A stretch of DNA of 64,000 bases from an uncultured Clostridia bacterium. Lineage in GTDB: Bacteria > Bacillota > Clostridia > TANB77 > CAG-508. The DNA lies in NCBI GenBank assembly GCA_944392455.1, contig CALXWP010000007.1, positions 43,559-107,558 on the forward strand, written 5' to 3'. Numbering within the stretch: the stretch's first letter is position 1; each line of letters opens with the position of its first letter. Both the position numbers and the translations under genes were made by a program. Below, one piece after another: positions 1-64,000 of this stretch. The notes under the pieces were generated by a model that saw nothing but the letters and a program-made list of their open reading frames with translations, was not told the origin of the DNA and did no database searches.

Positions 1-56
1 ACTATATAATATTAGGAGTTATTTTACACAAAATTATTTAAAAGAGGTATTACAAA

Positions 57-704
57 ATGAAATTAAATGATAAAACAAAAGATATTCTTGAATGGGTAGT
101 ATGCATATTAATTGCATTTATACTAGCATTATTAATTAGGTATTATATTGGCACACCAACAATTGTTGCTCAGCCTTCAATGAGACCAACATTAGAACCT
201 GGGCAAAGACTAATTTTAAATAGATGGGTTAGAACTACAAAAGAAATGCCAAATCGTGGAAATATAATTACTTTTGAGGCACCATCAGATGACTCATATA
301 TTTTTCCTGGTCAATATGATCCTGCTGATGTTGTTGCCAACTATTCTAATGAACCTACAGGATTTTTTAGTAAATTCGTATATAATGTTTTAGAAATAGG
401 TAAAGAAAGTTATATAAAAAGAGTTATTGGTGTTCCTGGAGATCATGTTCAAATTAAAGATGGTAAAGTATATATAAATGAACAAGAATTAGATGAACCA
501 TATCTAGATGATTCAGTAGTTACAAGTACTGATAATATGGCTTATTCAGATTTAGTTGTTCCTGATAATTGTGTATTTGTAATGGGAGATAATAGAGAAC
601 ATTCTACAGATAGTAGAGCTTTTGGTTGTATTCCTTTAGAAAAAATTGAAGGAAAAGTATGGATTAGATTTTGGCCATTTAATTTGTTTGGTCACGTAAA
701 TTAA
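57..704 (+). CDS. lepB: Signal peptidase I
   Basis: 215 aa. N-terminal TM segment, SPase I box motifs (PSMRPTL; GDNREHSTDSRAFG near the C-terminus). Confidence 0.85.
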   Translation: MKLNDKTKDILEWVVCILIAFILALLIRYYIGTPTIVAQPSMRPTLEPGQRLILNRWVRTTKEMPNRGNIITFEAPSDDSYIFPGQYDPADVVANYSNEPTGFFSKFVYNVLEIGKESYIKRVIGVPGDHVQIKDGKVYINEQELDEPYLDDSVVTSTDNMAYSDLVVPDNCVFVMGDNREHSTDSRAFGCIPLEKIEGKVWIRFWPFNLFGHVN

Positions 705-737
705 ATTTATAATTATTAATTTTAAAGAGGTGAAATT

Positions 738-1652
738 TTGAGTTTTGACAATATTTTAGGAAATGATAACATAAAAGAATTATTAAATAATTCTATAAAA
801 TCAAATAACATACTTCATAGTTATATGTTCATTGGAACAGATGGAATAGGAAAAAGCCTTTTTGCAAAAGAGTTTTCTAAAATGATTTTATGTCTTTATG
901 ATAATAAACCATGTAATAACTGTTCATCTTGTATAAAATTTAATTCGGACAATCATCCAGATTTTATGATCATTGATTCAGAAGATAATAAAAATATTAA
1001 AATTGGACAAATTAGATTTTTACAAGAACAAATTGCTGAAAAACCAATTGTTTCCTCTAGAAAAGTTTATATAATAAACAATAGTGATTTAATGACTGTT
1101 GAAGCTCAAAATTGTCTTTTAAAAACATTAGAAGAACCTCCAGAATATGCAACAATTATTTTAATATTATCTAATGAAAATAAACTTTTAAATACAATAA
1201 AGTCTAGATGTACTAAGATAAATTTTCAAAATATCTCAAATAGTGAATTAACTGAATTTGCAAATAAAAATAATATCTCTATTACTAATACTATTCTTAA
1301 TATATGTAATGGTAGTATTAATAAATTAATTTCTTTAAAAAATGATTCAGAAACATATTCTGCTTTAGATAATATCTTAAATAATTTTTCTAAAAAGGAT
1401 ATTGCTGACATATGGAATGATTCTGAAATTATGTATAAATCTAAAGATAATATTATAAATATTTTAGATTATTTTAATATATATTTTTTTAGTAAGCTAA
1501 AGACAAATAACGATATTAAGTATATAAATTCAATAAAAATAGTAGAACAAACAAAAAAAAGATTGTCTTCTAATGCAAATTATGATATGTGTATTGATAA
1601 TCTTTTACTAAAAATATGGGAGGAATTTAATGAAGGTAATAATAGGAGTTAA
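738..1652 (+). CDS. holB: DNA polymerase III delta-prime subunit
   Basis: 304 aa. AAA+ clamp-loader N-terminus (GTDGIGKSLFAKEF), Cys cluster CNNCSSC. Typical position upstream of yaaT. Confidence 0.8.
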   Translation: MSFDNILGNDNIKELLNNSIKSNNILHSYMFIGTDGIGKSLFAKEFSKMILCLYDNKPCNNCSSCIKFNSDNHPDFMIIDSEDNKNIKIGQIRFLQEQIAEKPIVSSRKVYIINNSDLMTVEAQNCLLKTLEEPPEYATIILILSNENKLLNTIKSRCTKINFQNISNSELTEFANKNNISITNTILNICNGSINKLISLKNDSETYSALDNILNNFSKKDIADIWNDSEIMYKSKDNIINILDYFNIYFFSKLKTNNDIKYINSIKIVEQTKKRLSSNANYDMCIDNLLLKIWEEFNEGNNRS

Positions 1653-2559
1653 ATTTAGAAAACCTGGTAAAGTATACTTTTTCGATCCAGGAAATTTACA
1701 TGTAAATATAAAAACAAAAGTTATTGTAGAAACTTCTTTAGGTGAAGAATTAGGAGAAGTTGTTGCTAAAAAGAAACTTTTACCAGATACTAAATTAAAT
1801 ACACCTTTAAAACCAATTATAAGAATTGCTAATAATAAAGATTTAAAACATTATGAAGAAAATAAGAAAAAAGAAAAAGAAGCTTTTAAAACATGTGAAT
1901 CCAAAATAAAAAAGCTTGGTTTAGATATGCATCTTACTGATGTTGAATATAGTTTTGATAATAGTAAATTACTATTCTATTTTACAGCAGATGGAAGAAT
2001 TGATTTTAGAGAATTAGTTAAAGAATTAGCTGCTATTTTTAAAACCAGAATAGAATTAAGACAAATTGGTGTAAGAGATGAAGTTAAAAGAATTGGCGGA
2101 AATGGTGTTTGTGGAAGAGAGTTATGTTGCTGCTCTTTCTTAAATAATTTTGAGGCAGTATCTATTAAAATGGCGAAAGAACAAAATATGTCTTTAAACC
2201 CATCTAAAATTTCAGGTTGTTGTGGAAGACTAATGTGTTGTTTAAAATATGAGCAAGAGGTATATGAAGATAAGTTAAGTCATCTGCCTAAAATAGGTGC
2301 AATAGTTAAAACAGATGAAGGTGAAGGCACAGTAGATTCAATTGAAACCTTAAAAGAAATTGTAAAAGTAAAATTTAAAGATGATAATAATGAAACATAT
2401 TATAAAAAATATAATGCAAGAGATCTAAAAATTATAAAAAATATTTCTACAGAAGAAGTTGTAGATGAAGAAGAAAAAGAAAATATGGAGGAATTGCAAA
2501 AATTGGAAGAACTAGAAAAACAAGATATAGCAACAGATAAAGATGAAGATATATTTTAA
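1630..2559 (+). CDS. yaaT: PSP1-domain protein RicT/YaaT (stage 0 sporulation / RNase Y-associated)
   Basis: Starts MKVIIGVKFRKPGKVYFFDPG. Conserved Cys clusters (GVCGRELCCCSFL, CCGRLMCC). Overlaps holB by 23 nt. Confidence 0.8.
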   Translation: MKVIIGVKFRKPGKVYFFDPGNLHVNIKTKVIVETSLGEELGEVVAKKKLLPDTKLNTPLKPIIRIANNKDLKHYEENKKKEKEAFKTCESKIKKLGLDMHLTDVEYSFDNSKLLFYFTADGRIDFRELVKELAAIFKTRIELRQIGVRDEVKRIGGNGVCGRELCCCSFLNNFEAVSIKMAKEQNMSLNPSKISGCCGRLMCCLKYEQEVYEDKLSHLPKIGAIVKTDEGEGTVDSIETLKEIVKVKFKDDNNETYYKKYNARDLKIIKNISTEEVVDEEEKENMEELQKLEELEKQDIATDKDEDIF

Positions 2560-2574
2560 GGAGGTGAAATAAAG

Positions 2575-2748
2575 ATGACATATAAAATTAGTGATAAATG
2601 TATTAGCTGTGGAGCTTGTGCAGGAGCTTGCCCTATGCAATGTATCTCTCAAGGTGATGAAAGATATGTAATAGATGAATCAGTATGTATTGGATGTGGA
2701 ACTTGTAGCAATGTTTGCCCAATGGGAGCTCCAGAACCAAATGAATAA
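2575..2748 (+). CDS. Small 2x[4Fe-4S] ferredoxin (57 aa)
   Basis: Below the ORF-track size cutoff. Translation MTYKISDKCISCGACAGACPMQCI...CIGCGTCSNVCPMGAPEPNE has two CxxCxxCxxxCP motifs. RBS aggaggtg 8 nt upstream. Confidence 0.75.
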   Translation: MTYKISDKCISCGACAGACPMQCISQGDERYVIDESVCIGCGTCSNVCPMGAPEPNE

Positions 2749-2770
2749 TACAATAATTTATGACATAGAA

Positions 2771-2810
2771 TAGTATAAAAAATACAGCAATATTTTTTAT
2801 ACTATTTTTT
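2771..2810 (+). terminator. Intrinsic terminator after the ferredoxin gene
   Basis: Perfect inverted repeat agtataaaaaata...tattttttatact, followed by a T-run. Confidence 0.45.
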
Positions 2811-3025
2811 GTTTCTGAATTTAATTATTATTTACTGTTATCTTTTACATTATTTTTTATATTATATATTTTTTATTAATTTTCTATCTTTTAATTAAAA
2901 CTGCTTAAATTAAATAGTATAAAATTCTTAAATATTTCTTAATTTTTTTCAATTTAAGTATTGCTATTTTTTTTATCTTATGTTATAAATATGTTATATT
3001 ATGTCGAAACAAGGAGGATGTATTT

Positions 3026-3301
3026 ATGGAAGAAAAGAAATCAAATGGATTAGCAGTAGCTTCTCTAGTATTAGGTATTGTTGCAATCGTATTTAGTTTC
3101 ATCGGACTTTCTATACCTTTTGGTTTAATCATTGGTATAGTTGGTATTATACTAGGTGTTATGGCTAAAAAGAAAAATCCATGTGGAATGGCAACAGCAG
3201 GTTTAGTACTTTCTATAATTGGTACAGTTTTATGTGCTATCGTATTTATAGCTTGTGCAGCTTGTATAGGAGCTATTGGAAGCGCAGCTTCATTAGCTTA
3301 A
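3026..3301 (+). CDS. Small integral membrane protein (DUF4190-like)
   Basis: 91 aa. Two to three hydrophobic helices rich in G/A/I, KKKNPCG loop. RBS aaggagg upstream. Confidence 0.5.
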   Translation: MEEKKSNGLAVASLVLGIVAIVFSFIGLSIPFGLIIGIVGIILGVMAKKKNPCGMATAGLVLSIIGTVLCAIVFIACAACIGAIGSAASLA

Positions 3302-3389
3302 TTAATTTAAATTTTTAATATATAAAATTATTTTATAAAGAAGGAAAACAATATCTTGTTTTCCTAATTTTTAATTAGGAGTTATTTTT

Positions 3390-4193
3390 ATGTTACCAAC
3401 ATTTAATATTTTTGGCTATGAAATCGCCTCATATGGTTTTATAATTTTTTTAGGAATAATTATTGGATCTGTTGTTTCAGTGCAATATTTTTCTAAATTT
3501 TATGATATAAAAAAAGAAGATATCATATATAGTATATTATATGGAATTATAGGTCTAGGAATAGGTGCTAAACTTTTATATATCTTAACTAATATACCTT
3601 TCCTAATAGAAAATTATGATAAATTAGATTTATGGGAGACATTACTTCAGATGTTTAAAGGTGGTTTTGTTTTTTACGGAGGATTAATTGGTGGAATTAT
3701 AGGTATTTTTATATATTCTAAACAATTTAAAATCTCTTTTAAAAATCTCTTATTAATATTAGTACCAGTTATCCCATTAGTACATAGTATAGGAAGAATT
3801 GGATGTTTATGTGCTGGTTGTTGTTATGGCATGGAATATCATGGTTTTGGTGCAATTATATTTCATAACTCAAATTTAGCACCAAACGGAATCCCATTAT
3901 TTCCAATGCAAATTGTTGAAGCCTTTTGTTTATTTATAATATTCATAATTCTTTTAGTTACTTATAAAAGATTTTTAGGCACATATAAAACTGTAGGATT
4001 ATATTGTATTTTATACAGCATTGTTAGATTTACACTAGAGTTCTTTAGAGGTGATTTAATTAGAGGTATATACTTTAGCTTATCTACTTCTCAATGGATT
4101 AGTATAGTAATATTTATTATAGGTATTGCAATATTTATATACGAGCATAAAAAAACAAAAGATAATGTTAAGAAAAAAGAATTTAAGAATTAA
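3390..4193 (+). CDS. lgt: Prolipoprotein diacylglyceryl transferase
   Basis: 267 aa polytopic membrane protein. Lgt-like blocks (FYGGLIGG, GRIGCLCAGCCYG in the position of the Lgt signature). Confidence 0.65.
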   Translation: MLPTFNIFGYEIASYGFIIFLGIIIGSVVSVQYFSKFYDIKKEDIIYSILYGIIGLGIGAKLLYILTNIPFLIENYDKLDLWETLLQMFKGGFVFYGGLIGGIIGIFIYSKQFKISFKNLLLILVPVIPLVHSIGRIGCLCAGCCYGMEYHGFGAIIFHNSNLAPNGIPLFPMQIVEAFCLFIIFIILLVTYKRFLGTYKTVGLYCILYSIVRFTLEFFRGDLIRGIYFSLSTSQWISIVIFIIGIAIFIYEHKKTKDNVKKKEFKN

Positions 4194-4204
4194 TAATGCT
4201 TTTA

Positions 4205-4262
4205 AAAATAAAAGAGGATATTCATTTTAACGTTTGAATATCTCTCTTTTATTTTTAAGTAA
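4205..4262. terminator. Bidirectional intrinsic terminator between lgt and porB
   Basis: Hairpin agaggatattca...tgaatatctctct flanked by A/T runs. Sits between convergent genes. Confidence 0.45.
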
Positions 4263-4297
4263 TTTAATTTTACTTGCTTTATTTGTATCTTTAATTA

Positions 4298-5251
4298 TTA
4301 TTCTTTATTACTCATTTCTTCTAATCTTAATAAGTCTTCCCATCTTCTATCAACTTCTTTTTGGAATTCTTCTATCATCCATTCATTTCCTGGTTTAAAC
4401 ATATGTCTAAAACGTTTTTGTGGTTTTAAGAATTCTTCTATAGGAAGTTTCTTAGCTGGTTTATATGTTATCTTATATTTACCATTTTCTATCTCATATA
4501 ATGGCCAATAGCATGTTTCTACAGCTAATTTATTAATAGTCATTAAATCTTCTGTTGGATATCCCCATCCTCTTGGGCATGGTGATAATACATTTAAAAA
4601 TGTTGGTCCTTCTGTATAAATTGCTTTTTCTGCTTTTTCATATAAATCTTTAAAATTCATATATGCTATTGTTTGAGCAACATATGGTAAATGATGAGCT
4701 TCCATAATTTCAGTTAAATCTTTTCTAGATTGCATTTTTCCAGGTATAACTGATCCTGCAGGACTTGTAGTTGTATCTGCAAATTTAGGTGTTGCTGATG
4801 AACGTTGAATACCTGTATTCATATATGCACCATTATCATAACATACATATGTCATGTCATGACCTCTTTCCATAGCTCCAGATAAACTTTGGATACCAAT
4901 ATCATAAGTTCCTCCATCTCCACCAAAAGCTATGAATTTTGTATGTTCATCATTTGGTAATTTTCCTTGTTTTTTCATTGATTTATATGCTGCTTCTGCT
5001 CCAGATAAAGTTGCTGCTGCACACTCAAATGCTGTATGAATATATGAATCTGTCCAAGCTGTATATGGATATATAAAACTTGAAACTTCCATACAACCTG
5101 TAGCATTAGCAATTACAGCATGATCTTCTGGTTTTAATGCTCTTAAAATCATTCTTGCTACTGGTGGAGCACCACATCCTGCACACATTCTATGTCCTGA
5201 AGTAAATCTTGATGGCTTTTGGGCCACTATTTCTTTCATATTATATGCCAT
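4298..5251 (-). CDS. porB: 2-oxoacid:ferredoxin oxidoreductase beta subunit (TPP-binding)
   Basis: 317 aa. TPP-binding GGDGGTYDIG motif, Cys ligands (CAGCG...TGCMEV). Confidence 0.85.
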   Translation of the reverse strand: MAYNMKEIVAQKPSRFTSGHRMCAGCGAPPVARMILRALKPEDHAVIANATGCMEVSSFIYPYTAWTDSYIHTAFECAAATLSGAEAAYKSMKKQGKLPNDEHTKFIAFGGDGGTYDIGIQSLSGAMERGHDMTYVCYDNGAYMNTGIQRSSATPKFADTTTSPAGSVIPGKMQSRKDLTEIMEAHHLPYVAQTIAYMNFKDLYEKAEKAIYTEGPTFLNVLSPCPRGWGYPTEDLMTINKLAVETCYWPLYEIENGKYKITYKPAKKLPIEEFLKPQKRFRHMFKPGNEWMIEEFQKEVDRRWEDLLRLEEMSNKE

Positions 5252-5258
5252 ATTCTTT

Positions 5259-6443
5259 TTACTCCTTTCTTAATCCTAAATATCTATATGGATTTTCTAT
5301 TTTATCTTTTTTACTATCTTCTATTAAATCATTAAATACTGATTCAATCTCTTTAGTAGTTGTATCTCTACCACCAATACCATATACATAGCTTGATGCT
5401 AGCACATTATCTTTGTTAATATACATTGCAGATGTAACATCTTCAAATAAAGCTCCTCCTGCACCATTTACAGAATCTGCTTTATCTAATATTGCAACAG
5501 CTTTTAAATGAGAAAGTGCTTTAGCTACTTCTTCTGCTGGGAATGGTCTAAATACACGAATTTTTAATAGACCTGCTTTTATTCCTTTTTCTCTTAAGTC
5601 ATCTACCACTTCTTTGGTTGTACCTGCAGTAGAGTTCATACATACTATTGCTATTTCTGCATCATCTAATTTATATTCTTCAAACAAACCATATTTTCTT
5701 CCTGTCATTTTTTCAAAATCTTTAGCTACATCTAATATAACTTGTTTTGCATTTCTCATAGCCTCAGCTTGCCCATATTTATGTTCAAATAAATATGTTT
5801 GAACATCTAAAGGTCCAATTGCAATTGGTTCTTTTTTATTTAATAAATAATGTTCTGGATGATATTCTCCAACAAATTCTTTTACTTTTTCATCTTCAAT
5901 TAATTCTATATTCTCTATAGAATGTGATGTTATAAATCCATCTTGGCAAACCATTAATGGAAGCATTACATTTTTATTTTCTGCTATTCTATGAGCCATA
6001 ATTAAATTATCATATGCTTCTTGGTTTGTTTCTGAAAATATTTGAATCCAACCACTATCACGAGCCCCCATTGCATCTGAATGATCATTGTGAATATTAA
6101 GTGGTCCTGATACTGCTCTATTTACTAAAGACATAACAATTGGAAGTCTTAAGCTTGATGCAATATATATCATTTCCCACATAAGTGATAATCCATTTGC
6201 AGATGTTGCTGTCATTGCTCTTGCTCCTGCAGCTTCTGCACCAATACAAGCACTCATTGCACTATGCTCACTTTCAACTGCAACAAATTCAGTATCTACT
6301 TGTCCATTATCCACAAATGTAGAAAAATATTGTGGAATCTCTGTTGATGGTGTTATAGGAAATGCTGCTACAACATCTGGATTTATTTGTTTCATAGCTG
6401 TTGCTGCTGCTTCATTTCCACTTAAACGTTCTCTTATACCCAT
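5259..6443 (-). CDS. porA: 2-oxoacid:ferredoxin oxidoreductase alpha subunit
   Basis: 394 aa. POR/KOR alpha-domain similarity. Located in the operon with the beta, delta and gamma subunits. Confidence 0.85.
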   Translation of the reverse strand: MGIRERLSGNEAAATAMKQINPDVVAAFPITPSTEIPQYFSTFVDNGQVDTEFVAVESEHSAMSACIGAEAAGARAMTATSANGLSLMWEMIYIASSLRLPIVMSLVNRAVSGPLNIHNDHSDAMGARDSGWIQIFSETNQEAYDNLIMAHRIAENKNVMLPLMVCQDGFITSHSIENIELIEDEKVKEFVGEYHPEHYLLNKKEPIAIGPLDVQTYLFEHKYGQAEAMRNAKQVILDVAKDFEKMTGRKYGLFEEYKLDDAEIAIVCMNSTAGTTKEVVDDLREKGIKAGLLKIRVFRPFPAEEVAKALSHLKAVAILDKADSVNGAGGALFEDVTSAMYINKDNVLASSYVYGIGGRDTTTKEIESVFNDLIEDSKKDKIENPYRYLGLRKE

Positions 6444-6445
6444 AT

Positions 6446-6775
6446 TTATTCCTCCTCACCTTCAGTTTTCATAACTATTGCACCAAATGGGCATACTTTT
6501 GCGCATACTCCACATCCTTTACAATAATCATAATTAAAATCTGTTCTCTTTTGATCTCCTCCTACTGGAATTGCGTCTTCTGGGCAAACAGGGAAACATA
6601 GACCGCATTGAATACATTTTTCCGGTATATATTCAGGTCTTACACTTCTCCAATCACCTGTTTTAAACTCTCTAGCATTTCCAGCTTCATATATATTTCC
6701 ACCAATTGTCATTTTGTCTGCTGGTGTATTTTTATCTATATTAGTCATTATTAGCTCCTTTCTATGCAAAAGCAT
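6446..6775 (-). CDS. porD: 2-oxoacid:ferredoxin oxidoreductase delta subunit (2x[4Fe-4S] ferredoxin)
   Basis: 109 aa. CIQCGLCFPVCP and CKGCGVCAKVCP motifs. Confidence 0.85.
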   Translation of the reverse strand: MLLHRKELIMTNIDKNTPADKMTIGGNIYEAGNAREFKTGDWRSVRPEYIPEKCIQCGLCFPVCPEDAIPVGGDQKRTDFNYDYCKGCGVCAKVCPFGAIVMKTEGEEE

Positions 6776-6777
6776 AA

Positions 6778-7359
6778 TTATTTAATTTCTTTTACCTCAT
6801 TTAAAGCCATCTCTATAGCTTTCATATTTCCTTCTATTACTTCTGGCTTTTTAGCAAATTTATGTTTAAATGATCCTTGCATATCTTTTATAAAATCTTC
6901 TTCATTCATTATTTTGCTTACTTTTACTATTGCTGCAAGCATAGGTGTATTTGGGAAATATTTTCCAAGTGTTTCCATAGATACTTTTCTTGCATCTATT
7001 GTATAAACTTTTCCTCTATATCCCTTTAATAATTTGTCTAATTGTTCTTTTCCTTTTGTTGTATTGATTACTATAGCTCCGTCTTCTTTAAGACCAGATG
7101 TTACATCAACACTTTCAAGTAATGTATCATCAACAACTACTACGTAATCTGGTTCATAGATATTACTATGAATTCTAATTGGTGAACTACTAATTCTGTT
7201 ATATGCTGTTATTGGAGCACCCATTCTTTCCGGACCATATTCAGGGAAACCTTGAATATATTTTCCAGTATTAAATGCTGCATCAGCTAATAACAATGAT
7301 GCTGTTTTTGCACCTTGCCCACCTCTACCATGCCATCTAATTTCAATCATATCACTCAT
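6778..7359 (-). CDS. porG: 2-oxoacid:ferredoxin oxidoreductase gamma subunit
   Basis: 193 aa. Characteristic IRWHGRGGQGAKTAS N-terminus. Confidence 0.85.
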   Translation of the reverse strand: MSDMIEIRWHGRGGQGAKTASLLLADAAFNTGKYIQGFPEYGPERMGAPITAYNRISSSPIRIHSNIYEPDYVVVVDDTLLESVDVTSGLKEDGAIVINTTKGKEQLDKLLKGYRGKVYTIDARKVSMETLGKYFPNTPMLAAIVKVSKIMNEEDFIKDMQGSFKHKFAKKPEVIEGNMKAIEMALNEVKEIK

Positions 7360-7485
7360 ATTAGTCTTAGCCTCCTTTATTTTGATACCTAAAGTATATA
7401 ACTTTATTGGGTCTTAAGTCAATATATTTTACCTAATCAGTCAGAACGTTTTTTCTTTATTTTTATGACATTTTTTTCATGTTCT

Positions 7486-8919
7486 TTATTTTTTTGCAGG
7501 TATTCTAATTACTACTTCAGTACCTTTACCTACAACACTTTTTATATTAATACTACCTTTATTTTGATTAAGTATTTCTTTTGCAATTGAAAGACCAAGT
7601 CCTGTTCCTCCAAGTTCTCTACTTCTAGCTTTATCAACTCTATAAAATCTATCAAAAATTCTTTCCAAATCTTCTTCTGGAATTCCAATACCATTATCAA
7701 TTACTTTAATATATGCATCATTGTATACAAACCCTACATATACTTTTATGACTCCATTATCAGGTGTATATTTTATAGCATTTGATAAAATATTTAATAC
7801 TACTCTTTCTATTCCATATTTGTCAGCCTCAATTGGTGGTACACTTGCTGTAACAAAGCATTCAACATTATGGTTTTTCTTTTCAATTTCAAATTTTAAT
7901 TTTTCTATACATTTCTTTACAAGATCACCTAGATCAAAAGTCGTAATATCTGATGTGATTTTTTTACTATCATATCTAGAAAGAGTAAGTAGATCTGTAA
8001 CAAGTCTTGCCATTCTTTTGGCTTCAGCAGAAATTACAGTTAAAAATTTAGTTCTTGTTTCTTCATCATATTCACCTTCTAAAAGAGTATCTGCATATCC
8101 CATTATTGATGTAATAGGTGTTTTTAATTCATGTGATACATCTGCCACAAATTCTTTTCTCATATTATCTAATTTTACATGTTCTGTTATATCTTGTATT
8201 AATGTCACAACTCCTGCTGGTCTATCATTTTCATCTTGAAATGGAGCAAAAAGAATATTGACATATTTTTCTCCTACATGTTTTCTTTGCTCAGATGAAG
8301 TCCAATTTTCCAAATAGATTACTTTCTCAATATTTATATTTATGTCTAATCTTCTAAATATCTTTTCAAAATCATCATCATTTTCTTTTAAACCTAATAA
8401 ATTCTTTGCAGCAGGATTAATATGAATTATCCCACCATCTACATCAAAAGCAATAATTCCATCAGTCATATGTAATAATATTGTTTCAATTTGCTTTTTT
8501 TGTCTATTAACTTCACTTAGTTTTTCTTTTAGCTCATTTGTCATTAAGCTAAATGCATTTTCCAAATCTCCTACTTCTCCAGCTTTTTGCCCATTATCAT
8601 TTATCTTTATATTTTCTCCCGAAGCCATTTTTTCAGCACTTTTAATTAACTTTTTCATAGGAAATACTAATGCTTTAGCAACAAAAAAACCTATTAAAAT
8701 GGAAATAATCGCATAGATAGCAAGTGAGATAATAATAGTTAATTTCATTTGTGATAGTTGAGTATTTATACTTTGTATAAGTTCAATATTAGCTTGTTCT
8801 GCTCCTATTTCTTCTAATTGATTTAACATATATATATAACTTGCTCCCAAGCCTAAAATCAGAAGTACTCCCAATAGAAAAAATATTATAACTATTTTTA
8901 AATTAATATTCTTTTTCAT
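7486..8919 (-). CDS. Sensor histidine kinase (TM-HAMP-PAS-HisKA-HATPase; WalK/PhoR-like)
   Basis: 477 aa. Two TM segments, H-box SHELKTPITSI, N/G boxes (NAIKYT, DNGIGIPEED, GGTGLGLSIAK). Confidence 0.85.
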   Translation of the reverse strand: MKKNINLKIVIIFFLLGVLLILGLGASYIYMLNQLEEIGAEQANIELIQSINTQLSQMKLTIIISLAIYAIISILIGFFVAKALVFPMKKLIKSAEKMASGENIKINDNGQKAGEVGDLENAFSLMTNELKEKLSEVNRQKKQIETILLHMTDGIIAFDVDGGIIHINPAAKNLLGLKENDDDFEKIFRRLDININIEKVIYLENWTSSEQRKHVGEKYVNILFAPFQDENDRPAGVVTLIQDITEHVKLDNMRKEFVADVSHELKTPITSIMGYADTLLEGEYDEETRTKFLTVISAEAKRMARLVTDLLTLSRYDSKKITSDITTFDLGDLVKKCIEKLKFEIEKKNHNVECFVTASVPPIEADKYGIERVVLNILSNAIKYTPDNGVIKVYVGFVYNDAYIKVIDNGIGIPEEDLERIFDRFYRVDKARSRELGGTGLGLSIAKEILNQNKGSINIKSVVGKGTEVVIRIPAKK

Positions 8920-8958
8920 TTTATAACTCCTATAAAAATGGTTAGCAATTATTAATTG

Positions 8959-9726
8959 CTAACCATTTTCTTCCCTTTCTTTTGATGATAAGTAATATCC
9001 TACACCTCTTTTAGTAATTAATAATTTAGGACTTGATGTATCTTGTTCTATTTTTTCTCTTATCCTTCTTATTGTTACATCAACTGTTCTAATATCTCCA
9101 TAATATTCATATCCCCAAACCTTTTCTAGCAAAGATTCTCTTGTTACTACTTGTCCTGGTTGATTTGCAAGATATCTTAGTACTTCAAATTCTCTTAAAG
9201 TGAGCTCTATTGGTTTGTTTCTTACTCTAACTTCAAATTTATCTAGATTAATATATAATTCTCCTATCTCAATAATTTTGTCATTATCATTTTTGTTTTC
9301 ATTACCTACATTATCTGTTATAACTTTACCACTATTTACTTCTGCTTTCCTTAAGTTTGCTTTTACCCTTGCAACTAGCTCTCTCACACTAAATGGTTTA
9401 GTTATATAGTCATCTGCACCAAGTTCTAATCCTAATATCTTATCTATTTCTTCGTCTTTTGCAGATATCATGATAATAGGTATATTTAATGAATTTCTTA
9501 TCCTTTTACACACAGTTAAGCCATCTACTTTTGGAAGCATAATATCTAATAGGATTAAATCTGGTTTTTTATCAAAAGCTATTTCTATTGCTTTTTCCCC
9601 ATCATTTGCTTCTATTGTGTTATATCCTTCTTTTTGTAAATTATATACCAAGATATCTACAATTGGTTTTTCATCATCAACTATTAATATTGTTTTTTTT
9701 GCTTCTTCAAATTTATTTTCTTCCAC
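8959..9726 (-). CDS. OmpR-family DNA-binding response regulator
   Basis: 255 aa. Receiver (DDEK...DLILLDIMLP...K) plus winged-helix C-terminus (LTLREFEVLRYL...RESLL). Unusually long linker. Confidence 0.85.
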   Translation of the reverse strand: MEENKFEEAKKTILIVDDEKPIVDILVYNLQKEGYNTIEANDGEKAIEIAFDKKPDLILLDIMLPKVDGLTVCKRIRNSLNIPIIMISAKDEEIDKILGLELGADDYITKPFSVRELVARVKANLRKAEVNSGKVITDNVGNENKNDNDKIIEIGELYINLDKFEVRVRNKPIELTLREFEVLRYLANQPGQVVTRESLLEKVWGYEYYGDIRTVDVTIRRIREKIEQDTSSPKLLITKRGVGYYLSSKEREENG

Positions 9727-9881
9727 AAAAAGTTCACCTTTCTTCTTTTTTAACTGATTATATTTATATCATATAAAATCTAATTATACAAGTATCCTAA
9801 TCCGTTTTTTTAATGTTTTTGTATTTTTATATCTATTTTTTCGCTTTTTTCAGAGTAATAAATCGAAAAAATCCTTCTAAT

Positions 9882-9910
9882 TTGACTTTATGTTAATTTC
9901 AAGTTATAAT
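9882..9910 (+). promoter_or_regulatory. Consensus sigma-A promoter for the higher-GC lipoprotein gene
   Basis: TTGACT, 17-nt spacer, TATAAT. Followed by RBS aaggagg (9925-9931) and ATG at 9941. Confidence 0.5.
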
Positions 9911-9940
9911 ATATATATCATCTTAAGGAGGTACATTTTT

Positions 9941-10402
9941 ATGAAAAAATGTCGGATTTATCGTATCATTACAACGATTCTGATGTTCACTCTGATGGCT
10001 TCAATGCTTGCTGGGTGTGCAAAAAAAGAACCCGAGGAACCTACTGAAGAGGAGGTGCGTATCGAAGAGTTGGAATACCAGGTCAATCAGTTAAAAGAGG
10101 AAAATGAGACTCTTACTTCCGATATGGAATATTACAAGAGCATGGTCAATTCCTCTGACACTGAATTCTTCCAGATTTTCTTCTGGCAGACTGGATCGCT
10201 TTATAGTGCTGGTGACATGCAGTTCTATTCAGACTGTTTCTGCTCTCAGCCAATTGACTCTCCAGTGTTTGTTTCCAACAAATCTATCGGAGTTGAGCTC
10301 GAAAATGGTTTTTATGTTTTCGCGGCTCTCTCAACAGAAGGGCTTGTTTGGTCTACTGACGGACCAAACTTAAATCCGATCGAAATCGAAGAAGAAAAGT
10401 AA
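9941..10402 (+). CDS. Lipoprotein of unknown function (compositionally atypical, higher GC)
   Basis: Track ORF 9890..10402. Preferred start MKKCRIYRIITTILMFTLMASMLAGC with lipobox LAGC. Coiled-coil segment, then a Cys/aromatic-rich domain. GC and codon usage (ctg, gcg, cgg, ccc) differ clearly from neighbours. Confidence 0.6.
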   Translation: MKKCRIYRIITTILMFTLMASMLAGCAKKEPEEPTEEEVRIEELEYQVNQLKEENETLTSDMEYYKSMVNSSDTEFFQIFFWQTGSLYSAGDMQFYSDCFCSQPIDSPVFVSNKSIGVELENGFYVFAALSTEGLVWSTDGPNLNPIEIEEEK

Positions 10403-10434
10403 TACCCCTGAATAGGAAGTTTTCTTTTCTCGAG

Positions 10435-10466
10435 AAAAAAGACCGTTCTTCTTGAGCGGTCTTTTT
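10435..10466 (+). terminator. Intrinsic terminator
   Basis: aaaaagaccg...cggtcttttt stem, then a T-run. Adjacent palindrome ttttctcgagaaaa. Confidence 0.55.
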
Positions 10467-10501
10467 CAATTGTTTTTAATAGCTAAATTCATTACTTCTT
10501 T

Positions 10502-11446
10502 TTATCTTTCTTGATCATCTTTATTTTGTTCTTGATCCTTTGTTTGTTCATCATAGTCTTTAAGCTCTATATTTCCTTTATCATCTATTGTGAAGTCTTT
10601 AACTGCAACATTTTCTGATATTTGTAAATATAGGCTTTCTAATTTTCTTATAGCATTTCTCTTAGTTATTTTATCAGCTTTTAAATCTTCTATTAAATCA
10701 TCATATTCTCCTGTTTGAATTATTAAATCAGATATTTCTTTAGGTATACTATTTTCTTTTCCAAATCCAAATATAAGTCCATTATTATTAGTATATATTT
10801 CTCTATCACTATAACTGTCTTCATTAATTCTAACTGATGTATGAAATGATCCATCACTATTATCAAAACTATACCATAATTTTACATCATCTCTTGATAC
10901 TCCTCTTAATTCAGCAACTTTGTCTTTAATTGCGTTAAAATTCAATGTTCTCACTTCTCTTATCATAGCAATTACATCATTATCAGTCATATCTAGAACT
11001 GAATTTTCATCAAAATTTGCAAAATATTCATCATATTTTTCCATTAATTCTAATGTATCTTGCTCTAATCCAATATCATCTAAGTCAATTCCTGTTTCTT
11101 CTAATTGACTTATTGTTTGTATTCCTTCATCTCTGTTATGTAAATTAGCAATATTTCCTATAACTGCTATACTTCCTAATCCTATACTTGCAGCTAAGAG
11201 TAATGCTCCAAGTTTTAATCTTGGTTTTTTTCTTTTTTTAGCCTTATCTCTTGCTCTATATGCACTTCCTACTGGTGCTTTATATACTGTTCCTGGAAAT
11301 TCTATTACATTATCATCCCTACTTGAAATTCGTCTTGTATTTCTCCCTGAACTTCTTGTTTGGTTTCTTCTTTCTTGTGATTTAGTACCTTTTTTTGCGC
11401 TTCTTCTTTGTTCTTCTCTAAATTTTCTAGCATCATCAGATCCCAT
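10502..11446 (-). CDS. Hypothetical membrane-anchored protein (basic N-terminus, one TM, acidic extracytoplasmic domain)
   Basis: 314 aa. No recognisable catalytic motifs. Confidence 0.45.
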   Translation of the reverse strand: MGSDDARKFREEQRRSAKKGTKSQERRNQTRSSGRNTRRISSRDDNVIEFPGTVYKAPVGSAYRARDKAKKRKKPRLKLGALLLAASIGLGSIAVIGNIANLHNRDEGIQTISQLEETGIDLDDIGLEQDTLELMEKYDEYFANFDENSVLDMTDNDVIAMIREVRTLNFNAIKDKVAELRGVSRDDVKLWYSFDNSDGSFHTSVRINEDSYSDREIYTNNNGLIFGFGKENSIPKEISDLIIQTGEYDDLIEDLKADKITKRNAIRKLESLYLQISENVAVKDFTIDDKGNIELKDYDEQTKDQEQNKDDQER

Positions 11447-11554
11447 ATTTAATCATCCCTTGCTTTTTTATATTTTGACTTAATTATATATTATTTCTTT
11501 TTTTTGTCAATATAAATTTATTTAACTATTGACATACATTCCACTAAAATAATT

Positions 11555-12253
11555 TCACAAGCTCCGTCCTCCTGTATCAGTTCTTGTCATACTAGATGGT
11601 CCCCATGACCAATTATCTCCTTTGCAATATACGAGCCATCCTACTATTTTTACAATATCTCCTTCTCTAACTTTTTTTAGTACTGTTTTTACTTGATTAT
11701 TCATTGGAATTATGTGATTGTTCGAAACATAATTTCCAGATTCTTCTTTAAATCTTTCGTAGTAATCACCTTGGAATGTTAAATTTGTGTATCTATCATT
11801 TATAACACTAACTACTCCTATATCACCAATATATCTTTCTTGAGCTGCTGGTCCCCATCCTAAAACTAAATCTTCTGGAGATATACTATTAGCGCCTCCA
11901 CCAAAATAATAAAATTCTCTTCCAAGAACCATTCCTGTTATATCATATTCTGCTAATTTTGTTATTTCTACACCTTTAAATTCTATTATTTCTTGTTCTA
12001 TTAGCTCTTTCTGTATTGGATTAGACTGAATAGTACTTTTAGATTTTTCCAATACTATTTTGTTTGCTTTTTTTACAGCAAATTGATCAAATATTATTTT
12101 AAATAATAATATCCATACTAATATTATTAATATAATTATTACTATTTTTTTAATTTTCTTTTTCTTTGATTTTTGTTGTTCTTCATAAATTCTTGTAGGT
12201 ATATTTTTCTTTTCTCCAGATTTTAAAACTTTTTCTTTTACTTCTTTTAACAT
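11555..12253 (-). CDS. Hypothetical membrane-anchored protein
   Basis: 232 aa. K-rich N-terminus, one TM, C-terminal domain with WGPAAQ / WSWGP motifs. Confidence 0.45.
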   Translation of the reverse strand: MLKEVKEKVLKSGEKKNIPTRIYEEQQKSKKKKIKKIVIIILIILVWILLFKIIFDQFAVKKANKIVLEKSKSTIQSNPIQKELIEQEIIEFKGVEITKLAEYDITGMVLGREFYYFGGGANSISPEDLVLGWGPAAQERYIGDIGVVSVINDRYTNLTFQGDYYERFKEESGNYVSNNHIIPMNNQVKTVLKKVREGDIVKIVGWLVYCKGDNWSWGPSSMTRTDTGGRSL

Positions 12254-12487
12254 TAAATCCCCTTTGTTAAAAAATATTTATTTTCAATTTTATTTTAGTT
12301 ATTTTATAATTAAAAGTCAACGATGTAAAACAAAGTTTCATAAGAAAACTCATAGCTTTATTTTTATAATATGGATAAATAACATTATTTTCTCTTTGTT
12401 CTTTATAATTTAATTTTTAGAGCATAATGACAAATACAATATAAACTTTTTATATAATAGAAATTTAAAAATTTTATATTACATAAA

Positions 12488-12522
12488 AAATAGAGCTTTT
12501 CCCGAGAAAAGCTCTATTTTGG
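12488..12522. terminator. Strong hairpin terminator (bidirectional)
   Basis: 12-bp stem atagagcttttc / gaaaagctctat, loop ccga. A-run 5' and T-run 3'. Confidence 0.55.
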
Positions 12523-12534
12523 TCCCCGAAACAT

Positions 12535-12954
12535 TCAAGCACCTTTTCTTTGGTTGTTGGATTTAATTCTTGCACGCTTTCTTCGCTTCAGCTTTCTTTC
12601 TAATTCCCAGTAAACATTAAATATGACATATATCCATACTAATGCAAGTCCTGGAAACATAGCTATTGCTAAGAAAAGGTACAAGATTTTTGCAAAAGTT
12701 CCTGAATTGCTGTAACCCCTGATAATGGGATCTTCAGAATTATAGAACTTCTGCCGTTCCTCGTGGTTTCTATTGTATGCGTCTGTCATTTCGTCTGTTT
12801 TCCTGGACTGTTCATTATAATAACTTGCGTTATCACGCAGAACGATTAGGCTAGCACCTGTTCGAATGACTGTACTGCAGATTTGAAACGTACTAATGGT
12901 CCCAACAACCAAAATAAGGATAGTTAATAACATCGCTAAAGTCCGTACTCTCAT
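12535..12954 (-). CDS. Hypothetical small membrane protein (compositionally atypical, higher GC)
   Basis: 139 aa. N-terminal TM, ~70-aa polar segment, second TM, basic tail RRKRARIKSNNQRKGA. Has its own promoter in the 76-bp gap after the cgs stop codon. Confidence 0.55.
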   Translation of the reverse strand: MRVRTLAMLLTILILVVGTISTFQICSTVIRTGASLIVLRDNASYYNEQSRKTDEMTDAYNRNHEERQKFYNSEDPIIRGYSNSGTFAKILYLFLAIAMFPGLALVWIYVIFNVYWELERKLKRRKRARIKSNNQRKGA

Positions 12955-13005
12955 TGCATATACCCTCTCTTATTAATTATTTAGACTTCCTAAAGTCTAT
13001 ACTTT

Positions 13006-13034
13006 ATTATATCACTTTTTTACAGTATTTTCAA
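13006..13034 (-). promoter_or_regulatory. Sigma-A promoter (TTGAAA, 17-nt spacer, extended -10 TGATATAAT) for the 12535..12954 gene
   Basis: Read on the minus strand. An inverted repeat tagactt-tagg-aagtcta lies between the promoter and the RBS agagaggg. Confidence 0.45.
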
Positions 13035-16000
13035 ATTTCAGCTAATATAGAGTGTATTTCACCATTAGTATTTAGTATAATTTGTTTTTCTTCTACCTTT
13101 TTTCCATCTAAATATAGATTACTTATTCCTATGTTTTTTCTGCTTTTATTAATAACTTTTATATTATACACACTATTTCCATGCTTATATCTAATTTTAT
13201 ACTCATTCCAATTAGATGGAATACATGGTTCTATTTTTAAAATATTTCCTTCTATTTTTAGTCCTAATATATATCTAACACCAGCCTCATACATCCAACT
13301 ACTAGAACCAGTATACCAAGTCCATCCTCCACGACCTGCTAAGCTTCCACCATACACATCTGCTGCTACTACATATGGTTCTACTTTATACTTTTTAGCT
13401 TCTTCCTTTGTTCTAGAATGTTCTATTGGATTTATCATTCTAAAATATTCTACAGCTTTATCACCAAATCCTAGCATTGATTCGGCAATTATTGCCCAAA
13501 TACTACTATGAGTATATTGTCCGCCATTTTCTCTGGTTCCTGGTATATATGCTTTAATATATCCTGGTTCTAATTTGCTTTTTTCAAATGGAGGATCTAA
13601 TAATTTAATGATTCCAGCTTCTTTATCTATTAAATGATTTTCTAAGCTAGTTATAGATATATATTTTTTGTCATTATCTCCCGCGCCTGATATAGTCGCC
13701 CAGCTTTGAGCAATACTATCGATCTTGCATTCCTCATTTTTTATACTTCCTAATTCATTACCATCATCCATAAAAGCTCTCTTATACCATCTTCCATCCC
13801 AAGCTATTCCATTTAAATTCTTTTTTAATTCTCCCTTTATGTTTTTATATTTTCCAACTAATGTTTCATCATTCATCATATTACATATTGGTATAAATCT
13901 ATCTAATACTCTGTATAAGAAAAAACCTAACCATACACTTTCACCAATGCCTTTATTTCCTACTGTACTAAAACCATCATTCCAATCACCAGAACCGATT
14001 TTAGGTAATCCATTTTTTCCAAAGTTCAATGATTTTTCTATTGCTCTTATACAATGTTTATATATACTTTCTTTAATATCTCCTTCTTTATATAGGTCAT
14101 ATCTTTCATCTACACCTTCTAATAAATTTTCTCCTTTTACATATTTTGTCTCTTCATTTAGTATACTATAATCTTTAGTAAATTCTACATACTCTGCAAC
14201 CATATATGGAAGCCATAGTAAGTCGTCTGAAAATCTAGTTCTAATTCCTCTAGAAGTTTCATCATGCCACCAATGTTCCACGTCTCCTTCTATAAATTGA
14301 TGTTTACTATGTTTAATTATCTGCGTTTTTAATATTTCAGGAGAAATATATTTTAGACTTATACAGTCTTGTAGTTGATCTCTAAATCCAAAAGCACCAC
14401 CAGATTGATAATATCCGCTTCTTGCAAGCATCCTTGAACAATAAGTTTGATATAAAAGCCAACCGTTAAGCAATATATTCATAGATTCTACAGGTGTTTC
14501 TACTTTTATATTTCCTAGCATTTCTTTCCAATATCTTTTTACATTTTCATATTCATTTATTGCATTATTAGTATTTGCATATTTATATGCTGTATCTTGC
14601 AGACTTAATATATTTTCTTCTGCTCCAAATACAATAGAAATATCTTTTTCTTCAAAAGCTTCTAACTCAACCTCTGCTTCTATTACTAATACACTATCTT
14701 TATTAAGGGTATTTTCTCTATCTAATTCTACTCTTTTTATTCCTTCAGGATTTTTTATTGTTCCATTTCCAATAAAAGATTTTTTATTTCCTGTAAAAGA
14801 ATTAATTTTTTCACTACATGTTACATACATTATAGTTCTATTATCTTTTTCCTTTAATTTATTTTCTAATGTTATTAGATTCATATTTTCATTATATTTT
14901 AAATTTAAATATCCTTGAGATTTTATTTCATCTTCATCTAATACTGGTTTTAGATAATATATAATTCTTATTTTTTTCTTTTTAGCTAGTTTATTATTTA
15001 AATGAATTATTTGTATCTTTGCAGATTCTTCTTTTGGTATAAATACAGTTACTTCTTGATCTATTCCATTAGAAACATGTCGATATTTACTATATCCAAA
15101 TCCATATGTTATATAATAGTCATTATCATCAGGAGTAGGATTTATTCCCAGCGACCAAAATTTTCCATTTTCTAAATCTTCTAAATAAATTATTTCAGAA
15201 GGAACATCTGTAACTTGATTATTATTCCATGCTGTTAACCTATTTAATCTCGAATTTTTATACCATGAATATCCTCCCATACATTCTGTAACAACTGTTC
15301 CTATTTTTGTGTTTGCCATTATATTTGACCATACTGTTGGAAGTTTATCATTTTTATTTATCTTTATACAATATTCACTACCATCGCTTATAAATCCACC
15401 ATAATTATTAAAATATTTTAAATTATTTGTATCAAATGAATTATTTCTATTATCCTCTTCTAATATTGGCATATTTTCTTTTTTTACTTCTATTTCTTTT
15501 ATACTATCCAAATATTCTTCTTCCAAATCTCTTATTTGAGTATCTATACTTCCTAAATGTGCATTTATTAGTACATTTGCTCTATATTCTAAAATTCTTT
15601 TTTGTTCTTTTGAAATATTACTTATTACAAATATTCCGCCTTTTATATTTTGCATATATAATAAATTAAAATCTAGTATTGCATTTTGTATTTCTTCATT
15701 TAAATAATTATCGTATGTTTTCTTTTCCTCATTTAATATCACTAAATCAATTTTTATATTTTTTATTTTAAAATATTCATATGCTTTTAATGCGTCCTTT
15801 ACTACATTAATATCTATTAGATCTTTTATCTTTACAAGAAGTATTGGTAAATCCCCTGATATTCCATATTTCCATAGCTCTGTGGAAGGTGCTGATTCAG
15901 GTATTTTACCTTTATACATTAAAGATTTTAAAGGATTCCCATAAATTAAATATCCTAATATTTTTTGGTATTTTTCTATATCTTTTGCCTTTAATCCTAA

Positions 16001-18283
16001 ATACATAGTTTCAGCTTCTACTTTTGCTTTTGATAGATTCATTCCTCTTTCTATAATCTCATTATTCATATTTTCTTGTAAATTTTTAATTGCTTCTTCT
16101 CTGCTTTCTGATACAGACATAATTAAATTAATAGCTTTTTTTTCTCCTTGTAAGATATTTATAGTCTTTCTCATTGCTATAATTGGATCAGGAGTAATTA
16201 TTGTTTTTCTTCCAAAAGCAACCGAGTCTCTAATAGCTATTGGTAGTTCTACATTTTGTCTCCCTAAAACTTTTTCTTTATCTAACTCAAATTCTAGATC
16301 TCCTATAACATCATCTTCTGTATATAAATTTACTGCCATATAAATATCTTTTGCATTATTATCTCTTGCTTTTCTTTTTACTAATATTGTATTAGTATCT
16401 TCAATAAATTCAAATGTCAAAAATAAATTATTAAATGCCTTATGAGAATAATCCGCTTCTAAACTAGATAGTATTGGCTCTATATAACTCGTTACTTCTA
16501 ATGTTTCTTCTGAATTTCCAGAATTACTAATTTCTATTCTTCTAACTTCTACAGGTACATTTGGCATAACAAAAACTTTACTTATTGTTTCTAAGGAACC
16601 ATCTTGTCTTATATATTTATTCATATCTGGTGCAAATTGTACAGTATATTTATCTGCAGCAGATAAATAATTCATTTGACCTGTTGTCCAAATTCTTTTT
16701 GTTTTTATATTTTTTATAAAGAAATGTATTCCTTCTTCTAAGTCATCTGTTGGTTTAAATCTATTTATTACTGTATCTTTATACTTACTATATCCATTTC
16801 CCTTTTGATCCATTATTACTAAATAATTCTCATTAGAAATTGCATTTATCGTTCTTATTTTTTCATATAGCTTATGAATCTCTCTTATTCTATATGTCTC
16901 ATAATCAATATTTTTTATTCTTTCTACTTTTTCCTTTTCAGTTTTAGTTATAATAACATTCTCTGGCATTTTTTCTTCTAGTAGTATATTTACTGATTTC
17001 ATTTCTGGATTTTCCATAAATCTATATTGCATTATATTATTATTAAATAAATTATTAATCGATATCAAAATCAAACCTTGATGATGTGCCATATATGTTT
17101 TGACAACTGCAGATTTTTGTCCTTTATTTAACCTAGTCAAAGTATAATCTATTGATTCATAAAATCCATATTTATTGTATGCTCCTTCCTTTTCAAGTAT
17201 TTTTAGATTTTCTATTGTTTCTTTTGGATAATCATTTATAGCTAGAACAGATGCATATGGTGCAATTACAAATTCATCTGCTAATCCTCTTTTTAATCCA
17301 AGCCACGGAATACCAAATGCTTTATATTGATAGTTATTATTTAAATCTTTTAAATTAAATGCTGATTCAGATATTCCCCATGGCAATTTCAATTTTTTAG
17401 CATATTCTTGCTGTGACATAATTGCAAACAGGCTTGATTCACTTATTATGCTTCCAGGATACTTGGGAATATTTATATTTGGCATTAAATATTCAAAAGC
17501 AGTTCCAGACCAAGAAATTAATCCTTTATATTTATTTACAATTGTTAAAGTCCTACTTAAGTTGTACCAATGTTTAGCTGGTATATCCTTTTTTGCAATA
17601 GCTATTAAACTTGCTTGTCTTGCTTCAGAAGCAAGTAAATCATAATATGAAGGTGTTAAACTGTTTTCTTCTATATTAAAACCTATAGAAAATATTCTAT
17701 TTTTATTACTATATAGATAACTAAAATCTGTTTCTTCTATAACTTTATCAATTATATCTAATATTTTATTTATTTTTGCTAAATTCTCTTGATCATTAAT
17801 TATATTTTCTTCTTTATCATTTCCTTGCTTTTCTATATTTAGCAAAAATTGTTTAGCAGTATATAAATATCCTATAAAATTTCCACTATCAACTGTCGAA
17901 ACGTACTTAGGAGTTAGTGGATTTAAAGCTTCTATATTATACCAATTATATAAATGTCCATTCCATTTTTGGAGTTTTAAAATTGTTTCAAACATCTTGT
18001 CTAACAAATTTATTGTATCTATTAAATTTTCATATCCTAAATCATAACTTGATATGACTGCAAGGATCCCAAGTCCTATATTAGTTGGTGATGTTCTATA
18101 TACTAGCTTTTCTTTTCTATCTTCCTGATAATTATCAGGTGGCAGATAATTTGATCTTTCTGATATATTTTCTTTAAAAAAGTTCCAAGTTCTTTTACCT
18201 ACTTCTAATATATATTCCTTATCTTTTTTAGACAAAATTTCAATCTTCTTTTTATTTATTTGTTTTTTACTAATATATTGCAT
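13031..18283 (-). CDS. cgs: Cyclic beta-1,2-glucan synthase, C-terminal part (GH94 / cellobiose-phosphorylase-like module)
   Basis: 1750 aa. Size and domain layout match the C-terminal two-thirds of NdvB/ChvB/Cgs-type proteins. Overlaps the upstream ORF by 14 nt in a different frame. Confidence 0.65.
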   Translation of the reverse strand: MQYISKKQINKKKIEILSKKDKEYILEVGKRTWNFFKENISERSNYLPPDNYQEDRKEKLVYRTSPTNIGLGILAVISSYDLGYENLIDTINLLDKMFETILKLQKWNGHLYNWYNIEALNPLTPKYVSTVDSGNFIGYLYTAKQFLLNIEKQGNDKEENIINDQENLAKINKILDIIDKVIEETDFSYLYSNKNRIFSIGFNIEENSLTPSYYDLLASEARQASLIAIAKKDIPAKHWYNLSRTLTIVNKYKGLISWSGTAFEYLMPNINIPKYPGSIISESSLFAIMSQQEYAKKLKLPWGISESAFNLKDLNNNYQYKAFGIPWLGLKRGLADEFVIAPYASVLAINDYPKETIENLKILEKEGAYNKYGFYESIDYTLTRLNKGQKSAVVKTYMAHHQGLILISINNLFNNNIMQYRFMENPEMKSVNILLEEKMPENVIITKTEKEKVERIKNIDYETYRIREIHKLYEKIRTINAISNENYLVIMDQKGNGYSKYKDTVINRFKPTDDLEEGIHFFIKNIKTKRIWTTGQMNYLSAADKYTVQFAPDMNKYIRQDGSLETISKVFVMPNVPVEVRRIEISNSGNSEETLEVTSYIEPILSSLEADYSHKAFNNLFLTFEFIEDTNTILVKRKARDNNAKDIYMAVNLYTEDDVIGDLEFELDKEKVLGRQNVELPIAIRDSVAFGRKTIITPDPIIAMRKTINILQGEKKAINLIMSVSESREEAIKNLQENMNNEIIERGMNLSKAKVEAETMYLGLKAKDIEKYQKILGYLIYGNPLKSLMYKGKIPESAPSTELWKYGISGDLPILLVKIKDLIDINVVKDALKAYEYFKIKNIKIDLVILNEEKKTYDNYLNEEIQNAILDFNLLYMQNIKGGIFVISNISKEQKRILEYRANVLINAHLGSIDTQIRDLEEEYLDSIKEIEVKKENMPILEEDNRNNSFDTNNLKYFNNYGGFISDGSEYCIKINKNDKLPTVWSNIMANTKIGTVVTECMGGYSWYKNSRLNRLTAWNNNQVTDVPSEIIYLEDLENGKFWSLGINPTPDDNDYYITYGFGYSKYRHVSNGIDQEVTVFIPKEESAKIQIIHLNNKLAKKKKIRIIYYLKPVLDEDEIKSQGYLNLKYNENMNLITLENKLKEKDNRTIMYVTCSEKINSFTGNKKSFIGNGTIKNPEGIKRVELDRENTLNKDSVLVIEAEVELEAFEEKDISIVFGAEENILSLQDTAYKYANTNNAINEYENVKRYWKEMLGNIKVETPVESMNILLNGWLLYQTYCSRMLARSGYYQSGGAFGFRDQLQDCISLKYISPEILKTQIIKHSKHQFIEGDVEHWWHDETSRGIRTRFSDDLLWLPYMVAEYVEFTKDYSILNEETKYVKGENLLEGVDERYDLYKEGDIKESIYKHCIRAIEKSLNFGKNGLPKIGSGDWNDGFSTVGNKGIGESVWLGFFLYRVLDRFIPICNMMNDETLVGKYKNIKGELKKNLNGIAWDGRWYKRAFMDDGNELGSIKNEECKIDSIAQSWATISGAGDNDKKYISITSLENHLIDKEAGIIKLLDPPFEKSKLEPGYIKAYIPGTRENGGQYTHSSIWAIIAESMLGFGDKAVEYFRMINPIEHSRTKEEAKKYKVEPYVVAADVYGGSLAGRGGWTWYTGSSSWMYEAGVRYILGLKIEGNILKIEPCIPSNWNEYKIRYKHGNSVYNIKVINKSRKNIGISNLYLDGKKVEEKQIILNTNGEIHSILAEI

Positions 18284-21164
18284 TAATCCGAGGTGTTATA
18301 ATCCAAATTATTCCTAATATTCCATATAATATATTTATCTTAGTAAAAGTTAAAAAAATTATTCCAATAATTACATTGAACATCATATCTTTATAATAGG
18401 ATATAACATCTGTTTTTGATGTTTTTTCCGCTTCTTCAGATGTAGTCCATTCTAATAAATGTTTTTTTGTTACATTCATTCTATATATTATTTTTATTAT
18501 CGTCTTTAACATTGAATAAGCTTTATCAGGCAAAAGCCCTATACTTAAAAATGCTCTTATGATACTTCCTTTAACTCCTGAAATTGTTTTATAAAACGTT
18601 TTCTGTATTTTTTCTCCGTCTTTTTTATATATTATTCTATTTAATATTTCCATTATAGATGGTATTGTAATTGATATAAATAGGATTAATATATATGGCC
18701 AAATTTTAATTTTATCAATCATTTTAATGATAGTAAAATATATTATTCCTAGTATAACACTTATTTCTAAAATACTTTTTATTATATTATTTAATATTTT
18801 ATATTTTGAAATAATATTTAATGGATTTTCTTTTTCTACATTATCCTTATTCTTTATTTGTTTTTTAAGCCATCTTATGATCTGAAAATCTCCTCTTGTC
18901 CATCTTAATAATCTTGTTTTATAGCTTAAATATGATTTAGGATATCCATCCATAAGTAGAATATCTGAAGCAAATCCACATTTTAAATATGAACCTTCTA
19001 ATAAGTCATGGCTGAGTACTGTGTTTTCTGGTATTTCCCCTTTTAAAACATTTGAAAATACTTCTACATCATATATTCCTTTTCCTGTATATATTCCTTC
19101 TTTAAAATTGTCTTGATAAAGATCAGATATAGCATTTGTATAAGAATCTGTTCCTGGAGAAACCGAATATATCTTTGTAAATTTGCTTATAGATGCTTCT
19201 TTTAATCCTATTCCTACTCTTGGCTGAATTATTCCATATCCTTCTTTTACAACTCCATTTACTATTTCTGGTGTGTTTAAAATATGTGCCATACTACCAA
19301 TTAATTCTAATCCACTATTTAATACTAATTCTGTATCACTATCTAATGTTATTACATATTTTATCTTTGGTAATTTCTCTATATCTATAGTATTTACTCT
19401 AAATTCATTATTGCTATGCTTTAATATATATTCATTAAATTGATTTAATAATCCTCTCTTTCTTTCCCATCCAAGATAACATTCTTCCTTATCATTCCAT
19501 TCTCTTTTTCTATATATAAAATGAAATTTAGGAAAAATTTTATCAGGATATTTTTTATTAAGCTCTTTAGCAATTTCTATTCCTTTTTTAGATATTTCCT
19601 CATCATATTTTTCCTGTTTTTTGTCACTTGATGTTGCATCTGCAAGAAGTGCAAAATATATATTATCACTTTTATTAGCAATATAATATGTTTCTAATTT
19701 TTTAAACATTTCTTCTAGCTTTTCTGTTTTATTTATTATTGTTGGTATTACTACAAATGTAGAATATTCTGCAGGAATCCCATTTTGAAAATCTAATTTA
19801 GGAATTATTTTTGGTTTAATTATTTTACTTAATATATATTGAAAAATTTGTACTATAATATTTTCTATAGGTAAATATATTATTAATGATGAGAGAACAA
19901 ATAATATATAACTATTTGTTTGTCTAAATATATATAATCCCAGTAAAATTGAGATAAATAAAGATATTATAATTTTAAAACCAATAAATAACTGCATCTT
20001 TTTAATTTTTGATACAGACTTTGATTTTTTATTTAATAAATCTTCTAATAGTTTGTTTTTACCATTATCTATTAAGTAATATCCTATATGTGATTCTTTT
20101 CCTTTTTTTCCTGTTGCTAATTCTAAACATTTTTTAGCTATATATATTTCAGATATTTTTGTTTTTTTAGATATTTCCTCTATTGTATTCCTATAATAGA
20201 TTTTTGTTTTGTAATCCATATTATCATATACATTTGCCGGATCTTCTTTTAAAATATCATCTACTTGGTTTATACTTTCAAATATTTCAATAAAATTGAT
20301 TCTTTGAATATTTTTGATACTAGTTATTGAATTTCCGATGGATACTTTTTTTACTGCTATATCGAAGTGTTCTTTTTTTATTACATCTGAAATATCAACA
20401 CCCATTTTATTTACTTGTTCTTCTAATATATTAAGAAATGGATAACCTATTTTTCCAAATTGTCTTAATTTATATGACATATATTCAATAAACGGATATT
20501 TCATCTCTCCATATTCTTTTACTTTAGATTTATATTCACCTATTTTTCCAAATTTTAATTTATCTTTTTCCTTATTTTCTACAAGTCTTTCTATTATATT
20601 TTCAACTTTATATTTTTGTAATTGAACTGAATATATTTTTTCGCATATCATACGTATATTTTCTATCAAAGCTATTTGTAAAAATACTCCTATATTCCAT
20701 ATCTCTTCCATACTTAGTTTTTTCTTCTCTTGATAGCTTTTAAGTAGTTTAGCTAAACTATCTCCCGTTATTTTTCCATCTGTATATGATACAATTTCGG
20801 CTGCTAATACATAAATTCTAGCAAATCCATAATTTATACTATTAGCAATTCCTAGAAAGTTTGTATATTTTTTTAATGTCATTTCCTTTTCTATACTTTT
20901 TACTGTCTCTTCTATTACATAATAATTATCTAGTAACCACTCTCCAGCAGGATGTATTGGAATTTTTAATTTAATATGTTCATTTAATAATTTATATACA
21001 TCAGTTATAAGTTCAAAATTTCCAATCATTCTTGGTATTGGATATGTGTTTTTCTCTGACTTTTCTTTTAAAACATGGTCTGATGCTAATTTTTCTAAAT
21101 ATTCCTGTAACCCTTTATTATCTATTACAGCACCTTTTGTATTTAATATTTTATATGCTTTCAA
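18270..21164 (-). CDS. cgs: Cyclic beta-1,2-glucan synthase, N-terminal part (polytopic membrane glycosyltransferase module)
   Basis: 964 aa. Multiple TM helices, DxD-type motif ITLDSDTEL, processive-GT motif LLRWTRGDFQI (QxxRW-like). Confidence 0.65.
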   Translation of the reverse strand: MKAYKILNTKGAVIDNKGLQEYLEKLASDHVLKEKSEKNTYPIPRMIGNFELITDVYKLLNEHIKLKIPIHPAGEWLLDNYYVIEETVKSIEKEMTLKKYTNFLGIANSINYGFARIYVLAAEIVSYTDGKITGDSLAKLLKSYQEKKKLSMEEIWNIGVFLQIALIENIRMICEKIYSVQLQKYKVENIIERLVENKEKDKLKFGKIGEYKSKVKEYGEMKYPFIEYMSYKLRQFGKIGYPFLNILEEQVNKMGVDISDVIKKEHFDIAVKKVSIGNSITSIKNIQRINFIEIFESINQVDDILKEDPANVYDNMDYKTKIYYRNTIEEISKKTKISEIYIAKKCLELATGKKGKESHIGYYLIDNGKNKLLEDLLNKKSKSVSKIKKMQLFIGFKIIISLFISILLGLYIFRQTNSYILFVLSSLIIYLPIENIIVQIFQYILSKIIKPKIIPKLDFQNGIPAEYSTFVVIPTIINKTEKLEEMFKKLETYYIANKSDNIYFALLADATSSDKKQEKYDEEISKKGIEIAKELNKKYPDKIFPKFHFIYRKREWNDKEECYLGWERKRGLLNQFNEYILKHSNNEFRVNTIDIEKLPKIKYVITLDSDTELVLNSGLELIGSMAHILNTPEIVNGVVKEGYGIIQPRVGIGLKEASISKFTKIYSVSPGTDSYTNAISDLYQDNFKEGIYTGKGIYDVEVFSNVLKGEIPENTVLSHDLLEGSYLKCGFASDILLMDGYPKSYLSYKTRLLRWTRGDFQIIRWLKKQIKNKDNVEKENPLNIISKYKILNNIIKSILEISVILGIIYFTIIKMIDKIKIWPYILILFISITIPSIMEILNRIIYKKDGEKIQKTFYKTISGVKGSIIRAFLSIGLLPDKAYSMLKTIIKIIYRMNVTKKHLLEWTTSEEAEKTSKTDVISYYKDMMFNVIIGIIFLTFTKINILYGILGIIWIITPRINAIY

Positions 21165-21260
21165 AAAATTACACTCCTTGCTTATATGTTTTTACATATT
21201 TTTCCCAAGTAGTGTAATTTTATTCATTTTTAAATTTTTTCATTTTTATTATTTATTATA

Positions 21261-21989
21261 TTAAATATTTAAATTTTCTATAAAATAATCATTAATTCCA
21301 TTATATATTCCCCAAGCTAGTTGTTCCTGATACTCATCTGCTAATAGAAGTTGTTCTTCTTCTGGATTTGATAAAAATCCACATTCTACTAAACAAATTG
21401 GAATTTCTATATGCTTCATAATATATATACTATTTAACTTTGCTGGTTTTCTATTATTCTCTCTTTGGATAGCATTATTTAAGCTTTCTTGTATCTTTTC
21501 TGCTAGGATTTTGCTTTTTTCACTTCCTATTTTATAAAATGTTTGCCATCCATAGTACTTGCTTTGATCAATTTTATTTAAATGTATTGATACAAAAATA
21601 TCTGCATTTGAATTATTTCCTATTTCAACTCTATTTCTAATGTCTGAAACTTTTTTTTCCCTTATAGAATTACTATCAGCATCATAAATTCCATTCTCAT
21701 CAGAGCGAGTTAATATAACTGTGCAACCACTTTGTTCTAGAAGTTTTTGTAATTTTAATGCAATTTCCAAATTTATTTGAGCTTCTAACACACCATTGCT
21801 ACTTTCAGCACCTTCATCTGGTGATCCGTGTCCTGCATCTACAATAACTACTTTACTAGATACTGGAATTGCAACGGTCTTAATTGTTTCTATTTCATTA
21901 CCTATTTTAAATGAAAAAGAATATATTGAAATCAATACAATACATAGTATTAATGTAATTCTTCTCTTACTTAATATAAGCATATACAT
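21261..21989 (-). CDS. N-acetylmuramoyl-L-alanine amidase (Amidase_3, CwlD-like)
   Basis: 242 aa. TM/signal N-terminus, VVIVDAGHGSPDEGAES, SIHLN, GFLSNPEE motifs. Confidence 0.75.
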   Translation of the reverse strand: MYMLILSKRRITLILCIVLISIYSFSFKIGNEIETIKTVAIPVSSKVVIVDAGHGSPDEGAESSNGVLEAQINLEIALKLQKLLEQSGCTVILTRSDENGIYDADSNSIREKKVSDIRNRVEIGNNSNADIFVSIHLNKIDQSKYYGWQTFYKIGSEKSKILAEKIQESLNNAIQRENNRKPAKLNSIYIMKHIEIPICLVECGFLSNPEEEQLLLADEYQEQLAWGIYNGINDYFIENLNI

Positions 21990-22125
21990 ACCTCTCTTAA
22001 TGTATTTATATGCTTATTAATTATTTTTAGAACTCAATAAGTTTTTGACTGTTTGTTCATTCTAATTGATATTGAAATTCATTTGTGTTAGACTTAAGCT
22101 AGAATTAAAAATAAGGTAGGTATCT

Positions 22126-23841
22126 ATGAAAGTTTATAGAAAATTATATGATGCTGAAAAGTATGACACAATACGTGAATATATTAATAGAGCAATAGAA
22201 AAATATCCCAATAATAATGCATTTATATTAAAAAATAAAAATGGAAGTAATATTTCATATACTAATATTACATATACTATGTTTGGTAACGATATTAAAG
22301 CTCTTGGAACAGCATTAATTGATCTTGGTCTAGAGCATAAAAGGATTGCAATAATTGGTAAAAATAGATATGAATGGGCTGCTTCATTTGTTTCAATTTT
22401 ATGTGGTGTCGGTATAACTGTACCCTTAGATAAAGGACTTCCTGAGCAAGAAATTATTTCTTCTTTAGAAAGAGCAAAAGTTGATAGCATTATTTTTGAA
22501 GATGAATATTCTGAATGTATGAAAAGTATTCAAAAAACTAATCATAATATAAAAGAATTTATTTGTATGAATTCAAGTTGTGATAATTCTTTTAAAACAA
22601 TTTCTCAATTAATAGATAAAGGTAATTCATTGCTAAAAAAAGGAGACACAAGATATATTAACCATGAAATAGATCCTGATGGAATAGCTTCAATAATATT
22701 TACTTCTGGTACTACTTCTATGTCTAAGGCAGTTCTACTTTCAAATAAAAATATTGCATCTAATATATATAATATAAATTTAGCTGAAAAAATATATGAT
22801 ACAGATGTTAATATGGCATTCTTACCTCTTCATCATACATTTGGTTCAACTGGACTATTATTATTTTTAGCAGATGGTGTTACAAATGTGTTTTGTGATG
22901 GTTTAAGACATATTCAAGAAAATTTAAGAGAATACAAAGTGTCTGTTTTTGTATGTGTTCCATTGCTATTAGAGGCAATGTATAAAAAAATATATGCAGA
23001 GGTTGACAAACAAGGAAAAACTAAAATATTAAAATTTGCCAATTCTATTAGTCACTTTCTTATGAAATTTAAAGTCGATATCAGAAGAAAAATTTTTAAA
23101 CAAATATTAGATAATCTAGGTGGAAATTTACGATTTGTAATAAGTGGTGCATCAGCAATAGATAAAAATGTTGCTAAAGGATTTTATGATTTTGGAATAT
23201 TAGCAGTACAAGGATATGGTTTAACAGAAACTTCTCCTGTATTAACTGCTGAAAATGAAAAATGTGTTAAATTTGGTTCTGTCGGATTACCTCTTCCAGA
23301 GGTAGAAATTAAAATAGATAATCCTAACGAAGAAGGAATTGGTGAAATTGTTGCTAAGGGACCTAATATAATGCTAGGATATTATGAAATGGAAGAAGAA
23401 ACTTCTAAAGTATTAAAAGATGGGTGGTTCTATACAGGTGATCTTGGATATATTGATAAAGATGGATTCTTATTTATTACTGGTAGAAAAAAGAATGTTG
23501 TAGTATTAAAAAACGGAAAAAACATATATCCTGAAGAATTAGAATTATTAGTTAATAACTTACCATATGTTGCAGAATCTATGGTGTTTGGTAAACCTAA
23601 AAATGACGACTTAATATTGTCTGTAAAAATTGTGTATAACCAGGACTATATTTCTGATAAATATGGAGATATTTCAGAAGAGAATTTAAGAGATATTATA
23701 TGGAAAGATATTAAGAAAATTAATTCAAGTTTACCTAATTACAAACATATTAAAAATTTAATTATTACAGATGAGCCAATGATCAAAACTACTACTCAAA
23801 AGGTTAAAAGATTTGAAGAAATAAAGAAAATAGACAAATAA
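22126..23841 (+). CDS. AMP-dependent synthetase/ligase (long-chain acyl-CoA synthetase family)
   Basis: 571 aa. AMP-binding motifs FTSGTTSMSKAV, GYGLTETS, YTGDLGYIDKDGFLFITGRKK. Confidence 0.8.
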   Translation: MKVYRKLYDAEKYDTIREYINRAIEKYPNNNAFILKNKNGSNISYTNITYTMFGNDIKALGTALIDLGLEHKRIAIIGKNRYEWAASFVSILCGVGITVPLDKGLPEQEIISSLERAKVDSIIFEDEYSECMKSIQKTNHNIKEFICMNSSCDNSFKTISQLIDKGNSLLKKGDTRYINHEIDPDGIASIIFTSGTTSMSKAVLLSNKNIASNIYNINLAEKIYDTDVNMAFLPLHHTFGSTGLLLFLADGVTNVFCDGLRHIQENLREYKVSVFVCVPLLLEAMYKKIYAEVDKQGKTKILKFANSISHFLMKFKVDIRRKIFKQILDNLGGNLRFVISGASAIDKNVAKGFYDFGILAVQGYGLTETSPVLTAENEKCVKFGSVGLPLPEVEIKIDNPNEEGIGEIVAKGPNIMLGYYEMEEETSKVLKDGWFYTGDLGYIDKDGFLFITGRKKNVVVLKNGKNIYPEELELLVNNLPYVAESMVFGKPKNDDLILSVKIVYNQDYISDKYGDISEENLRDIIWKDIKKINSSLPNYKHIKNLIITDEPMIKTTTQKVKRFEEIKKIDK

Positions 23842-23859
23842 ATATTAATTACAATAAAT

Positions 23860-23962
23860 AATAAGAAAAGTGGCTTTGCCACATGTGCGTTTTGCTTCGC
23901 AAATACGCACAACCAAGGTAACTTAACCTTGTTGCTCCGGAAATTTCTTGCGAAATTTCCTA
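23860..23962. other. Higher-GC intergenic element with three consecutive stem-loops
   Basis: Hairpins gtgcgt...acgcac, caaggt...accttg and ggaaattt...aaatttcc. Sits between convergent genes. GC content is well above its surroundings. Confidence 0.3.
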
Positions 23963-24017
23963 TGCAATAAAAAGTATATTTAATTCAGTTTTTATTGATT
24001 AAATATACTTTTTTATA

Positions 24018-24986
24018 TTATTTATTATTTACACTACATTGTATTTTTTCATTTTTTCTTCTATCAATAGCATAAGCACTTCCCATTGTAGTTTTTGCTA
24101 AATGTTTGACTTGTGCCCCTACCTCTCCTATTTCAAGTACATTATGAAATCTGCTTTTATGAGCTACAACTACTCCTATTGAAAGTGATGTTAATGGAAA
24201 TTCTTCTATTATTCCCTTTCTATTAGGAACTTCTAAATACCCTTTTTCTATATCATTTTCATTAAAGAATTTAATAACACCTTTATCAAATTCAGCAATT
24301 ATATTTTGACATATTGTTTCATAATCATCTTCTATAGATATTATTCCAACAAAATCATCCCCACCAATATGTCCTACAAATGTATTACCACTATTAGAAT
24401 ATCTTTCTATATTACTTGTTATTATTCTTGCTGTAAATTTAATTATTTCATCTCCATTTAAAAATCCATACACATCATTATATGCTTTAAAATTATCTAA
24501 GTCAAAGTAAAGCATTACAAATTCTTCTTTATTTAGTAATCTCTTTTTCATTTCTGCTTGTATTTGTACATTTCCAGGTAACCCAGTTAATGGGCTAACC
24601 CTCCTATTAGTATCTAATAATCTAATAATATTTTTTATAGTATAATATAAATATTCTTTATCTATAGGAGCCTTTATATAATGCTCTACACATTCTTTTA
24701 ATACTTCTATTTTATGTTCTTTACTTCTATCTGAAGATATAACAATAATAGGGGTAATATTGTTGTCTTCATTTTGCCTTATTCGTTTACATATCTCAAT
24801 TATATTTTCTTCTATCCCATCTTCATTAATTATAATAAGAGATGGAATATTTTTTAATGCATCATCAATATTGTTTGTAGTTACTTTTTTCAATTTGATT
24901 TTATAATCTTTTTCATCTTTAAATAGATTTAAAATGATTTTTTTTAGCTCATCATTATCATCTATTATATAAATATCCTGAGCCAT
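24018..24986 (-). CDS. Response-regulator receiver + GGDEF domain protein (non-canonical GGDDF motif)
   Basis: 322 aa. GGDEF-domain blocks (SPLTGLPGN, YFDLDNFKAYND, GDEIIK). The signature reads HIGGDDFVG. The receiver's expected phospho-Asp position appears to be Asn (LIIINEDG). Confidence 0.75.
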   Translation of the reverse strand: MAQDIYIIDDNDELKKIILNLFKDEKDYKIKLKKVTTNNIDDALKNIPSLIIINEDGIEENIIEICKRIRQNEDNNITPIIVISSDRSKEHKIEVLKECVEHYIKAPIDKEYLYYTIKNIIRLLDTNRRVSPLTGLPGNVQIQAEMKKRLLNKEEFVMLYFDLDNFKAYNDVYGFLNGDEIIKFTARIITSNIERYSNSGNTFVGHIGGDDFVGIISIEDDYETICQNIIAEFDKGVIKFFNENDIEKGYLEVPNRKGIIEEFPLTSLSIGVVVAHKSRFHNVLEIGEVGAQVKHLAKTTMGSAYAIDRRKNEKIQCSVNNK

Positions 24987-24987
24987 T

Positions 24988-25773
24988 TTATCTCTCCTTA
25001 TATTTCTTAATTTTATCTTTTATGTCTTCTATTAAATTCTTTTGTTTCATAAACTTTGTTATGTTTTCAGAATGCATTTCTGGGAATGCTTTTTTTAGTT
25101 TTATAATTCTTTTATATATTTTTATTTTTAATATTGATTGTTTTGTTTTTAAGTCTTCAATTAAATTCTGTATATGTTCTTTTGAAGTATTTTCCAAATG
25201 CTTTTCTTGTTTTAATTCCAATAATTTCTCCTTTATTGTTTCTCCTATTTCAAATACTTCCTGGATTTTCTTATCTATAATCATTATTTTAAATATTGTT
25301 ATAGCTGCATCTATAAGGATGACTATCGATAATATTATTTCTATGTATATTAAAATCTGATATGGAATATAACTTACCAATTTTTCTATAAATGGATGAA
25401 TTATAAATATTAGTAATACTCCTAATATTCCCCAATATATAGAATTTTTCAAGCATACTCTTCCTTTTATGTTAAATTTCAAATCTGAATAATCCCAATA
25501 TTTTGTTTTAAAACATTTCTCTAATATTACTGCTACAATATATTCCCATGTAGAGAACACAAGAAAACTTAATATAAATATTACTATAATATTATTAGAT
25601 ACAATACTTAAACTAATCATTAATATTGCACCAATTCCATACATAGGACAAAAAGTTCCATATAAGAACCCACTATTCGTCGCTTTTTTTAATATTATAG
25701 TTTTGTATATTGACTCTAAACACCAACCTAAAAATGAATATATTATAAAATAAAATATTATTTTATCCTGCAT
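24988..25773 (-). CDS. Polytopic membrane protein (DUF1113 / putative ABC-transporter type IV family) with coiled-coil tail
   Basis: 261 aa. N-terminus FxxYSFLGWCLE and multiple TM helices. Confidence 0.45.
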   Translation of the reverse strand: MQDKIIFYFIIYSFLGWCLESIYKTIILKKATNSGFLYGTFCPMYGIGAILMISLSIVSNNIIVIFILSFLVFSTWEYIVAVILEKCFKTKYWDYSDLKFNIKGRVCLKNSIYWGILGVLLIFIIHPFIEKLVSYIPYQILIYIEIILSIVILIDAAITIFKIMIIDKKIQEVFEIGETIKEKLLELKQEKHLENTSKEHIQNLIEDLKTKQSILKIKIYKRIIKLKKAFPEMHSENITKFMKQKNLIEDIKDKIKKYKER

Positions 25774-26722
25774 ACTGAAACTCCATTGATCCTGTTACAG
25801 AAAGTCCGTTTATATTTTCAACTCTAATGCTAAATGTATTAGTACCTTGTACTAAATTTAATGAAAATGTTGCTTCTGTTTTATTTATATCATTCATTGA
25901 ATAAACTGCTCCATTTAGGTTTACCTCAATTGATTGAATTCCATCAGCATCAGCCACTTCTATCATTAATTTACCTGTTTCTTCATCTACATATAAATTT
26001 TTGATTTCAGGTCTTTCAGTAGAAATTACTATTTCTGGGCTTTCTTCTGTTGTAGTATTTCCAGATGAATCTACAGCAGTAACTGTTATTTTATGTGTTC
26101 CTCTTCCAATCTCTTCTTGTGTAATAGCATACTCTATTATTTTATCTGTTTCATTATTCTTATCAATTCTTATTTCTTCTCCGTCATCTATTCGATATAT
26201 CATATAGTCAATTTCCGTTTCATCTTCAGCTTTTACTCTTATGCTTGTTGCCTGTTGGTCTATGCTTACTGCTGGCTTTGCTATATCTATTCCATCTAAC
26301 ACAATATCTTTTGTATATGTTACAGCTCTTCCTGTTTCATCTTCTAATATTATAGTTAATACACTATTTTCAGATGGTAAAATAATTTCTTCTTGAAAAC
26401 TCGTTGAATTTTCTGGTATTGATCTTTCCTCTGAATTTGCCCAACGATATCTAAAAGTTTCTATATTATATACACTTTGTACATCTACCATTAGTGTATC
26501 ATTTACTCTAGTTATGATTATGTTAGCTAAGTTATCTGTATTACTAGCTTTAGAATCTCTATATAATGCATATGAACTATGACCAATTAAACATAAACCA
26601 AAAATAATTATAAAAACAGCAAAGAATTTAACAATTTTTGTTATCTCTACTGATGCAGTTGTATTTCTATTTCTCTTTCTTTTTTCCTTTTTCTCGACTT
26701 CCGTTACTAAAATTTGGTTCAT
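25763..26722 (-). CDS. Membrane-anchored protein with beta-rich (Ig-like) extracellular domains
   Basis: 319 aa. Basic N-terminus, one TM, then Thr/Ser/Val-rich repeats. Overlaps the preceding gene by 11 nt. Confidence 0.4.
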   Translation of the reverse strand: MNQILVTEVEKKEKRKRNRNTTASVEITKIVKFFAVFIIIFGLCLIGHSSYALYRDSKASNTDNLANIIITRVNDTLMVDVQSVYNIETFRYRWANSEERSIPENSTSFQEEIILPSENSVLTIILEDETGRAVTYTKDIVLDGIDIAKPAVSIDQQATSIRVKAEDETEIDYMIYRIDDGEEIRIDKNNETDKIIEYAITQEEIGRGTHKITVTAVDSSGNTTTEESPEIVISTERPEIKNLYVDEETGKLMIEVADADGIQSIEVNLNGAVYSMNDINKTEATFSLNLVQGTNTFSIRVENINGLSVTGSMEFQYAG

Positions 26723-26841
26723 TCGTTTTCCTCCACTTATATTTTGAATTATATCATATGCTTTTTTTAATGTAAATATTTATTAAAAAATATCCCTAGA
26801 TAAATATTTATCTAGGGATATTAATAATTCCGGTTAGAATT

Positions 26842-28010
26842 CTATACTAAAACAAATTTTTTAATTAACACTAATCCAGCTCCAAGTATTACTAGTACTC
26901 CTGTTATTACTCCTATGTAGTGTCCTCCTATACCTGATACTATTGATAATACTACTGATGCTTCATCTATGTCATCTTCTCCTTTTTCAAAGTTATCTGG
27001 CACAGAATCTATATCTTCTACTGGTTCATGATTCTCATCACTATCTTCTGATATCTCTGCCCAGTTTGTCTTTACTCCTAGGTTGTTTTGTCCATTTATC
27101 CATCTAAATGTTATCTCTATTACTACACTTTCTCCTGGTTCTAATAATGTATCATTTAGTTGAGTTGTTGTTACTGTCTCTCCATCTTCTGATAATTCCC
27201 ATCCTTCATTATCTTCTTCTACAAACTCTAGTCCTTCTGGTATGTAGTCTGTTATTTCTTCTGCATATCCTGCCATATTTCCTTCGTTTGTTATTCTTAT
27301 TTGATATGTGAATTTTATTACCGCTGTCTCTATTTTATGGTTTCCTAATTCTACTTTTACTACTTCTTCTGGATCATCTTCAAAATGATGTCCTGTCTCT
27401 TCTACATATGTCTCTCCATCTAATATCATTGTTACTTTTGATACTATCTTTCTTAATGCTAAATCAAAGTATGTTACTTTTACTTTTTCTATATCGATGT
27501 CATCTTCTCCATCTTCATCATTGTCTGGCACAGAATCTATATCTTCTACTGGTTCTCCATCTTCATCACTATCTTCTGATATTTCCGCTGTGTTTATTAA
27601 CACTCTATCTGATGTATTTGGTTCTATTACTCTAAATGCTATTTGTACATCTTTATAGTCTGGCTGACTCATTGTTTCTGGATCAAATGCTTCTATTAGA
27701 TTATCTCTTCCTGTCTCATCCCCTTGTTCCTTTGATAAGTAATCTGTTCTTATTGTTTCTGCTTCTTCTACATTTTCTGTTACATTTCCATTTGCATCAT
27801 ACATTACCCATCTATACTCTGTGTTTACTTCATTTTCTGGTAAAAATTCTAGTCCTTCTGGTAAGTCATCTTTTACTTCTTCTGCATATCCTGCAACTTC
27901 ACCTTCATTATATACTCTTATTGTATATATTACTATGTCTCCATTACTTACTTCAACAGGTTCTTTTGTATGTTCATATGTATATTCACCATTATTGTTT
28001 GTAAATACTG
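26842..28010. repeat. Inter-gene duplicated segment (near-identical to 33022-34190)
   Basis: Antisense shadow ORFs 27108-27311 vs 33285-33488 and 27408-27635 vs 33585-33812 translate identically. The offset is 6177 nt. Confidence 0.8.
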
Positions 28011-31000
28011 GTACTCTATTTGTTATTTCTTCTTCATTTATTCCTGTTATGAATTTTCTTAATGCTAAATCAAAATATTTTACTTTGATTTTCTCTATAT
28101 CAATATCATCTTCACCATCTTCATCATTATCTGGCACAGAATCTATATCTTCTACTGGATTTCCATCTTCGTCGCTATCTTCTGATATTTCTGCTGTATT
28201 TATTATTATTCTATCTGATGTATTTGGTTCTGTAACTTTAAATGCTATTTGCACTTCTTTATAGTCTGGTTCATCCATTGTATCTGGATCAAATGCTTCT
28301 ATTAGATTATCTCTTCCTGATAGCCCCCCTTGTTCCTTTGATAAGTAATCTGTTCTTATTGTTTCTGCTTCTTCTACATTTTCTGTTACATTTCCATTTG
28401 CATCATACATTACCCATCTATACTCTGTGTTTACTTCATTTTCTGGTAAAAATTCTAGTCCCTCTGGTAAGTCATCTTTTACTTCTTCTGCATATCCTGC
28501 CTCAGTTCCTTCATTGTATATTCTCAATGTATATATTACTATATCATTTGTTGCGACTTCAACAGGTTCTTTTGTATGTTCATATGTATATTCACCATCA
28601 TTGTTTGTAAATACTGGTACTCTATTTGTTATTTCTTCTTCATTTACTCCTGTGATGAATTTCCTTAATGCCAAATCAAAAATATTATTTTCAATTGTTA
28701 CTTCTATAATACTTCCATCTACTACTTGTAAATTTACAAGTTCACCATTTATTCTTTCTGCTGTAATAACATATTCACCATTTATTAATTTAACATCAAT
28801 CTCTATTTCTACTGGTTCTGGTAATATATTATATCCTTCTGGTGCTCCTGTTTCTGTTATAATATATCTATGTGTTCCTTCAGCTGTTATTTTAATTTTT
28901 CCTGTTACAACTTCTCCATTTTCATTTGTTGTTAAATTATCAAATGTGTTTATAACTGTTCCATCTGAATCCACTTCTTCTATTTTAAATACTGCATTAC
29001 TTAATCTATCTGATATTCCATTTTGTTTTATTAACTTAATTTCATAATCACCTACAGTAGCTGGTAACACTAACTCTTCATAATCGTCATCATCCTCATA
29101 TCCATGTCCTTGTTCTGATGTTCCTGGATTATAATTATTTTTCTGATCATCTGTCAAATTATCTTCTACTGAATCTCTATCATTTACTTCATTTCTTTCT
29201 ATATTTTCTGATTTTGTTATTTCTGCAACATTTTTTAAACTTATACTTGTAACTTGTTTTGTAGCTACTACCTCACATTCAATTTCTAAATCCACATAAT
29301 CAATTGTTTTTCCATCAAATGCGTCAATTAAATCATCTGATAAAGCAGTCGTTACTATTGTTCTTCCATCACCATTTGGATTTGTCCAGCCATTATCTTC
29401 ATTAATTTGGCTATCTTCTTTTAATATTAATCCTTCTGGTAAATAATCTGTTACTTCTTCTGCATATCCTGCTTCTTTTCCTTCGTTATATATTCTTATT
29501 ATATATGTTACTGTATCTCCTGTATTAACACTTATTGGATCTTTTGTATGTAACTTATCTGCTGTTGTAACTCTTCCATTATCTAAATCTTCTACTGCAT
29601 TATCAGTTATTTCTGGTTCTCTACTTACTTCTACATTTTCTCCATTTACTTTTGTAATAAATTTTCTTAATGCTAAATCAAAATATGTTAATTTTACTTT
29701 TTCAATATCAATATCATCCTCACCATCTTCATCATTATCTGGTACAGAATCTATATCTTCTATTGGATCACCATCTTCATCACTATCTTCTGATATTTCT
29801 GCTGTATTTATTAAAATCCTATCCGATGTATTTGGTTCTATTACTTTAAATGCTATCCTTACTTCTTTATAGTCTGGCTCATTCATTGTATCTGGATCAA
29901 ATGCTTCTATTAGATTATCCCTTCCTGTCATCTCTCCTTGAGCCTTAGATAAATAATCTGTTCTTATTGTTTCTGCTTCTGATACATTCTCTGTCACATT
30001 TCCTTCTGCATTATACATTACCCATCTATAATTGATATTTGTTGTATTATCAGGTAAGAATTCTAATCCTTCTGGAATATCATCTTTTACTTCTTCTGCA
30101 TATCCTGCAATATCCCCTTCATTATATATCCTTAATGTATATATTACAGTATCTTCTGTTTGTACTAAAACAGGGTCTTTTGTATGTTCATATGAATACT
30201 CGCCATTATTATTTTTAAATACAGGTTCTCTATTTGTTATACTTTGACTGTTTACTCCTGTTATGAATTTTCTTAATGCCAAATCAAATTTTTGAACAAC
30301 AATTTTTTCAAAATCATCATCATCTTGTTGTCCTGGTATATAACTGTCTCCTCTATTTATTTCTGTATCTTTATAGTTTGGAAGAGTTGTATCTGATGGT
30401 AATGTTACATTATCTGCTCCAGAGTCTCTATCTGTTACTGTTCCTCCTGATCTATCAGTAAATCCTGATATTTCTGCAATATTGGTTAATTTTTCACCTG
30501 CTACAGCTGTACTTTTTACTCTACATTTAATTTGTACTTCTGCATAATCTAGTGAACTTCCATTAAATGCATTTATTATTTCACCTGCTAAATAAGTGGT
30601 CGTTACTGTTCTACCATCTCCAGATACGTTCCAGCCTCTTTGAGTATTAAAGCTATCGTTTACAAATTCTAAGTTTTCTGGTAAATGATCTGTTATCTCT
30701 GTTACTATTCCATCAAGTTGTCCTTCATTATATACTCTTATTGTGTATATTACTTCATCTCCAACTTTCACAGCAATTGGTGTTTTTGAATGATTGTATA
30801 TTGCTGTTGTTGCAGATCCATTTGCCAAATTTGTTATATTTACGCTTGGAGCTCTATTTACACTTTCTCCATCAACATTACTAATAAATTTTCTTAAAGA
30901 TAAATCAAAATATTTTCCTAGCATTACTAAGTCTTCAAAATCGTCATCATCTTCTTGTGATGTTGTTCCATATCCATCCACCCTTACATTATCTGGTGTT

Positions 31001-32685
31001 GAATCTCTATCTGGTAAACCTTCATCATTTGTTGCTCCTGTTATTTCTGCTATATTCTTTAAGTTTATATTTGATTCTGTTACACTTGCTGTTACTTCAC
31101 ATTCTATTTGTACATCTAAATAACTTAATGTTGTTCCATCAAATGCTGGTATTGTTTGTCCACTTAAATAACTTGTTGTTACTTCTCCATTACTTCCTGT
31201 TTGCCATCCATATTTTGTATTTATACTGCTTCCTGCTTTTAAACTTAATCCTGTTGGTAAGTAATCTGTTATCTCAGTGGCCTGTCCATCTACTTCTCCT
31301 TCGTTATATACCCTTATTGTATATATTACACTATCTCCTGTCTCTACTGTTAATGCATTCTTTGGATGTATCTTCTCTGCTGTTGTTATTCTTCCTGCCT
31401 CTAAGTTATTTAATGTTTCCTCACTTATTTGTGGTACTCTACTTGTACTTGGAGCTACTCCATTTATACTTGTTATGAATTTTCTTAATGCTAAATCAAA
31501 TATTTTTTCTTCTTCTGGTGGTTTTATAAATTCTGTACTATCACTATATTCTTCTTGCTCTCTCTCTATTATTACTACCGGTTGTTCTGATGAATTTGCT
31601 CCCTCTACTGCCCAGTATGTTATTTTTGTATCATAATATTCTCCACTTATACTTAATGTTACTTTATCTACATTTGTTGTTTTTGATACTACTATATAAA
31701 AGTCTTGTCCTATTGTTGCTTCTATACTACTAAATCTACTTCCACTTGCATTTTGTAATGTTGGGTTTAATGTTGTTCCTTCTCCATTTTTGAATACTGC
31801 TTCTAGTGTTGCATCTGTGTCACTTATTTTATTTATTCTAAATGGTCCTATTACATAATTACTTCCACTATCTGTTATTGTTTTTGTTGTCTCTGCTATT
31901 TCATATGGTTGACTCACTGTTGTTGGTGTGTAACTTGACGCATGTCCTTCTGCTTCTTCTATTAAATAGCTATATAATGCTTTTGCTTCCTCATTTCTTA
32001 TATCTCCTTCTACTGCTCCTTCTCCCTTCTTATCTCCTAAGGGATTATATCCTGAGTCTTGTCCTGCTACTTGATTTATCCATAATGAAAAGTTTCCACT
32101 ATCTCCTACATCATATGCATCTCCATCATTTGTAAAATGCCATATTGCTAATTGTTGTACTACATCTATATCATCATCTGTTAGTGGACTTCCTGTTAAT
32201 CCTGCATTATCTAATAATAAATCTCTATAATCTGATGCTGCTTGTTTTTCCTCTGTTGTTGCTCCTGATTTTGCTGGTACATATACATTCTCTAATAACC
32301 ACATTAATGAATTATACGTACTTCCACTTGGCAATGCATTTACATATGGACTTGGTATTGAATCTCTATCTTTCATATCAAAATATCTTGTATACTCTCT
32401 ATGCGTTGGATTTCCACTTCCGAATTCACTTGACCCAAATCCTGGTCCTCCTTTTAAACAGTAGATTGTACTATCATAGTTTGCTGTTGATCCATTACTA
32501 TTTGTTTCTACTATTTTCCATACATTCTTTTCTAATGCCTTATATCCATATCCTGAACTTCTTAATGCTTTTATTGTTAAGTATTTGCTTCCTGTTGCTG
32601 CATTTGAAACATTAAAATTACCACTAACTGCTATTGTTAGTATTGTCATTAGAATGATTAATATTACTCCTTTTATTTTTCTCAT
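26842..32685 (-). CDS. Giant surface protein: signal peptide, putative thioester (TED-like) adhesin domain, seven DUF11-like repeats plus one CnaB-like domain, C-terminal TM anchor
   Basis: 1947 aa. Signal peptide ending NVSNA. Candidate thioester residues YCLK and QQLAIW. Repeats beginning FDLALRKFIT... with the DUF11-like block TYTIRVYNEG..AGYAEEV.D.LPEGLEF. Acidic Asp-rich linkers DIDSVPDNDEDGEDDIDIEK. C-terminal hydrophobic segment then KKFVLV. No LPXTG. Confidence 0.7.
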   Translation of the reverse strand: MRKIKGVILIILMTILTIAVSGNFNVSNAATGSKYLTIKALRSSGYGYKALEKNVWKIVETNSNGSTANYDSTIYCLKGGPGFGSSEFGSGNPTHREYTRYFDMKDRDSIPSPYVNALPSGSTYNSLMWLLENVYVPAKSGATTEEKQAASDYRDLLLDNAGLTGSPLTDDDIDVVQQLAIWHFTNDGDAYDVGDSGNFSLWINQVAGQDSGYNPLGDKKGEGAVEGDIRNEEAKALYSYLIEEAEGHASSYTPTTVSQPYEIAETTKTITDSGSNYVIGPFRINKISDTDATLEAVFKNGEGTTLNPTLQNASGSRFSSIEATIGQDFYIVVSKTTNVDKVTLSISGEYYDTKITYWAVEGANSSEQPVVIIEREQEEYSDSTEFIKPPEEEKIFDLALRKFITSINGVAPSTSRVPQISEETLNNLEAGRITTAEKIHPKNALTVETGDSVIYTIRVYNEGEVDGQATEITDYLPTGLSLKAGSSINTKYGWQTGSNGEVTTSYLSGQTIPAFDGTTLSYLDVQIECEVTASVTESNINLKNIAEITGATNDEGLPDRDSTPDNVRVDGYGTTSQEDDDDFEDLVMLGKYFDLSLRKFISNVDGESVNRAPSVNITNLANGSATTAIYNHSKTPIAVKVGDEVIYTIRVYNEGQLDGIVTEITDHLPENLEFVNDSFNTQRGWNVSGDGRTVTTTYLAGEIINAFNGSSLDYAEVQIKCRVKSTAVAGEKLTNIAEISGFTDRSGGTVTDRDSGADNVTLPSDTTLPNYKDTEINRGDSYIPGQQDDDDFEKIVVQKFDLALRKFITGVNSQSITNREPVFKNNNGEYSYEHTKDPVLVQTEDTVIYTLRIYNEGDIAGYAEEVKDDIPEGLEFLPDNTTNINYRWVMYNAEGNVTENVSEAETIRTDYLSKAQGEMTGRDNLIEAFDPDTMNEPDYKEVRIAFKVIEPNTSDRILINTAEISEDSDEDGDPIEDIDSVPDNDEDGEDDIDIEKVKLTYFDLALRKFITKVNGENVEVSREPEITDNAVEDLDNGRVTTADKLHTKDPISVNTGDTVTYIIRIYNEGKEAGYAEEVTDYLPEGLILKEDSQINEDNGWTNPNGDGRTIVTTALSDDLIDAFDGKTIDYVDLEIECEVVATKQVTSISLKNVAEITKSENIERNEVNDRDSVEDNLTDDQKNNYNPGTSEQGHGYEDDDDYEELVLPATVGDYEIKLIKQNGISDRLSNAVFKIEEVDSDGTVINTFDNLTTNENGEVVTGKIKITAEGTHRYIITETGAPEGYNILPEPVEIEIDVKLINGEYVITAERINGELVNLQVVDGSIIEVTIENNIFDLALRKFITGVNEEEITNRVPVFTNNDGEYTYEHTKEPVEVATNDIVIYTLRIYNEGTEAGYAEEVKDDLPEGLEFLPENEVNTEYRWVMYDANGNVTENVEEAETIRTDYLSKEQGGLSGRDNLIEAFDPDTMDEPDYKEVQIAFKVTEPNTSDRIIINTAEISEDSDEDGNPVEDIDSVPDNDEDGEDDIDIEKIKVKYFDLALRKFITGINEEEITNRVPVFTNNNGEYTYEHTKEPVEVSNGDIVIYTIRVYNEGEVAGYAEEVKDDLPEGLEFLPENEVNTEYRWVMYDANGNVTENVEEAETIRTDYLSKEQGDETGRDNLIEAFDPETMSQPDYKDVQIAFRVIEPNTSDRVLINTAEISEDSDEDGEPVEDIDSVPDNDEDGEDDIDIEKVKVTYFDLALRKIVSKVTMILDGETYVEETGHHFEDDPEEVVKVELGNHKIETAVIKFTYQIRITNEGNMAGYAEEITDYIPEGLEFVEEDNEGWELSEDGETVTTTQLNDTLLEPGESVVIEITFRWINGQNNLGVKTNWAEISEDSDENHEPVEDIDSVPDNFEKGEDDIDEASVVLSIVSGIGGHYIGVITGVLVILGAGLVLIKKFVLV
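30950..32685. repeat. Inter-gene duplicated segment (near-identical to 35600-37356)
   Basis: Shadow ORFs 30957-31478 vs 35610-36131 are identical over 522 nt. Offset ~4653 nt. Copy 1 carries an extra ~1.5 kb of internal repeats. Confidence 0.8.
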
Positions 32686-33021
32686 TACTACCCTTCCCTT
32701 TTTCTCATATAATAATACTTATATATATAATTTTACTGGTTTTAAAGCCTTTAGTCAATAACAATTATTTACATTGTATTTAACATATTTTTTATACACT
32801 TTAATTCTTTTACGGAAGTATATTTTTTCAAACTTTTATCTCAATTATTACATTTTTGTAATATTTTGGTTCGTTTTTTTCTTTATAAATTTGTTTTTTT
32901 ACTTTTATGTCAAATATTAATTTATATATTAAAATATTTTTAATATATATTTAGAAAAACAAAGACCTAATTACTATATTCCCTAGTATTTAAGCCTTTG
33001 TTTATTATTTTAAATTATTTA

Positions 33022-36000
33022 TTATAGTACAAATCTCTTGATCAATACTAATCCAGTTCCAAGTATTACTAGTACTCCTGTTATTACTCCTATATAATGT
33101 CCTCCTACACCTGATACTATTGATAATACTACTGATGCTTCATCTATATCATCTTCTCCTTTTTCAAAGTTATCTGGCGTTGAATCTATATCTTCTACTG
33201 GCTCATGATCTTCATCACTATCCTCTGATATCTCAGCCCAGTTTGTCTTTACTCCTAGGTTGTTTTGTCCATTTATCCATCTAAATGTTATCTCTATTAC
33301 TACACTTTCTCCTGGTTCTAATAATGTATCATTTAGTTGAGTTGTTGTTACTGTCTCTCCATCTTCTGATAATTCCCATCCTTCATTATCTTCTTCTACA
33401 AACTCTAGTCCTTCTGGTATGTAGTCTGTTATTTCTTCTGCATATCCTGCCATATTTCCTTCGTTTGTTATTCTTATTTGATATGTGAATTTTATTACCG
33501 CTGTCTCTATTTTATGGTTTCCTAATTCTACTTTTACTACTTCTTCTGGATCATCTTCAAAATGATGTCCTGTCTCTTCTACATATGTCTCTCCATCTAA
33601 TATCATTGTTACTTTTGATACTATCTTTCTTAATGCTAAATCAAAGTATGTTACTTTTACTTTTTCTATATCGATGTCATCTTCTCCATCTTCATCATTG
33701 TCTGGCACAGAATCTATATCTTCTACTGGTTCTCCATCTTCATCACTATCTTCTGATATTTCCGCTGTGTTTATTAACACTCTATCTGATGTATTTGGTT
33801 CTATTACTCTAAATGCTATTTGTACATCTTTATAGTCTGGTTGAGTCATTGTTTCTGGATCGAATGCTTCTATTAGATTATCTCTTCCTGACAACTCTCC
33901 TTGTGCCTTTGATAAATAATCTGTTCTTATTGTTTCTGCTTCTTCTACATTTTCTGTTACATTTCCTTCTGCATCGTACATTACCCATCTATATTCTGTA
34001 TTTACTTCATTTTCTGGTAAAAATTCTAATCCTTCTGGTAAGTCATCTTTTACTTCTTCTGCATACCCTGCCTGTGTTCCTTCATTATATACTCTTATTG
34101 TATATATTACTATGTCTCCATTACTTACTTCTACTGGTTCCTTTGTATGTTCATATGTATATTCACCATCATTGTTTGTAAATATTGGCACTCTGTTTGT
34201 TATTTCTTCTTCATTTACTCCTGTGATGAATTTCCTTAAGGCCAAATCAAAGTATGTTACTTTAATTTTTTCTATATCAATATCATCTTCACCTTCTTCA
34301 TCATTATCTGGCACAGAATCTATATCTTCTACTGGATTTCCATTTTCGTCACTATCTTCTGATATTTCTGCTGTATTTATTATTATACTATCTGATGTAT
34401 TTGGTAATGTCACCTTAAATGCTATCCTTACTTCTTTATAGTCTGGCTCATTCATTGTATCTGGATCAAATGCTTTTATTAGGTTATCTCTTCCTGATAG
34501 CTCACCTTGTTCCTTTGATAAATAGTCTGTTCTTATTGTTTCTGCTTCTTCTACATTTTCTGTTACATTTCCTTCTGCATCATACATTACCCATCTATAG
34601 TTTATATTCGTTGTATTATCTGGTAAAAATTCTAATCCTTCTGGAATATCATCTTTTACTTCTTCTGCATATCCTGCAATGTCTCCTTCATTATATATTC
34701 TTAATGTATATATTACTGTATCTCCTGTTGCTACTAGAATAGGTTCTTTTGTATGTTCATATGTATACTCACCATTATTGTTTGTAAATACTGGTACTCT
34801 ATTTGTTATTTCTTCTTCATTTACTCCTGTTATGAATTTTCTTAATGCTAAATCAAATACTTGAATTACTACTTTTTCAAAATCATCATCATCTTGTTGT
34901 CCTGGTATATAGCTGTCTCCTCTATTTATCTCTTCATCTTTATAATTTGGTAATGTCTCATCTGATGGTAATGTTACATTGTCTTTTTGAGAGTCAATAT
35001 CTGTTATTTCATTATCATCAGAATCTGTAAATTCTGTTATTTCTGCGATATTAGTTAATTTTTCATCAGGTACTACTGTGTCAGTTACTTTACATTTAAT
35101 TTGTACATCTATATAGTCTAATGAACTTCCACTAAATGCTTCTAATATAACCTTATCAGCGCCATCTTTTCTATTTTCATAAATTGTATCTCTATTTGCA
35201 GAGTATTCTGTATCTGGTGATGTTATATCTGTTGTTACAGTTCTTCCATCAGCTGATACTCTCCATCCATATTGTGCATTAAAACTGTCATTTATAAATT
35301 CTAGATTTTCTGGTAAATAATCTGTTATTTCTTTTACATATCCATCAAGTTGTCCTTCATTATATACTCTTATTGTATATATTACTTCATCTCCTGCACT
35401 TACAGAAACTGGTGTCTTTGGATGGTTATATATTGCTGTTGTTGAAGATCCATTTGCTAAATTTGTTACATTTACTACTGGCTCTCTTAAATATCTACCT
35501 GAATTATCTACTAATTCTTCATCATTTACTTGTATTATAAATTTTCTTAAAGATAAATCAAAATATTTTCCTAGCATTACTAAGTCTTCAAAATCATCAT
35601 CATCTTCTTGTGATGTTGTTCCATATCCATCCACCCTTACATTATCTGGTGTTGAATCTCTATCTGGTAAACCTTCATCATTTGTTGCTCCTGTTATTTC
35701 TGCTATATTCTTTAAGTTTATATTTGATTCTGTTACACTTGCTGTTACTTCACATTCTATTTGTACATCTAAATAACTTAATGTTGTTCCATCAAATGCT
35801 GGTATTGTTTGTCCACTTAAATAACTTGTTGTTACTTCTCCATTACTTCCTGTTTGCCATCCATATTTTGTATTTATACTGCTTCCTGCTTTTAAACTTA
35901 ATCCTGTTGGTAAGTAATCTGTTATCTCAGTGGCCTGTCCATCTACTTCTCCTTCGTTATATACCCTTATTGTATATATTACACTATCTCCTGTCTCTAC

Positions 36001-37356
36001 TGTTAATGCATTCTTTGGATGTATCTTCTCTGCTGTTGTTATTCTTCCTGCCTCTAAGTTATTTAATGTTTCCTCACTTATTTGTGGTACTCTACTTGTA
36101 CTTGGAGCTACTCCATTTATACTTGTTATGAATTTTCTTAATGCTAAATCAAATATTTTTTCTTCTTCTGGTGGTTTTATAAATTCTGTACTATCACTAT
36201 ATTCTTCTTGCTCTCTCTCTATTATTACTACCGGTTGTTCTGATGAATTTGCTCCCTCTACTGCCCAGTATGTTATTTTTGTATCATAATATTCTCCACT
36301 TATACTTAATGTTACTTTATCTACATTTGTTGTTTTTGATACTACTATATAAAAGTCTTGACCTATTGCTTCTTCTATACTATTAATTCTATCTCCACTT
36401 GCATTTTGTAATGTTGGGTTTAATGTTGTTCCTTCTCCATTTTTGAATACTACTTCTAATGTTGCCTCTGTATTACTTATTTTATTTATTCTAAATGGCC
36501 CTATTACATAATTACTTCCACTCTCTGTTATTGTTTTTGTTGTCTCTGCTATTTCATATGGTTGACTTACTGTTGTTGGTGTGTAACTTGATGCATGTGC
36601 TTCTGCTTCTTCTATTAAATATCTATATAATTCTTTTGCTTCTTCATTTCTATCAAATCCATTTACTGCTCCTGCTCCTGCTTCTTCTTCTCCTCCTGAT
36701 AATGGATTATATGCTGAGTCTTGTCCTGCAACTCGGTTTATCCATAATGAAAAGTTTCCACTATCTCCTACATCATATGCATCTCCATCATTTGTAAAAT
36801 GCCATATTGCTAATTGTTGTACTACATCTATATCATCATCTGTTAGGTAGCTTCCTGTTAACCCTGCATTATCCAATAATAGATTTCTGTAATCTGATGC
36901 CGCTTGTTTTTCCTCTGTACTTGCTCCTGATTTTGCTGGCACATATACATTTTCTAATAACCACATTAATGAATTATATGTACTTCCACTTGGCAATGCA
37001 TTTACATATGGACTTGGTATTGAATTTCTATCTTTCATATCAAAATATCTTGTATACTCTCTATGTGTTGGATTTCCACTTCCGAATTCACTTGACCCAA
37101 ATCCTGGTCCTCCTTTTAGACAATAGATTGTACTATCATAATTTGCTGTTGTTCCACTACTATTTGTTTCTACTATTTTCCATACATTTTTTTCTAATGC
37201 CTTATATCCATATCCTGAACTTCTTAACGCTTTTATTGTTAAGTATTTACTTCCTGTTGCTGCATTTGAAACATTAAAATTACTTATTAACATTATTGAT
37301 AATAAGGTCATTATTATAACTAGAGCTACTTTTTTTAGCTTCATATCGATTCCCAT
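33022..37356 (-). CDS. Paralogous giant surface protein (TED-like domain, six DUF11-like repeats, C-terminal TM anchor)
   Basis: 1444 aa. The likely start is the internal Met MKLKKVAL... The N-terminal 330 aa and C-terminal ~390 aa are near-identical to the 1947-aa paralog. Confidence 0.7.
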   Translation of the reverse strand: MGIDMKLKKVALVIIMTLLSIMLISNFNVSNAATGSKYLTIKALRSSGYGYKALEKNVWKIVETNSSGTTANYDSTIYCLKGGPGFGSSEFGSGNPTHREYTRYFDMKDRNSIPSPYVNALPSGSTYNSLMWLLENVYVPAKSGASTEEKQAASDYRNLLLDNAGLTGSYLTDDDIDVVQQLAIWHFTNDGDAYDVGDSGNFSLWINRVAGQDSAYNPLSGGEEEAGAGAVNGFDRNEEAKELYRYLIEEAEAHASSYTPTTVSQPYEIAETTKTITESGSNYVIGPFRINKISNTEATLEVVFKNGEGTTLNPTLQNASGDRINSIEEAIGQDFYIVVSKTTNVDKVTLSISGEYYDTKITYWAVEGANSSEQPVVIIEREQEEYSDSTEFIKPPEEEKIFDLALRKFITSINGVAPSTSRVPQISEETLNNLEAGRITTAEKIHPKNALTVETGDSVIYTIRVYNEGEVDGQATEITDYLPTGLSLKAGSSINTKYGWQTGSNGEVTTSYLSGQTIPAFDGTTLSYLDVQIECEVTASVTESNINLKNIAEITGATNDEGLPDRDSTPDNVRVDGYGTTSQEDDDDFEDLVMLGKYFDLSLRKFIIQVNDEELVDNSGRYLREPVVNVTNLANGSSTTAIYNHPKTPVSVSAGDEVIYTIRVYNEGQLDGYVKEITDYLPENLEFINDSFNAQYGWRVSADGRTVTTDITSPDTEYSANRDTIYENRKDGADKVILEAFSGSSLDYIDVQIKCKVTDTVVPDEKLTNIAEITEFTDSDDNEITDIDSQKDNVTLPSDETLPNYKDEEINRGDSYIPGQQDDDDFEKVVIQVFDLALRKFITGVNEEEITNRVPVFTNNNGEYTYEHTKEPILVATGDTVIYTLRIYNEGDIAGYAEEVKDDIPEGLEFLPDNTTNINYRWVMYDAEGNVTENVEEAETIRTDYLSKEQGELSGRDNLIKAFDPDTMNEPDYKEVRIAFKVTLPNTSDSIIINTAEISEDSDENGNPVEDIDSVPDNDEEGEDDIDIEKIKVTYFDLALRKFITGVNEEEITNRVPIFTNNDGEYTYEHTKEPVEVSNGDIVIYTIRVYNEGTQAGYAEEVKDDLPEGLEFLPENEVNTEYRWVMYDAEGNVTENVEEAETIRTDYLSKAQGELSGRDNLIEAFDPETMTQPDYKDVQIAFRVIEPNTSDRVLINTAEISEDSDEDGEPVEDIDSVPDNDEDGEDDIDIEKVKVTYFDLALRKIVSKVTMILDGETYVEETGHHFEDDPEEVVKVELGNHKIETAVIKFTYQIRITNEGNMAGYAEEITDYIPEGLEFVEEDNEGWELSEDGETVTTTQLNDTLLEPGESVVIEITFRWINGQNNLGVKTNWAEISEDSDEDHEPVEDIDSTPDNFEKGEDDIDEASVVLSIVSGVGGHYIGVITGVLVILGTGLVLIKRFVL

Positions 37357-37720
37357 CCTTTTACTCCTTATAATATATTTTCTATTTTACTTACATTTTT
37401 TTAGTTAGTCAATATCAATATTTTCCTTATTTTTAACTCAAAAAAACGCCTCAAAAATCTCCTTACGGATATTCGTTCTGAGAATTCATTTTATAATATT
37501 ACGCTTATATTACAATTATATTACATTTTTGTAATATTTTCAATGGTTTTGGCATATTTTCCTAGAAAACATTATGTTTCAGAGATTCTTCTCTTACTTT
37601 TTTTGTAAAATTTTCTTAAATACTATATTTAATATGAATTATTTAAATAATGTTGTATTTTTCTATATGATAATATAAACTTAATATATATTATAAAAGA
37701 AAGATAAAAGGATTAATAAA

Positions 37721-38434
37721 ATGGATAAAAACAAAGAATTAGATGAACTATTTGATAAAGTATCAAAATGTAATAAATGTATAAATTTAAAAAATAAAAG
37801 TGGAACCGATTGTTCTTTAATTAATATATATAAACAAAAAGATTTCTTTAAAAATATTCCTTCAATTTGGACAGATTGGTATAGAAGGTTAGATAGTAAA
37901 ATTATGATTATAGGTCAGGATTGGGGACCTTACAGTGAAATGAATAAAATATATAATAAATATATAAAAAAAGCAGATGAAATTAATTGGAATAATATTA
38001 TTGAAGAAGAAAAAAGCCTAACCAAAAGAATGCTTACAAAATATTTTTTAGAATCTGCCAAACAAAATAAGATTAATATAGAGGATAATTTTTTAGAAAA
38101 CATCTATATAACTAATGGAATTTTGTGTGCAAGAAATGGGGAAAATTATAGAGGAAATAATATTAACTTAAAAAAATCTTCACTTAATTGCAAAGAATTT
38201 CTAAAAGAGCAAGTAAATATTGTAAATCCAAAGATCATCCTGCCATTAGGATATTACCCATTATATGAATTATCACAGATATATAATTTTGGAATTGATA
38301 AAACTTTAAGAGAAAATATAGATAGAGAAATTAAAATTGGGAATTTTGTGATTATTCCTATATATCATCCTGCTGCACAAATAAATAGGGAAGAACAGCT
38401 AAAACAATATAATAAAATTTGGAAATATTATTAA
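37721..38434 (+). CDS. Uracil-DNA glycosylase superfamily protein (divergent family)
   Basis: 237 aa. N-terminal CNKC, motif-A-like IIGQDWGPYSE (compare GQDPYH / GEAPG), C-terminal motif-B-like IPIYHPAAQ (compare HPSPLS). Confidence 0.5.
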   Translation: MDKNKELDELFDKVSKCNKCINLKNKSGTDCSLINIYKQKDFFKNIPSIWTDWYRRLDSKIMIIGQDWGPYSEMNKIYNKYIKKADEINWNNIIEEEKSLTKRMLTKYFLESAKQNKINIEDNFLENIYITNGILCARNGENYRGNNINLKKSSLNCKEFLKEQVNIVNPKIILPLGYYPLYELSQIYNFGIDKTLRENIDREIKIGNFVIIPIYHPAAQINREEQLKQYNKIWKYY

Positions 38435-38508
38435 TGGAGGCGACACCCGGATTTGAACCGGGGATCAGAGTTTTGCAGACTCGTGCCTTACCACTTGGCT
38501 ATATCGCC
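38435..38508 (-). tRNA. tRNA-Cys (GCA)
   Basis: Reverse complement GGCGATATAGCCAAGTGGTAAGGCACGAGTCTGCAAAACTCTGATCCCCGGTTCAAATCCGGGTGTCGCCTCCA forms a cloverleaf. Anticodon loop CTGCAAA. CCA is encoded. Confidence 0.9.
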
Positions 38509-38591
38509 ATATACTATAATATATGCTTATAAAAATAAAAAATTACAAATTAAATTAAATTTTATAAAAAATAAAAAAGCAGTAGTAAAAT

Positions 38592-38665
38592 TGGAGGCGA
38601 CACCCGGATTCGAACCGGGGATCAGAGTTTTGCAGACTCGTGCCTTACCACTTGGCTATATCGCC
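38592..38665 (-). tRNA. tRNA-Cys (GCA), second copy
   Basis: Identical to the first copy except one T-loop base. Confidence 0.9.
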
Positions 38666-38685
38666 ATATACTACTGCTTTTTTTG

Positions 38686-38761
<76 letters not shown>

Positions 38762-38929
38762 ATATTGTCATTTTTTAAGAACAATTAATATAATAGCAAA
38801 AAAAAATATAAAAGTCAATAGATAGGTTTTAAATAAATTTATTATTATATATATTGAAAAATACGAGTCAATTGATATAATTATGTTACTATATTTTATA
38901 ATTATTTATTAAAATGTTGGGAGATTATT

Positions 38930-39634
38930 ATGGTAAATAAAAATATACTAATTCAAGGTGCTATTGATATTGAGATAGAGTATTTAATTTCTGAGCTTGA
39001 TAACTTAAAATCAAAAAATATTTCTGGATATAATTTTTATGAAGGAATAATTGGAAATAAAACTATTATAGTATCCAAAACTGAAATTGGAAGTATTAAT
39101 TCAACTATCTCTACTATTATTGGAATTAATACATTTCATCCTAATATTGTAATAAATCAAGGCATAGCAGGTGCACATCTTTCTACTATTCATACAGGTA
39201 ATATTATTATAGGAGAAGCATGTTGTAATATAAATGCTTTTTCAATTCCACCTGCCAAAAGTTCTGAAGGTTCATCTCCTTTTAAGTGGGAACCTAATAA
39301 AAGGGCAAAAGAAATAAAGTATTCTGATAAAACCTTAGTTGATTTTTTCTATAATAATTTATCAAACTCAAATCATATAGTATATAAAGGTATATTAGGC
39401 AGTGGAGATGTATTTAATAGAGAATATGATAGAATTAAATGGACACATAACCTATTTGGTAATTTATGTGAGGATATGGAAAGTATTGGAACTTATTCTG
39501 CTTGTTCTAAATTTAATATTCCTTGTATTGGCATTCGTATTATATCAAATAATGAATTAACCCTTGAAAAAATAAATAAGAAAAAAGCTCTTGATTTACA
39601 AAAGCTTTTGGTAAATATATTAAGAGGAATTTAG
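38930..39634 (+). CDS. Purine-nucleoside-phosphorylase-fold nucleosidase (MTA/SAH nucleosidase-like)
   Basis: 234 aa. PNP_UDP_1-like layout (ILIQGAIDIEIEYL, GIAGA, ISNNE). Confidence 0.55.
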   Translation: MVNKNILIQGAIDIEIEYLISELDNLKSKNISGYNFYEGIIGNKTIIVSKTEIGSINSTISTIIGINTFHPNIVINQGIAGAHLSTIHTGNIIIGEACCNINAFSIPPAKSSEGSSPFKWEPNKRAKEIKYSDKTLVDFFYNNLSNSNHIVYKGILGSGDVFNREYDRIKWTHNLFGNLCEDMESIGTYSACSKFNIPCIGIRIISNNELTLEKINKKKALDLQKLLVNILRGI

Positions 39635-40035
39635 CTATCAAATTTTTCATTAAACGCATATGGTAATAAATCTTGTAGATTATATGTTTTTATAGTTTCA
39701 TTATCCAAACTTACAATCTTTATCCTTGGACAAATACTATTTAAATATTGTCTACATACACCACATGGCAAACATTCTTCTAGACAACTATCTCTACCGC
39801 CAACAACAGCTATTTTTTCAAATTCTATATATCCTTCTGATATAGCCTTTACTATTGCACATCTTTCTGCGCATATATTTGTCACTCCTATCCCAGAAGG
39901 ATCTTCTATATTACATCCCATAAACACTTTTCCTTCTTTTGTTAGTAATGCTGCTCCGACTTTAAATTCTGATATTTTAGAGTAAGAGTATTCTCTTGCT
40001 TTTTTCGCTAATTCAATTAATTCTTTATTATCCAT
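39631..40035 (-). CDS. cdd: Cytidine deaminase
   Basis: 134 aa. Zn ligands CAERCAI and PCGVCRQ. Confidence 0.85.
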   Translation of the reverse strand: MDNKELIELAKKAREYSYSKISEFKVGAALLTKEGKVFMGCNIEDPSGIGVTNICAERCAIVKAISEGYIEFEKIAVVGGRDSCLEECLPCGVCRQYLNSICPRIKIVSLDNETIKTYNLQDLLPYAFNEKFDS

Positions 40036-40089
40036 TAATACTACCTCCGGTTTTATTATAAGATATAATATATAAAATATTATTTATTG

Positions 40090-41274
40090 TCAAATTATTT
40101 TTATATTTTGTATTAATACCATAAATTCAGTTAAATAATCTCTTATTTCTTTTTTTCTTATTTCTTCTTTATTATATATTTCCAATGTAGATATATTTTC
40201 ACCATCAACTAATACTTCTAAGGTTCCAATTATCTCATTTTGTTTTATTGGTGCTTTTAAACTATACAATATATCTGTTTTTATATCTATTTTATTTATA
40301 TCTGTTTTATTTATTATCATATTTTCAAAATTCATTTCTTCTAAAAGCAATTCTACCGAATTTTTGCTTCCTTTTTCCACAAATATTCTACCTGTATTAA
40401 TCTTCTTCCACTTTTCAAATTCTTCTTCTATAATTTCTTTTATATTAACTAACTCATAATTTTTTTCAACATATTCAATTAATTTTTTTGTATCAGTTGT
40501 TCTTAAATTATTAGTATCAGCTCCTATTATCACTGTAATTATATCCATATCATTCTTTTCCCACGCTGTGACCAAACATCTTCCTGCACCATTTGTAAAT
40601 CCAGTCTTCACTCCATAAACCCCAGAGACACTATTTAATAACTTGTTTGTATTGTTTATTTGTTTTAAATTTCCATTAATGCTTATAGTTGTATTGCTAG
40701 TAGATACAATTTTTTTAAAAGTTTCATTTTTTAATGCATAATCTGTAATTTTTGCAAGTTCATGTGCTGTAGTATAATGCCCTTCATTATCTAATCCATG
40801 AGGAACTACAAAATGTGAATTTGTTAATCCAAGTTCTTCTGCTTTATTATTCATCATGTCTGCAAAATTTTGAATGCTCCCTCCTACGTAAATTGCTAAA
40901 GCAGAAGCTGCATCATTTCCAGATCTTAGCATTAATCCATATAATAAATCATTTATTGTTACTTTATCATCTTTTTTTAGTCCTAGTCTCGATCCACCAA
41001 TTGACGCGGACTTTGAATCTATTGTAACAATATCTTTTAAATTTGTATTTTCTAGCACTACAATTGCTGTCATTATTTTTGTTGTTGAAGCCATTGGTGT
41101 TTGTTTGTCTCCATTTTTTTCATATAATACTCTGCCTGATGCTCTATCATATATAAGTGCAATTCTTGCATTTAGCTCTAATTCTTCAACTTCACTATTA
41201 TCTGCAAATACTGGAATTGTAAAAGAAACTAATAATATGAATACAATAAAAAAAATTAACATCTTTCTTTTCAT
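40090..41274 (-). CDS. D-alanyl-D-alanine carboxypeptidase (serine-type, PBP5/DacB family)
   Basis: 394 aa. Signal peptide, SxxK (ASTTKIMTA), SGN (RSGNDAA), KTG (VKTGFT) motifs, C-terminal PBP5-like domain. Confidence 0.85.
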   Translation of the reverse strand: MKRKMLIFFIVFILLVSFTIPVFADNSEVEELELNARIALIYDRASGRVLYEKNGDKQTPMASTTKIMTAIVVLENTNLKDIVTIDSKSASIGGSRLGLKKDDKVTINDLLYGLMLRSGNDAASALAIYVGGSIQNFADMMNNKAEELGLTNSHFVVPHGLDNEGHYTTAHELAKITDYALKNETFKKIVSTSNTTISINGNLKQINNTNKLLNSVSGVYGVKTGFTNGAGRCLVTAWEKNDMDIITVIIGADTNNLRTTDTKKLIEYVEKNYELVNIKEIIEEEFEKWKKINTGRIFVEKGSKNSVELLLEEMNFENMIINKTDINKIDIKTDILYSLKAPIKQNEIIGTLEVLVDGENISTLEIYNKEEIRKKEIRDYLTEFMVLIQNIKII

Positions 41275-41328
41275 AATAAAAAATCACCTCTTAAATTATA
41301 TTTTAAAAGGTGATTTTTATGAATATTT

Positions 41329-42696
41329 CTAATAACCTCTTTCTGTTCTTTGAGGAGCTCCATATTCTTCTGCAATTTCATCATGAATTGCTTCGATTTT
41401 TTCATCAGGAGTTTTTCCTCCTCTTTCATTATATCTTCGTACAAAATCATCAACATTAGAATGATCTTTTTCAGCTTCTTTTCTTAACGTTGTTTCTGAT
41501 CCATCTTCTAATACTATTATGTCATCTGCTGTTAATTGGTCATTACCTGCTGTATCATCCATATTTCTTAATTCTGTCTCTCCATCTCTTTCTATTTCTT
41601 CCTCTGATCTATCCAATTCATCTTCTATTTCTGTATTTTTAGTTTTATCCATTACCTCTCTAACTTCTCTAGTAGTTGGTCTTTGATTTTTTGTTTCGAT
41701 TGGTGCTGATAAATACCTTTCATCTTTATCTTTACTTAGATCTGCTCTTACATAATCAACTTCTAAAGTTCCATATTGTCCTACTCTAACTGAAAGCATT
41801 TCTTCTTGTCCATTTACTTTGCTTCTTCCATTAATTCTTACCATTCCTGCTACTTGTTCTTCTTGTACCACACTTCCATCTCTACTATTTATTGAAGTTA
41901 CAGTTTGCCCTGTTGTTGTTCCTTCTATATTTTGTAAACTATCTATAGTATGTACATTCCCATCTTTATCTAACCCAACAAATGAAAACCTACCATTTTT
42001 CCCCTTCGAATGATCAGAAAATACAACATTAACTTTAACAATTCCTTTTTCTTTTATTTCAGGAATCATATCTGCTAATGTCTCTGTTTGAGTAACTTTT
42101 GCATTTGGATCAATTTCCTGTTTTTCAGCTATCTTATCAAATTGGAGTTTTTGATTAGCTTTCATTGTAGAATATGCTTGGATATCTTCGGTTTCTAATA
42201 TTTTTGACATTTTATCCAATTCCTTATTTGATTGTTTTTCATCCAGTTCCTCTTTTGTTAAAACTAAATCTTCTTTTCCTAATTCTTCTGGAAGCTCAAA
42301 TTCAGCTTCATCTAAAGTTAATGTATCAAAATATTCTTTATTTACTTTTTCTAAATCCTCTAAAAATTCATGGTCAAATGTAACCTCTCCCATTTCGTTT
42401 ACAGTTGCTATTAATTTATTGTCTTTATCATATATTTCATAAGCTATTTTTTCCTGTTGGTCTTCATCTTCTCTAGATTTTGGTTTTTCTTGCTTTTTTT
42501 CGCTATCTTTGAGTTTAACAATATATGCATCATTTATAGCTAAGCCCGATCCTTTAAATTCAAAATCTCTATAATATCCAATATTATCTACTTCTTGATT
42601 TCTTGCTTCTAATTTTTCTGATATTTCTGCACGAAGATTTAACATATTATTAGTTACTTCATTTCTTTTCTTATCTTTCATATCTTCATCTCCCAA
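41329..42696 (-). CDS. Hypothetical acidic, highly charged soluble protein (last gene of the T4SS-like module)
   Basis: 455 aa. No TM segment, D/E/K-rich, no recognisable motifs. Confidence 0.4.
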   Translation of the reverse strand: MGDEDMKDKKRNEVTNNMLNLRAEISEKLEARNQEVDNIGYYRDFEFKGSGLAINDAYIVKLKDSEKKQEKPKSREDEDQQEKIAYEIYDKDNKLIATVNEMGEVTFDHEFLEDLEKVNKEYFDTLTLDEAEFELPEELGKEDLVLTKEELDEKQSNKELDKMSKILETEDIQAYSTMKANQKLQFDKIAEKQEIDPNAKVTQTETLADMIPEIKEKGIVKVNVVFSDHSKGKNGRFSFVGLDKDGNVHTIDSLQNIEGTTTGQTVTSINSRDGSVVQEEQVAGMVRINGRSKVNGQEEMLSVRVGQYGTLEVDYVRADLSKDKDERYLSAPIETKNQRPTTREVREVMDKTKNTEIEDELDRSEEEIERDGETELRNMDDTAGNDQLTADDIIVLEDGSETTLRKEAEKDHSNVDDFVRRYNERGGKTPDEKIEAIHDEIAEEYGAPQRTERGY

Positions 42697-42790
42697 TATT
42701 CTTATATTAATATTATACTTTAAATATCTATTTTTTTCAACAATATAGAATAAAGCAAATACTATAGTTAGTATTTGCTTTATTTTTAGC

Positions 42791-44155
42791 TTACTCTACA
42801 TTAAATGACATTGTAAAATTTGTTCCTTCTCCTAGCTTAACTATAAATGTTTTTGTTATAGCTTGGCTGTTTGCATTATTTTTATCTGTAAATTTCGCAT
42901 CAAATATATATAGATCTCCGCTGTTTTGATAATTAGAAAATTCTACATTGTTAGATGTATAGAATGTATTTTTTACATATGTTTCAAAATCAGCTTCTGT
43001 AGCAAAGTTATTTTGCCTAAATGTTGCATCTAATTTATTATATACATATGTATAATCTCCATCATTTATTGCATCTACAATTTTTTGAGAATTTAATCCA
43101 GCCTTTTCAGCATCATTTGAACTATTATATTCTTCAAGAAAATCAGGCAAATCTATTGTATATGTATCTAAAACTACATCATAATTTGTAATATTAGTTT
43201 CTGTGAAAATATAATATTTACCATATTGATCAATACATATATACTCTTTCTTTCCATCTATTGCATTTACTTTATATCCTTGAATACTTGCAGTTTCAAT
43301 ATTTAACTTATTATCATTTACATATTGTAAAAAGTTCTCATAACTTCCAAATTTAGCATCCCTATATTCTTGATTTAATAAATTGTATGCATCTTCTGTA
43401 TGTTGCGTCATTTTTTCTCTATATTCAGAAAAATATTGTTTTGTAATATACTCTTCTGTTGCAGAAACATCTAGGAAGGTATTATAATCGTTTACTTCAA
43501 TATTTCCAGAATTTATATTTATGGCATCATAACTCATATTTTCATTATAATTATATTTTTCTAAAAAATCTTCTAGAAATATAGAATAAGTATTATTAGT
43601 ATAGTCTATTTTTATTAATAAATTAAATGGTTTATTATTTAGATTTGCTGTAACAAATGCTATTTTTATATTACTGCTTATATCATATGTTAAAACATTT
43701 ACTAAATTTAAATCATAAGAAACAGTTGCTTGAAAGTTTCCATTTTGGCTATATTCTTTTTGTTTTTCTATTATCATATTATTTTCTATTGCTAAATCAG
43801 AAATATATTGTGTATCTAATATATTCTTTATTGCCTCTGTTCCTTGTCGTTCTGATTGTGTTTTTGCATCTTCTAGTGAAATACCAGCTTTTACAATATC
43901 AACATATGAGTCACCATTTATTTGTTTTACATATACTAAATAATTATTCAAAATTTCCTTGATTGTATAATATGTTTTATAATCACTTACAACTGAAAAT
44001 CCCACATTTTCGCTACTTTGTGTATTTGTTGCGTTTTCAGCATTTTCTCCATCTTCTTGTGCATTCCCTCTTGTATTAAATATGATAACTGCAGCTATTA
44101 TTATAATTACAAGAAGAATAGTTAATAATATTATTATATTTTTTAATTTTTTCAT
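42791..44155 (-). CDS. Membrane-anchored extracytoplasmic protein (possible TcpC/VirB8-like)
   Basis: 454 aa. Single N-terminal TM, N/Y-rich ectodomain. Assignment rests on position in the module only. Confidence 0.35.
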   Translation of the reverse strand: MKKLKNIIILLTILLVIIIIAAVIIFNTRGNAQEDGENAENATNTQSSENVGFSVVSDYKTYYTIKEILNNYLVYVKQINGDSYVDIVKAGISLEDAKTQSERQGTEAIKNILDTQYISDLAIENNMIIEKQKEYSQNGNFQATVSYDLNLVNVLTYDISSNIKIAFVTANLNNKPFNLLIKIDYTNNTYSIFLEDFLEKYNYNENMSYDAININSGNIEVNDYNTFLDVSATEEYITKQYFSEYREKMTQHTEDAYNLLNQEYRDAKFGSYENFLQYVNDNKLNIETASIQGYKVNAIDGKKEYICIDQYGKYYIFTETNITNYDVVLDTYTIDLPDFLEEYNSSNDAEKAGLNSQKIVDAINDGDYTYVYNKLDATFRQNNFATEADFETYVKNTFYTSNNVEFSNYQNSGDLYIFDAKFTDKNNANSQAITKTFIVKLGEGTNFTMSFNVE

Positions 44156-44199
44156 TATTTCCTCCTAGTCTGTTTTTTAGCTTTTGCTATTATTCTATA

Positions 44200-47100
44200 T
44201 TAATGATTGAAATATGAGAAATGCATATAGTCTTTTAAACTGGTCCAATCTCCTCCCCAGTAAAATCCATGACGTTTCCATATATTTATAATTTCTTCAG
44301 TTACTGAATATGGATCTGATCCTGGACTATAATGACTTCCTACAACAGTACCATCAGCATATATACAGTAATTTTGCTCCGGGTTAACATCAAATGCATG
44401 TCCATAAGTATGAGCAGATTGTGGGAATGTTCCTCTAAATCCTGCATCTGATCCCCATTGCCTATAACTAATATCTCCACCAACAATCTTAAATCCTGCA
44501 TCTGCCATTTCTTTAAAGATTGCCTGTACTTCTGTCTTTAATTTTCTATGCATTGTTACATTCATTGTTTGACGATTTCCATTTGCATCTAGGTATTCTA
44601 CTGGAAATGTTTCTAAATATTGATTATTTTCTGCTTCTGAAGTAGGAACTCCATTACCATCATAAAGCCAATCAATTCTCGCCTGCTCTCCTTCTATACT
44701 TGCTGCTTCTCCTAATTGTGCACTTCCTGAAGTATGATTATCTTCCCATGCTTGATACCATTTTTTAGCATTATCATATCTTGCTGCAGTTATATCTTTT
44801 GATGCATTAAAGTTATTACTACTACTAAAGAATACTTCATAATATCTTCCAAAGTACCATGTAGCATATTCTAGATCTGTTTCGCTTGTTGAATTCATTA
44901 AAACATCTTTTACATCACTATAGCTTCCTTCTAATTCTTGCCATATAAATTCACATTGTGTTTCTACATCTGTCCAGTCCGTTCCTTTAGAATTTGCTAG
45001 ATTTTGTAGATTCTGGAATCTATCTGATATTGCCCATTGACATAAACCATTATGTGTGCCGTTTGTTGCTGCTGGATCAAAACTACTTTCTGCTTCTATA
45101 TTTCCCATGATAGCTGCTACTCCTGCAGGTGGCATACCTTTTGCTAAGAAGAAATCAAATATTTGTCCTTGAACTCCATCTATTCCACTTGATGTTCCAT
45201 AGCTTCCGTTTAAAGAACTAAAGTTAGCTGGATCAAATACCTTATCAAAATCAAATGAATCTATTCCATCAAACTCTCTTCCTGTTGCACAATAAATCAA
45301 ATATTTAGTTAAGTCAACCATATCAACTGTTTTTTCATTTTCTTCTAACATTTCGAATAGCCATTCTGGTGCACTTAATATATTATTTCTTGTGTCATAA
45401 TGTTCTCTATCTTGTAATAAAGTTACAAAATTCACTTCATCTGTTTTTGATTTTGGTTCATCTTTAGGCCTTATATCTTTAGGTGAAGAAGTATATTTTT
45501 GAGAATCTATTATATTATGATTTGTAACTGTTCCATCAAGTCCATAATAGTAATCTGTTAAACATGTTACTTCTGTATTTACTGTATCTTTATCACTATA
45601 GTTTGATCTTACACTTGCTTCATAATCAGCTGCTATTCCACACGGATCTTCATTTGGAACATCAGGCTCATCTGGACTATCCGGATATTCTCTATTTTGC
45701 TCTAGATCTGAAGGGTCTCCAGCTCCTGGATCTGTTGTTTCATTTGGTTGATATTCAAAATCTTGTGTATACTCTACAATCCATACATCAGCCTTTGTAA
45801 CACTTATATTTAGTGTATCTGTTGTATTTTTAGTCGTATGAACAATTGTATAATTTTTTAATATTTCTTCTGTACTTCCTTCTGTATTAGTTTCATCAAT
45901 ATTTCCACTTGTACTTGTTGACTCACCTGTATTTGGATCCACTTCAGTATCACTCCAACTACCTGTTACATGTATATCATGTGTATGTACTTTTGTTTTT
46001 CTAGTATATTCATATGTATCTATATCAGTTACTGTCTTTACATTATCATGAATAGTAATTTCTATTTCACTATCAAATACTAAATCAGCTATATCTAATC
46101 CAAAGTCTTTATCACGTCCCGCAACAATCCATGCCCATAAGTAGTCAAATGGCATTTGATATCCACTTACCATACTTTGATAATCTACTGTTTGTGCAGT
46201 CATAGTATAGGTAGTATTTGCTTCTATATAATCTGTTATTGGTTCTGGATCTACTGATCCATCTCCTCCTGCAACAGATTCTTCGAATCTCTCATTCCAT
46301 GTTGCTACTTTTACAACATATTTAGTTTTAGCATCTCCTCCACTGCCTATAGTTCCTGTACCACTACCCATTCCATTTTCATATTTGAATGATAATGGAT
46401 CTACTTTTACACCATTTTGTCTTGTTTCAAAGTGTACGTGTGGTCCTGTTGATGTTCCTGTATTACCAGATTTAGCAATTACTTGACCTTGTGTTACAGT
46501 ATCACCAACAGATACTAATAATTCACTGTTATGATAATATCTGGTTACAAATCCTCCGCCATGGTCAATTTCAATCATATTTCCTGCGGAACTGTCATAA
46601 CAAGATATTGTTACTGTTCCATCTTTAGCTGCATATACATTTGTTCCTGTTGGAACCCCTATATCTATAGCTCCATGGTCTGTTGATGCACCAGCTGTTG
46701 GAGCATCTCTTAATCCAAAGTAAGATGTTATAGTTGTTCCATCCGTTGGCCATTTTAATGTATCTGAACTTGAGCTTGAGCTATTATTATCATCGTCATC
46801 ATTATCATTATTTGTAGTATTATTATCATTAGCTTCTATTTCTGAGTCCACTCCAAAATTAGGGTTTTCAAAGTAACTTCCACCGTTAACTGCTTTTACA
46901 ACTCTTGAATTCCATTCTGGATGATTAGATGGATTTCCTGGATTCTCTTTAATGCCATACCATGAGTCTCTATCTACAACAAATTCTACAACACATTGAC
47001 CATCATTATGCCCCCATTGGTTACATCCTGGATCATTTTGATTTTTAATATCACCTATTATACATGGAAGAACTATTCCATTTTCTAGATAAAAATCAAT

Positions 47101-47964
47101 ATAATCTCCAACTTGTCCAAAAGTTGTAGTACATGCAATAACATAACGTCCATTTATAATTCCGAAACCTTCTTCATCAAAATTTTGACCTGCCATTTCT
47201 CTTAATCTATATTGATTTGAACTAGGAGCTGTTATTAACTGCCACCCCATATATGTATAATAATTACCAAAACCTTCTGGAATCTCTATTACTGTACCAG
47301 CTTCTATTGTACCTGCCATTATACTAGAAGTTGAATACTGTTTTTCTATAGTAAAGTGGCTTAATGCAGTATTTTTGTCTGCGTCAGATCCGCTTGCATT
47401 ATATGCTTCTATATATGAGTTAAAAACTTCAGGAGACACATAGGTCATTGTTGAAATTGTTCCATCTTCTTTTGCTCTTTTAAATTTGATAATACCTTGT
47501 GTTTCTGTAGAATCTACATCATTGTTTAAATTCTTCCAAAATTCTTCATCTAATGGTTCATCAATTTCATCTGCTGGTCTTGTATCAGGATAGTTTGTAA
47601 CTATTTCTGCGTTCATTAATCTTGCTAACTCTTGTGGATTGTCTAAATATTCATCAACTCTACTATTATTTTTTAACATTTCATCCCATAATTCCTGGGC
47701 TGACATTGTTGTTCTTATAGTTCCATCTTGATCAATAATTACATCCTGTGTATATTGTGTGACTGCATACATTACATTTCCCATGTCACCTTCTTTATAT
47801 GATCCATCTTGTCTAGTCATTTCATATCCTAAACCACACACAACAATAACTACTATTAAAACAATAGCCAATACTGGAGCTAATGCTCTCGCTGCTACTT
47901 TAGCTCCTTTTTTTAGTATTTTTTTCATTTGATATTTAACTTGTTCAAAACCATTTCCCATCAC
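44200..47964 (-). CDS. Tri-domain peptidoglycan hydrolase: TM anchor + M23 endopeptidase + lysozyme-like (phage-tail-lysozyme type) + M15 (VanY-like) peptidase
   Basis: 1254 aa. M23 motifs HGAIDIG...D and GNTGTSTGPHVHFE. Lysozyme-like block AAIMGNIEAESSFDP. M15 block SAHTYGHAFDVNP...GGDW...DYMHF. Confidence 0.75.
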   Translation of the reverse strand: MMGNGFEQVKYQMKKILKKGAKVAARALAPVLAIVLIVVIVVCGLGYEMTRQDGSYKEGDMGNVMYAVTQYTQDVIIDQDGTIRTTMSAQELWDEMLKNNSRVDEYLDNPQELARLMNAEIVTNYPDTRPADEIDEPLDEEFWKNLNNDVDSTETQGIIKFKRAKEDGTISTMTYVSPEVFNSYIEAYNASGSDADKNTALSHFTIEKQYSTSSIMAGTIEAGTVIEIPEGFGNYYTYMGWQLITAPSSNQYRLREMAGQNFDEEGFGIINGRYVIACTTTFGQVGDYIDFYLENGIVLPCIIGDIKNQNDPGCNQWGHNDGQCVVEFVVDRDSWYGIKENPGNPSNHPEWNSRVVKAVNGGSYFENPNFGVDSEIEANDNNTTNNDNDDDDNNSSSSSSDTLKWPTDGTTITSYFGLRDAPTAGASTDHGAIDIGVPTGTNVYAAKDGTVTISCYDSSAGNMIEIDHGGGFVTRYYHNSELLVSVGDTVTQGQVIAKSGNTGTSTGPHVHFETRQNGVKVDPLSFKYENGMGSGTGTIGSGGDAKTKYVVKVATWNERFEESVAGGDGSVDPEPITDYIEANTTYTMTAQTVDYQSMVSGYQMPFDYLWAWIVAGRDKDFGLDIADLVFDSEIEITIHDNVKTVTDIDTYEYTRKTKVHTHDIHVTGSWSDTEVDPNTGESTSTSGNIDETNTEGSTEEILKNYTIVHTTKNTTDTLNISVTKADVWIVEYTQDFEYQPNETTDPGAGDPSDLEQNREYPDSPDEPDVPNEDPCGIAADYEASVRSNYSDKDTVNTEVTCLTDYYYGLDGTVTNHNIIDSQKYTSSPKDIRPKDEPKSKTDEVNFVTLLQDREHYDTRNNILSAPEWLFEMLEENEKTVDMVDLTKYLIYCATGREFDGIDSFDFDKVFDPANFSSLNGSYGTSSGIDGVQGQIFDFFLAKGMPPAGVAAIMGNIEAESSFDPAATNGTHNGLCQWAISDRFQNLQNLANSKGTDWTDVETQCEFIWQELEGSYSDVKDVLMNSTSETDLEYATWYFGRYYEVFFSSSNNFNASKDITAARYDNAKKWYQAWEDNHTSGSAQLGEAASIEGEQARIDWLYDGNGVPTSEAENNQYLETFPVEYLDANGNRQTMNVTMHRKLKTEVQAIFKEMADAGFKIVGGDISYRQWGSDAGFRGTFPQSAHTYGHAFDVNPEQNYCIYADGTVVGSHYSPGSDPYSVTEEIINIWKRHGFYWGGDWTSLKDYMHFSYFNH

Positions 47965-48093
47965 AAACTCCTTTTATTTATCCATTTATTATCAAAAATT
48001 TTTTATGCATATTTTATATATTATACTACTTTTTTCAACATTTTTCAATTGTAAACTACTTTGGTTCTATTGATCTTTTAACTACGTATAATT

Positions 48094-49050
48094 TTAGTTC
48101 AATGGTATTTCAAGTCTTTCATAATTATAGTTATAAAGTATGTCATAATTTGGTGCAATTTTTAAAAATACTATTTTATTTATAACCTTTTCTGAACTAT
48201 ATTTATTATAATACTTTATAGTAATTTCTTTAGTTTCATTTTGGCTTAATGTTAATTCTGGTTCACTTAATTCTTGAGAATATGCACCATACTGTATACC
48301 ATTTTCATCTTCTAAGTACATAGAATCAGTATATTCTCTATCATCTATAATAATTTCATCACTTGTCTTATTTGTTACACTAAATGTATATGTTTGATAA
48401 TCCATATATGTATCACTTCTTAATACCGTCATGCTTATTAAGTCATTTTCTCTTGTTTTATTTATTTCTTCTCTTCCTAAATAACTATTAATATTTAACT
48501 TATATTGTCCATCATCAGTTTCTATTACCCTTATATAATCTTGAATTACATTATCTTCCGAATAAACTCCTGTTGCTAAGAAATCTTCTGTAAATTCTAC
48601 TTTATATATATTTGCAAGCCAGTTTTCTACTGAAACTTTTCTTATATTTCCATTAAAAACCTTATCATAATAATTTGTAGTAAAAATTTCAACAGTATTA
48701 TACATTTCCTCTTTACATTCATCTGATAGCATATTATATGCTTCATTTATATTTTTTGCATTACAATATTCTGTAAATTGTTCTATAATTCCTGCCATAC
48801 TTACTTGTTTACTTGTAAGTTCTTCTCCTGAAATTACAGAATCCGCTGATTCCATTGTTATAGTATTAAAATTATTATTTATTGTACCTGTCACGCTAAA
48901 TAACCTATCGCCACTTTCATCATCATTATTGCTATGTTTCATTACATAAACTAAAATGATATTTATAAGTACTATGACAAGTGCAAAAAATAGTATTAAT
49001 AATATTTTTGGTTTATTCCTTATATACCACTCCGCAATTTTTTTTCTCAT
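48094..49050 (-). CDS. Hypothetical membrane-anchored protein (T4SS-like module)
   Basis: 318 aa. N-terminal TM. No recognisable motifs. Confidence 0.4.
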   Translation of the reverse strand: MRKKIAEWYIRNKPKILLILFFALVIVLINIILVYVMKHSNNDDESGDRLFSVTGTINNNFNTITMESADSVISGEELTSKQVSMAGIIEQFTEYCNAKNINEAYNMLSDECKEEMYNTVEIFTTNYYDKVFNGNIRKVSVENWLANIYKVEFTEDFLATGVYSEDNVIQDYIRVIETDDGQYKLNINSYLGREEINKTRENDLISMTVLRSDTYMDYQTYTFSVTNKTSDEIIIDDREYTDSMYLEDENGIQYGAYSQELSEPELTLSQNETKEITIKYYNKYSSEKVINKIVFLKIAPNYDILYNYNYERLEIPLN

Positions 49051-49140
49051 TTTTTTCTCCTTTAATCTTTATTTTTTAAAATAGAGCAGAAAATTTATTT
49101 TCTGCTCTTCTTTGATGTTTTATTTAGATATTAGCAATTA

Positions 49141-51975
49141 TTATATTGCACCTGTAATCTCCCTTACTCCATCAACATATTTCTTAACATCTTGTGGACT
49201 TAATCCTTTTTCTCCTAATCTAGACTCTAAGTCTTTAATTTTCTTGTTATCGTTTCCTACTTCACTTGCAAGGCCTGCAAGTAATACTCTTTCTTTACTA
49301 GCTCTATCATTTCCAAAGCCTTCTGCTTTCATTGCTTTTATAATCATCTCATCATCGGTTATACCATTTGCCCTATATTCTTGGGCTTCTTTCATAACTT
49401 TTTTGATATCTCCTTTTGGAATTTCTAATTTATCAGCATATAATTTTTGTCTATCCTTATCTTTCATAGCAGCTTTATCTTCTAAGTCTCTTTGTCTTTG
49501 TTTTTCAGCTTCTTCACCTTTGGTAGCGATAGTATATGTACTTGCAGCACTAGAAGCTGCTTCTTTTACAAAATCATCAGCACTTCCTACGGCTCCTAAT
49601 GCTCCACTTCCTGCAGCCCATCCGGCTGCAGCACCTGCTGCTCCGTATCTCAATATATTATTATCATCTCCTGAAGCTAAACCTCCTGCTACACCTAAAG
49701 TCGCTGCTGTCGCTGCTAAAGTTCCTTTTACTGCTGCTTTTCCAACTCTAGGTGCTGCATATTTTAATCCTTGCATTCCGACAGCTCCAACACCTTTTGC
49801 AATATTTCCAGCAGCTTTTGCTCCTTGTACCATATGTCCACCTAATGTCCTAGCTGAGTTCCTAATTGGTTTTGGTATTGATGTTCTAATTTTGTTTGCT
49901 CCACTTTGTACTGTATTTGCCATAGCTCTTACAGATTTAGCGCCTGCAGCTCCCAAATCTCTAGCAACCCTTACTGGTACAGTATTAGGTGCCCAATTAG
50001 CAAATCTATGTGCTACTGCTCTAGATTTATCTGAAACTTTATTCATTCTTGCTTGCAATCTGCTTCCTTGATAGCTATCACGTAAATATGTTCCTACGCC
50101 TCTTGTATCAGTTTCTCTAATTCTAGCCATTCCTTCTGCAATTTCTCTTTCTCTCCATTCTCTTTGCTCTTCTGCATTCATATCTTCTGGATATGTTGAA
50201 TTTATTCTATCTCTTAAAGCTTGTTGCTCTGCTGCAATTCTATCTCCTTCATCAGATCTTCCACTTGCATTTCTTTGTCTTTGATCTGCCAAACTATTTT
50301 GAGCAGATAATTGTCTTTGACCATTTGCCCCTTGTGAATCTGCATCTTGACCATTTTGATTTCTTCCGGTTATTTGATTCATTAAGTCTCTAGTCTTAAT
50401 TTTTCTAGCTGATGCTGCCGCACCAGAACCAGCTCCTCCACTTCCAGCTTTTCCACCAGCATTTCCTTTTTTGCTTCCAATACCTGCTATCTTCTTTATT
50501 TGACTTATACCAGCCATTGCTAAAGCTCCACCTATAGCTGATCCATTTGCATCTAATGTTGACGCTTTATCAAATCCAAAGAACCTTCTCATTATTTTTT
50601 CTGCTTGGAATATAAATCCTATTGCAACAATAGCATATATCATATTTACAGTTCCATCTCCACCGTCTCTTGCTGCTATGCTAATCGCAGATCCAACTAA
50701 CATTGTGTATAAAATCAAATGGAGTGGTTGTATTAATAAATTAAATACATATTCTTTTAACCACATATTAAATGCTTGTGCATTTCCATCCCCCATTTTA
50801 TCTAATGGATATGTCATAGCAACCAATGGTGCTATCATTGTTAAAAATGCTAACATTATTAATCTCTTTAGGTATACTACTAAAAATGCTATTGTATAAA
50901 TTACTAATATTAGGAATAAAACTGTATATCCTAATTGTCTTAATAATTCATTATCTTCTGTCGCACCTTCATCTAATTGTAATTGAATTCTAACTTGTCC
51001 CATTAGATTTGTAGGCCAATAATATTCGCTACTATCTTCATTTTCTATTAATCCATTTTCCACAAAGAATTCTGACGCATCTACTACGGATGCCTCTTTT
51101 TCTCCACTTTCTTCACTTATAACTTCTACTCTGTAATCTTCCTCTTTTAAATTAGGTAATGTAATAATTGTAGGTGTATTTAGTTCATTTATACCTTCTG
51201 AAATTGCTTCTACAACAGTAGTAGCAAAAGCCATTATATAATGCATAAAAAATAATATACACATTGCTACAATCCAGCTAAATAATTTTTCTTTATATTT
51301 TGCTTTGTCTTGTGCTGCACTGCTTGTAACTATTCTAATACCTATATATAGTAATACTGATAGTAAAACAACTAATGCAAAGTTTCTAAGTGTTAAATAC
51401 CAGCTTGAAATAGTACTTTGTAATTGAGAGGCTGTTGACACTTGTTCTGTTGATGTATCTCCATTTATTGCAGTAATTTGTTCATATTCATTAGGATTAA
51501 AGAAGTTTACATCCAAAAGTGCTATTTTATTTGCAAATATTTCTTCAGGACTTATAACATATATTGGTAAATAAACTGTTGGTGGCAACATATCTGCTGT
51601 TATTTTATATGCTGCATATGCTCCAATACCAGCTGCAACTAATGCAACTAAACTAAGTCCACCTGTAATAATTGCTGTACCTACAACTATTGCTATACCA
51701 ACTATCCATGCAACAACTGCGGGAAGTGTATCTCCTATTTCAGTGGATACTTTCGTCAGAGAACTTTCCATTCCAAATAAAATTCCCTGAATTAAATTCA
51801 TTATACCATCACCAATAGCTAATAATAAGTCAACTATTGGTGAAAGTAATGTTCCTCCTATTACTTCTGCAACGCCTGCCTGACTGATAGTTGGAGCTGA
51901 AAAGTTAAATAGTATTACTATTACTAAGATTATTGCTATCTTTAGTATCATGCTTTTACTTTTTAATATTTCCAT
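49141..51975 (-). CDS. VirB6-like polytopic membrane protein (TcpH/ConG/Orf15 class) with ~450-aa Ala/Gly/Arg-rich C-terminal extension
   Basis: 944 aa. Signal/TM then more than six TM helices in the first ~490 aa. The C-terminal half is hydrophilic and low-complexity (GNAGGKAGSGGAGSGAAASARK...). Sits immediately after the VirB4 gene. Confidence 0.5.
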   Translation of the reverse strand: MEILKSKSMILKIAIILVIVILFNFSAPTISQAGVAEVIGGTLLSPIVDLLLAIGDGIMNLIQGILFGMESSLTKVSTEIGDTLPAVVAWIVGIAIVVGTAIITGGLSLVALVAAGIGAYAAYKITADMLPPTVYLPIYVISPEEIFANKIALLDVNFFNPNEYEQITAINGDTSTEQVSTASQLQSTISSWYLTLRNFALVVLLSVLLYIGIRIVTSSAAQDKAKYKEKLFSWIVAMCILFFMHYIMAFATTVVEAISEGINELNTPTIITLPNLKEEDYRVEVISEESGEKEASVVDASEFFVENGLIENEDSSEYYWPTNLMGQVRIQLQLDEGATEDNELLRQLGYTVLFLILVIYTIAFLVVYLKRLIMLAFLTMIAPLVAMTYPLDKMGDGNAQAFNMWLKEYVFNLLIQPLHLILYTMLVGSAISIAARDGGDGTVNMIYAIVAIGFIFQAEKIMRRFFGFDKASTLDANGSAIGGALAMAGISQIKKIAGIGSKKGNAGGKAGSGGAGSGAAASARKIKTRDLMNQITGRNQNGQDADSQGANGQRQLSAQNSLADQRQRNASGRSDEGDRIAAEQQALRDRINSTYPEDMNAEEQREWREREIAEGMARIRETDTRGVGTYLRDSYQGSRLQARMNKVSDKSRAVAHRFANWAPNTVPVRVARDLGAAGAKSVRAMANTVQSGANKIRTSIPKPIRNSARTLGGHMVQGAKAAGNIAKGVGAVGMQGLKYAAPRVGKAAVKGTLAATAATLGVAGGLASGDDNNILRYGAAGAAAGWAAGSGALGAVGSADDFVKEAASSAASTYTIATKGEEAEKQRQRDLEDKAAMKDKDRQKLYADKLEIPKGDIKKVMKEAQEYRANGITDDEMIIKAMKAEGFGNDRASKERVLLAGLASEVGNDNKKIKDLESRLGEKGLSPQDVKKYVDGVREITGAI

Positions 51976-51984
51976 ATTCTCCCC

Positions 51985-54030
51985 CTAATACTTATTGTCC
52001 GTTCTTTTTCCTTTTTGTACTAATTTATTTAAGTTTGTTTCAACGAATTCAAATTCTTTTGCCGTAGGTCTTATTTGAATAATTGCACTATCTCCTCCTA
52101 CTTTTAATAATCCTTCTCCTTTTAAACAAGTTACTAGGAAATTAGCTTCTCCTTCACTTAATTTAAATACCTCTTTTAAGTATTGTATTTCAGCTTTATC
52201 TTGTGCTAAAAATAGTTTTGTATCTGATGAAGTCAAAACTGCTTGTGCTTCTGGTTTTTCATAGAAATCTTGGAATCTTTGTGAAATAATTGCAAGTGAT
52301 ACATTTCTTTTTCTAGCACGTCTTGCCATAGTATTTAAGAAATCTACGGCTTCTGGGAATGGAAGTAACATCCACGCCTCATCAACTAAAACTCTTTTCT
52401 TAGCAGCTTTTGTTCTATCTTCACTATTCTTTTTAACATATTTTTCCCATATCCACTCTAGCAATATTTGTTGTGCAAGTGGTCTTGCAAATTTTTCTTC
52501 AAGTTGTGATATGTCAAGATTGATGAATAAAGCTCCCTCTAATAAATCAAATGTAGACTGTCCATCAAAATATGCCATTTGTCCATCATATTCTCTTATG
52601 TATTGTTTCATAACTTTTAATAGATAACTATAATGGAAATTATAATCAGGGTTTTTGTTGTCATCTGCTTTCTTTTGTATTCTTCTATACCAAGAACCTA
52701 TAGTTGGCATATCCTTTTTCTTTCTACCTAACATATTACCAGATAAGCTTCCTCCTGTTTGAGCTGCTTCAAATAAACTGTTAGGATCACTATTTATTCC
52801 ATGTGCAGCATATTCTTCTGCAACAGATTCTGCAATAATTTGTTTTGTAAGCTCATTAACTTCTTCACTTCTTGTACTACCTTTAGCCATTGTAAGTAAA
52901 GCTTGTGTAACGTCCTCTACTTTGTTTTCTACATTCAATACTAATTTATCTCTACCTGTAATTTCATCTTTCACAATTTCTGTTTCAACATCAAATATAT
53001 TTATAACTGTTTTTGATGTTGGACTTATAACGACATTAATTCCTCCTAAACTTTCTGCCACTATGCTATATTCACCTTCTGCATCCAAAGCTAAACTTTG
53101 TACCCCCATTAGAACTGCAGACCTTGAAATTAATGTTTTCATTGTAACTGACTTTCCTGCTCCAGACTTAGCAAATATAACCATATTATAATTTGTAAGT
53201 GAGCTATGAAAATTATCAAAAAGCACTGGTACTCCAGTTTGTTTATTTATTCCTAAAGGTACTCCTGTAGAATGTCCAACTTCTGATGTTGTAAATGGAA
53301 ATACTGTTCCCATTGATCTTCTATCAAATGTATGTGTTTTCTTTATTTTATCATCCATTAATGGTAAATTTGATTTAAATGCTTCTTCTTGCATTCCCCA
53401 TGCACTCTTGATAGAAACTAATGATTTAGACATTTCTGTTGATAAAAGTTTTGTATATCTTTCTAGGTCTTCTAAATTATATGCAAATAAAGTTGAAACA
53501 ATTGAAGCTTCATATAATTTGTTAAATCCTGCTGCAATTTCATCTCTTAGCTCTTCTGCTTCTAATCTTTTTTGTCCTAGATCTGATTCTCTATTGATAT
53601 TTCCTCTATCAGCTGCAACTATTCTTTCTGTTTCTATTTCATTAATTACTCTGTTTAATTCATTTTGAGATCTTGATTCTGGAATTGGATTAATATATAT
53701 TGATGTATTAATATCTCCAAATAAGTACATATCTCTAAATAGTTCTGGGAATGTACACATTCTTGGAAGTGTTGATACAAAGAAGCTTCTTGCATATCTA
53801 GTTACATTAGAGATTATCTCTAAATGGTCTATGTTAGTTGCGTCAATTCCAGAAGGAGCTATAAGCTCTTTTATTGTTTTTTTCTTTAAAATTTGAAATT
53901 CATCTGGTTTTGTATAATCATTAAGCTGTCTTCGTTGTTCTTCTTCTCTTTGTTTTTTCTTTGCCATCTTCTTTTGTACCTCCTTCTTTACTTTGTTTTT
54001 TCTTTGCATTTCTCTCTGCTTTTTCTTCAT
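51985..54030 (-). CDS. VirB4-family type IV secretion ATPase (TcpF/ConE/TraE-like)
   Basis: 681 aa. Walker A FAKSGAGKSVTMKT, Walker B RVLVDEAWMLL, N-terminal region TRYARSFFVSTLP typical of Gram-positive VirB4. Confidence 0.85.
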   Translation of the reverse strand: MKKKQREMQRKNKVKKEVQKKMAKKKQREEEQRRQLNDYTKPDEFQILKKKTIKELIAPSGIDATNIDHLEIISNVTRYARSFFVSTLPRMCTFPELFRDMYLFGDINTSIYINPIPESRSQNELNRVINEIETERIVAADRGNINRESDLGQKRLEAEELRDEIAAGFNKLYEASIVSTLFAYNLEDLERYTKLLSTEMSKSLVSIKSAWGMQEEAFKSNLPLMDDKIKKTHTFDRRSMGTVFPFTTSEVGHSTGVPLGINKQTGVPVLFDNFHSSLTNYNMVIFAKSGAGKSVTMKTLISRSAVLMGVQSLALDAEGEYSIVAESLGGINVVISPTSKTVINIFDVETEIVKDEITGRDKLVLNVENKVEDVTQALLTMAKGSTRSEEVNELTKQIIAESVAEEYAAHGINSDPNSLFEAAQTGGSLSGNMLGRKKKDMPTIGSWYRRIQKKADDNKNPDYNFHYSYLLKVMKQYIREYDGQMAYFDGQSTFDLLEGALFINLDISQLEEKFARPLAQQILLEWIWEKYVKKNSEDRTKAAKKRVLVDEAWMLLPFPEAVDFLNTMARRARKRNVSLAIISQRFQDFYEKPEAQAVLTSSDTKLFLAQDKAEIQYLKEVFKLSEGEANFLVTCLKGEGLLKVGGDSAIIQIRPTAKEFEFVETNLNKLVQKGKRTDNKY

Positions 54031-55162
54031 TTATACTATTTATTGCATCTTGTGCAACATCATAACCAACAGCATCAGTATTTTGTTCTATAATTAATTT
54101 AGCTAAATTATCTATTAGATTATCCATGTTGTTTTCTTTCTTCTGTAAAGCTTTTTCTTTTGCTGATTGAGCTTCAATTACTTTTTCATTGGCTTTATTA
54201 AATGCTTCTTCTTCTATCTTCTCGTCTAATATTCTCATCTTCTTATCTAATACATCTTCTCCAGTTGAATATAGTTCGTCATATCCTGCTCTTAATGCTT
54301 TATCTAACCCGAAGACTTCTTGTTCATCTCTGTTATATGCTACATAAAGTAATTCAACTAATTCTTCTGAAATAAGTATTCTTCCATTAACTTCGCATCC
54401 TGCTAAAGTTCTTATAATTGATTGACATCTTGTATATAATTCTGAGAAAGCCATATTTGTTATTTCTTCTTTATCGAATTCATCAGTTCCTGAATCTTCA
54501 GGTATGTAAGGAACAATTATATAATAGTTCTGATTTAAAACATTTTTATTTAAACTCATCTTTTCTGTTGAATATATAATATCTTTTCCATACTCTGTAA
54601 GATTCCTTTGTTTTGTAAGTTCATAATACACTTGATCAAGCTGTTCTTTTGTGTAATTTCCTGAACTCTTCATTTCTCTATATCTCATTTCTTGTTTATT
54701 ATAATCATCTTCTATTTGTTTTACTCTATCTCTATAACCCTGTAAACTATTTTCTAGATTGATTGTTCTAGTTTGGACATATAACTGTACTGGATGTCTA
54801 ATAGTATTTAAGAATTGTATAAATCCTTCTTCAACAGCATTTTTTTCAACTTCTGACATTAAATCATAGTTTATTCCTTGGCATTCAATAACCATTATAT
54901 ATTTAAATCCATCTTTTTGTATTATCATATTATCTTCAATTCTATCAAACTCCATAAAGTCCATTACAGATTGAACTGCAAATGTTTTTGATTTTGGGAT
55001 TTCTTTTTCTTCTTCTCCAGTAGAAATTCTATCTGATTTTCCAACTTTCTTTTCTTTTTTGTTTTTTGTAGAAAAATATACTACTACAAGGGCTACTAAT
55101 AATATAATAATTAAAATTATTATAAACATTAAAATCATTCTTAAAGTTTCCATACTATCCAT
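53921..55162 (-). CDS. Hypothetical T4SS-associated membrane protein (N-terminal TM, coiled-coil, basic tail)
   Basis: 413 aa. Overlaps the annotated VirB4 start by up to 110 nt. Faint resemblance to a VirB4 N-terminal-domain segment (IIQKDGFKYIMVIECQGINYDLMSEVE). Confidence 0.4.
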   Translation of the reverse strand: MDSMETLRMILMFIIILIIILLVALVVVYFSTKNKKEKKVGKSDRISTGEEEKEIPKSKTFAVQSVMDFMEFDRIEDNMIIQKDGFKYIMVIECQGINYDLMSEVEKNAVEEGFIQFLNTIRHPVQLYVQTRTINLENSLQGYRDRVKQIEDDYNKQEMRYREMKSSGNYTKEQLDQVYYELTKQRNLTEYGKDIIYSTEKMSLNKNVLNQNYYIIVPYIPEDSGTDEFDKEEITNMAFSELYTRCQSIIRTLAGCEVNGRILISEELVELLYVAYNRDEQEVFGLDKALRAGYDELYSTGEDVLDKKMRILDEKIEEEAFNKANEKVIEAQSAKEKALQKKENNMDNLIDNLAKLIIEQNTDAVGYDVAQDAINSINEEKAERNAKKKQSKEGGTKEDGKEKTKRRRTTKTA

Positions 55163-55532
55163 TCTTTTCTTCCTCCTTATAAATATATATTTTTCTTCCT
55201 TTTGTTCTAAATTTTATGGCTCTTTTTATTATATCATCTATATTTTCTCCACCTGTTTTTTGTGCAAATTTAAATTTTCCTAAATTTGGCATTTTTAAAG
55301 TTCCGATTACAAATCCAATTAAAGCAAAAATTACTGTTATTACTATACCTACCATTGTTAGGCCAAATGCAGAAAATAAGAAATAAAATATAAGTCCACA
55401 AGATCCTCCAATTACAGTATACATCATACTTTTACCTGTGAAAATAAACAAAATTCTACCCTCACCTTTTACACTTCTTGGCAAGTTATATGTCCCCATA
55501 TATGCTTCCTCCTTCGTTAATCTTTTATCCAT
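55155..55532 (-). CDS. VirB3/TcpE-like small two-TM protein
   Basis: 125 aa. Two adjacent TM helices after a short cytoplasmic N-terminus. Directly upstream of the VirB4 region. Confidence 0.5.
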   Translation of the reverse strand: MDKRLTKEEAYMGTYNLPRSVKGEGRILFIFTGKSMMYTVIGGSCGLIFYFLFSAFGLTMVGIVITVIFALIGFVIGTLKMPNLGKFKFAQKTGGENIDDIIKRAIKFRTKGRKIYIYKEEEKNG

Positions 55533-55579
55533 ATTAATATAATTTATATTATAGCAGATTTTTTCCTAAAAAGATACAA

Positions 55580-55616
55580 AAAAAACAAAAAAAGTGCATT
55601 TGTAATGCACTTTTAA
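55580..55616 (-). terminator. Intrinsic terminator after the pilin gene array
   Basis: On the minus strand: aaagtgcattacaaatgcacttt, then a long T-run. Confidence 0.55.
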
Positions 55617-55656
55617 TATATTTGTAATATTATTGTAATGTTTCTGTAATATTATG

Positions 55657-56022
55657 TTATGCTGTTATACTTTGAGACATTGCTATTACTGCTTTGGCTA
55701 TAGCAGATGCACCAAATATAATTACAGCACCAACTAAATATGGGATCATAGTCTTCTTGTATTCAGCTTTTTCTGCAGCACTACCCATCATGTATTTAAT
55801 ACCTAATACTAATAATACCACTACTGCTACTATAATACCAACTGTTGTAATAATACTAATAATATTTTTACCAACATTTTGTATACCTGTTGTATTTGCA
55901 TTTCCTCCTGTCATTAATGAATCAACTAATCCTGAATCAGTTGCATATGCAGGTACTGCTAATACTGCAAGTAGCATTATTGATAATAAAATTATTGATA
56001 ATATTTTTACTGACTTTTTCAT
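55657..56022 (-). CDS. VirB2/TrbC-like pilin paralog 3
   Basis: 121 aa. Signal peptide (AYA-TD), TM1, charged loop GIKYMMGSAAEKAEYKK, TM2 YLVGAVIIFGASAIAKAV. Compare A. tumefaciens VirB2 ...ISWMFGRAS...IVIMFGASFLG. Confidence 0.6.
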   Translation of the reverse strand: MKKSVKILSIILLSIMLLAVLAVPAYATDSGLVDSLMTGGNANTTGIQNVGKNIISIITTVGIIVAVVVLLVLGIKYMMGSAAEKAEYKKTMIPYLVGAVIIFGASAIAKAVIAMSQSITA

Positions 56023-56106
56023 AATTTCCTCCTTTTATGTATATTAAAAATATATGTAATATCTCTTTTTGAGATAATGTTAAAATCATTAATAATATAT
56101 GTTTTG

Positions 56107-56496
56107 TTATTGTGTTGCATTTAGCATTTCTACAACTATTTTCCAGATTGCAAATGCACCAAATATTACAACACATCCTACTATATATGGTACAAGTAAT
56201 TCTTTTGTTTCCGCCTTTTGAGTTGAACTTCCTGTCATCATTTTTATTCCTATAATTAGTCCTACGATAACAGCAGCTACAATTCCTACTGCTAATAATA
56301 TGTTGTACATTACATTTGAAACATTTTTAAAACTATCCTCATCCATTACAGTATTTTCGGTTGTTCCCGAATTTAAAAAATTTTGTGCACCTCCAAAAAT
56401 TTTTCCTGGAGTTATATCATTTGCAGAAACTATTGTAATGTTAGCTATTATTATAAATATTATAATTATACTAAATGCTATTTTTAATGTTTTCAT
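56107..56496 (-). CDS. VirB2/TrbC-like pilin paralog 2
   Basis: 129 aa. Same architecture (GIKMMTGSSTQKAETKE...YIVGCVVIFGAFAIWKIV). Confidence 0.6.
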   Translation of the reverse strand: MKTLKIAFSIIIIFIIIANITIVSANDITPGKIFGGAQNFLNSGTTENTVMDEDSFKNVSNVMYNILLAVGIVAAVIVGLIIGIKMMTGSSTQKAETKELLVPYIVGCVVIFGAFAIWKIVVEMLNATQ

Positions 56497-56515
56497 CTTT
56501 ACTCCTTTTTAATAC

Positions 56516-56893
56516 TTACAAAGCATCAGCCACATCAATGATGACTGCTATGATTTGGCTTAAAGCAAAAAACAGTACTACACCAATTATATACGCTTTC
56601 ATACTCTTTTTATATTCAGCTTTTTCTTCAATGCTTCCAACCATATATTTTATTCCTAATGCCAGCAAAGCAACTACAGTAACTATAATTCCAATATATC
56701 TTATATAATCAACTAATGTCGCAGCAGCATCTGTAATTTCTTTTACATCATTTGTATTCATTTGTGGTGGTTCCCAACTGCTAGGATTTATAGTTTTAGG
56801 AACATCTGCATTAGACTGATTTGGAATCATTAATAGTATTACTAGAATAATGAATAATATAGTCAATATATGCTTCAATAGTTCTTTTTTCAC
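56516..56893 (-). CDS. VirB2/TrbC-like pilin paralog 1 (GTG start)
   Basis: 125 aa. Same architecture (GIKYMVGSIEEKAEYKK...YIIGVVLFFALSQIIAVI). RBS aaagaggtg. Upstream TTGAAA, 17-nt spacer, TATAAT promoter. Confidence 0.6.
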   Translation of the reverse strand: MKKELLKHILTILFIILVILLMIPNQSNADVPKTINPSSWEPPQMNTNDVKEITDAAATLVDYIRYIGIIVTVVALLALGIKYMVGSIEEKAEYKKSMKAYIIGVVLFFALSQIIAVIIDVADAL

Positions 56894-57030
56894 TTTTTCA
56901 CCTCTTTATTACATTATAATATATGAATTTACAATTTTCAACTTTTTTATGTATTATTTTATTATAATATTAGCATATCTTTTGTATATTGTCATCTTTG
57001 TAATACAAATATCACAAAAATGTAACATTT
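56894..57030 (-). promoter_or_regulatory. Promoter and control region of the pilin array
   Basis: TTGAAA attgtaaattcatatat TATAAT consensus promoter. Repeated ttgtaat/attacaa heptamers further upstream. A similar cluster (ttgtaatattattgtaatgtttctgtaat) lies at 55620-55660. Confidence 0.4.
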
Positions 57031-57034
57031 TTGT

Positions 57035-57090
57035 AATAAAAGAAAGGAGTACCGAAGTACCCCTATTCCACAAGAAAGCATCAGCTTTCT
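57035..57090 (-). terminator. Tandem hairpins terminating the 57093..57503 gene
   Basis: Minus strand: agaaagc-tgat-gctttct, then ggggtac-UUCG-gtactcc followed by uuucuuuuauu. Confidence 0.5.
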
Positions 57091-57092
57091 CA

Positions 57093-57503
57093 TTAATCTT
57101 CGTCATCGTCATCTTCTTCGATCTCGAAATACTTAATGTCCCGCCACATGTGCTTGACATATAAGCAAATCACAGCCATTGCCAGTAAACTTCCTATAAT
57201 CATTAATGCATACACGATGATATTAATATCGCTATTTACATTTCCGATAGTAAAGGCAATGAACCTTGTCAAAGGCAAAGTTATGGCCCAGCCAATCACA
57301 TTTCCAACTATTGTTGGTTTTGTAGTGCCAGTTCTGGTAGGCATTGCAGCATTTTCGATTGCTGCTTCAATTGCTATGCCGCCAAGAATCATAACACAAA
57401 GTAGTAGAGACCACTTAGGGTCAAGAACAGGTCCCATCAAGAGACCAAAAACAGTGGTTGTTGTCAAGGGTAAAACTACCCATAAGATAGTCCGATGAAT
57501 CAT
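57093..57503 (-). CDS. Hypothetical four-TM membrane protein with poly-acidic tail (higher GC)
   Basis: Track ORF 57093..57623. Preferred start MIHRTILW (RBS aaaggag, 8 nt). Promoter TTGCAA, 17-nt spacer, gTGaTATAAT at 57564-57592. C-terminus EIEEDDDDED. Confidence 0.55.
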   Translation of the reverse strand: MIHRTILWVVLPLTTTTVFGLLMGPVLDPKWSLLLCVMILGGIAIEAAIENAAMPTRTGTTKPTIVGNVIGWAITLPLTRFIAFTIGNVNSDINIIVYALMIIGSLLAMAVICLYVKHMWRDIKYFEIEEDDDDED

Positions 57504-57673
57504 TTCTTTTTCTCCTTTCAGTTGCAAGTTGATTGTTTTTACAGTACACTTAGTACTTAAAATTATTATATCACTTATTATGTAAAATTGCAATTTTGTC
57601 ATGATTTTACCATATATATACAAAAAAAGATCACTATTAATATAGCAATCTTTTTTAATACTCTTTATTTACA

Positions 57674-57895
57674 CTATTTTTTATTCATAATTTTTCTTTT
57701 TATACTATCTTTAACTTTTCTTTTTCCATGAGGAATCAAATCAATTTTATAATATTCTGCAATAAGCATATCTAATTCTGTACTTAGTTTATATGTTACT
57801 TCGTAATCTTGTCCATTTATTATGCTATTATTTAATTTTTCTCTTAACTTACAAATTTCATCATTTAACATAAAACCACTCTCCTTTTCTTGCAT
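57674..57895 (-). CDS. Spo0E-family sporulation regulatory aspartyl-phosphate phosphatase
   Basis: 73 aa. ICKLREKLNN...YEVTYKLSTELDMLIAEYYK matches the Spo0E-like helical hairpin signature. Confidence 0.55.
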   Translation of the reverse strand: MQEKESGFMLNDEICKLREKLNNSIINGQDYEVTYKLSTELDMLIAEYYKIDLIPHGKRKVKDSIKRKIMNKK

Positions 57896-58019
57896 TTTTT
57901 CTTTTGTATATTAAAAAAATAACATATTTTTATTCACTAGTCAATTATTTTTTGTTGGTTTTAAGCGGTTTTTATCAGTTTTCGTGCTACTTAATTCGAC
58001 ATTTTTCTACATTGTTATC

Positions 58020-59303
58020 TTACTGTTTACACTTTATTACAGACATCACCATATTATCTTTTTTAAAGACATTTTTTAAAACTTGTTCTGTGTAATCTTT
58101 TGTAACTTCACTATATTTATCTATATAGTCAAAACTATTTATATTCTTCATACTATCAGCCAAAAACATTCTCGCTATATCTCCAACTCCATTATATTCG
58201 GCCACATAATCTCCATATATTTTTTTCTTTATTCTATTAAAATGCTCTTCTTTTAAACCTTCTTTTTTATATTTTTCTACTACTTCTTCTATTTTTTCTT
58301 TTATTTTATCTGGATTTTTAGATTGTCCTGATATCAATATATGTGCATATTCTTCTGCAAATTCATAGTCCATATCTGGAACAGTTAATAAATCACCATT
58401 CTCGTATAATTCCTTATATATGTCTGAGCTTTTTCCTATTATCATATTTAATAGGATTTCAATTGAAATATGTTTTTTTACTATTTCTTCACTATTATTC
58501 ATCACATTGTCATCTTTATATCCTATTGCAAATATTGGTAAACTAACTTCCATTTCATCTTCTTTATATTCTTTGTTAATTCCAATTTCTTTTGCAGGAT
58601 ATATTCTTTTTATTTCTCCCTGTTCTTCCTTTTCTATTAACCTGCTTTTTATATCATTTAATATTTCATTTGGTTCAAAATCTCCACAAACTACTAAGAT
58701 CATGTTAGATGGATTATAGAACGTATTATAGCACTTATACAAAATATCTGGTGTGATTTTGCTTATCGATTCTACACTTCCAGCAATATCTATTTTTATA
58801 GGATTTTCTTTATACATGCAATCTAGAGCATTCATGTATAACCTCCATCCTGGCTCATCATTATACATTTTAATCTCTTGAGCAATTATTCCTTTTTCTT
58901 TTTCTACATTTTCATCTGTAAAATATGGATGTTGAACATAATCCATAAGTTCATCTAGTCCTTCATAAAAGTTATTTGTACACTCAAACAAATATGCTGT
59001 ATGATTATTAGTTGTATAAGCATTAGCATCTAGACCTAAAGCCATTAAAGTATCTAAACTATTTGTTCCATCTGGTTGCTCAAACATTTTATGCTCTAAA
59101 AAGTGTGCAACACCGTCTGGTATAAATACTTCTTCTTTTGTATTTGGCATAATAAATCTATTATCTATTGATCCGAAATGAGTTCCCCATATAATATATT
59201 TCTTCTCCAAATTATGTTTTGGTATAATTATAACTTTCATACCATTTTCTAATTTTTCTATATATGCCTCTTCTTTTATTTGTGTACATTCTATTCTTTT
59301 CAT
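58020..59303 (-). CDS. M16 (pitrilysin/insulinase) family zinc peptidase, catalytic subunit
   Basis: 427 aa. HxxEH motif (HFLEHKMFE). Confidence 0.75.
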   Translation of the reverse strand: MKRIECTQIKEEAYIEKLENGMKVIIIPKHNLEKKYIIWGTHFGSIDNRFIMPNTKEEVFIPDGVAHFLEHKMFEQPDGTNSLDTLMALGLDANAYTTNNHTAYLFECTNNFYEGLDELMDYVQHPYFTDENVEKEKGIIAQEIKMYNDEPGWRLYMNALDCMYKENPIKIDIAGSVESISKITPDILYKCYNTFYNPSNMILVVCGDFEPNEILNDIKSRLIEKEEQGEIKRIYPAKEIGINKEYKEDEMEVSLPIFAIGYKDDNVMNNSEEIVKKHISIEILLNMIIGKSSDIYKELYENGDLLTVPDMDYEFAEEYAHILISGQSKNPDKIKEKIEEVVEKYKKEGLKEEHFNRIKKKIYGDYVAEYNGVGDIARMFLADSMKNINSFDYIDKYSEVTKDYTEQVLKNVFKKDNMVMSVIKCKQ

Positions 59304-59314
59304 TAAATTACCTC

Positions 59315-60592
59315 CTAATCTCTTAAGAAATATATTGTATTTATGCTAATGTTTTTTGCTACTTCTTCTATGTCTTCTCTAGTCACATTATTTATCTTTT
59401 TTATATAATCATCTATTGAAATAAAAGTATCTGATAATTCTTGTCCATAATAATAAGTTATTTCTGTATCTTGTTCTGATGTTATGCTTCTAATTGATTC
59501 AGAAATTAGTTGTTTTGCATTATTAATATCTTCCTCTGAAAACTTTCCTATAGATATATCTTCTAGTTGCTCTTTTATTGTATTTAATGCTTTTTCATAA
59601 TTCTTTATTTCTATTCCACATCTTATAAATATAACGTTTTTTTGTCTTCTATATGTTGATCCAGCTGTATATGCTAGGCTTTGTTTTTCTCTTACATTTT
59701 GGAACAATTTAGAATTAGCTCCTCCTCCTAATATTGCATTATATACAGATATAATAAATTTAGAATCTTCACCATTTACATTTATATTTAATCCTAAAAC
59801 TAAATTTCCTTGACCAACTTGCATATGCTCTTCTACTACTTGTGTTTCTTTTAAATCTATTTTTATTGTTTTTTCGCTATTTTGCACATAGATTGCTTGT
59901 CTTTGACTTAGACTCCTTATTATTTCGTTTTCTTTTATAATATCAAATATGCTATCATCCTCTAATTTACCTGAAGCATATATATCAATTTTTGAATTTT
60001 TTATTAATTCTACATAGTGTGTATATAAATTCTGCGGAGTAATACTGTTTAAATCTTTTGTATATCCATATTTGTATAATCCATATGGTTGGTCTTTAAA
60101 CATTTCCTCTATACATCTTTCAAAAGAATATACTCTTTTATTATCTATTTTTGATTCTATTATTTGTTTTAAGTTATTTTTTTCACTTTCAACATATTCT
60201 TGCTTAAATCCATCATTTTCTATTAATGGGTTAAATATTAAATCAAATAAAATGTTTAGACTTTTCTTTGTTAATTCTTCTTTTTCTGGTAAAAATTCTT
60301 CATTAATTGTTTCTAAATAGAATTTTATAACTTGATTATCACCTGTTTTTTCAATGCCACAATCAAATGTTGCGCCATACATTTCTTCTAACTTTTTACT
60401 AATTAAGTCCTGGGATGGAATATTTTTACTTCCTCTTCTAAGTATTGCTGCTATTAAAGCATTTTTAGTTACATTTTCCCTTTTTAATGGTGTTGCTATA
60501 AATACAGAAAATAAATTTGTTTTAAATTTATTTGTATTAATTTTATGAATAGTAACTCCTTGTTTTACTTCATTCTTTATATAACTCATCAT
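59315..60592 (-). CDS. M16-family peptidase-like protein, non-catalytic partner
   Basis: 425 aa. M16 fold-length paralog without HxxEH. Adjacent to the catalytic subunit. Confidence 0.65.
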   Translation of the reverse strand: MMSYIKNEVKQGVTIHKINTNKFKTNLFSVFIATPLKRENVTKNALIAAILRRGSKNIPSQDLISKKLEEMYGATFDCGIEKTGDNQVIKFYLETINEEFLPEKEELTKKSLNILFDLIFNPLIENDGFKQEYVESEKNNLKQIIESKIDNKRVYSFERCIEEMFKDQPYGLYKYGYTKDLNSITPQNLYTHYVELIKNSKIDIYASGKLEDDSIFDIIKENEIIRSLSQRQAIYVQNSEKTIKIDLKETQVVEEHMQVGQGNLVLGLNINVNGEDSKFIISVYNAILGGGANSKLFQNVREKQSLAYTAGSTYRRQKNVIFIRCGIEIKNYEKALNTIKEQLEDISIGKFSEEDINNAKQLISESIRSITSEQDTEITYYYGQELSDTFISIDDYIKKINNVTREDIEEVAKNISINTIYFLRD

Positions 60593-60651
60593 AATCTCCT
60601 TTCTAAAATATATCTTTGTTTATTTTTTCTATTTTTTTTAATTTTATGCTT

Positions 60652-62145
60652 CTAATATCCAATTTTATATATATCATATTCTCCAATTTCTCCAATTATT
60701 TCATAATTGTCTCTTACATAATTTATAACCTCTGTCACCTCTTGAAATTTTGGACTATCTTTGGATATTAGTATATTTGTATTTTTCATATTGCTTATTT
60801 CTTTAATTAATTTTTCTTTACCATCATATCCTAAATTTCCATAAAATGGTAAATCGATATCTCCATTATTTCTTTTTAAAATGTTATTATATAAATTAGC
60901 ATCACAAGACAATATCTTTACATCTATCTCTTTTGCTTCTTCTTCTTTTATATATTGTATAATTAAATCTATCTCTTCTTTATTTTCTATTATCGCTCCA
61001 TAGTATGGTTCATATATATTATTTAAAGATGTCACATATAAATAGTTATTTAAAACTGAATATATTGTTACATATAATATACTACATACTAAAAATAAAT
61101 TTTTTAATAAATCTATAGCTTTGTGTATTTTTTTGTTTTCTATTTTTAACCATATTTTTTTAATAATTTTATCGATCAAATATATTATCAATAATAAAGG
61201 TATAAAACTTGAGATTAATATATGTCCTTTATTAAAAATTGGATAAGCATTTAACAAAATTAAAATGGAAAAAGTTGCCAAGACAAACATTATATTTTTA
61301 TCTTTTATGTCTTCGTTTTTCTTACTTAGCAATGTGCTCAAGAAAATATTTATTGATAATATTAGCTCCACAGAATATAAATAAATATAATTGTCAAAAT
61401 AAATATTTCTATTAAATTCTAATAATCCTAATATAGTATAATTTACAAAATTGTATAAATTATTGTTTAACATTAAGTATATACAGAATATCAAGAATAA
61501 AACAATAAATACACCAATGGTTTTTATATTTGTTATTATTCTAGTTTTTATATCTTTATTACTAAATAAATTGTAGATAACAATTCCTATGCAATAAAAT
61601 ACTCCTATTGTTTGCTTTGTCATAAATATCAAGAAAATAATTATTCCTTGTGTTAGCGGATTATTGTATTTATTTTTCAAAATCAATAAAATTCCTATTA
61701 GTACAAATACTATTGCTAATTTATTGTAATTTGCTCCAACTAATATTATTTTACAAGTTATAAAAAATATAATAAATAAGTATATTGTAGCATTTTTTCT
61801 TTTTATTCCAATTTCTCTTAAGATTTTATATGATAGAAAATATATAGCTGTGTATATTATTAAATTATATATTCTAAAAGTTAAATAATTTGCACTTAAT
61901 ATTTTGAATAAAATTTCCCCTATATAAAAGAATAGAGGAGTTAATATTACATTACAATCCTTATATATAGTCTCTCCATTTGTCATTTTATATATATTAG
62001 AAAAATTCCATAATTCATCTCCTATATTTAATTGGATATAAAAAGTAAATATAGATACTGCAATTACTATTACTATTATTATTAGATTTTCATTTTTTAA
62101 AAATTTTTTTATTCTATTTTCTTTCATATTTCCCCTATATCTCAA
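60652..62145 (-). CDS. Polytopic membrane glycosyltransferase (GT-C fold, ArnT/PMT-like)
   Basis: 497 aa. About 12 predicted TM helices. DE motif in the first loop (NIGDELWNF). Soluble C-terminal domain. Confidence 0.45.
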   Translation of the reverse strand: MRYRGNMKENRIKKFLKNENLIIIVIVIAVSIFTFYIQLNIGDELWNFSNIYKMTNGETIYKDCNVILTPLFFYIGEILFKILSANYLTFRIYNLIIYTAIYFLSYKILREIGIKRKNATIYLFIIFFITCKIILVGANYNKLAIVFVLIGILLILKNKYNNPLTQGIIIFLIFMTKQTIGVFYCIGIVIYNLFSNKDIKTRIITNIKTIGVFIVLFLIFCIYLMLNNNLYNFVNYTILGLLEFNRNIYFDNYIYLYSVELILSINIFLSTLLSKKNEDIKDKNIMFVLATFSILILLNAYPIFNKGHILISSFIPLLLIIYLIDKIIKKIWLKIENKKIHKAIDLLKNLFLVCSILYVTIYSVLNNYLYVTSLNNIYEPYYGAIIENKEEIDLIIQYIKEEEAKEIDVKILSCDANLYNNILKRNNGDIDLPFYGNLGYDGKEKLIKEISNMKNTNILISKDSPKFQEVTEVINYVRDNYEIIGEIGEYDIYKIGY

Positions 62146-62190
62146 AAAACTGAAAACTAGATTCTCTAATTTTCAGTTTTATTATATATT

Positions 62191-62361
62191 CTAAAATTTT
62201 CTTTTTCTTGCTGCTTCTGATTTTTTCTTTCTTTTTACACTAGGCTTTTCATAGTGTTCTCTTTTTCTAACTTCTTGCAATACTCCATTTCTTGCACATT
62301 GTCTTTTAAATCTTTTTAAAGCATCTTCTATATTTCCATTATTAACTTTTACCTCTGACAT
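62191..62361 (-). CDS. rpsU: 30S ribosomal protein S21
   Basis: Not in the ORF track (56 aa). [59 protein letters not shown] ggaggg. Confidence 0.85.
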
Positions 62362-62512
62362 TTTATTCCCCTCCTTCCAGTATTACACCTTTAAGTGTTC
62401 AGTATGGGATTTCATCTTGTTCTCTATTATGAACAAACAATATTATATATTAAACACTTTAATTTTGTCAATACTGGATTTAAGGTTTTGACAAATTTAT
62501 CCAAATTTTTCT

Positions 62513-63544
62513 TTATACTATTAAGTATTCCCCCGCATAGATTAAATTAGGATTTTTTATTTTATTTATTTCGACCAAATAATTAACTGTTGTATTAAAC
62601 TTCAAGGCTATTTCTGAAAGTGTATCCCCTATTTTAATTTTATATTCTTTTGTTTTTCTATTATTATAGTTATGAGATATTACAATTATTTCACCCGTAT
62701 ATATTAAGTTTGGATTTTTGATACTATTTATGGCTGCTAAATGTCCAACTGTTGTATTAAACTTTAACGCTATTTCTGATAATGTATCCCCTCTTCTTAC
62801 TTTATATAATATTCTATCTTCTTTATTTACTTTAGGATCTTCTACATGATTGATAGCATCATTAGAATTAAGTAAAATATCTTCCGTGTATCTATCTAAA
62901 TCCACATTACCATTTATACCACTTATTCTCCCAGATGAACTGTATTGAAATCCTTCCCAATAATTCCAGTTTCCATTATCTTGAGGTTCTTCAACCCCAT
63001 ACTGAGCTACCCACAATGGGTATTTAGCTACTTCCCTAGAAAAAACATATCTTGCATCATATGTATTACTATATACTATTACTTCTTTTTGAGATATTCT
63101 TTCAACCTCTTCTGCAAATGCAACAGCAATTCTATTTATTTCTGAATTTGATAAGTTACCAAATGATTCAAAATCCATTGCTAATTTACAATCAATTTCT
63201 TTTCCTGATACTAAAGACACAAAGAATCTTGCTTGTTGTCTAGCTTCTTCCTCAGTTCTTGCAGTAACATAATGATATGCTCCTACTTTTAGCCCATTTC
63301 TTTTTGCTTCTTCATAATTTTCTTCAAACTTTGAATCTTCATAACTAAACCCTTGCCCTGCTCTTATATATACTATTTCTATTCCTGCTTCTTTCACTTC
63401 TCTAAATTTTATATCTCCTTGCCATTCACTAATATCTATTCCTCTGTATATTGTATTACTAGATGGTTCTATTGCAAATACTGGTATCATCCATATCAGA
63501 ACTATACTAAAGACCAAAATCATGCTAATAATTTTTTTACTCAT
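62513..63544 (-). CDS. GH25 muramidase (lysozyme) with two C-terminal LysM domains
   Basis: 343 aa. Signal peptide, GH25 block GIDISEWQGDI, two LysM repeats (YKVRRGDTLSEIALKFNTTV..., YKIKIGDTLSEIALKFNTTV...). Confidence 0.8.
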   Translation of the reverse strand: MSKKIISMILVFSIVLIWMIPVFAIEPSSNTIYRGIDISEWQGDIKFREVKEAGIEIVYIRAGQGFSYEDSKFEENYEEAKRNGLKVGAYHYVTARTEEEARQQARFFVSLVSGKEIDCKLAMDFESFGNLSNSEINRIAVAFAEEVERISQKEVIVYSNTYDARYVFSREVAKYPLWVAQYGVEEPQDNGNWNYWEGFQYSSSGRISGINGNVDLDRYTEDILLNSNDAINHVEDPKVNKEDRILYKVRRGDTLSEIALKFNTTVGHLAAINSIKNPNLIYTGEIIVISHNYNNRKTKEYKIKIGDTLSEIALKFNTTVNYLVEINKIKNPNLIYAGEYLIV

Positions 63545-63619
63545 AAAAAACTCCTTTCATCTTTTTTATATTTTATGAAAAGAGTTTTTATTTTGATATC
63601 ATATTTACTTATTTTAGTT

Positions 63620-64000
63620 TTATATTACTTCATAATCAATTAATTCAATTTTATTAGATATAAAATTAGAATTTGTATCTATATCTTTTATAAGATCTGT
63701 GCTTAAATATTTTTTATTATCATCAGCAAAAACTGTAACTATAGGTTTATTTATAATTTCTTGATAAACAATTCCTGCAATAAAGTTAGCTCCAGAAGAT
63801 ATTCCTACACCTATGCCTAAATCCTTTGCAATCTTTCTTGACATGTTTATAGCATCATCGTCATTTACTAATATTATTCTATCTATTAGATTTTTATCTA
63901 ACAAATCTGGTACAAAATCATCTCCTATACCTTCTATTTTATGATTTTCTATTATCTTATTTTGTGATATTAATGGCATTTTATCTGGTTCAAGTGCAAC
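63620..64000 (-). CDS. Cysteine synthase / O-acetylserine sulfhydrylase-like PLP enzyme, C-terminal fragment (truncated by window edge)
   Basis: The ORF stays open to the window end. ALEPDKMPLIS...HKIEGIGDDFVPDLLD...GIGVGISSGANF matches the CysK/CysM C-terminal region. Confidence 0.55.
   Translation of the reverse strand, partial: VALEPDKMPLISQNKIIENHKIEGIGDDFVPDLLDKNLIDRIILVNDDDAINMSRKIAKDLGIGVGISSGANFIAGIVYQEIINKPIVTVFADDNKKYLSTDLIKDIDTNSNFISNKIELIDYEVI

Follow-up and report, generated by a model that had tools for sequence, protein, structure and literature searches.

A membrane-anchored predicted wall hydrolase with exchangeable modules on a conserved scaffold in a chromosomal T4SS-like cluster of Clostridia

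Results

A hydrolase gene follows a T4SS-like gene cluster

The 64,000-nucleotide stretch of DNA from an uncultured gut Clostridia bacterium that we analyzed (the window) carries a large hydrolase gene in a T4SS-like operon, downstream of the other T4SS-like genes. The genes and signals concerned are given below in the direction of transcription.

48094-57623, minus strand: T4SS-like gene cluster upstream of the hydrolase gene
Within 48094-57623, minus strand: 176-aa protein
55657-56893, minus strand: three TrbC/VirB2-like pilins
55155-55532, minus strand: PrgI/VirB3-like protein
53921-55162, minus strand: TraC-like N-domain, 413 aa, part of a split VirB4
51985-54030, minus strand: VirB4 ATPase
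49141-51975, minus strand: DUF8208/VirB6-like membrane protein, 944 aa
48094-49050, minus strand: 318-aa protein
48020-48048, minus strand: promoter-like site within the 129 nt that precede the hydrolase gene
44200-47964, minus strand: whole hydrolase ORF, 1254 codons counted from GTG
42791-44155, minus strand: single-pass membrane protein, 454 aa, directly downstream of the hydrolase gene after a 44-nt gap
42749-42784, minus strand: terminator-like hairpin (16-bp stem and T-rich tail) right after the gene for the 454-aa protein
41329-42696, minus strand: 455-aa protein, the last cluster-syntenic gene before dacA

A preliminary description of this DNA had associated the hydrolase with a T4SS, and the VirB2-like pilins, PrgI, VirB4 and VirB6-like protein in its neighborhood bear this out. 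The gene order of the cluster is shared by the related loci L002 and L006-L009, and the synteny of PrgI, VirB4 and DUF8208 was strict in all related loci examined, even where the hydrolases are 30-44% identical. The cluster is chromosomal, and the flanks of L006-L009 consist of housekeeping genes. A scan of all window ORFs of 100 aa or more yielded no relaxase, coupling protein or integrase. The flanking DNA of those related loci that were examined (7-10 kb; 10 kb for L006-L009) likewise contained neither a relaxase nor a coupling protein. Since no relaxase or type IV coupling protein is linked to the cluster in these regions, we rejected its assignment to a conjugative T4SS (MPF_FA/MPF_FATA element). 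The same window also encodes two giant thioester-domain adhesins.

Across the related loci, VirB4 is 82-96% identical and the hydrolase just 30-61%. The hydrolase has a higher rate of evolution than housekeeping genes, and its modules are exchanged. The fastest-evolving gene of the cluster is that of the 454-aa protein, which shares 41% identity with its counterpart in L002 against a housekeeping baseline of 72-75%. This protein has no Pfam or PDB match, and in L001 its gene is duplicated along with a hydrolase fragment; its position and behavior suggest that it is probably a partner of the hydrolase. The 455-aa protein, likewise without a family or PDB match, is 80% identical in L001 and L002 and absent from L003, L006 and L008. 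Terminator-like sites such as that behind the 454-aa gene number 20, as compared with 3.8 expected. The promoter-like site (TTGAAA-17-TATAAT, 11/12) is a consensus match only, the total count of such sites not being above that in shuffles.

The hydrolase is anchored and carries three modules with intact catalytic residues

The ORF is present as described earlier, with 1254 codons from GTG on the minus strand. The ATG at codon 2 (position 47961) is the probable start and gives 1253 aa; a database protein of 1253 aa that is 100% identical to the window hydrolase (P0001) also starts there. The protein is divided as follows.

47824-47961, minus strand: short cytoplasmic N-terminus rich in K/R (aa 1-25), followed by the only TM helix (aa ~26-44)
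47341-47784, minus strand: N1 domain, aa ~60-207, alpha/beta (AF2 pLDDT ~90)
46846-47313, minus strand: N2 domain, aa ~217-372, beta-rich in the AF2 model, with near-invariant D/C/H/E/W residues
46759-46830, minus strand: Asn/Asp/Ser-rich low-complexity linker, aa 378-401, between N2 and M23
46396-46680, minus strand: Peptidase_M23 (LytM-type Zn endopeptidase) core, aa 428-522, with H429, D433, H477, H508 and H510
45217-46329, minus strand: MID chassis region, aa ~545-915, long beta strands followed by a helical bundle (AF2 pLDDT 88.9)
44752-45171, minus strand: PF18013 phage-tail/gp13-type lysozyme, aa 931-1070, with predicted catalytic Glu E958 in GNIEAES
44203-44634, minus strand: C-terminal VanY/LAS-type Zn peptidase, domain at aa ~1110-1253, with H1184, D1191, D1244 and H1247

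In a Kyte-Doolittle scan, a single segment exceeded 1.6 (peak 3.15, aa 26-44), and the 25 residues preceding it contain seven K/R against one D/E. One hydrophobic segment with a K/R-rich tail before it fits the membrane anchor that had been proposed, in an N-in orientation, and a protein whose bulk lies outside the cell, held by the N-terminal TM helix.

The domain HMM scan that the preliminary description had suggested supported each of the three modules that it had assigned to this one protein (M23, lysozyme-like and M15), so that a failure of two of them was not seen. With Pfam hmmscan, Peptidase_M23 (PF01551, aa 428-522; E 2.6e-32, 111.3 bits, cutoff 28.7), Phage_lysozyme2 (PF18013, aa 931-1070; E 6.1e-29, 101.4 bits, cutoff 28.2) and Peptidase_M15_4 (PF13539, core aa 1180-1250; E 3e-19, 69.8 bits, cutoff 25) all scored above gathering. 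The quoted motifs were found as well: HGAID at 429, PHVHFE at 507, GNIEAES at 953, SAHTYGHAFD at 1182 and DYMH at 1244. Each of the three modules has retained its catalytic residues. Domain identities, intact motifs and the anchor are in this sense direct observations; the activity of each module and the bond that it would cut are predicted from sequence.

The M23 module has ShyA, LytM and lysostaphin as PDB relatives, and H429, D433, H477, H508 and H510 are kept in 114-119 of 120 relatives; after LytM, we take these residues to serve as metal ligands (HxxxD, HxH) and catalytic His. A profile of the PF18013 module matched phi29 gp13 (3CSR/3CSQ) over the whole domain (E 2.5e-11), aligning E958 in GNIEAES to gp13 E45 in GNMQSES. 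The module is probably a muramidase; this chemistry, as opposed to that of a lytic transglycosylase, has been established for PrgK alone (PMC11323569). One subgroup of relatives has GNIQEAS in place of GNIEAES. The M15_4 module has as its closest solved relatives the VanY-like L-alanoyl-D-glutamate peptidases Ply500 (2VO9) and LysB4 (6AKV), to which it aligns including SxHxxGxAxD and DYxH, the Zn ligands and the catalytic Asp; none of its Zn-binding and catalytic residues is missing. The Pfam name of the family denotes a carboxypeptidase, whereas these relatives are L-Ala-D-Glu peptidases. The match to them is weak (E ~1e-4) and covers ~70 residues only; bond specificity, L-Ala-D-Glu endopeptidase or D,D-carboxypeptidase, is not transferable to M15_4.

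An Asn/Asp-rich linker had been described as separating the domains. The run exists (NDNNTTNNDNDDDDNNSSSSSSDT, aa 378-401), but it sits between N2 and M23 and not between catalytic domains: the gap from M23 to PF18013 is the structured region of ~370 aa, and a stretch of ~40-110 aa lies N-terminal to M15. In the relatives P0008 and P0010, an SGNH esterase domain apparently fills the interval occupied by the linker in the window protein.

A conserved chassis bears exchangeable modules

The ~750 residues outside the earlier account comprise a conserved chassis and a candidate fourth wall-acting domain. N1 occurs in 119/120 relatives, is kept in distant representatives, and is all that the truncated hydrolase duplicate in L001 retains. 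MID has strands up to 43 residues long (98-140, 162-191 and 259-291 of the AF2 model) and no recognizable fold in Foldseek searches of PDB and BFVD (best TM at most 0.15). The chassis, including MID, was absent from PLSDB (72,556 plasmids) and INPHARED (50,697 phage records); among 1.84 billion proteins, the MID family comprises 819 representatives at 50% identity.

N2 gave no Pfam match in 12 members at E<=10 and no PDB sequence match. Its top Foldseek matches in PDB were mostly of the double-psi beta-barrel (DPBB) type but weak (E at least 0.011, TM at most 0.2), and the modeled structure leaves us with the view that N2 may have this fold. Its identification by sequence as an RlpA/MltA-3D lytic transglycosylase was rejected: there was no Pfam DPBB_1 or 3D match, and hhalign against E. 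coli RlpA gave a probability of 0.15%. N2 shares 55% identity with the N-terminal half of a "tail lysin" of Eggerthella phage LE1-1 (N2 plus NlpC/P60), and in the conjugative loci L011 and L012 stand-alone N2 genes immediately follow CHAP genes downstream of VirB4. Its occurrence in a phage tail lysin and beside CHAP genes in conjugative T4SS loci makes N2 a candidate for a fourth module that acts on the wall.

The modules vary on this chassis. PF18013 is the commonest among distant representatives (20/37), and M15 occurs in just 22/120 close relatives and in one of the 37 distant ones. Some relatives carry an extra SGNH module. In 32/120 close relatives there is no match to the PF18013 module of the window protein, yet M23 is kept together with other modules, which indicates that M23 is not merely a regulator of PF18013. 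Among the 120 closest 90%-identity clusters, about 19 also have the triple of M23, PF18013 and M15. Judging from sequence, the hydrolase belongs to a large family without annotation that is built on a fixed chassis (TM, N1 and MID) with two slots for exchangeable lytic modules. The place of the gene in the operon, the conservation of the chassis and the exchange of modules are likewise direct observations.

PrgK is the closest known parallel

PrgK of Enterococcus faecalis pCF10 is a VirB1-like, "DELTA class" hydrolase of a Gram-positive T4SS and has three ectodomains (PMC11323569, PMC12857230). The preliminary description, which had held that hydrolases of this kind usually have one or two catalytic domains, overlooked it; with this precedent and the recurrence of the triple among close relatives, the novelty of the combination was overstated. 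As in the DELTA class, the window hydrolase lies in a T4SS cluster near virB4 and has an N-terminal TM anchor and a predicted extracellular catalytic part. Both proteins are TM-anchored, both are encoded shortly downstream of PrgI and VirB4, and both have ectodomains in the order LytM/M23, PF18013 lysozyme and peptidase, with PF18013 as the Pfam family of both lysozymes (aa 544-719 of PrgK, E 2.6e-29). They differ in that the LytM domain of PrgK is degenerate, metal-free and undetectable with Pfam M23, whereas M23 is intact in the window protein; in the third domain, M15_4 instead of the CHAP of PrgK, the window protein having no CHAP; in the ~250-aa cytoplasmic N-domain of PrgK, as compared with about 25 residues before the TM helix; and in the N1, N2 and ~370-aa MID regions, which PrgK lacks. 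BLASTP finds similarity in the lysozyme module alone (22% identity, E 2e-5), with no full-length homology, and PrgK is encoded on a conjugative plasmid, in contrast to the chromosomal cluster of the window. Thus, the window hydrolase follows the module order of PrgK with M15_4 in place of CHAP, and the triple-domain design was already known. PrgK docks on PrgL, and Gram-positive T4SS hydrolases are TM-anchored and multi-domain (PMC11323569, PMC12857230). No VirB8/PrgL-like partner was recognized by sequence among the neighbors of the hydrolase.

Other systems resemble the window protein in part. CwlT of ICEBs1 combines a muramidase with NlpC/P60, and TcpG of pCW3 is a two-domain T4SS hydrolase. 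TraG of pIP501 (SLT and CHAP) and Orf14 of Tn916 are also two-domain Gram-positive T4SS hydrolases (PMC12857230, PMC12102498). Like the window hydrolase, all of them couple a glycan-cleaving to a peptide-cleaving module at a T4SS, but they have fewer modules, from other catalytic families, and lack M23, M15_4 and the chassis regions; no sequence relationship was detected, because the window scaffold has no plasmid homologs. phi29 gp13 joins a PF18013-type lysozyme (Glu45) and an M23/LytM endopeptidase in one wall-penetrating protein (PMC10194240), but it is a 365-aa soluble virion protein in which the lysozyme precedes M23, without TM anchor, chassis or M15. The T4SSs of Patescibacteria (Saccharibacteria) are monoderm, chromosomal and relaxase-less, with a divergent VirB2-like pilin array, PrgI/VirB3, VirB4 and an adjoining wall hydrolase (PMC12102498, PMC12857230). 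This likeness is one of gene organization; the window organism is labeled Clostridia, and the VirD4-like protein reported at the S. epibionticum locus was not seen in the window.

Discussion

The fast evolution and module swapping of the hydrolase are unexpected of an enzyme that need cut only the wall of its own cell, which is presumably stable. A weapon or feeding tool directed outward would have as its main substrate the wall of a second cell, be it prey, host or mating partner, touched by the relaxase-less T4SS: the MID stalk would push the slot 2 modules past the producer's wall, swapping would track target peptidoglycan chemotypes, and the fast-evolving 454-aa neighbor would modulate the hydrolase or protect against it. 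Such a role would suit a chromosomal cluster that has a VirB2 pilin array and lacks a nearby relaxase, coupling protein or integrase, and a similar organization exists in Patescibacteria, where epibiotic growth requires the T4SS and the peptidase/lysozyme genes adjacent to it (PMC12102498, PMC12857230). It would also suit the divergence of the hydrolase and its neighbor beyond housekeeping genes while VirB4 is 96% conserved against 61% for the hydrolase, the giant adhesins in the window, and the size of the closest complete genome, just 1.7 Mb. The swapped lytic cassettes and the truncated hydrolase copy with a copy of the 454-aa gene in L001 recall polymorphic-toxin loci. Polymorphic toxins have a conserved N-terminal part, a variable C-terminal toxin and a co-varying immunity gene next to it; the window locus has variable modules and a fast-evolving neighboring gene, but the product of that gene is a membrane protein of 454 aa to which no immunity function is assignable, and no small gene of the immunity type is apparent. 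The duplication is possibly a MAG assembly artifact. The TM anchor is on the producer side, as in bona fide conjugative hydrolases, PrgK-type enzymes are already believed to act on the donor wall, and surface proteins evolve fast for many other reasons, such as phage or host immune pressure. We regard an outward role as unlikely.

The presence of a module does not prove its activity, since two of the three predicted hydrolase domains of PrgK (LytM and CHAP) are inactive and regulatory; they down-regulate the PF18013/"SLT" domain, a muramidase as shown experimentally by LC-MS (PMC11323569). By this precedent, and with PF18013 the most frequent module on the chassis, the lysozyme could be the sole catalytically relevant module, with M23, M15_4 and N2 serving in peptidoglycan binding, regulation or dimerization. 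We consider this very unlikely: the M23 module, unlike the LytM domain of PrgK, matches Pfam M23 (111 bits) with its five metal/catalytic residues present and conserved, M15 has its full set of Zn-binding and catalytic residues, and M23 persists with other modules in relatives that lack a match to the window PF18013. It is extremely improbable that the gene adjoins the T4SS genes by chance, being a housekeeping autolysin or else a tail lysin or tape-measure fragment derived from a prophage. Its PHROG matches are indeed endolysins, tape-measure proteins and a "minor head protein", and phage tail lysins, too, contain N2 and PF18013 (PMC10194240). However, the window contains no phage structural, packaging or integrase genes, the chassis is missing from the phage and plasmid collections, the synteny with PrgI, VirB4 and DUF8208 persists in divergent loci, and an N-terminal TM anchor is foreign to tail lysins; on the absence of phage genes and phage homologs and the presence of the anchor, we rejected a tail-associated lysin or tape-measure protein.

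We consider it likely that the hydrolase is the wall-breaching subunit, a functional analog of VirB1/PrgK, of a chromosomal monoderm T4SS-like apparatus of low-GC Clostridia. Its ectodomain would be a fixed chassis, N1 and the ~370-aa MID with its very long beta strands and helical bundle, offering two lytic slots, and MID itself would serve for spacing or docking. The membrane-proximal slot 1 would hold N2 (possibly a double-psi beta-barrel, and likely to bind or cleave glycan) and the intact M23, which would cut peptide cross-links. In slot 2, distal to MID, the gp13/PrgK-type PF18013 lysozyme (E958) would cut glycan strands and the VanY/LAS-type M15_4 Zn peptidase would cut stem peptides, within or at their end. 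Jointly, the modules would perforate the thick wall of the Gram-positive cell locally and so let the channel and a VirB2-type pilus pass.

The hydrolase has a membrane anchor and three catalytic modules

We examined the open reading frame at 44200..47964 on the minus strand, which proved to be a real gene with the extent proposed in the preliminary description. Read from a GTG it has 1254 codons, the second of them an ATG, and public assemblies hold an identical 1253-aa protein (P0001) that starts at this ATG. The M23, lysozyme-like and M15 modules, which had been spotted by eye, were all recovered by Pfam hmmscan far above their gathering scores, and NCBIfam and PHROGs concurred with the M23 and lysozyme assignments.

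Catalytic modules of the hydrolase (residues; Pfam E-value)
Peptidase_M23: aa 428-522; 2.6e-32
Phage_lysozyme2 (PF18013): aa 931-1070; 6.1e-29
Peptidase_M15_4: aa 1180-1250; 3e-19

A hydropathy scan detected only one hydrophobic segment, at aa 26-44, and the tail before it is rich in K/R (7 K/R versus 1 D/E). This bears out the membrane anchoring suggested previously, and the single segment with its charge-biased tail fits an N-in, C-out anchor. Cys42 was rejected as a lipobox cysteine, as VVC-G departs from the lipobox consensus and the homologue in the related locus L001 does not conserve this Cys; we take the segment as a TM anchor. The low-complexity run had been described as a linker between the catalytic domains; it is Asn/Asp/Ser-rich, spans aa 378-401 and in fact lies N-terminal to M23, after a conserved domain without annotation (N2).

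The M23 module has H429 and D433 (HxxxD), H477, and H508 and H510 (HxH), which are kept in 114-119 of the 120 closest clusters of relatives. A profile of the PF18013 module, built from 13 diverse relatives, matched phi29 gp13 (3CSR/3CSQ) over the whole domain (E 2.5e-11), and E958 of the hydrolase (GNIEAES) pairs with E45 of gp13 (GNMQSES) in the profile alignment. According to PMC10194240, PF18013 is structurally homologous to gp13. The hydrolase also shares with gp13 the pairing of M23 and PF18013. In the M15_4 module, SAHTYGHAFD and DYMH line up with motifs in the L-Ala-D-Glu peptidases Ply500 (2VO9) and LysB4 (6AKV). The sequence gives no sign of a dead domain among M23, PF18013 and M15_4, whose activity and bond specificity are predicted. 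In about 29 of the 120 relatives (P0064 and others), GNIQEAS replaces GNIxxES in PF18013, so that the Glu is moved by one position and an Ala occupies the canonical Glu site; these proteins are possibly a subgroup with an inactive or altered lysozyme.

The hydrolase gene lies in a chromosomal T4SS-like cluster

Genes of the T4SS-like cluster (coordinates, strand, product)
57093-57623, minus, 176-aa protein without known function
55657-56893, minus, three TrbC/VirB2-like pilins
55155-55532, minus, PrgI/VirB3-like protein
53921-55162, minus, 413-aa TraC-like N-domain protein
51985-54030, minus, VirB4 ATPase (best NCBIfam match the CD1110-family VirB4, below cutoff)
49141-51975, minus, 944-aa multi-pass DUF8208 protein (weak T4SS_pilin, TraJ and pLS20_p028 matches)
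48094-49050, minus, 318-aa protein without known function
44200-47964, minus, hydrolase
42791-44155, minus, 454-aa protein without known function
41329-42696, minus, 455-aa protein without known function

The cluster (41329-57623, minus) is chromosomal and is flanked by housekeeping genes, with M16 peptidases upstream and dacA, cdd, PNP and UDG downstream; the rest of the window encodes a signal peptidase, Pol III delta', Lgt, an oxoacid:ferredoxin oxidoreductase and two-component systems. No relaxase, coupling protein or integrase was found among the scanned ORFs of at least 100 aa in the 64-kb window, and none of the ICE marks sought (relaxase, T4CP, integrase, flanking tRNA) was present at the cluster. 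The window's only tRNAs (38435-38761, minus) lie beyond the syntenic dacA and cdd, away from the cluster; they are two tandem tRNA-Cys(GCA) and a tRNA-Gly(GCC), with no integrase close by. Likewise, no relaxase, T4CP or integrase was found at the related loci examined, L002 and L006-L009.

Uncultured Clostridia MAGs, among them a complete chromosome of 1.70 Mb, are the nearest genomes, and they keep the gene order of the cluster, dacA and cdd included. The distant members P0108 and P0010 lie in cassettes of pilins, PrgI, TraC-like, VirB4, DUF8208, ~315-aa, hydrolase and ~420-aa genes, with flanking host genes unlike the window's and no relaxase or T4CP within 10 kb.

VirB4 is seemingly split in two: the 413-aa ORF corresponds to an N-terminal stretch of VirB4/TraC (NF045975 positions 54-246), its counterpart in relatives is the TraC-like PF26593, and it overlaps the 681-aa ATPase ORF by ~110 nt. 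Database homologues of the ATPase ORF are ~658 aa long, versus 681 aa in the window, and L002, L006 and L008 have the same two-gene arrangement. Searches of the 318-, 454- and 455-aa neighbours (Pfam, NCBIfam, PDB phmmer) detected no partner resembling VirB8 or PrgL. The hydrolase and the 454-aa gene lie between a promoter-like site (48048-48020) and a hairpin resembling a terminator (42784-42749), and on these consensus matches they might form a two-gene unit.

Two giant paralogous surface proteins of 1947 and 1444 aa (26842-32685 and 33022-37356, minus) are encoded a few kb from the cluster. Each has an N-terminal thioester domain (TED), several DUF11 repeats and a SpaA-like domain, and both are candidate covalent adhesins. 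Further wall enzymes are a GH25 muramidase with two LysM (62513-63544), an Amidase_3 (21261-21989) and the PBP5/DacA carboxypeptidase (40090-41274), whose gene is immediately downstream of the cluster and syntenic with it in L001 and L002. A 1750-aa protein (13031-18283, minus) with glucoamylase-like, GH94 supersandwich and GH94 catalytic domains is predicted to be a large glycan phosphorylase or a cyclic-glucan-synthase-like enzyme, and is followed by a 964-aa ORF without a family match.

Exposed components diverge faster than the motor

Amino-acid identity per gene between the window and L002
VirB4: 96%
TraC-N: 87%
PrgI: 87%
455-aa protein: 80%
cdd (housekeeping): 75%
DacA (housekeeping): 72%
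DUF8208: 63%
Hydrolase: 61%
Pilin1: 50%
454-aa protein: 41%

Among the loci compared (L001-L003, L006 and L008), the more distant ones have VirB4 at 82-84% identity, the hydrolase at 30-56% and DUF8208 at 33-40%. The cytoplasmic motor is thus constrained to an unusual degree, and the exposed parts diversify at a pace above the genome average. In L001, a 255-aa ORF copies aa 1-212 of the hydrolase (TM and N1, 74% identity) and ends at the slot-1 boundary; this ORF and a second 454-like gene (L001 4416-6550) precede the full hydrolase. The duplication could stem from recombination at the borders of modules or be an artefact of MAG assembly.

Relatives exchange lytic modules on a conserved chassis

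A search with the full-length hydrolase returned 497 proteins, and in the best 120 clusters we looked for each module of the window. The chassis, consisting of TM-N1 and MID (aa ~545-915), was present in essentially all of them. It carries slot 1 (N2 and M23 in the window) and slot 2 (PF18013 and M15_4). N2-M23 followed by PF18013 occurred in 54 of the 120, PF18013-M15 as in the window in 19, and another module before M15 in 3. A further 32 clusters had N2-M23 without a match to the window's C-terminal modules; precomputed Pfam assignments gave NlpC/P60, glucosaminidase, Amidase_5 or C39-like domains in some of these and none in others.

Slot 1 varies as well. P0008 and P0010 have a ~210-aa insertion between N2 and M23, at the interval of the window's low-complexity linker, and their Pfam lists additionally show an SGNH esterase, which, from the order of the matches, we infer to fill the insertion. 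N2 and M23 are missing from P0030, where NlpC/P60 is present, and from P0111, P0113, P0116 and P0118, where SGNH is present; slot 1 would be held by NlpC/P60 in the former, as read from the aligned segment, and by SGNH in the latter, as read from the unmatched interval. Across individual relatives, modules are exchanged at both slots.

An exhaustive phmmer search with MID against 1.84 billion representatives matched 819 proteins at E <= 1e-3 (518 at E <= 1e-10), which are 370-2139 aa long and vary in the position of MID.

Modules in 37 diverse chassis representatives
PF18013: 20/37
NlpC/P60: 13/37
M23: 12/37
SGNH (Lipase_GDSL_2): 9/37
CHAP: 8/37
C39-like: 4/37
M15_4, Amidase_5, YkuD, GH24: 1/37 each

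The window's architecture is therefore one combination in a modular system, with M15_4 its rarest part. The chassis was found in none of 72,556 plasmids and none of 50,697 phage genomes.

The ~750 residues previously left unexplained hold N1, N2 and MID

AlphaFold2 models built from a 73-sequence alignment were confident. The model of aa 50-400 (pLDDT 83.5) contains N1 (~60-207, alpha/beta) and N2 (~217-372, beta-rich). In that of aa 535-925 (pLDDT 88.9), a helical bundle comes after beta strands that are 43, 30 and 33 residues long; at ~3.3 Å per residue, the modelled strand lengths imply that MID would be roughly 10-14 nm long. Foldseek gave no credible match for MID in PDB or BFVD (TM <= 0.15). 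The top PDB matches of N2 were mostly of double-psi beta-barrel (DPBB) type and all weak (E >= 0.011, TM <= 0.2), including kiwellin, expansin, PA4485, a designed DPBB, cerato-platanin and the p97 N-domain. Membership of N2 in the RlpA/3D family was rejected: no Pfam match was obtained for 12 members at E <= 10, a profile search of PDB gave nothing, and hhalign against E. coli RlpA was negative, leaving just a weak fold-level resemblance.

At 55% identity, N2 matches the N-terminal half of a protein of Eggerthella phage LE1-1 that is annotated as a 'tail lysin' and has NlpC/P60 in its C-terminal half. It also exists as a stand-alone protein of 130-270 aa, and at two conjugative loci its gene is immediately 3' of a CHAP gene. 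One of these (L011) has a relaxase, MobC, PrgI and VirB4, with the CHAP gene just downstream of VirB4; the other (L012) has a T4CP.

Occurrences of N2 outside the hydrolase family
L011 5651-7555, stand-alone after CHAP
L012 6343-7468, stand-alone after CHAP
L005 3010-4179, LE1-1 lysin fusion

Characterised Gram-positive T4SS hydrolases pair CHAP or NlpC/P60 with a glycan-cleaving domain (PMC12102498, PMC12857230). N2 lies beside CHAP or NlpC/P60, where this partner normally sits, and on this ground it is probably a fourth cell-wall-acting module, glycan-binding or glycan-cleaving.

Discussion

Gram-positive T4SSs face a thick wall to cross, and to our knowledge the organisation and regulation of their hydrolases are known essentially from one protein, PrgK of the Enterococcus faecalis plasmid pCF10. 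PrgK is an established three-ectodomain T4SS hydrolase (LytM, 'SLT' and CHAP) in which the middle domain alone is active, as a muramidase regulated by the other two, and which binds PrgL (PMC11323569; review PMC12857230). Our Pfam scan identified the middle domain as PF18013 (aa 544-719, E 2.6e-29) and also found CHAP, and gave no M23 match at E <= 0.01 for LytM, which is too degenerate. The window protein thus shares with PrgK the order M23, PF18013, peptidase. It differs in its intact M23, in having M15_4 rather than CHAP in third place, and in a different scaffold without a long cytoplasmic domain, and pairwise similarity does not extend beyond the lysozyme module (22% identity, E 2e-5). 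By this comparison, it would work in the manner of PrgK, yet is no PrgK orthologue. RefSeq labels PrgK (L010 15609-18224) a 'phage tail tip lysozyme'. The core interpretation in the preliminary description was correct, whereas the exceptional status it gave the hydrolase was overstated. The protein is a variant within the established PrgK/VirB1-like class. What is new is the conserved chassis without a fold match, carrying swappable lytic cassettes; the unannotated N2, common to phage tail lysins and conjugative elements; and the setting in a chromosomal T4SS where VirB2 pilins form an array and no relaxase is close by.

The hydrolase probably breaches the donor's own wall. We rejected a phage origin: PHROG matches fall on the catalytic modules, but no homologue of the chassis turned up in the 50,697 phage genomes or the 72,556 plasmids, and phage genes are absent from the window. 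The setting invites a bolder reading. In the literature consulted, a T4SS that is encoded on the chromosome, has an array of VirB2 pilins and lacks a nearby relaxase is stressed only for Patescibacteria, and VirB2-like pilins are stated to be absent from MPF_FATA systems (PMC12102498, PMC12857230); the window's cluster resembles that of Patescibacteria in these three features and in belonging to a monoderm. The chassis family would then mark a T4SS not recognised before, which is non-conjugative, fixed in the chromosome of gut Clostridia with small genomes and built on the plan of the essential T4SS of Patescibacteria, with a cassette-swapping 'warhead' that breaches the walls of other bacteria and with N2 as new glycan-cleaving DPBB enzymes. 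We consider this combination improbable. Action of the hydrolase on the walls of other cells is in itself an unlikely reading, in favour of which speak the Patescibacteria-like layout with its pilin array, unlinked relaxase and ultra-conserved VirB4, and a lytic part that diversifies rapidly and swaps cassettes, N2 and M23 being proximal and PF18013 and M15 distal on a ~10-nm beta stalk. The 120 best VirB4 clusters listed were all at least 92% identical, which shows conservation but does not place this VirB4 relative to Patescibacteria. If the outward reading were true, the warhead would serve contact-dependent uptake, killing or epibiosis.

This work defines two unannotated domain families, the MID chassis (819 representatives) and N2. 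The chassis family is a natural experiment, in which a fixed scaffold, predicted to serve docking and spacing, bears exchangeable lytic modules and M23 is intact where that of PrgK is dead; it could reveal what bond specificities are required and at what places in the wall they come into play. The context may outweigh the enzyme, as a Patescibacteria layout in Clostridia bears on the origin of that system and on the role of such systems.

Follow-up and report, generated by a model that had tools for sequence, protein, structure and literature searches.

Predicted VirB2/TrbC-type pilins encoded as a conserved trio in a chromosomal, Gram-positive-type secretion gene cluster of uncultured gut Clostridia

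In a 64-kb stretch of DNA from an uncultured Clostridia bacterium (the window) we identified three adjacent, divergent genes, here called pilA, pilB and pilC, that encode proteins of the VirB2/TrbC family. We consider it moderately probable that these are the pilins of a Gram-positive (MPF-FATA-like) type IV secretion system (T4SS) that is fixed in the chromosome, without a DNA-transfer module close by. According to a review of December 2025, Gram-positive T4SSs lack VirB2, with Patescibacteria as the sole exception; here, pilins matching classical TrbC/VirB2 by sequence were found in true Clostridia, chromosomally fixed as a conserved trio. The analysis covered the 64 kb of the source genome and 10 kb on either side of the VirB4 gene in other genomes. 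The three genes lie in tandem:

56516..56893, minus strand: pilA, 125 aa, GTG start (56893); putative VirB2/TrbC-type pilin of orthologous group A
56107..56496, minus strand: pilB, 129 aa; putative VirB2/TrbC-type pilin of orthologous group B, with a distinct loop (GIKMMTGSSTQKAETKE)
55657..56022, minus strand: pilC, 121 aa; putative VirB2/TrbC-type pilin of orthologous group C

Each open reading frame has its own Shine-Dalgarno sequence (AGAGGTG for pilA, AAGGAG for pilB and AAGGAGG for pilC). Pairwise identity between the proteins is 36-38% (38% for pilB and pilC), and all three have the same layout of signal peptide, variable segment, first transmembrane segment (TM1), charged loop and second transmembrane segment (TM2); hydropathy gave each of them an N-terminal hydrophobic signal segment and two transmembrane segments. 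The earlier note, made from the letters alone, had described three tandem VirB2/TrbC-type reading frames of 121-129 aa with a shared architecture, and both their positions and their common plan were confirmed. The motifs it gave held in part. Its loop, GIKYMxGSxxxKAExKK, is largely conserved, but pilB ends in KAETKE and not in KK, and the columns invariant in all three proteins are G-I-K-x-M-x-G-S-x3-K-A-E-x-K. The ending of TM2, given as (I/V)IFGAxAI, fails for pilA, which reads VLFFALSQI, and stands otherwise. Cleavage sites of the Ala-x-Ala type were read as AYA/TD, VSA/ND and SNA/DV (the slash marks the cut), and the Ala at position -1 is almost invariant among 102 homologues. The mature pilins would measure about 95-105 aa, since they carry an additional variable N-terminal segment of 25-45 aa. 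Among the three, pilA is the most variable and pilC the most conserved, with an almost invariant loop and TM2; over 59 three-pilin loci pilC is nowhere extended (82-146 aa).

Family membership was assessed with profile hidden Markov models. Against PF04956 (TrbC/VirB2, cut-off 27.9 bits), pilC (52.7 bits) and pilA (37.6 bits) scored above the curated gathering threshold and pilB (26.2 bits) just under it. The scores of the set against PF18895 (T4SS_pilin, cut-off 26.6 bits) were 30.8, 37.3 and 25.1 bits, with pilA above the cut-off at 37.3 and pilB just under it at 25.1, and the Pfam E-values for the three pilins were 5e-14, 2.6e-9 and 9.5e-6. pilB is tied to the family by its identity to pilC. 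These scores, with PrgI/VirB3, TrsD-like and VirB4 genes adjoining the array, support the VirB2/TrbC identity proposed in the earlier note. An AlphaFold2 model of pilC (pLDDT 80.5) has helices at residues 2-21, 45-79 and 82-120. The latter two form a helical hairpin that turns over two residues, G80-S81, and its second helix begins with the charged EKAEYKK residues. When this model was compared with the PDB by Foldseek, nothing was found at E <= 0.001 and only generic helical hairpins were returned (ATP synthase c subunits, designed bundles), so the fold alone cannot discriminate pilC. Designed transmembrane helices were the top PDB profile matches of the pilins; the R388 pilin TrwL (PDB 8s6h) was matched over the whole mature length, weakly (E = 0.086). 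Alignment of the pilin profile with PrgF of pCF10 by hhalign gave no detectable similarity (probability 0.3%). No TraF-like cyclase/peptidase gene was noticed in the cluster in a search that was not exhaustive. Tad/Flp pili (CpaF, TadB/C, type IV-like pilins) were set aside as unrelated to the VirB2 array, and the window holds no Tad/Flp cluster.

The array stands directly upstream of genes for PrgI/VirB3-like, TrsD/TraC-like and VirB4 proteins, both in the window and in 65 related loci. The genes that follow the pilins are:

55155..55499, minus strand: PrgI/VirB3-like protein with two transmembrane segments (Pfam PrgI, 31.1 bits, cut-off 27)
53921..55162, minus strand: TrsD/TraC-like protein, 413 aa, with one N-terminal transmembrane segment and a domain corresponding to the N-terminal portion of long VirB4 proteins
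51985..53967, minus strand: VirB4 ATPase, 660 aa (Pfam P-loop_TraG, AAA_10, DUF87)
49141..51975, minus strand: polytopic membrane protein in VirB6 position, 944 aa, with seven hydrophobic segments and a long low-complexity C-terminal tail
48094..49050, minus strand: bitopic protein, 318 aa, with an N-terminal transmembrane segment and an outside domain (hydropathy)
44200..47964, minus strand: membrane-anchored cell-wall hydrolase, 1254 aa (M23 peptidase, phage-tail-type lysozyme, M15 peptidase)
42791..44155, minus strand: bitopic protein, 454 aa, with a large outside domain (hydropathy); a conserved cluster member of unknown role
41329..42696, minus strand: acidic soluble protein, 455 aa, the last gene ahead of the housekeeping gene dacA; membership of the system uncertain

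The PrgI/VirB3-like protein probably starts at 55499 (114 aa, RBS AAGGAGG) and is called at 114 aa on metagenome contigs, while the mechanical reading frame starts at 55532. The TrsD/TraC-like protein gave sub-threshold NCBIfam matches to TrsD and to positions 54-246 of VirB4_plasma, and is PF26593 (TraC-like) in precomputed Pfam. VirB4 matched the CD1110-family VirB4 of NCBIfam with 198 bits, VirB4_plasma at positions 281-890 and also the Mbov_0397-family VirB4, and a Walker A scan found it to be the sole Walker-A protein of the cluster. We regard the 944-aa protein as VirB6-like on the basis of its position, its topology and sub-threshold matches, which include weak NCBIfam matches to TraJ and pLS20_p028. 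It contains a pilin-like hairpin at about residues 183-258 (GIRIVTSSAAQDKAKYKEK...), where T4SS_pilin scored a sub-threshold 17.7 bits (residues 183-244), and a pilin model derived from the window matched its orthologue in nearly every locus (17-36 bits). Its N-terminal profile, compared with PrgH and with the PDB, gave nothing significant. The 318-aa protein keeps its position in 67 loci at about 34% identity and had no family match in Pfam and profile scans; it is possibly VirB8-like, as a candidate by topology only, and the same can be said of the 454-aa protein (58 loci, about 33% identity). The hydrolase, with Pfam scores of 113.5 (M23), 101.4 (Phage_lysozyme2) and 69.8 bits (M15_4) and a transmembrane segment at residues 20-52, is the predicted functional counterpart of VirB1/PrgK. 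No transmembrane segment, Walker A motif or family match was found for the 455-aa acidic protein, which was detected in 14 loci at coverage >60%. In VirB4, its PrgI/VirB3 and TrsD-like neighbours and a VirB1-type hydrolase, the cluster shows hallmarks of a Gram-positive (MPF-FATA-type) T4SS, with its VirB6-like and VirB8-like proteins as candidates only.

The pilin array is its own transcription unit, read from a consensus promoter and set off by a terminator at either end. The elements concerned are:

56913..56941, minus strand: pilin-operon promoter of sigma-70 type, TTGAAA, 17 nt, TATAAT (11/12 matches, the best of the region)
55580..55614, minus strand: intrinsic terminator after the pilin operon, at 55614..55590 with the T-run behind it (AAAAGTGCAT-tacaa-ATGCACTTTT + T-run)
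55548..55556, minus strand: extended -10 element for the machinery operon (TGCTATAAT), between the terminator and PrgI

The -10 of the pilin operon ends 19 nt upstream of the GTG start of pilA, and the array is shielded from the gene upstream of it by a further terminator at 57064..57045. A promoter of the array's own and a hairpin with U-run ahead of the machinery genes had both been proposed in the earlier note, and both turned out to be conserved across species. The pattern TTGA[AC]A-16..18-TA[TA]AAT precedes the array in 44 of the 65 related loci, and in 51 of them when the pattern is relaxed. A hairpin (dG <= -7) with T-run lies 3' of the last pilin in all 65, as compared to about 1% of shuffled sequences, and its stem sequences differ between lineages. 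The further suggestion of read-through into the assembly genes could not be upheld as a requirement: TGnTA[T/C]AAT is found between terminator and PrgI in 63 of the 65 loci, and with a conserved promoter of their own the machinery genes need not depend on transcription from the pilin array. For a conserved internal promoter in the gap between pilB and pilC no consistent motif was found. A small hairpin, ATCTC-n-GAGAT, was seen in some of the 10 pilB-pilC gaps viewed.

The cluster lies at one and the same chromosomal site, flanked by the same genes (M16-M16-Spo0E), in at least 49 uncultured species of gut Clostridia, and the rest of the window consists of housekeeping genes. Across loci, VirB4 identity tracks M16 identity (rho = 0.91). 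The whole cluster is thus chromosomal and vertically inherited, co-diverging with the neighbouring housekeeping genes. Two related closed genomes were found, OZ007016.1 of 1.57 Mb and OZ006978.1 of 1.70 Mb. The three-gene array is present in 59 of the 65 related loci with at least three pilin ORFs, and over these 59 loci the nearest neighbour of a pilin was the one in the same position for 53 (pilA), 57 (pilB) and 59 (pilC). By these relationships, the three pilins are three ancient, non-redundant orthologous groups and not recent duplicates. The earlier note called the triplication unusual for a Firmicute; measured by the literature and by the plasmid relatives that is fair, but in this clade three pilins are the rule. 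Among ORFs of at least 100 aa outside other genes, no coupling protein, relaxase or integrase was found in the 64-kb window; a coupling protein or relaxase could be encoded elsewhere in the genome. Genes of ComEC, ComEA or DprA type were found neither in nor beside the cluster.

VirB4 is 79-99% identical across 80 species, and its median identity to the window is 86%, compared with 61-71% for the M16 peptidases. The dN/dS values were 0.01-0.06 for VirB4, 0.08-0.30 for the pilin cores (0.11-0.19 for the core of pilB) and 0.4-3.1 for the variable segments, where the estimates rest on 23-36 codons with dS near saturation. VirB4 is under very strong purifying selection and the surface-exposed parts evolve fast; diversification of the exposed N-terminal segment, as supposed from the three sequences alone, was upheld by both the comparative conservation and the dN/dS data. 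Natural extensions occur at either pilin end, at positions A and B only, and in other species position A sometimes carries N-terminal extensions of 240-270 aa. Related clusters of the same type also encode natural fusion proteins in which one signal peptide is followed by 2, 3, 4 or 5 pilin modules. These argue for pilin co-assembly and predict which subunits touch, with side-by-side packing supported only indirectly; a closed ring or a membrane-embedded channel might accommodate fusions of up to five modules more readily than a long helical filament would. The pilins were also considered as a hypervariable island within one species. This was rejected, as the locus with 99% VirB4 protein identity belongs to a different species, its M16 genes being 81-83% identical at the DNA level.

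We propose that the prepilins would be inserted by Sec and then processed by signal peptidase I behind the conserved Ala, leaving a helical hairpin in the membrane with its charged loop (GSxxEKAEYKK) on the cytoplasmic side. VirB4, VirB3 and the TrsD-like protein would extract the pilins onto the VirB6-like platform, which itself has a pilin-like hairpin, and the pilins would polymerise to a tube through a hole in the wall made by the three-domain hydrolase. If the arrangement of solved VirB2 pili applies, the loops face the lumen and both termini point outward, in which case the N-terminal 25-45 residues could vary freely and grow into domains. pilC is likely the major subunit, because it is the most conserved and never extended; pilA and pilB may be co-assembling accessory subunits (base, tip or decoration) rather than interchangeable antigenic variants. 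Only conservation and length underlie this inferred assignment of roles. As neither a coupling protein nor a relaxase lies nearby, the likeliest function, inferred by analogy and not shown, is that of a contact filament, or a conduit, reaching other cells or the host, a role also proposed for the pilin arrays of Patescibacteria, rather than conjugation. No filament has been seen so far, and the organisms are uncultured.

Several other explanations were weighed against this reading. That the three are unrelated small membrane proteins such as holins or bacteriocin-immunity proteins, VirB2-like by hydrophobic composition only, could draw on the generic hairpins from Foldseek and on the designed helices among the PDB profile matches, but we regard it as effectively refuted. 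Two of the three pilins exceed the curated TrbC and T4SS_pilin thresholds, scans of PHROGs (including holins) and PADLOC revealed no competing holin, phage or defence-system family, and in 65 loci the pilin genes are always directly upstream of VirB3-TrsD-VirB4. The earlier note had named the lack of a significant TrbC/VirB2 match, together with a better match to a family such as holins or bacteriocin immunity proteins, as what would overturn its proposal, and this condition was not fulfilled. The cluster might instead be the mating-pair-formation module of a conjugative element or chromosome-mobilising system with its coupling protein and relaxase encoded elsewhere. VirB2-like proteins have been reported in a preprint to be essential for Gram-positive conjugation, and the nearest plasmid VirB4 sits in the same gene order on clostridial plasmids. 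We nevertheless hold this to be improbable: the site is shared by at least 49 species and the cluster co-diverges with housekeeping genes, integrase, relaxase and coupling protein are all absent from the 64 kb, VirB4 surpasses the adjoining core genes in conservation, and the plasmid relatives have one pilin and not three.

Less improbable, though still rather unlikely, is that no extended filament is formed and the pilins make only a short wall-spanning channel or membrane ring, like VirB2 in some pilus-less Gram-negative T4SSs. Proteins with four or five fused modules could form a closed ring, the VirB6-like protein contains a pilin-like hairpin of its own, and according to the preprint no pilus has been visualised on Gram-positive cells expressing a T4SS. 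Against this, the separate strong promoter and the terminator of the pilin genes, conserved in the clade, fit a subunit needed in large excess, and the large outward extensions and fast-changing termini imply that these parts are exposed outside the wall. An alternative we find unlikely, but somewhat easier to entertain than the ring, is a DNA-import (competence) machine, whose VirB2 filament would take up DNA as in ComB of H. pylori or the archaeal Ced. Both of these are systems without a coupling protein that have VirB2-like proteins (review), and the chromosomal, vertically inherited cluster similarly has neither coupling protein nor relaxase in the window. However, the ComEC-, ComEA- and DprA-type genes are missing in and beside it, and fast-evolving, domain-accepting pilin surfaces suggest recognition of a partner and not binding of a generic polymer. 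None of these results separates DNA from other cargo.

Our preferred reading, a chromosomally fixed T4SS without a DNA-transfer module nearby, can be taken further only with low confidence. These small-genome, uncultured gut Clostridia may rely on a domesticated T4SS whose tube is a heteropolymer of three dedicated VirB2 pilins and links the cell to other bacteria or the host for acquiring or exchanging material; related lineages would make the tube from single polypeptides with as many as five modules, perhaps one for each protofilament of a five-start pilus. If true, this would be a Firmicute counterpart of the essential Patescibacteria system, possibly near its evolutionary source. The cluster points to a so far unstudied structure on the surface of gut bacteria that are widespread in humans, mice, rabbits and chickens, and with at least 59 species it offers a large data set, replicated by nature, on the filament organisation of a multi-pilin T4SS.

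Among known systems, clostridial plasmids (C. botulinum pINGR16-02E1 and C. beijerinckii p1) share the order of pilin-like, PrgI-like, TrsD-like, VirB4, VirB6-like and hydrolase genes, and the nearest plasmid-borne VirB4 proteins are 42% identical to that of the window. Their pilin-like protein has the loop and the TM2 motif in common with the window pilins. The plasmid clusters differ in having a single pilin-like gene of 138 aa, a C39 peptidase hydrolase and integrases nearby. A tblastn search of pilC against the PLSDB plasmids gave no match, and the plasmid pilin-like genes were located only via the VirB4 context. With classical VirB2/TrbC proteins (A. tumefaciens VirB2, RP4 TrbC, R388 TrwL) the pilins share the Pfam family, the long signal peptide, the two-helix hairpin and the short charged loop, whereas the clostridial proteins carry the extra variable N-terminal segment, belong to a monoderm envelope and lack a visible TraF-type cyclase/peptidase in the cluster.

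In a bioRxiv preprint of December 2025, ter Beek et al. proposed VirB2-like proteins for Gram-positive conjugative plasmids, without (or almost without) detectable sequence homology to known VirB2; PrgF/PrgH of Enterococcus pCF10 are compared alongside them. The 16 example plasmids inspected there have several candidates, of which only one per plasmid modelled as a pilus. PrgF resembles the window pilins as a small two-transmembrane protein with a charged loop and adjoining VirB6, VirB3 and VirB4 genes, modelled as a pilus on a VirB6 pentamer. It differs in its length of 75 aa and in the absence of detectable similarity, and the pCF10 system includes both coupling protein and relaxase, whereas the clostridial cluster has none nearby. 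The Trw T4SS of Bartonella likewise has no coupling protein and several sequence-variable VirB2 copies in tandem (trwL, with copies of trwJ/VirB5), and variable adhesive pili rather than translocation have been proposed for it. It is, however, a Gram-negative machine with an outer-membrane core and VirB5, and its copies have been interpreted as host-range variants, whereas each clostridial copy is an orthologous group conserved across species.

The closest described analogue is the pilin-array T4SS of Patescibacteria, in which 2-11 sequence-divergent VirB2-like pilins are encoded on the chromosome of reduced genomes, mostly without a relaxase, as in the Saccharibacteria Ca. Southlakia epibionticum and Ca. 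Nanosynbacter lyticus TM7x; in one species the array is essential. Both systems are chromosomal and combine monoderm MPF-FATA-like VirB4, TrsD, PrgI/VirB3 and VirB6 proteins with a tandem array of divergent VirB2 proteins, and identity within the array is low in Patescibacteria (mean 25%, maximum 54%) and 36-38% in the clostridial trio. The phylum differs, and in the Clostridia sporulation genes adjoin the cluster, a large three-domain wall hydrolase is present and the trio of ancient orthologous groups is fixed, unlike the arrays of Patescibacteria. A VirD4-like gene, listed in the review for Ca. S. epibionticum, is lacking in the clostridial locus, and an epibiotic lifestyle is not known for this clade. 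The cluster has the architecture of the Patescibacteria system (at least two divergent VirB2 genes in tandem beside VirB4, VirB3, TrsD and VirB6, no relaxase, chromosomal). As the organisms are Clostridia, the match is one of function and architecture and not of clade membership, and the cluster would bridge the conjugative T4SSs of Firmicutes and the enigmatic system of Patescibacteria.

The array consists of three tandem pilin genes on the minus strand, running from 56893 to 55657, and the positions that the earlier note had assigned to them proved exact:

pilA: 56893..56516, minus strand, 125 aa, GTG start
pilB: 56496..56107, minus strand, 129 aa
pilC: 56022..55657, minus strand, 121 aa

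A good ribosome-binding site can be read ahead of all three genes. Pairwise alignment gave a mutual identity of 36-38%, and the proteins share the core G-I-K-x-M-x-G-S-x3-K-A-E-x-K, flanked by hydrophobic helices on either side. By hydropathy, each protein has a signal segment at the N-terminus, followed by two transmembrane segments. Ala-x-Ala-type cleavage sites were legible, with the alanine at -1 almost invariant among 102 homologues. The common layout proposed in that note was found as described, but the proposed loop ending fails for pilB (KAETKE) and IFGAxAI is absent from the second helix of pilA.

Membership of the VirB2/TrbC family was observed with the HMM test suggested previously: pilC (52.7 bits) and pilA (37.6 bits) exceeded the Pfam TrbC/VirB2 cut-off of 27.9, with pilB (26.2 bits) below it. 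For T4SS_pilin (cut-off 26.6) the scores of pilC, pilA and pilB were 30.8, 37.3 and 25.1 bits, and NCBIfam gave sub-threshold matches to a mycoplasma ICE 'pilin-like conjugal transfer protein'. No competing holin, other phage or defence-system family was found in scans with phage- and defence-family profiles. A profile of the 102 homologues aligned weakly with the R388 pilin TrwL (E = 0.086), covering the entire mature TrwL. In the AlphaFold2 model of pilC (pLDDT 80.5), the signal helix is followed by a short helix within the variable segment and then by a long hairpin of helices (residues 45-79 and 82-120); Foldseek against the PDB was uninformative on this model, because a helical hairpin is an overly generic fold. 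Similarity to pCF10 PrgF, a proposed VirB2-like protein, was not detectable. Such proteins were reported to have been overlooked because of their near-zero sequence homology to known VirB2 (ter Beek et al., bioRxiv December 2025); the pilins of the window are therefore far nearer to classical VirB2 by sequence.

Next to the array, the following genes were found on the same strand, in this order:

likely start 55499: PrgI/VirB3-like protein, first gene downstream of the array
following gene: TrsD/TraC-like protein, 413 aa, equivalent of the N-terminal part of long VirB4 proteins
51985-53967, minus strand: VirB4 ATPase, 660 aa
49141-51975, minus strand: polytopic protein in the VirB6 position, 944 aa, directly after VirB4
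downstream: bitopic protein, 318 aa
downstream: membrane-anchored hydrolase with M23, lysozyme and M15 domains, 1254 aa
downstream: bitopic protein, 454 aa
downstream, last: acidic soluble protein, 455 aa

VirB4 is the only Walker-A protein of the cluster. The 944-aa protein is placed as a VirB6 homologue by position, and this assignment is inconclusive. Its residues ~183-258 form a pilin-like (VirB2-like) hairpin (GIRIVTSSAAQDKAKYKEK...), which was matched by an HMM built from the window pilins in nearly all related loci (17-36 bits) and could act in pilin polymerisation as a docking site or primer within the protein itself.

The cluster is bordered by the housekeeping genes dacA and cytidine deaminase on one side, and by a Spo0E-like gene and two M16 peptidases on the other, with rpsU as well on related contigs. 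The remaining window is chromosomal (signal peptidase I, holB, lgt, 2-oxoacid:ferredoxin oxidoreductase, two-component systems, a giant GH94 protein and thioester-domain adhesins), and the window ORFs scanned yielded no relaxase, coupling protein or integrase. The GH94 protein (13031-18283, minus strand, 1750 aa) also has glucoamylase-like domains and resembles a cyclic beta-1,2-glucan synthase or phosphorylase; a 964-aa protein without a family match comes next (18270-21164, minus strand). In each of two giant surface proteins of 1947 and 1444 aa (26842-32685 and 33022-37356, minus strand), an N-terminal thioester domain is combined with DUF11 repeats and a SpaA-like domain. Both are probably covalent adhesins and would suit an attached lifestyle. 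The interval from the Spo0E-like gene to the pilin promoter contains a gene with its own terminator (57093-57503, minus strand). Its product is a small multi-pass membrane protein whose tail is acidic, with a length of 136 aa in the gene calls on metagenome contigs. Relatives have a similar-sized gene (131-175 aa) at this position, diverging very fast in sequence, and the protein may belong to the system. In one related locus (L005, 6402-8396) an IS21-family element (rve transposase and IstB) lies between the Spo0E-like gene and an intact array.

The expression signals were located as follows:

57064..57045: terminator of the gene upstream of the array
56941..56913: promoter TTGAAA-17-TATAAT ahead of the array, top sigma-70-type match of the region
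55614..55590: terminator after pilC, 11-pair stem and T-run
55548-55556, minus strand: extended -10 element TGnTATAAT between the terminator and PrgI

The array thus has the promoter and terminator previously ascribed to it and, with terminators at both flanks, is insulated on both sides. We compared 65 loci in which three or more pilin ORFs precede PrgI. The last pilin was followed by a hairpin and T-run in all 65 (about 1% of shuffled controls were as good); the stem sequences differ from lineage to lineage. The array promoter recurs in 44 and the TGnTATAAT element in 63. The conserved terminator and separate promoters therefore divide the locus into two transcription units: the pilin operon, with a strong promoter and a terminator, and the machinery operon, with a promoter of its own; the proposed read-through into the assembly genes may occur, but is not needed. 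The pilB-pilC spacer (56023-56106 and equivalents) is mostly 64-108 nt and that of pilA-pilB often only 10-20 nt. A small conserved hairpin, ATCTC-n-GAGAT, was seen in five of ten pilB-pilC gaps printed, and no consistent promoter motif was found in these gaps.

Exactly three tandem pilins were present in 59 of the 65 loci and four in the remainder. Based on the conserved core, the nearest neighbour in another species was the pilin of the same position in 53 (A, matching pilA), 57 (B, pilB) and 59 (C, pilC) of these 59 loci. The pilins therefore form three ancient orthologous groups and are neither recent duplicates nor shuffled variants. The triplication pointed out earlier is real and the plasmid relatives have single pilins, but it is not merely local. 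The N-terminal variability seen between the copies extends across species within each group: the signal peptide and first 25-45 mature residues are hypervariable and the hairpin is conserved, most of all in pilC. The length of pilC varies narrowly (82-146 aa over 59 loci); at positions A and B, some of the proteins are extended by 240-270 aa at the N-terminus or by ~150 aa at the C-terminus. Both termini are outside in solved VirB2 pili, as summarised in the PrgF preprint, so extensions at either end are compatible with surface display.

Scanning one genome per species gave 143 VirB4 relatives. The best 80 of these were all from uncultured gut Clostridia (chicken, rabbit, mouse and human samples), and included 'Clostridium sp. 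CAG:567, 780, 389 and 575' and two closed chromosomes of 1.57 and 1.70 Mb. The G+C content of the window is 28.1%. In at least 49 species the cluster was at the same site, behind M16-M16-Spo0E, and VirB4 identity to the window tracked M16 identity (rho = 0.91), as expected under vertical inheritance. Median identity to the window was 86% for VirB4 as compared to 61-71% for the M16 peptidases, and ~33% for envelope-exposed cluster proteins. Pairwise dN/dS was 0.01-0.06 for VirB4, 0.08-0.31 for the peptidases, 0.08-0.30 for pilin cores and 0.4-3.1 for variable pilin segments (few codons, near-saturated dS). The VirB4 of the window (51985-53967) and that of a related species (L008, 12052-14034) reached 99% identity as proteins, but their genes only 91%; the M16 peptidase genes of this pair have a DNA identity of 81-83%. 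The constraint on VirB4 is unusually strong for a T4SS ATPase.

A spoIIR-adjacent lineage of the cluster has four pilin genes, one of them a natural two-module fusion. When 1.84 billion representative proteins were searched exhaustively with an HMM, 5909 family members were obtained at E <= 0.001, of which 3335 reached E <= 1e-10. Single polypeptides in which one signal peptide precedes three, four or five pilin modules ranked at the top. The poly-pilins, with one signal peptide and 2, 3, 4 or 5 tandem VirB2 modules, are P0121 (450 aa; L095 801-2153), P0122, P0124, P0123 (L097 373-1170) and P0005 (L010 10001-10657). Their genes lie upstream of PrgI, a TraC-like gene and VirB4 in related clusters. 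Gene fusion is indirect evidence that different pilin modules are adjacent within one assembly. Solved conjugative pili are five-start helices, which makes the five-module protein intriguing. In two spoIIR-adjacent loci (L010 and L011, 12970-14926) gene calling split the VirB4 region into two or three shorter ORFs (294, 376 aa), which could reflect frameshifts, pseudogenisation or assembly errors.

Family membership, gene context, the arrangement of transcription units, vertical inheritance, the pattern of selection and the three orthologous groups are demonstrated by these data; the mechanism that we propose is inferred. Prepilins would be processed by signal peptidase I, stored as membrane hairpins and pulled onto the VirB6-like platform by VirB4 with VirB3 and the TrsD-like protein. 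A tube would then polymerise through a hole made by the hydrolase, with the loops lining the lumen and the variable termini outside; pilC is the presumed major subunit, and pilA and pilB dedicated accessory subunits. We consider a contact filament or conduit more likely than conjugation, because a coupling protein and relaxase are absent nearby. DNA import by the T4SS is the main functional alternative to a contact filament or conduit. What was found is a conserved chromosomal three-pilin T4SS without DNA-transfer genes nearby, its function still inferred, and this is more interesting than a local triplication. The observation and core interpretation of the earlier note stand.

No published description of this Clostridia system was found in our literature search; a 'TANB77 pilin' paper was rejected as such, its subject being the Tad pilus. 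VirB2 is described as absent from Gram-positive T4SSs, Patescibacteria excepted, both in a genomic survey of 2025 and in a review of December 2025. In Patescibacteria, 2-11 divergent VirB2 genes form arrays next to VirB4, TrsD, VirB3 and VirB6, mostly without relaxase, and the array is essential in one species; the architecture is the same as in our cluster, whereas the host here is a member of the Clostridia. The Gram-negative Bartonella Trw system is a parallel in its tandem variable pilins and lack of a coupling protein. The PrgF preprint of December 2025 reported that conjugative plasmids of Gram-positive bacteria encode cryptic VirB2-like proteins, usually with one functional copy each. 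The closest plasmid-borne systems, those of C. botulinum and C. beijerinckii, share the gene order of the cluster and have a VirB4 42% identical to that of the window, but a single pilin-like gene in comparison to three.
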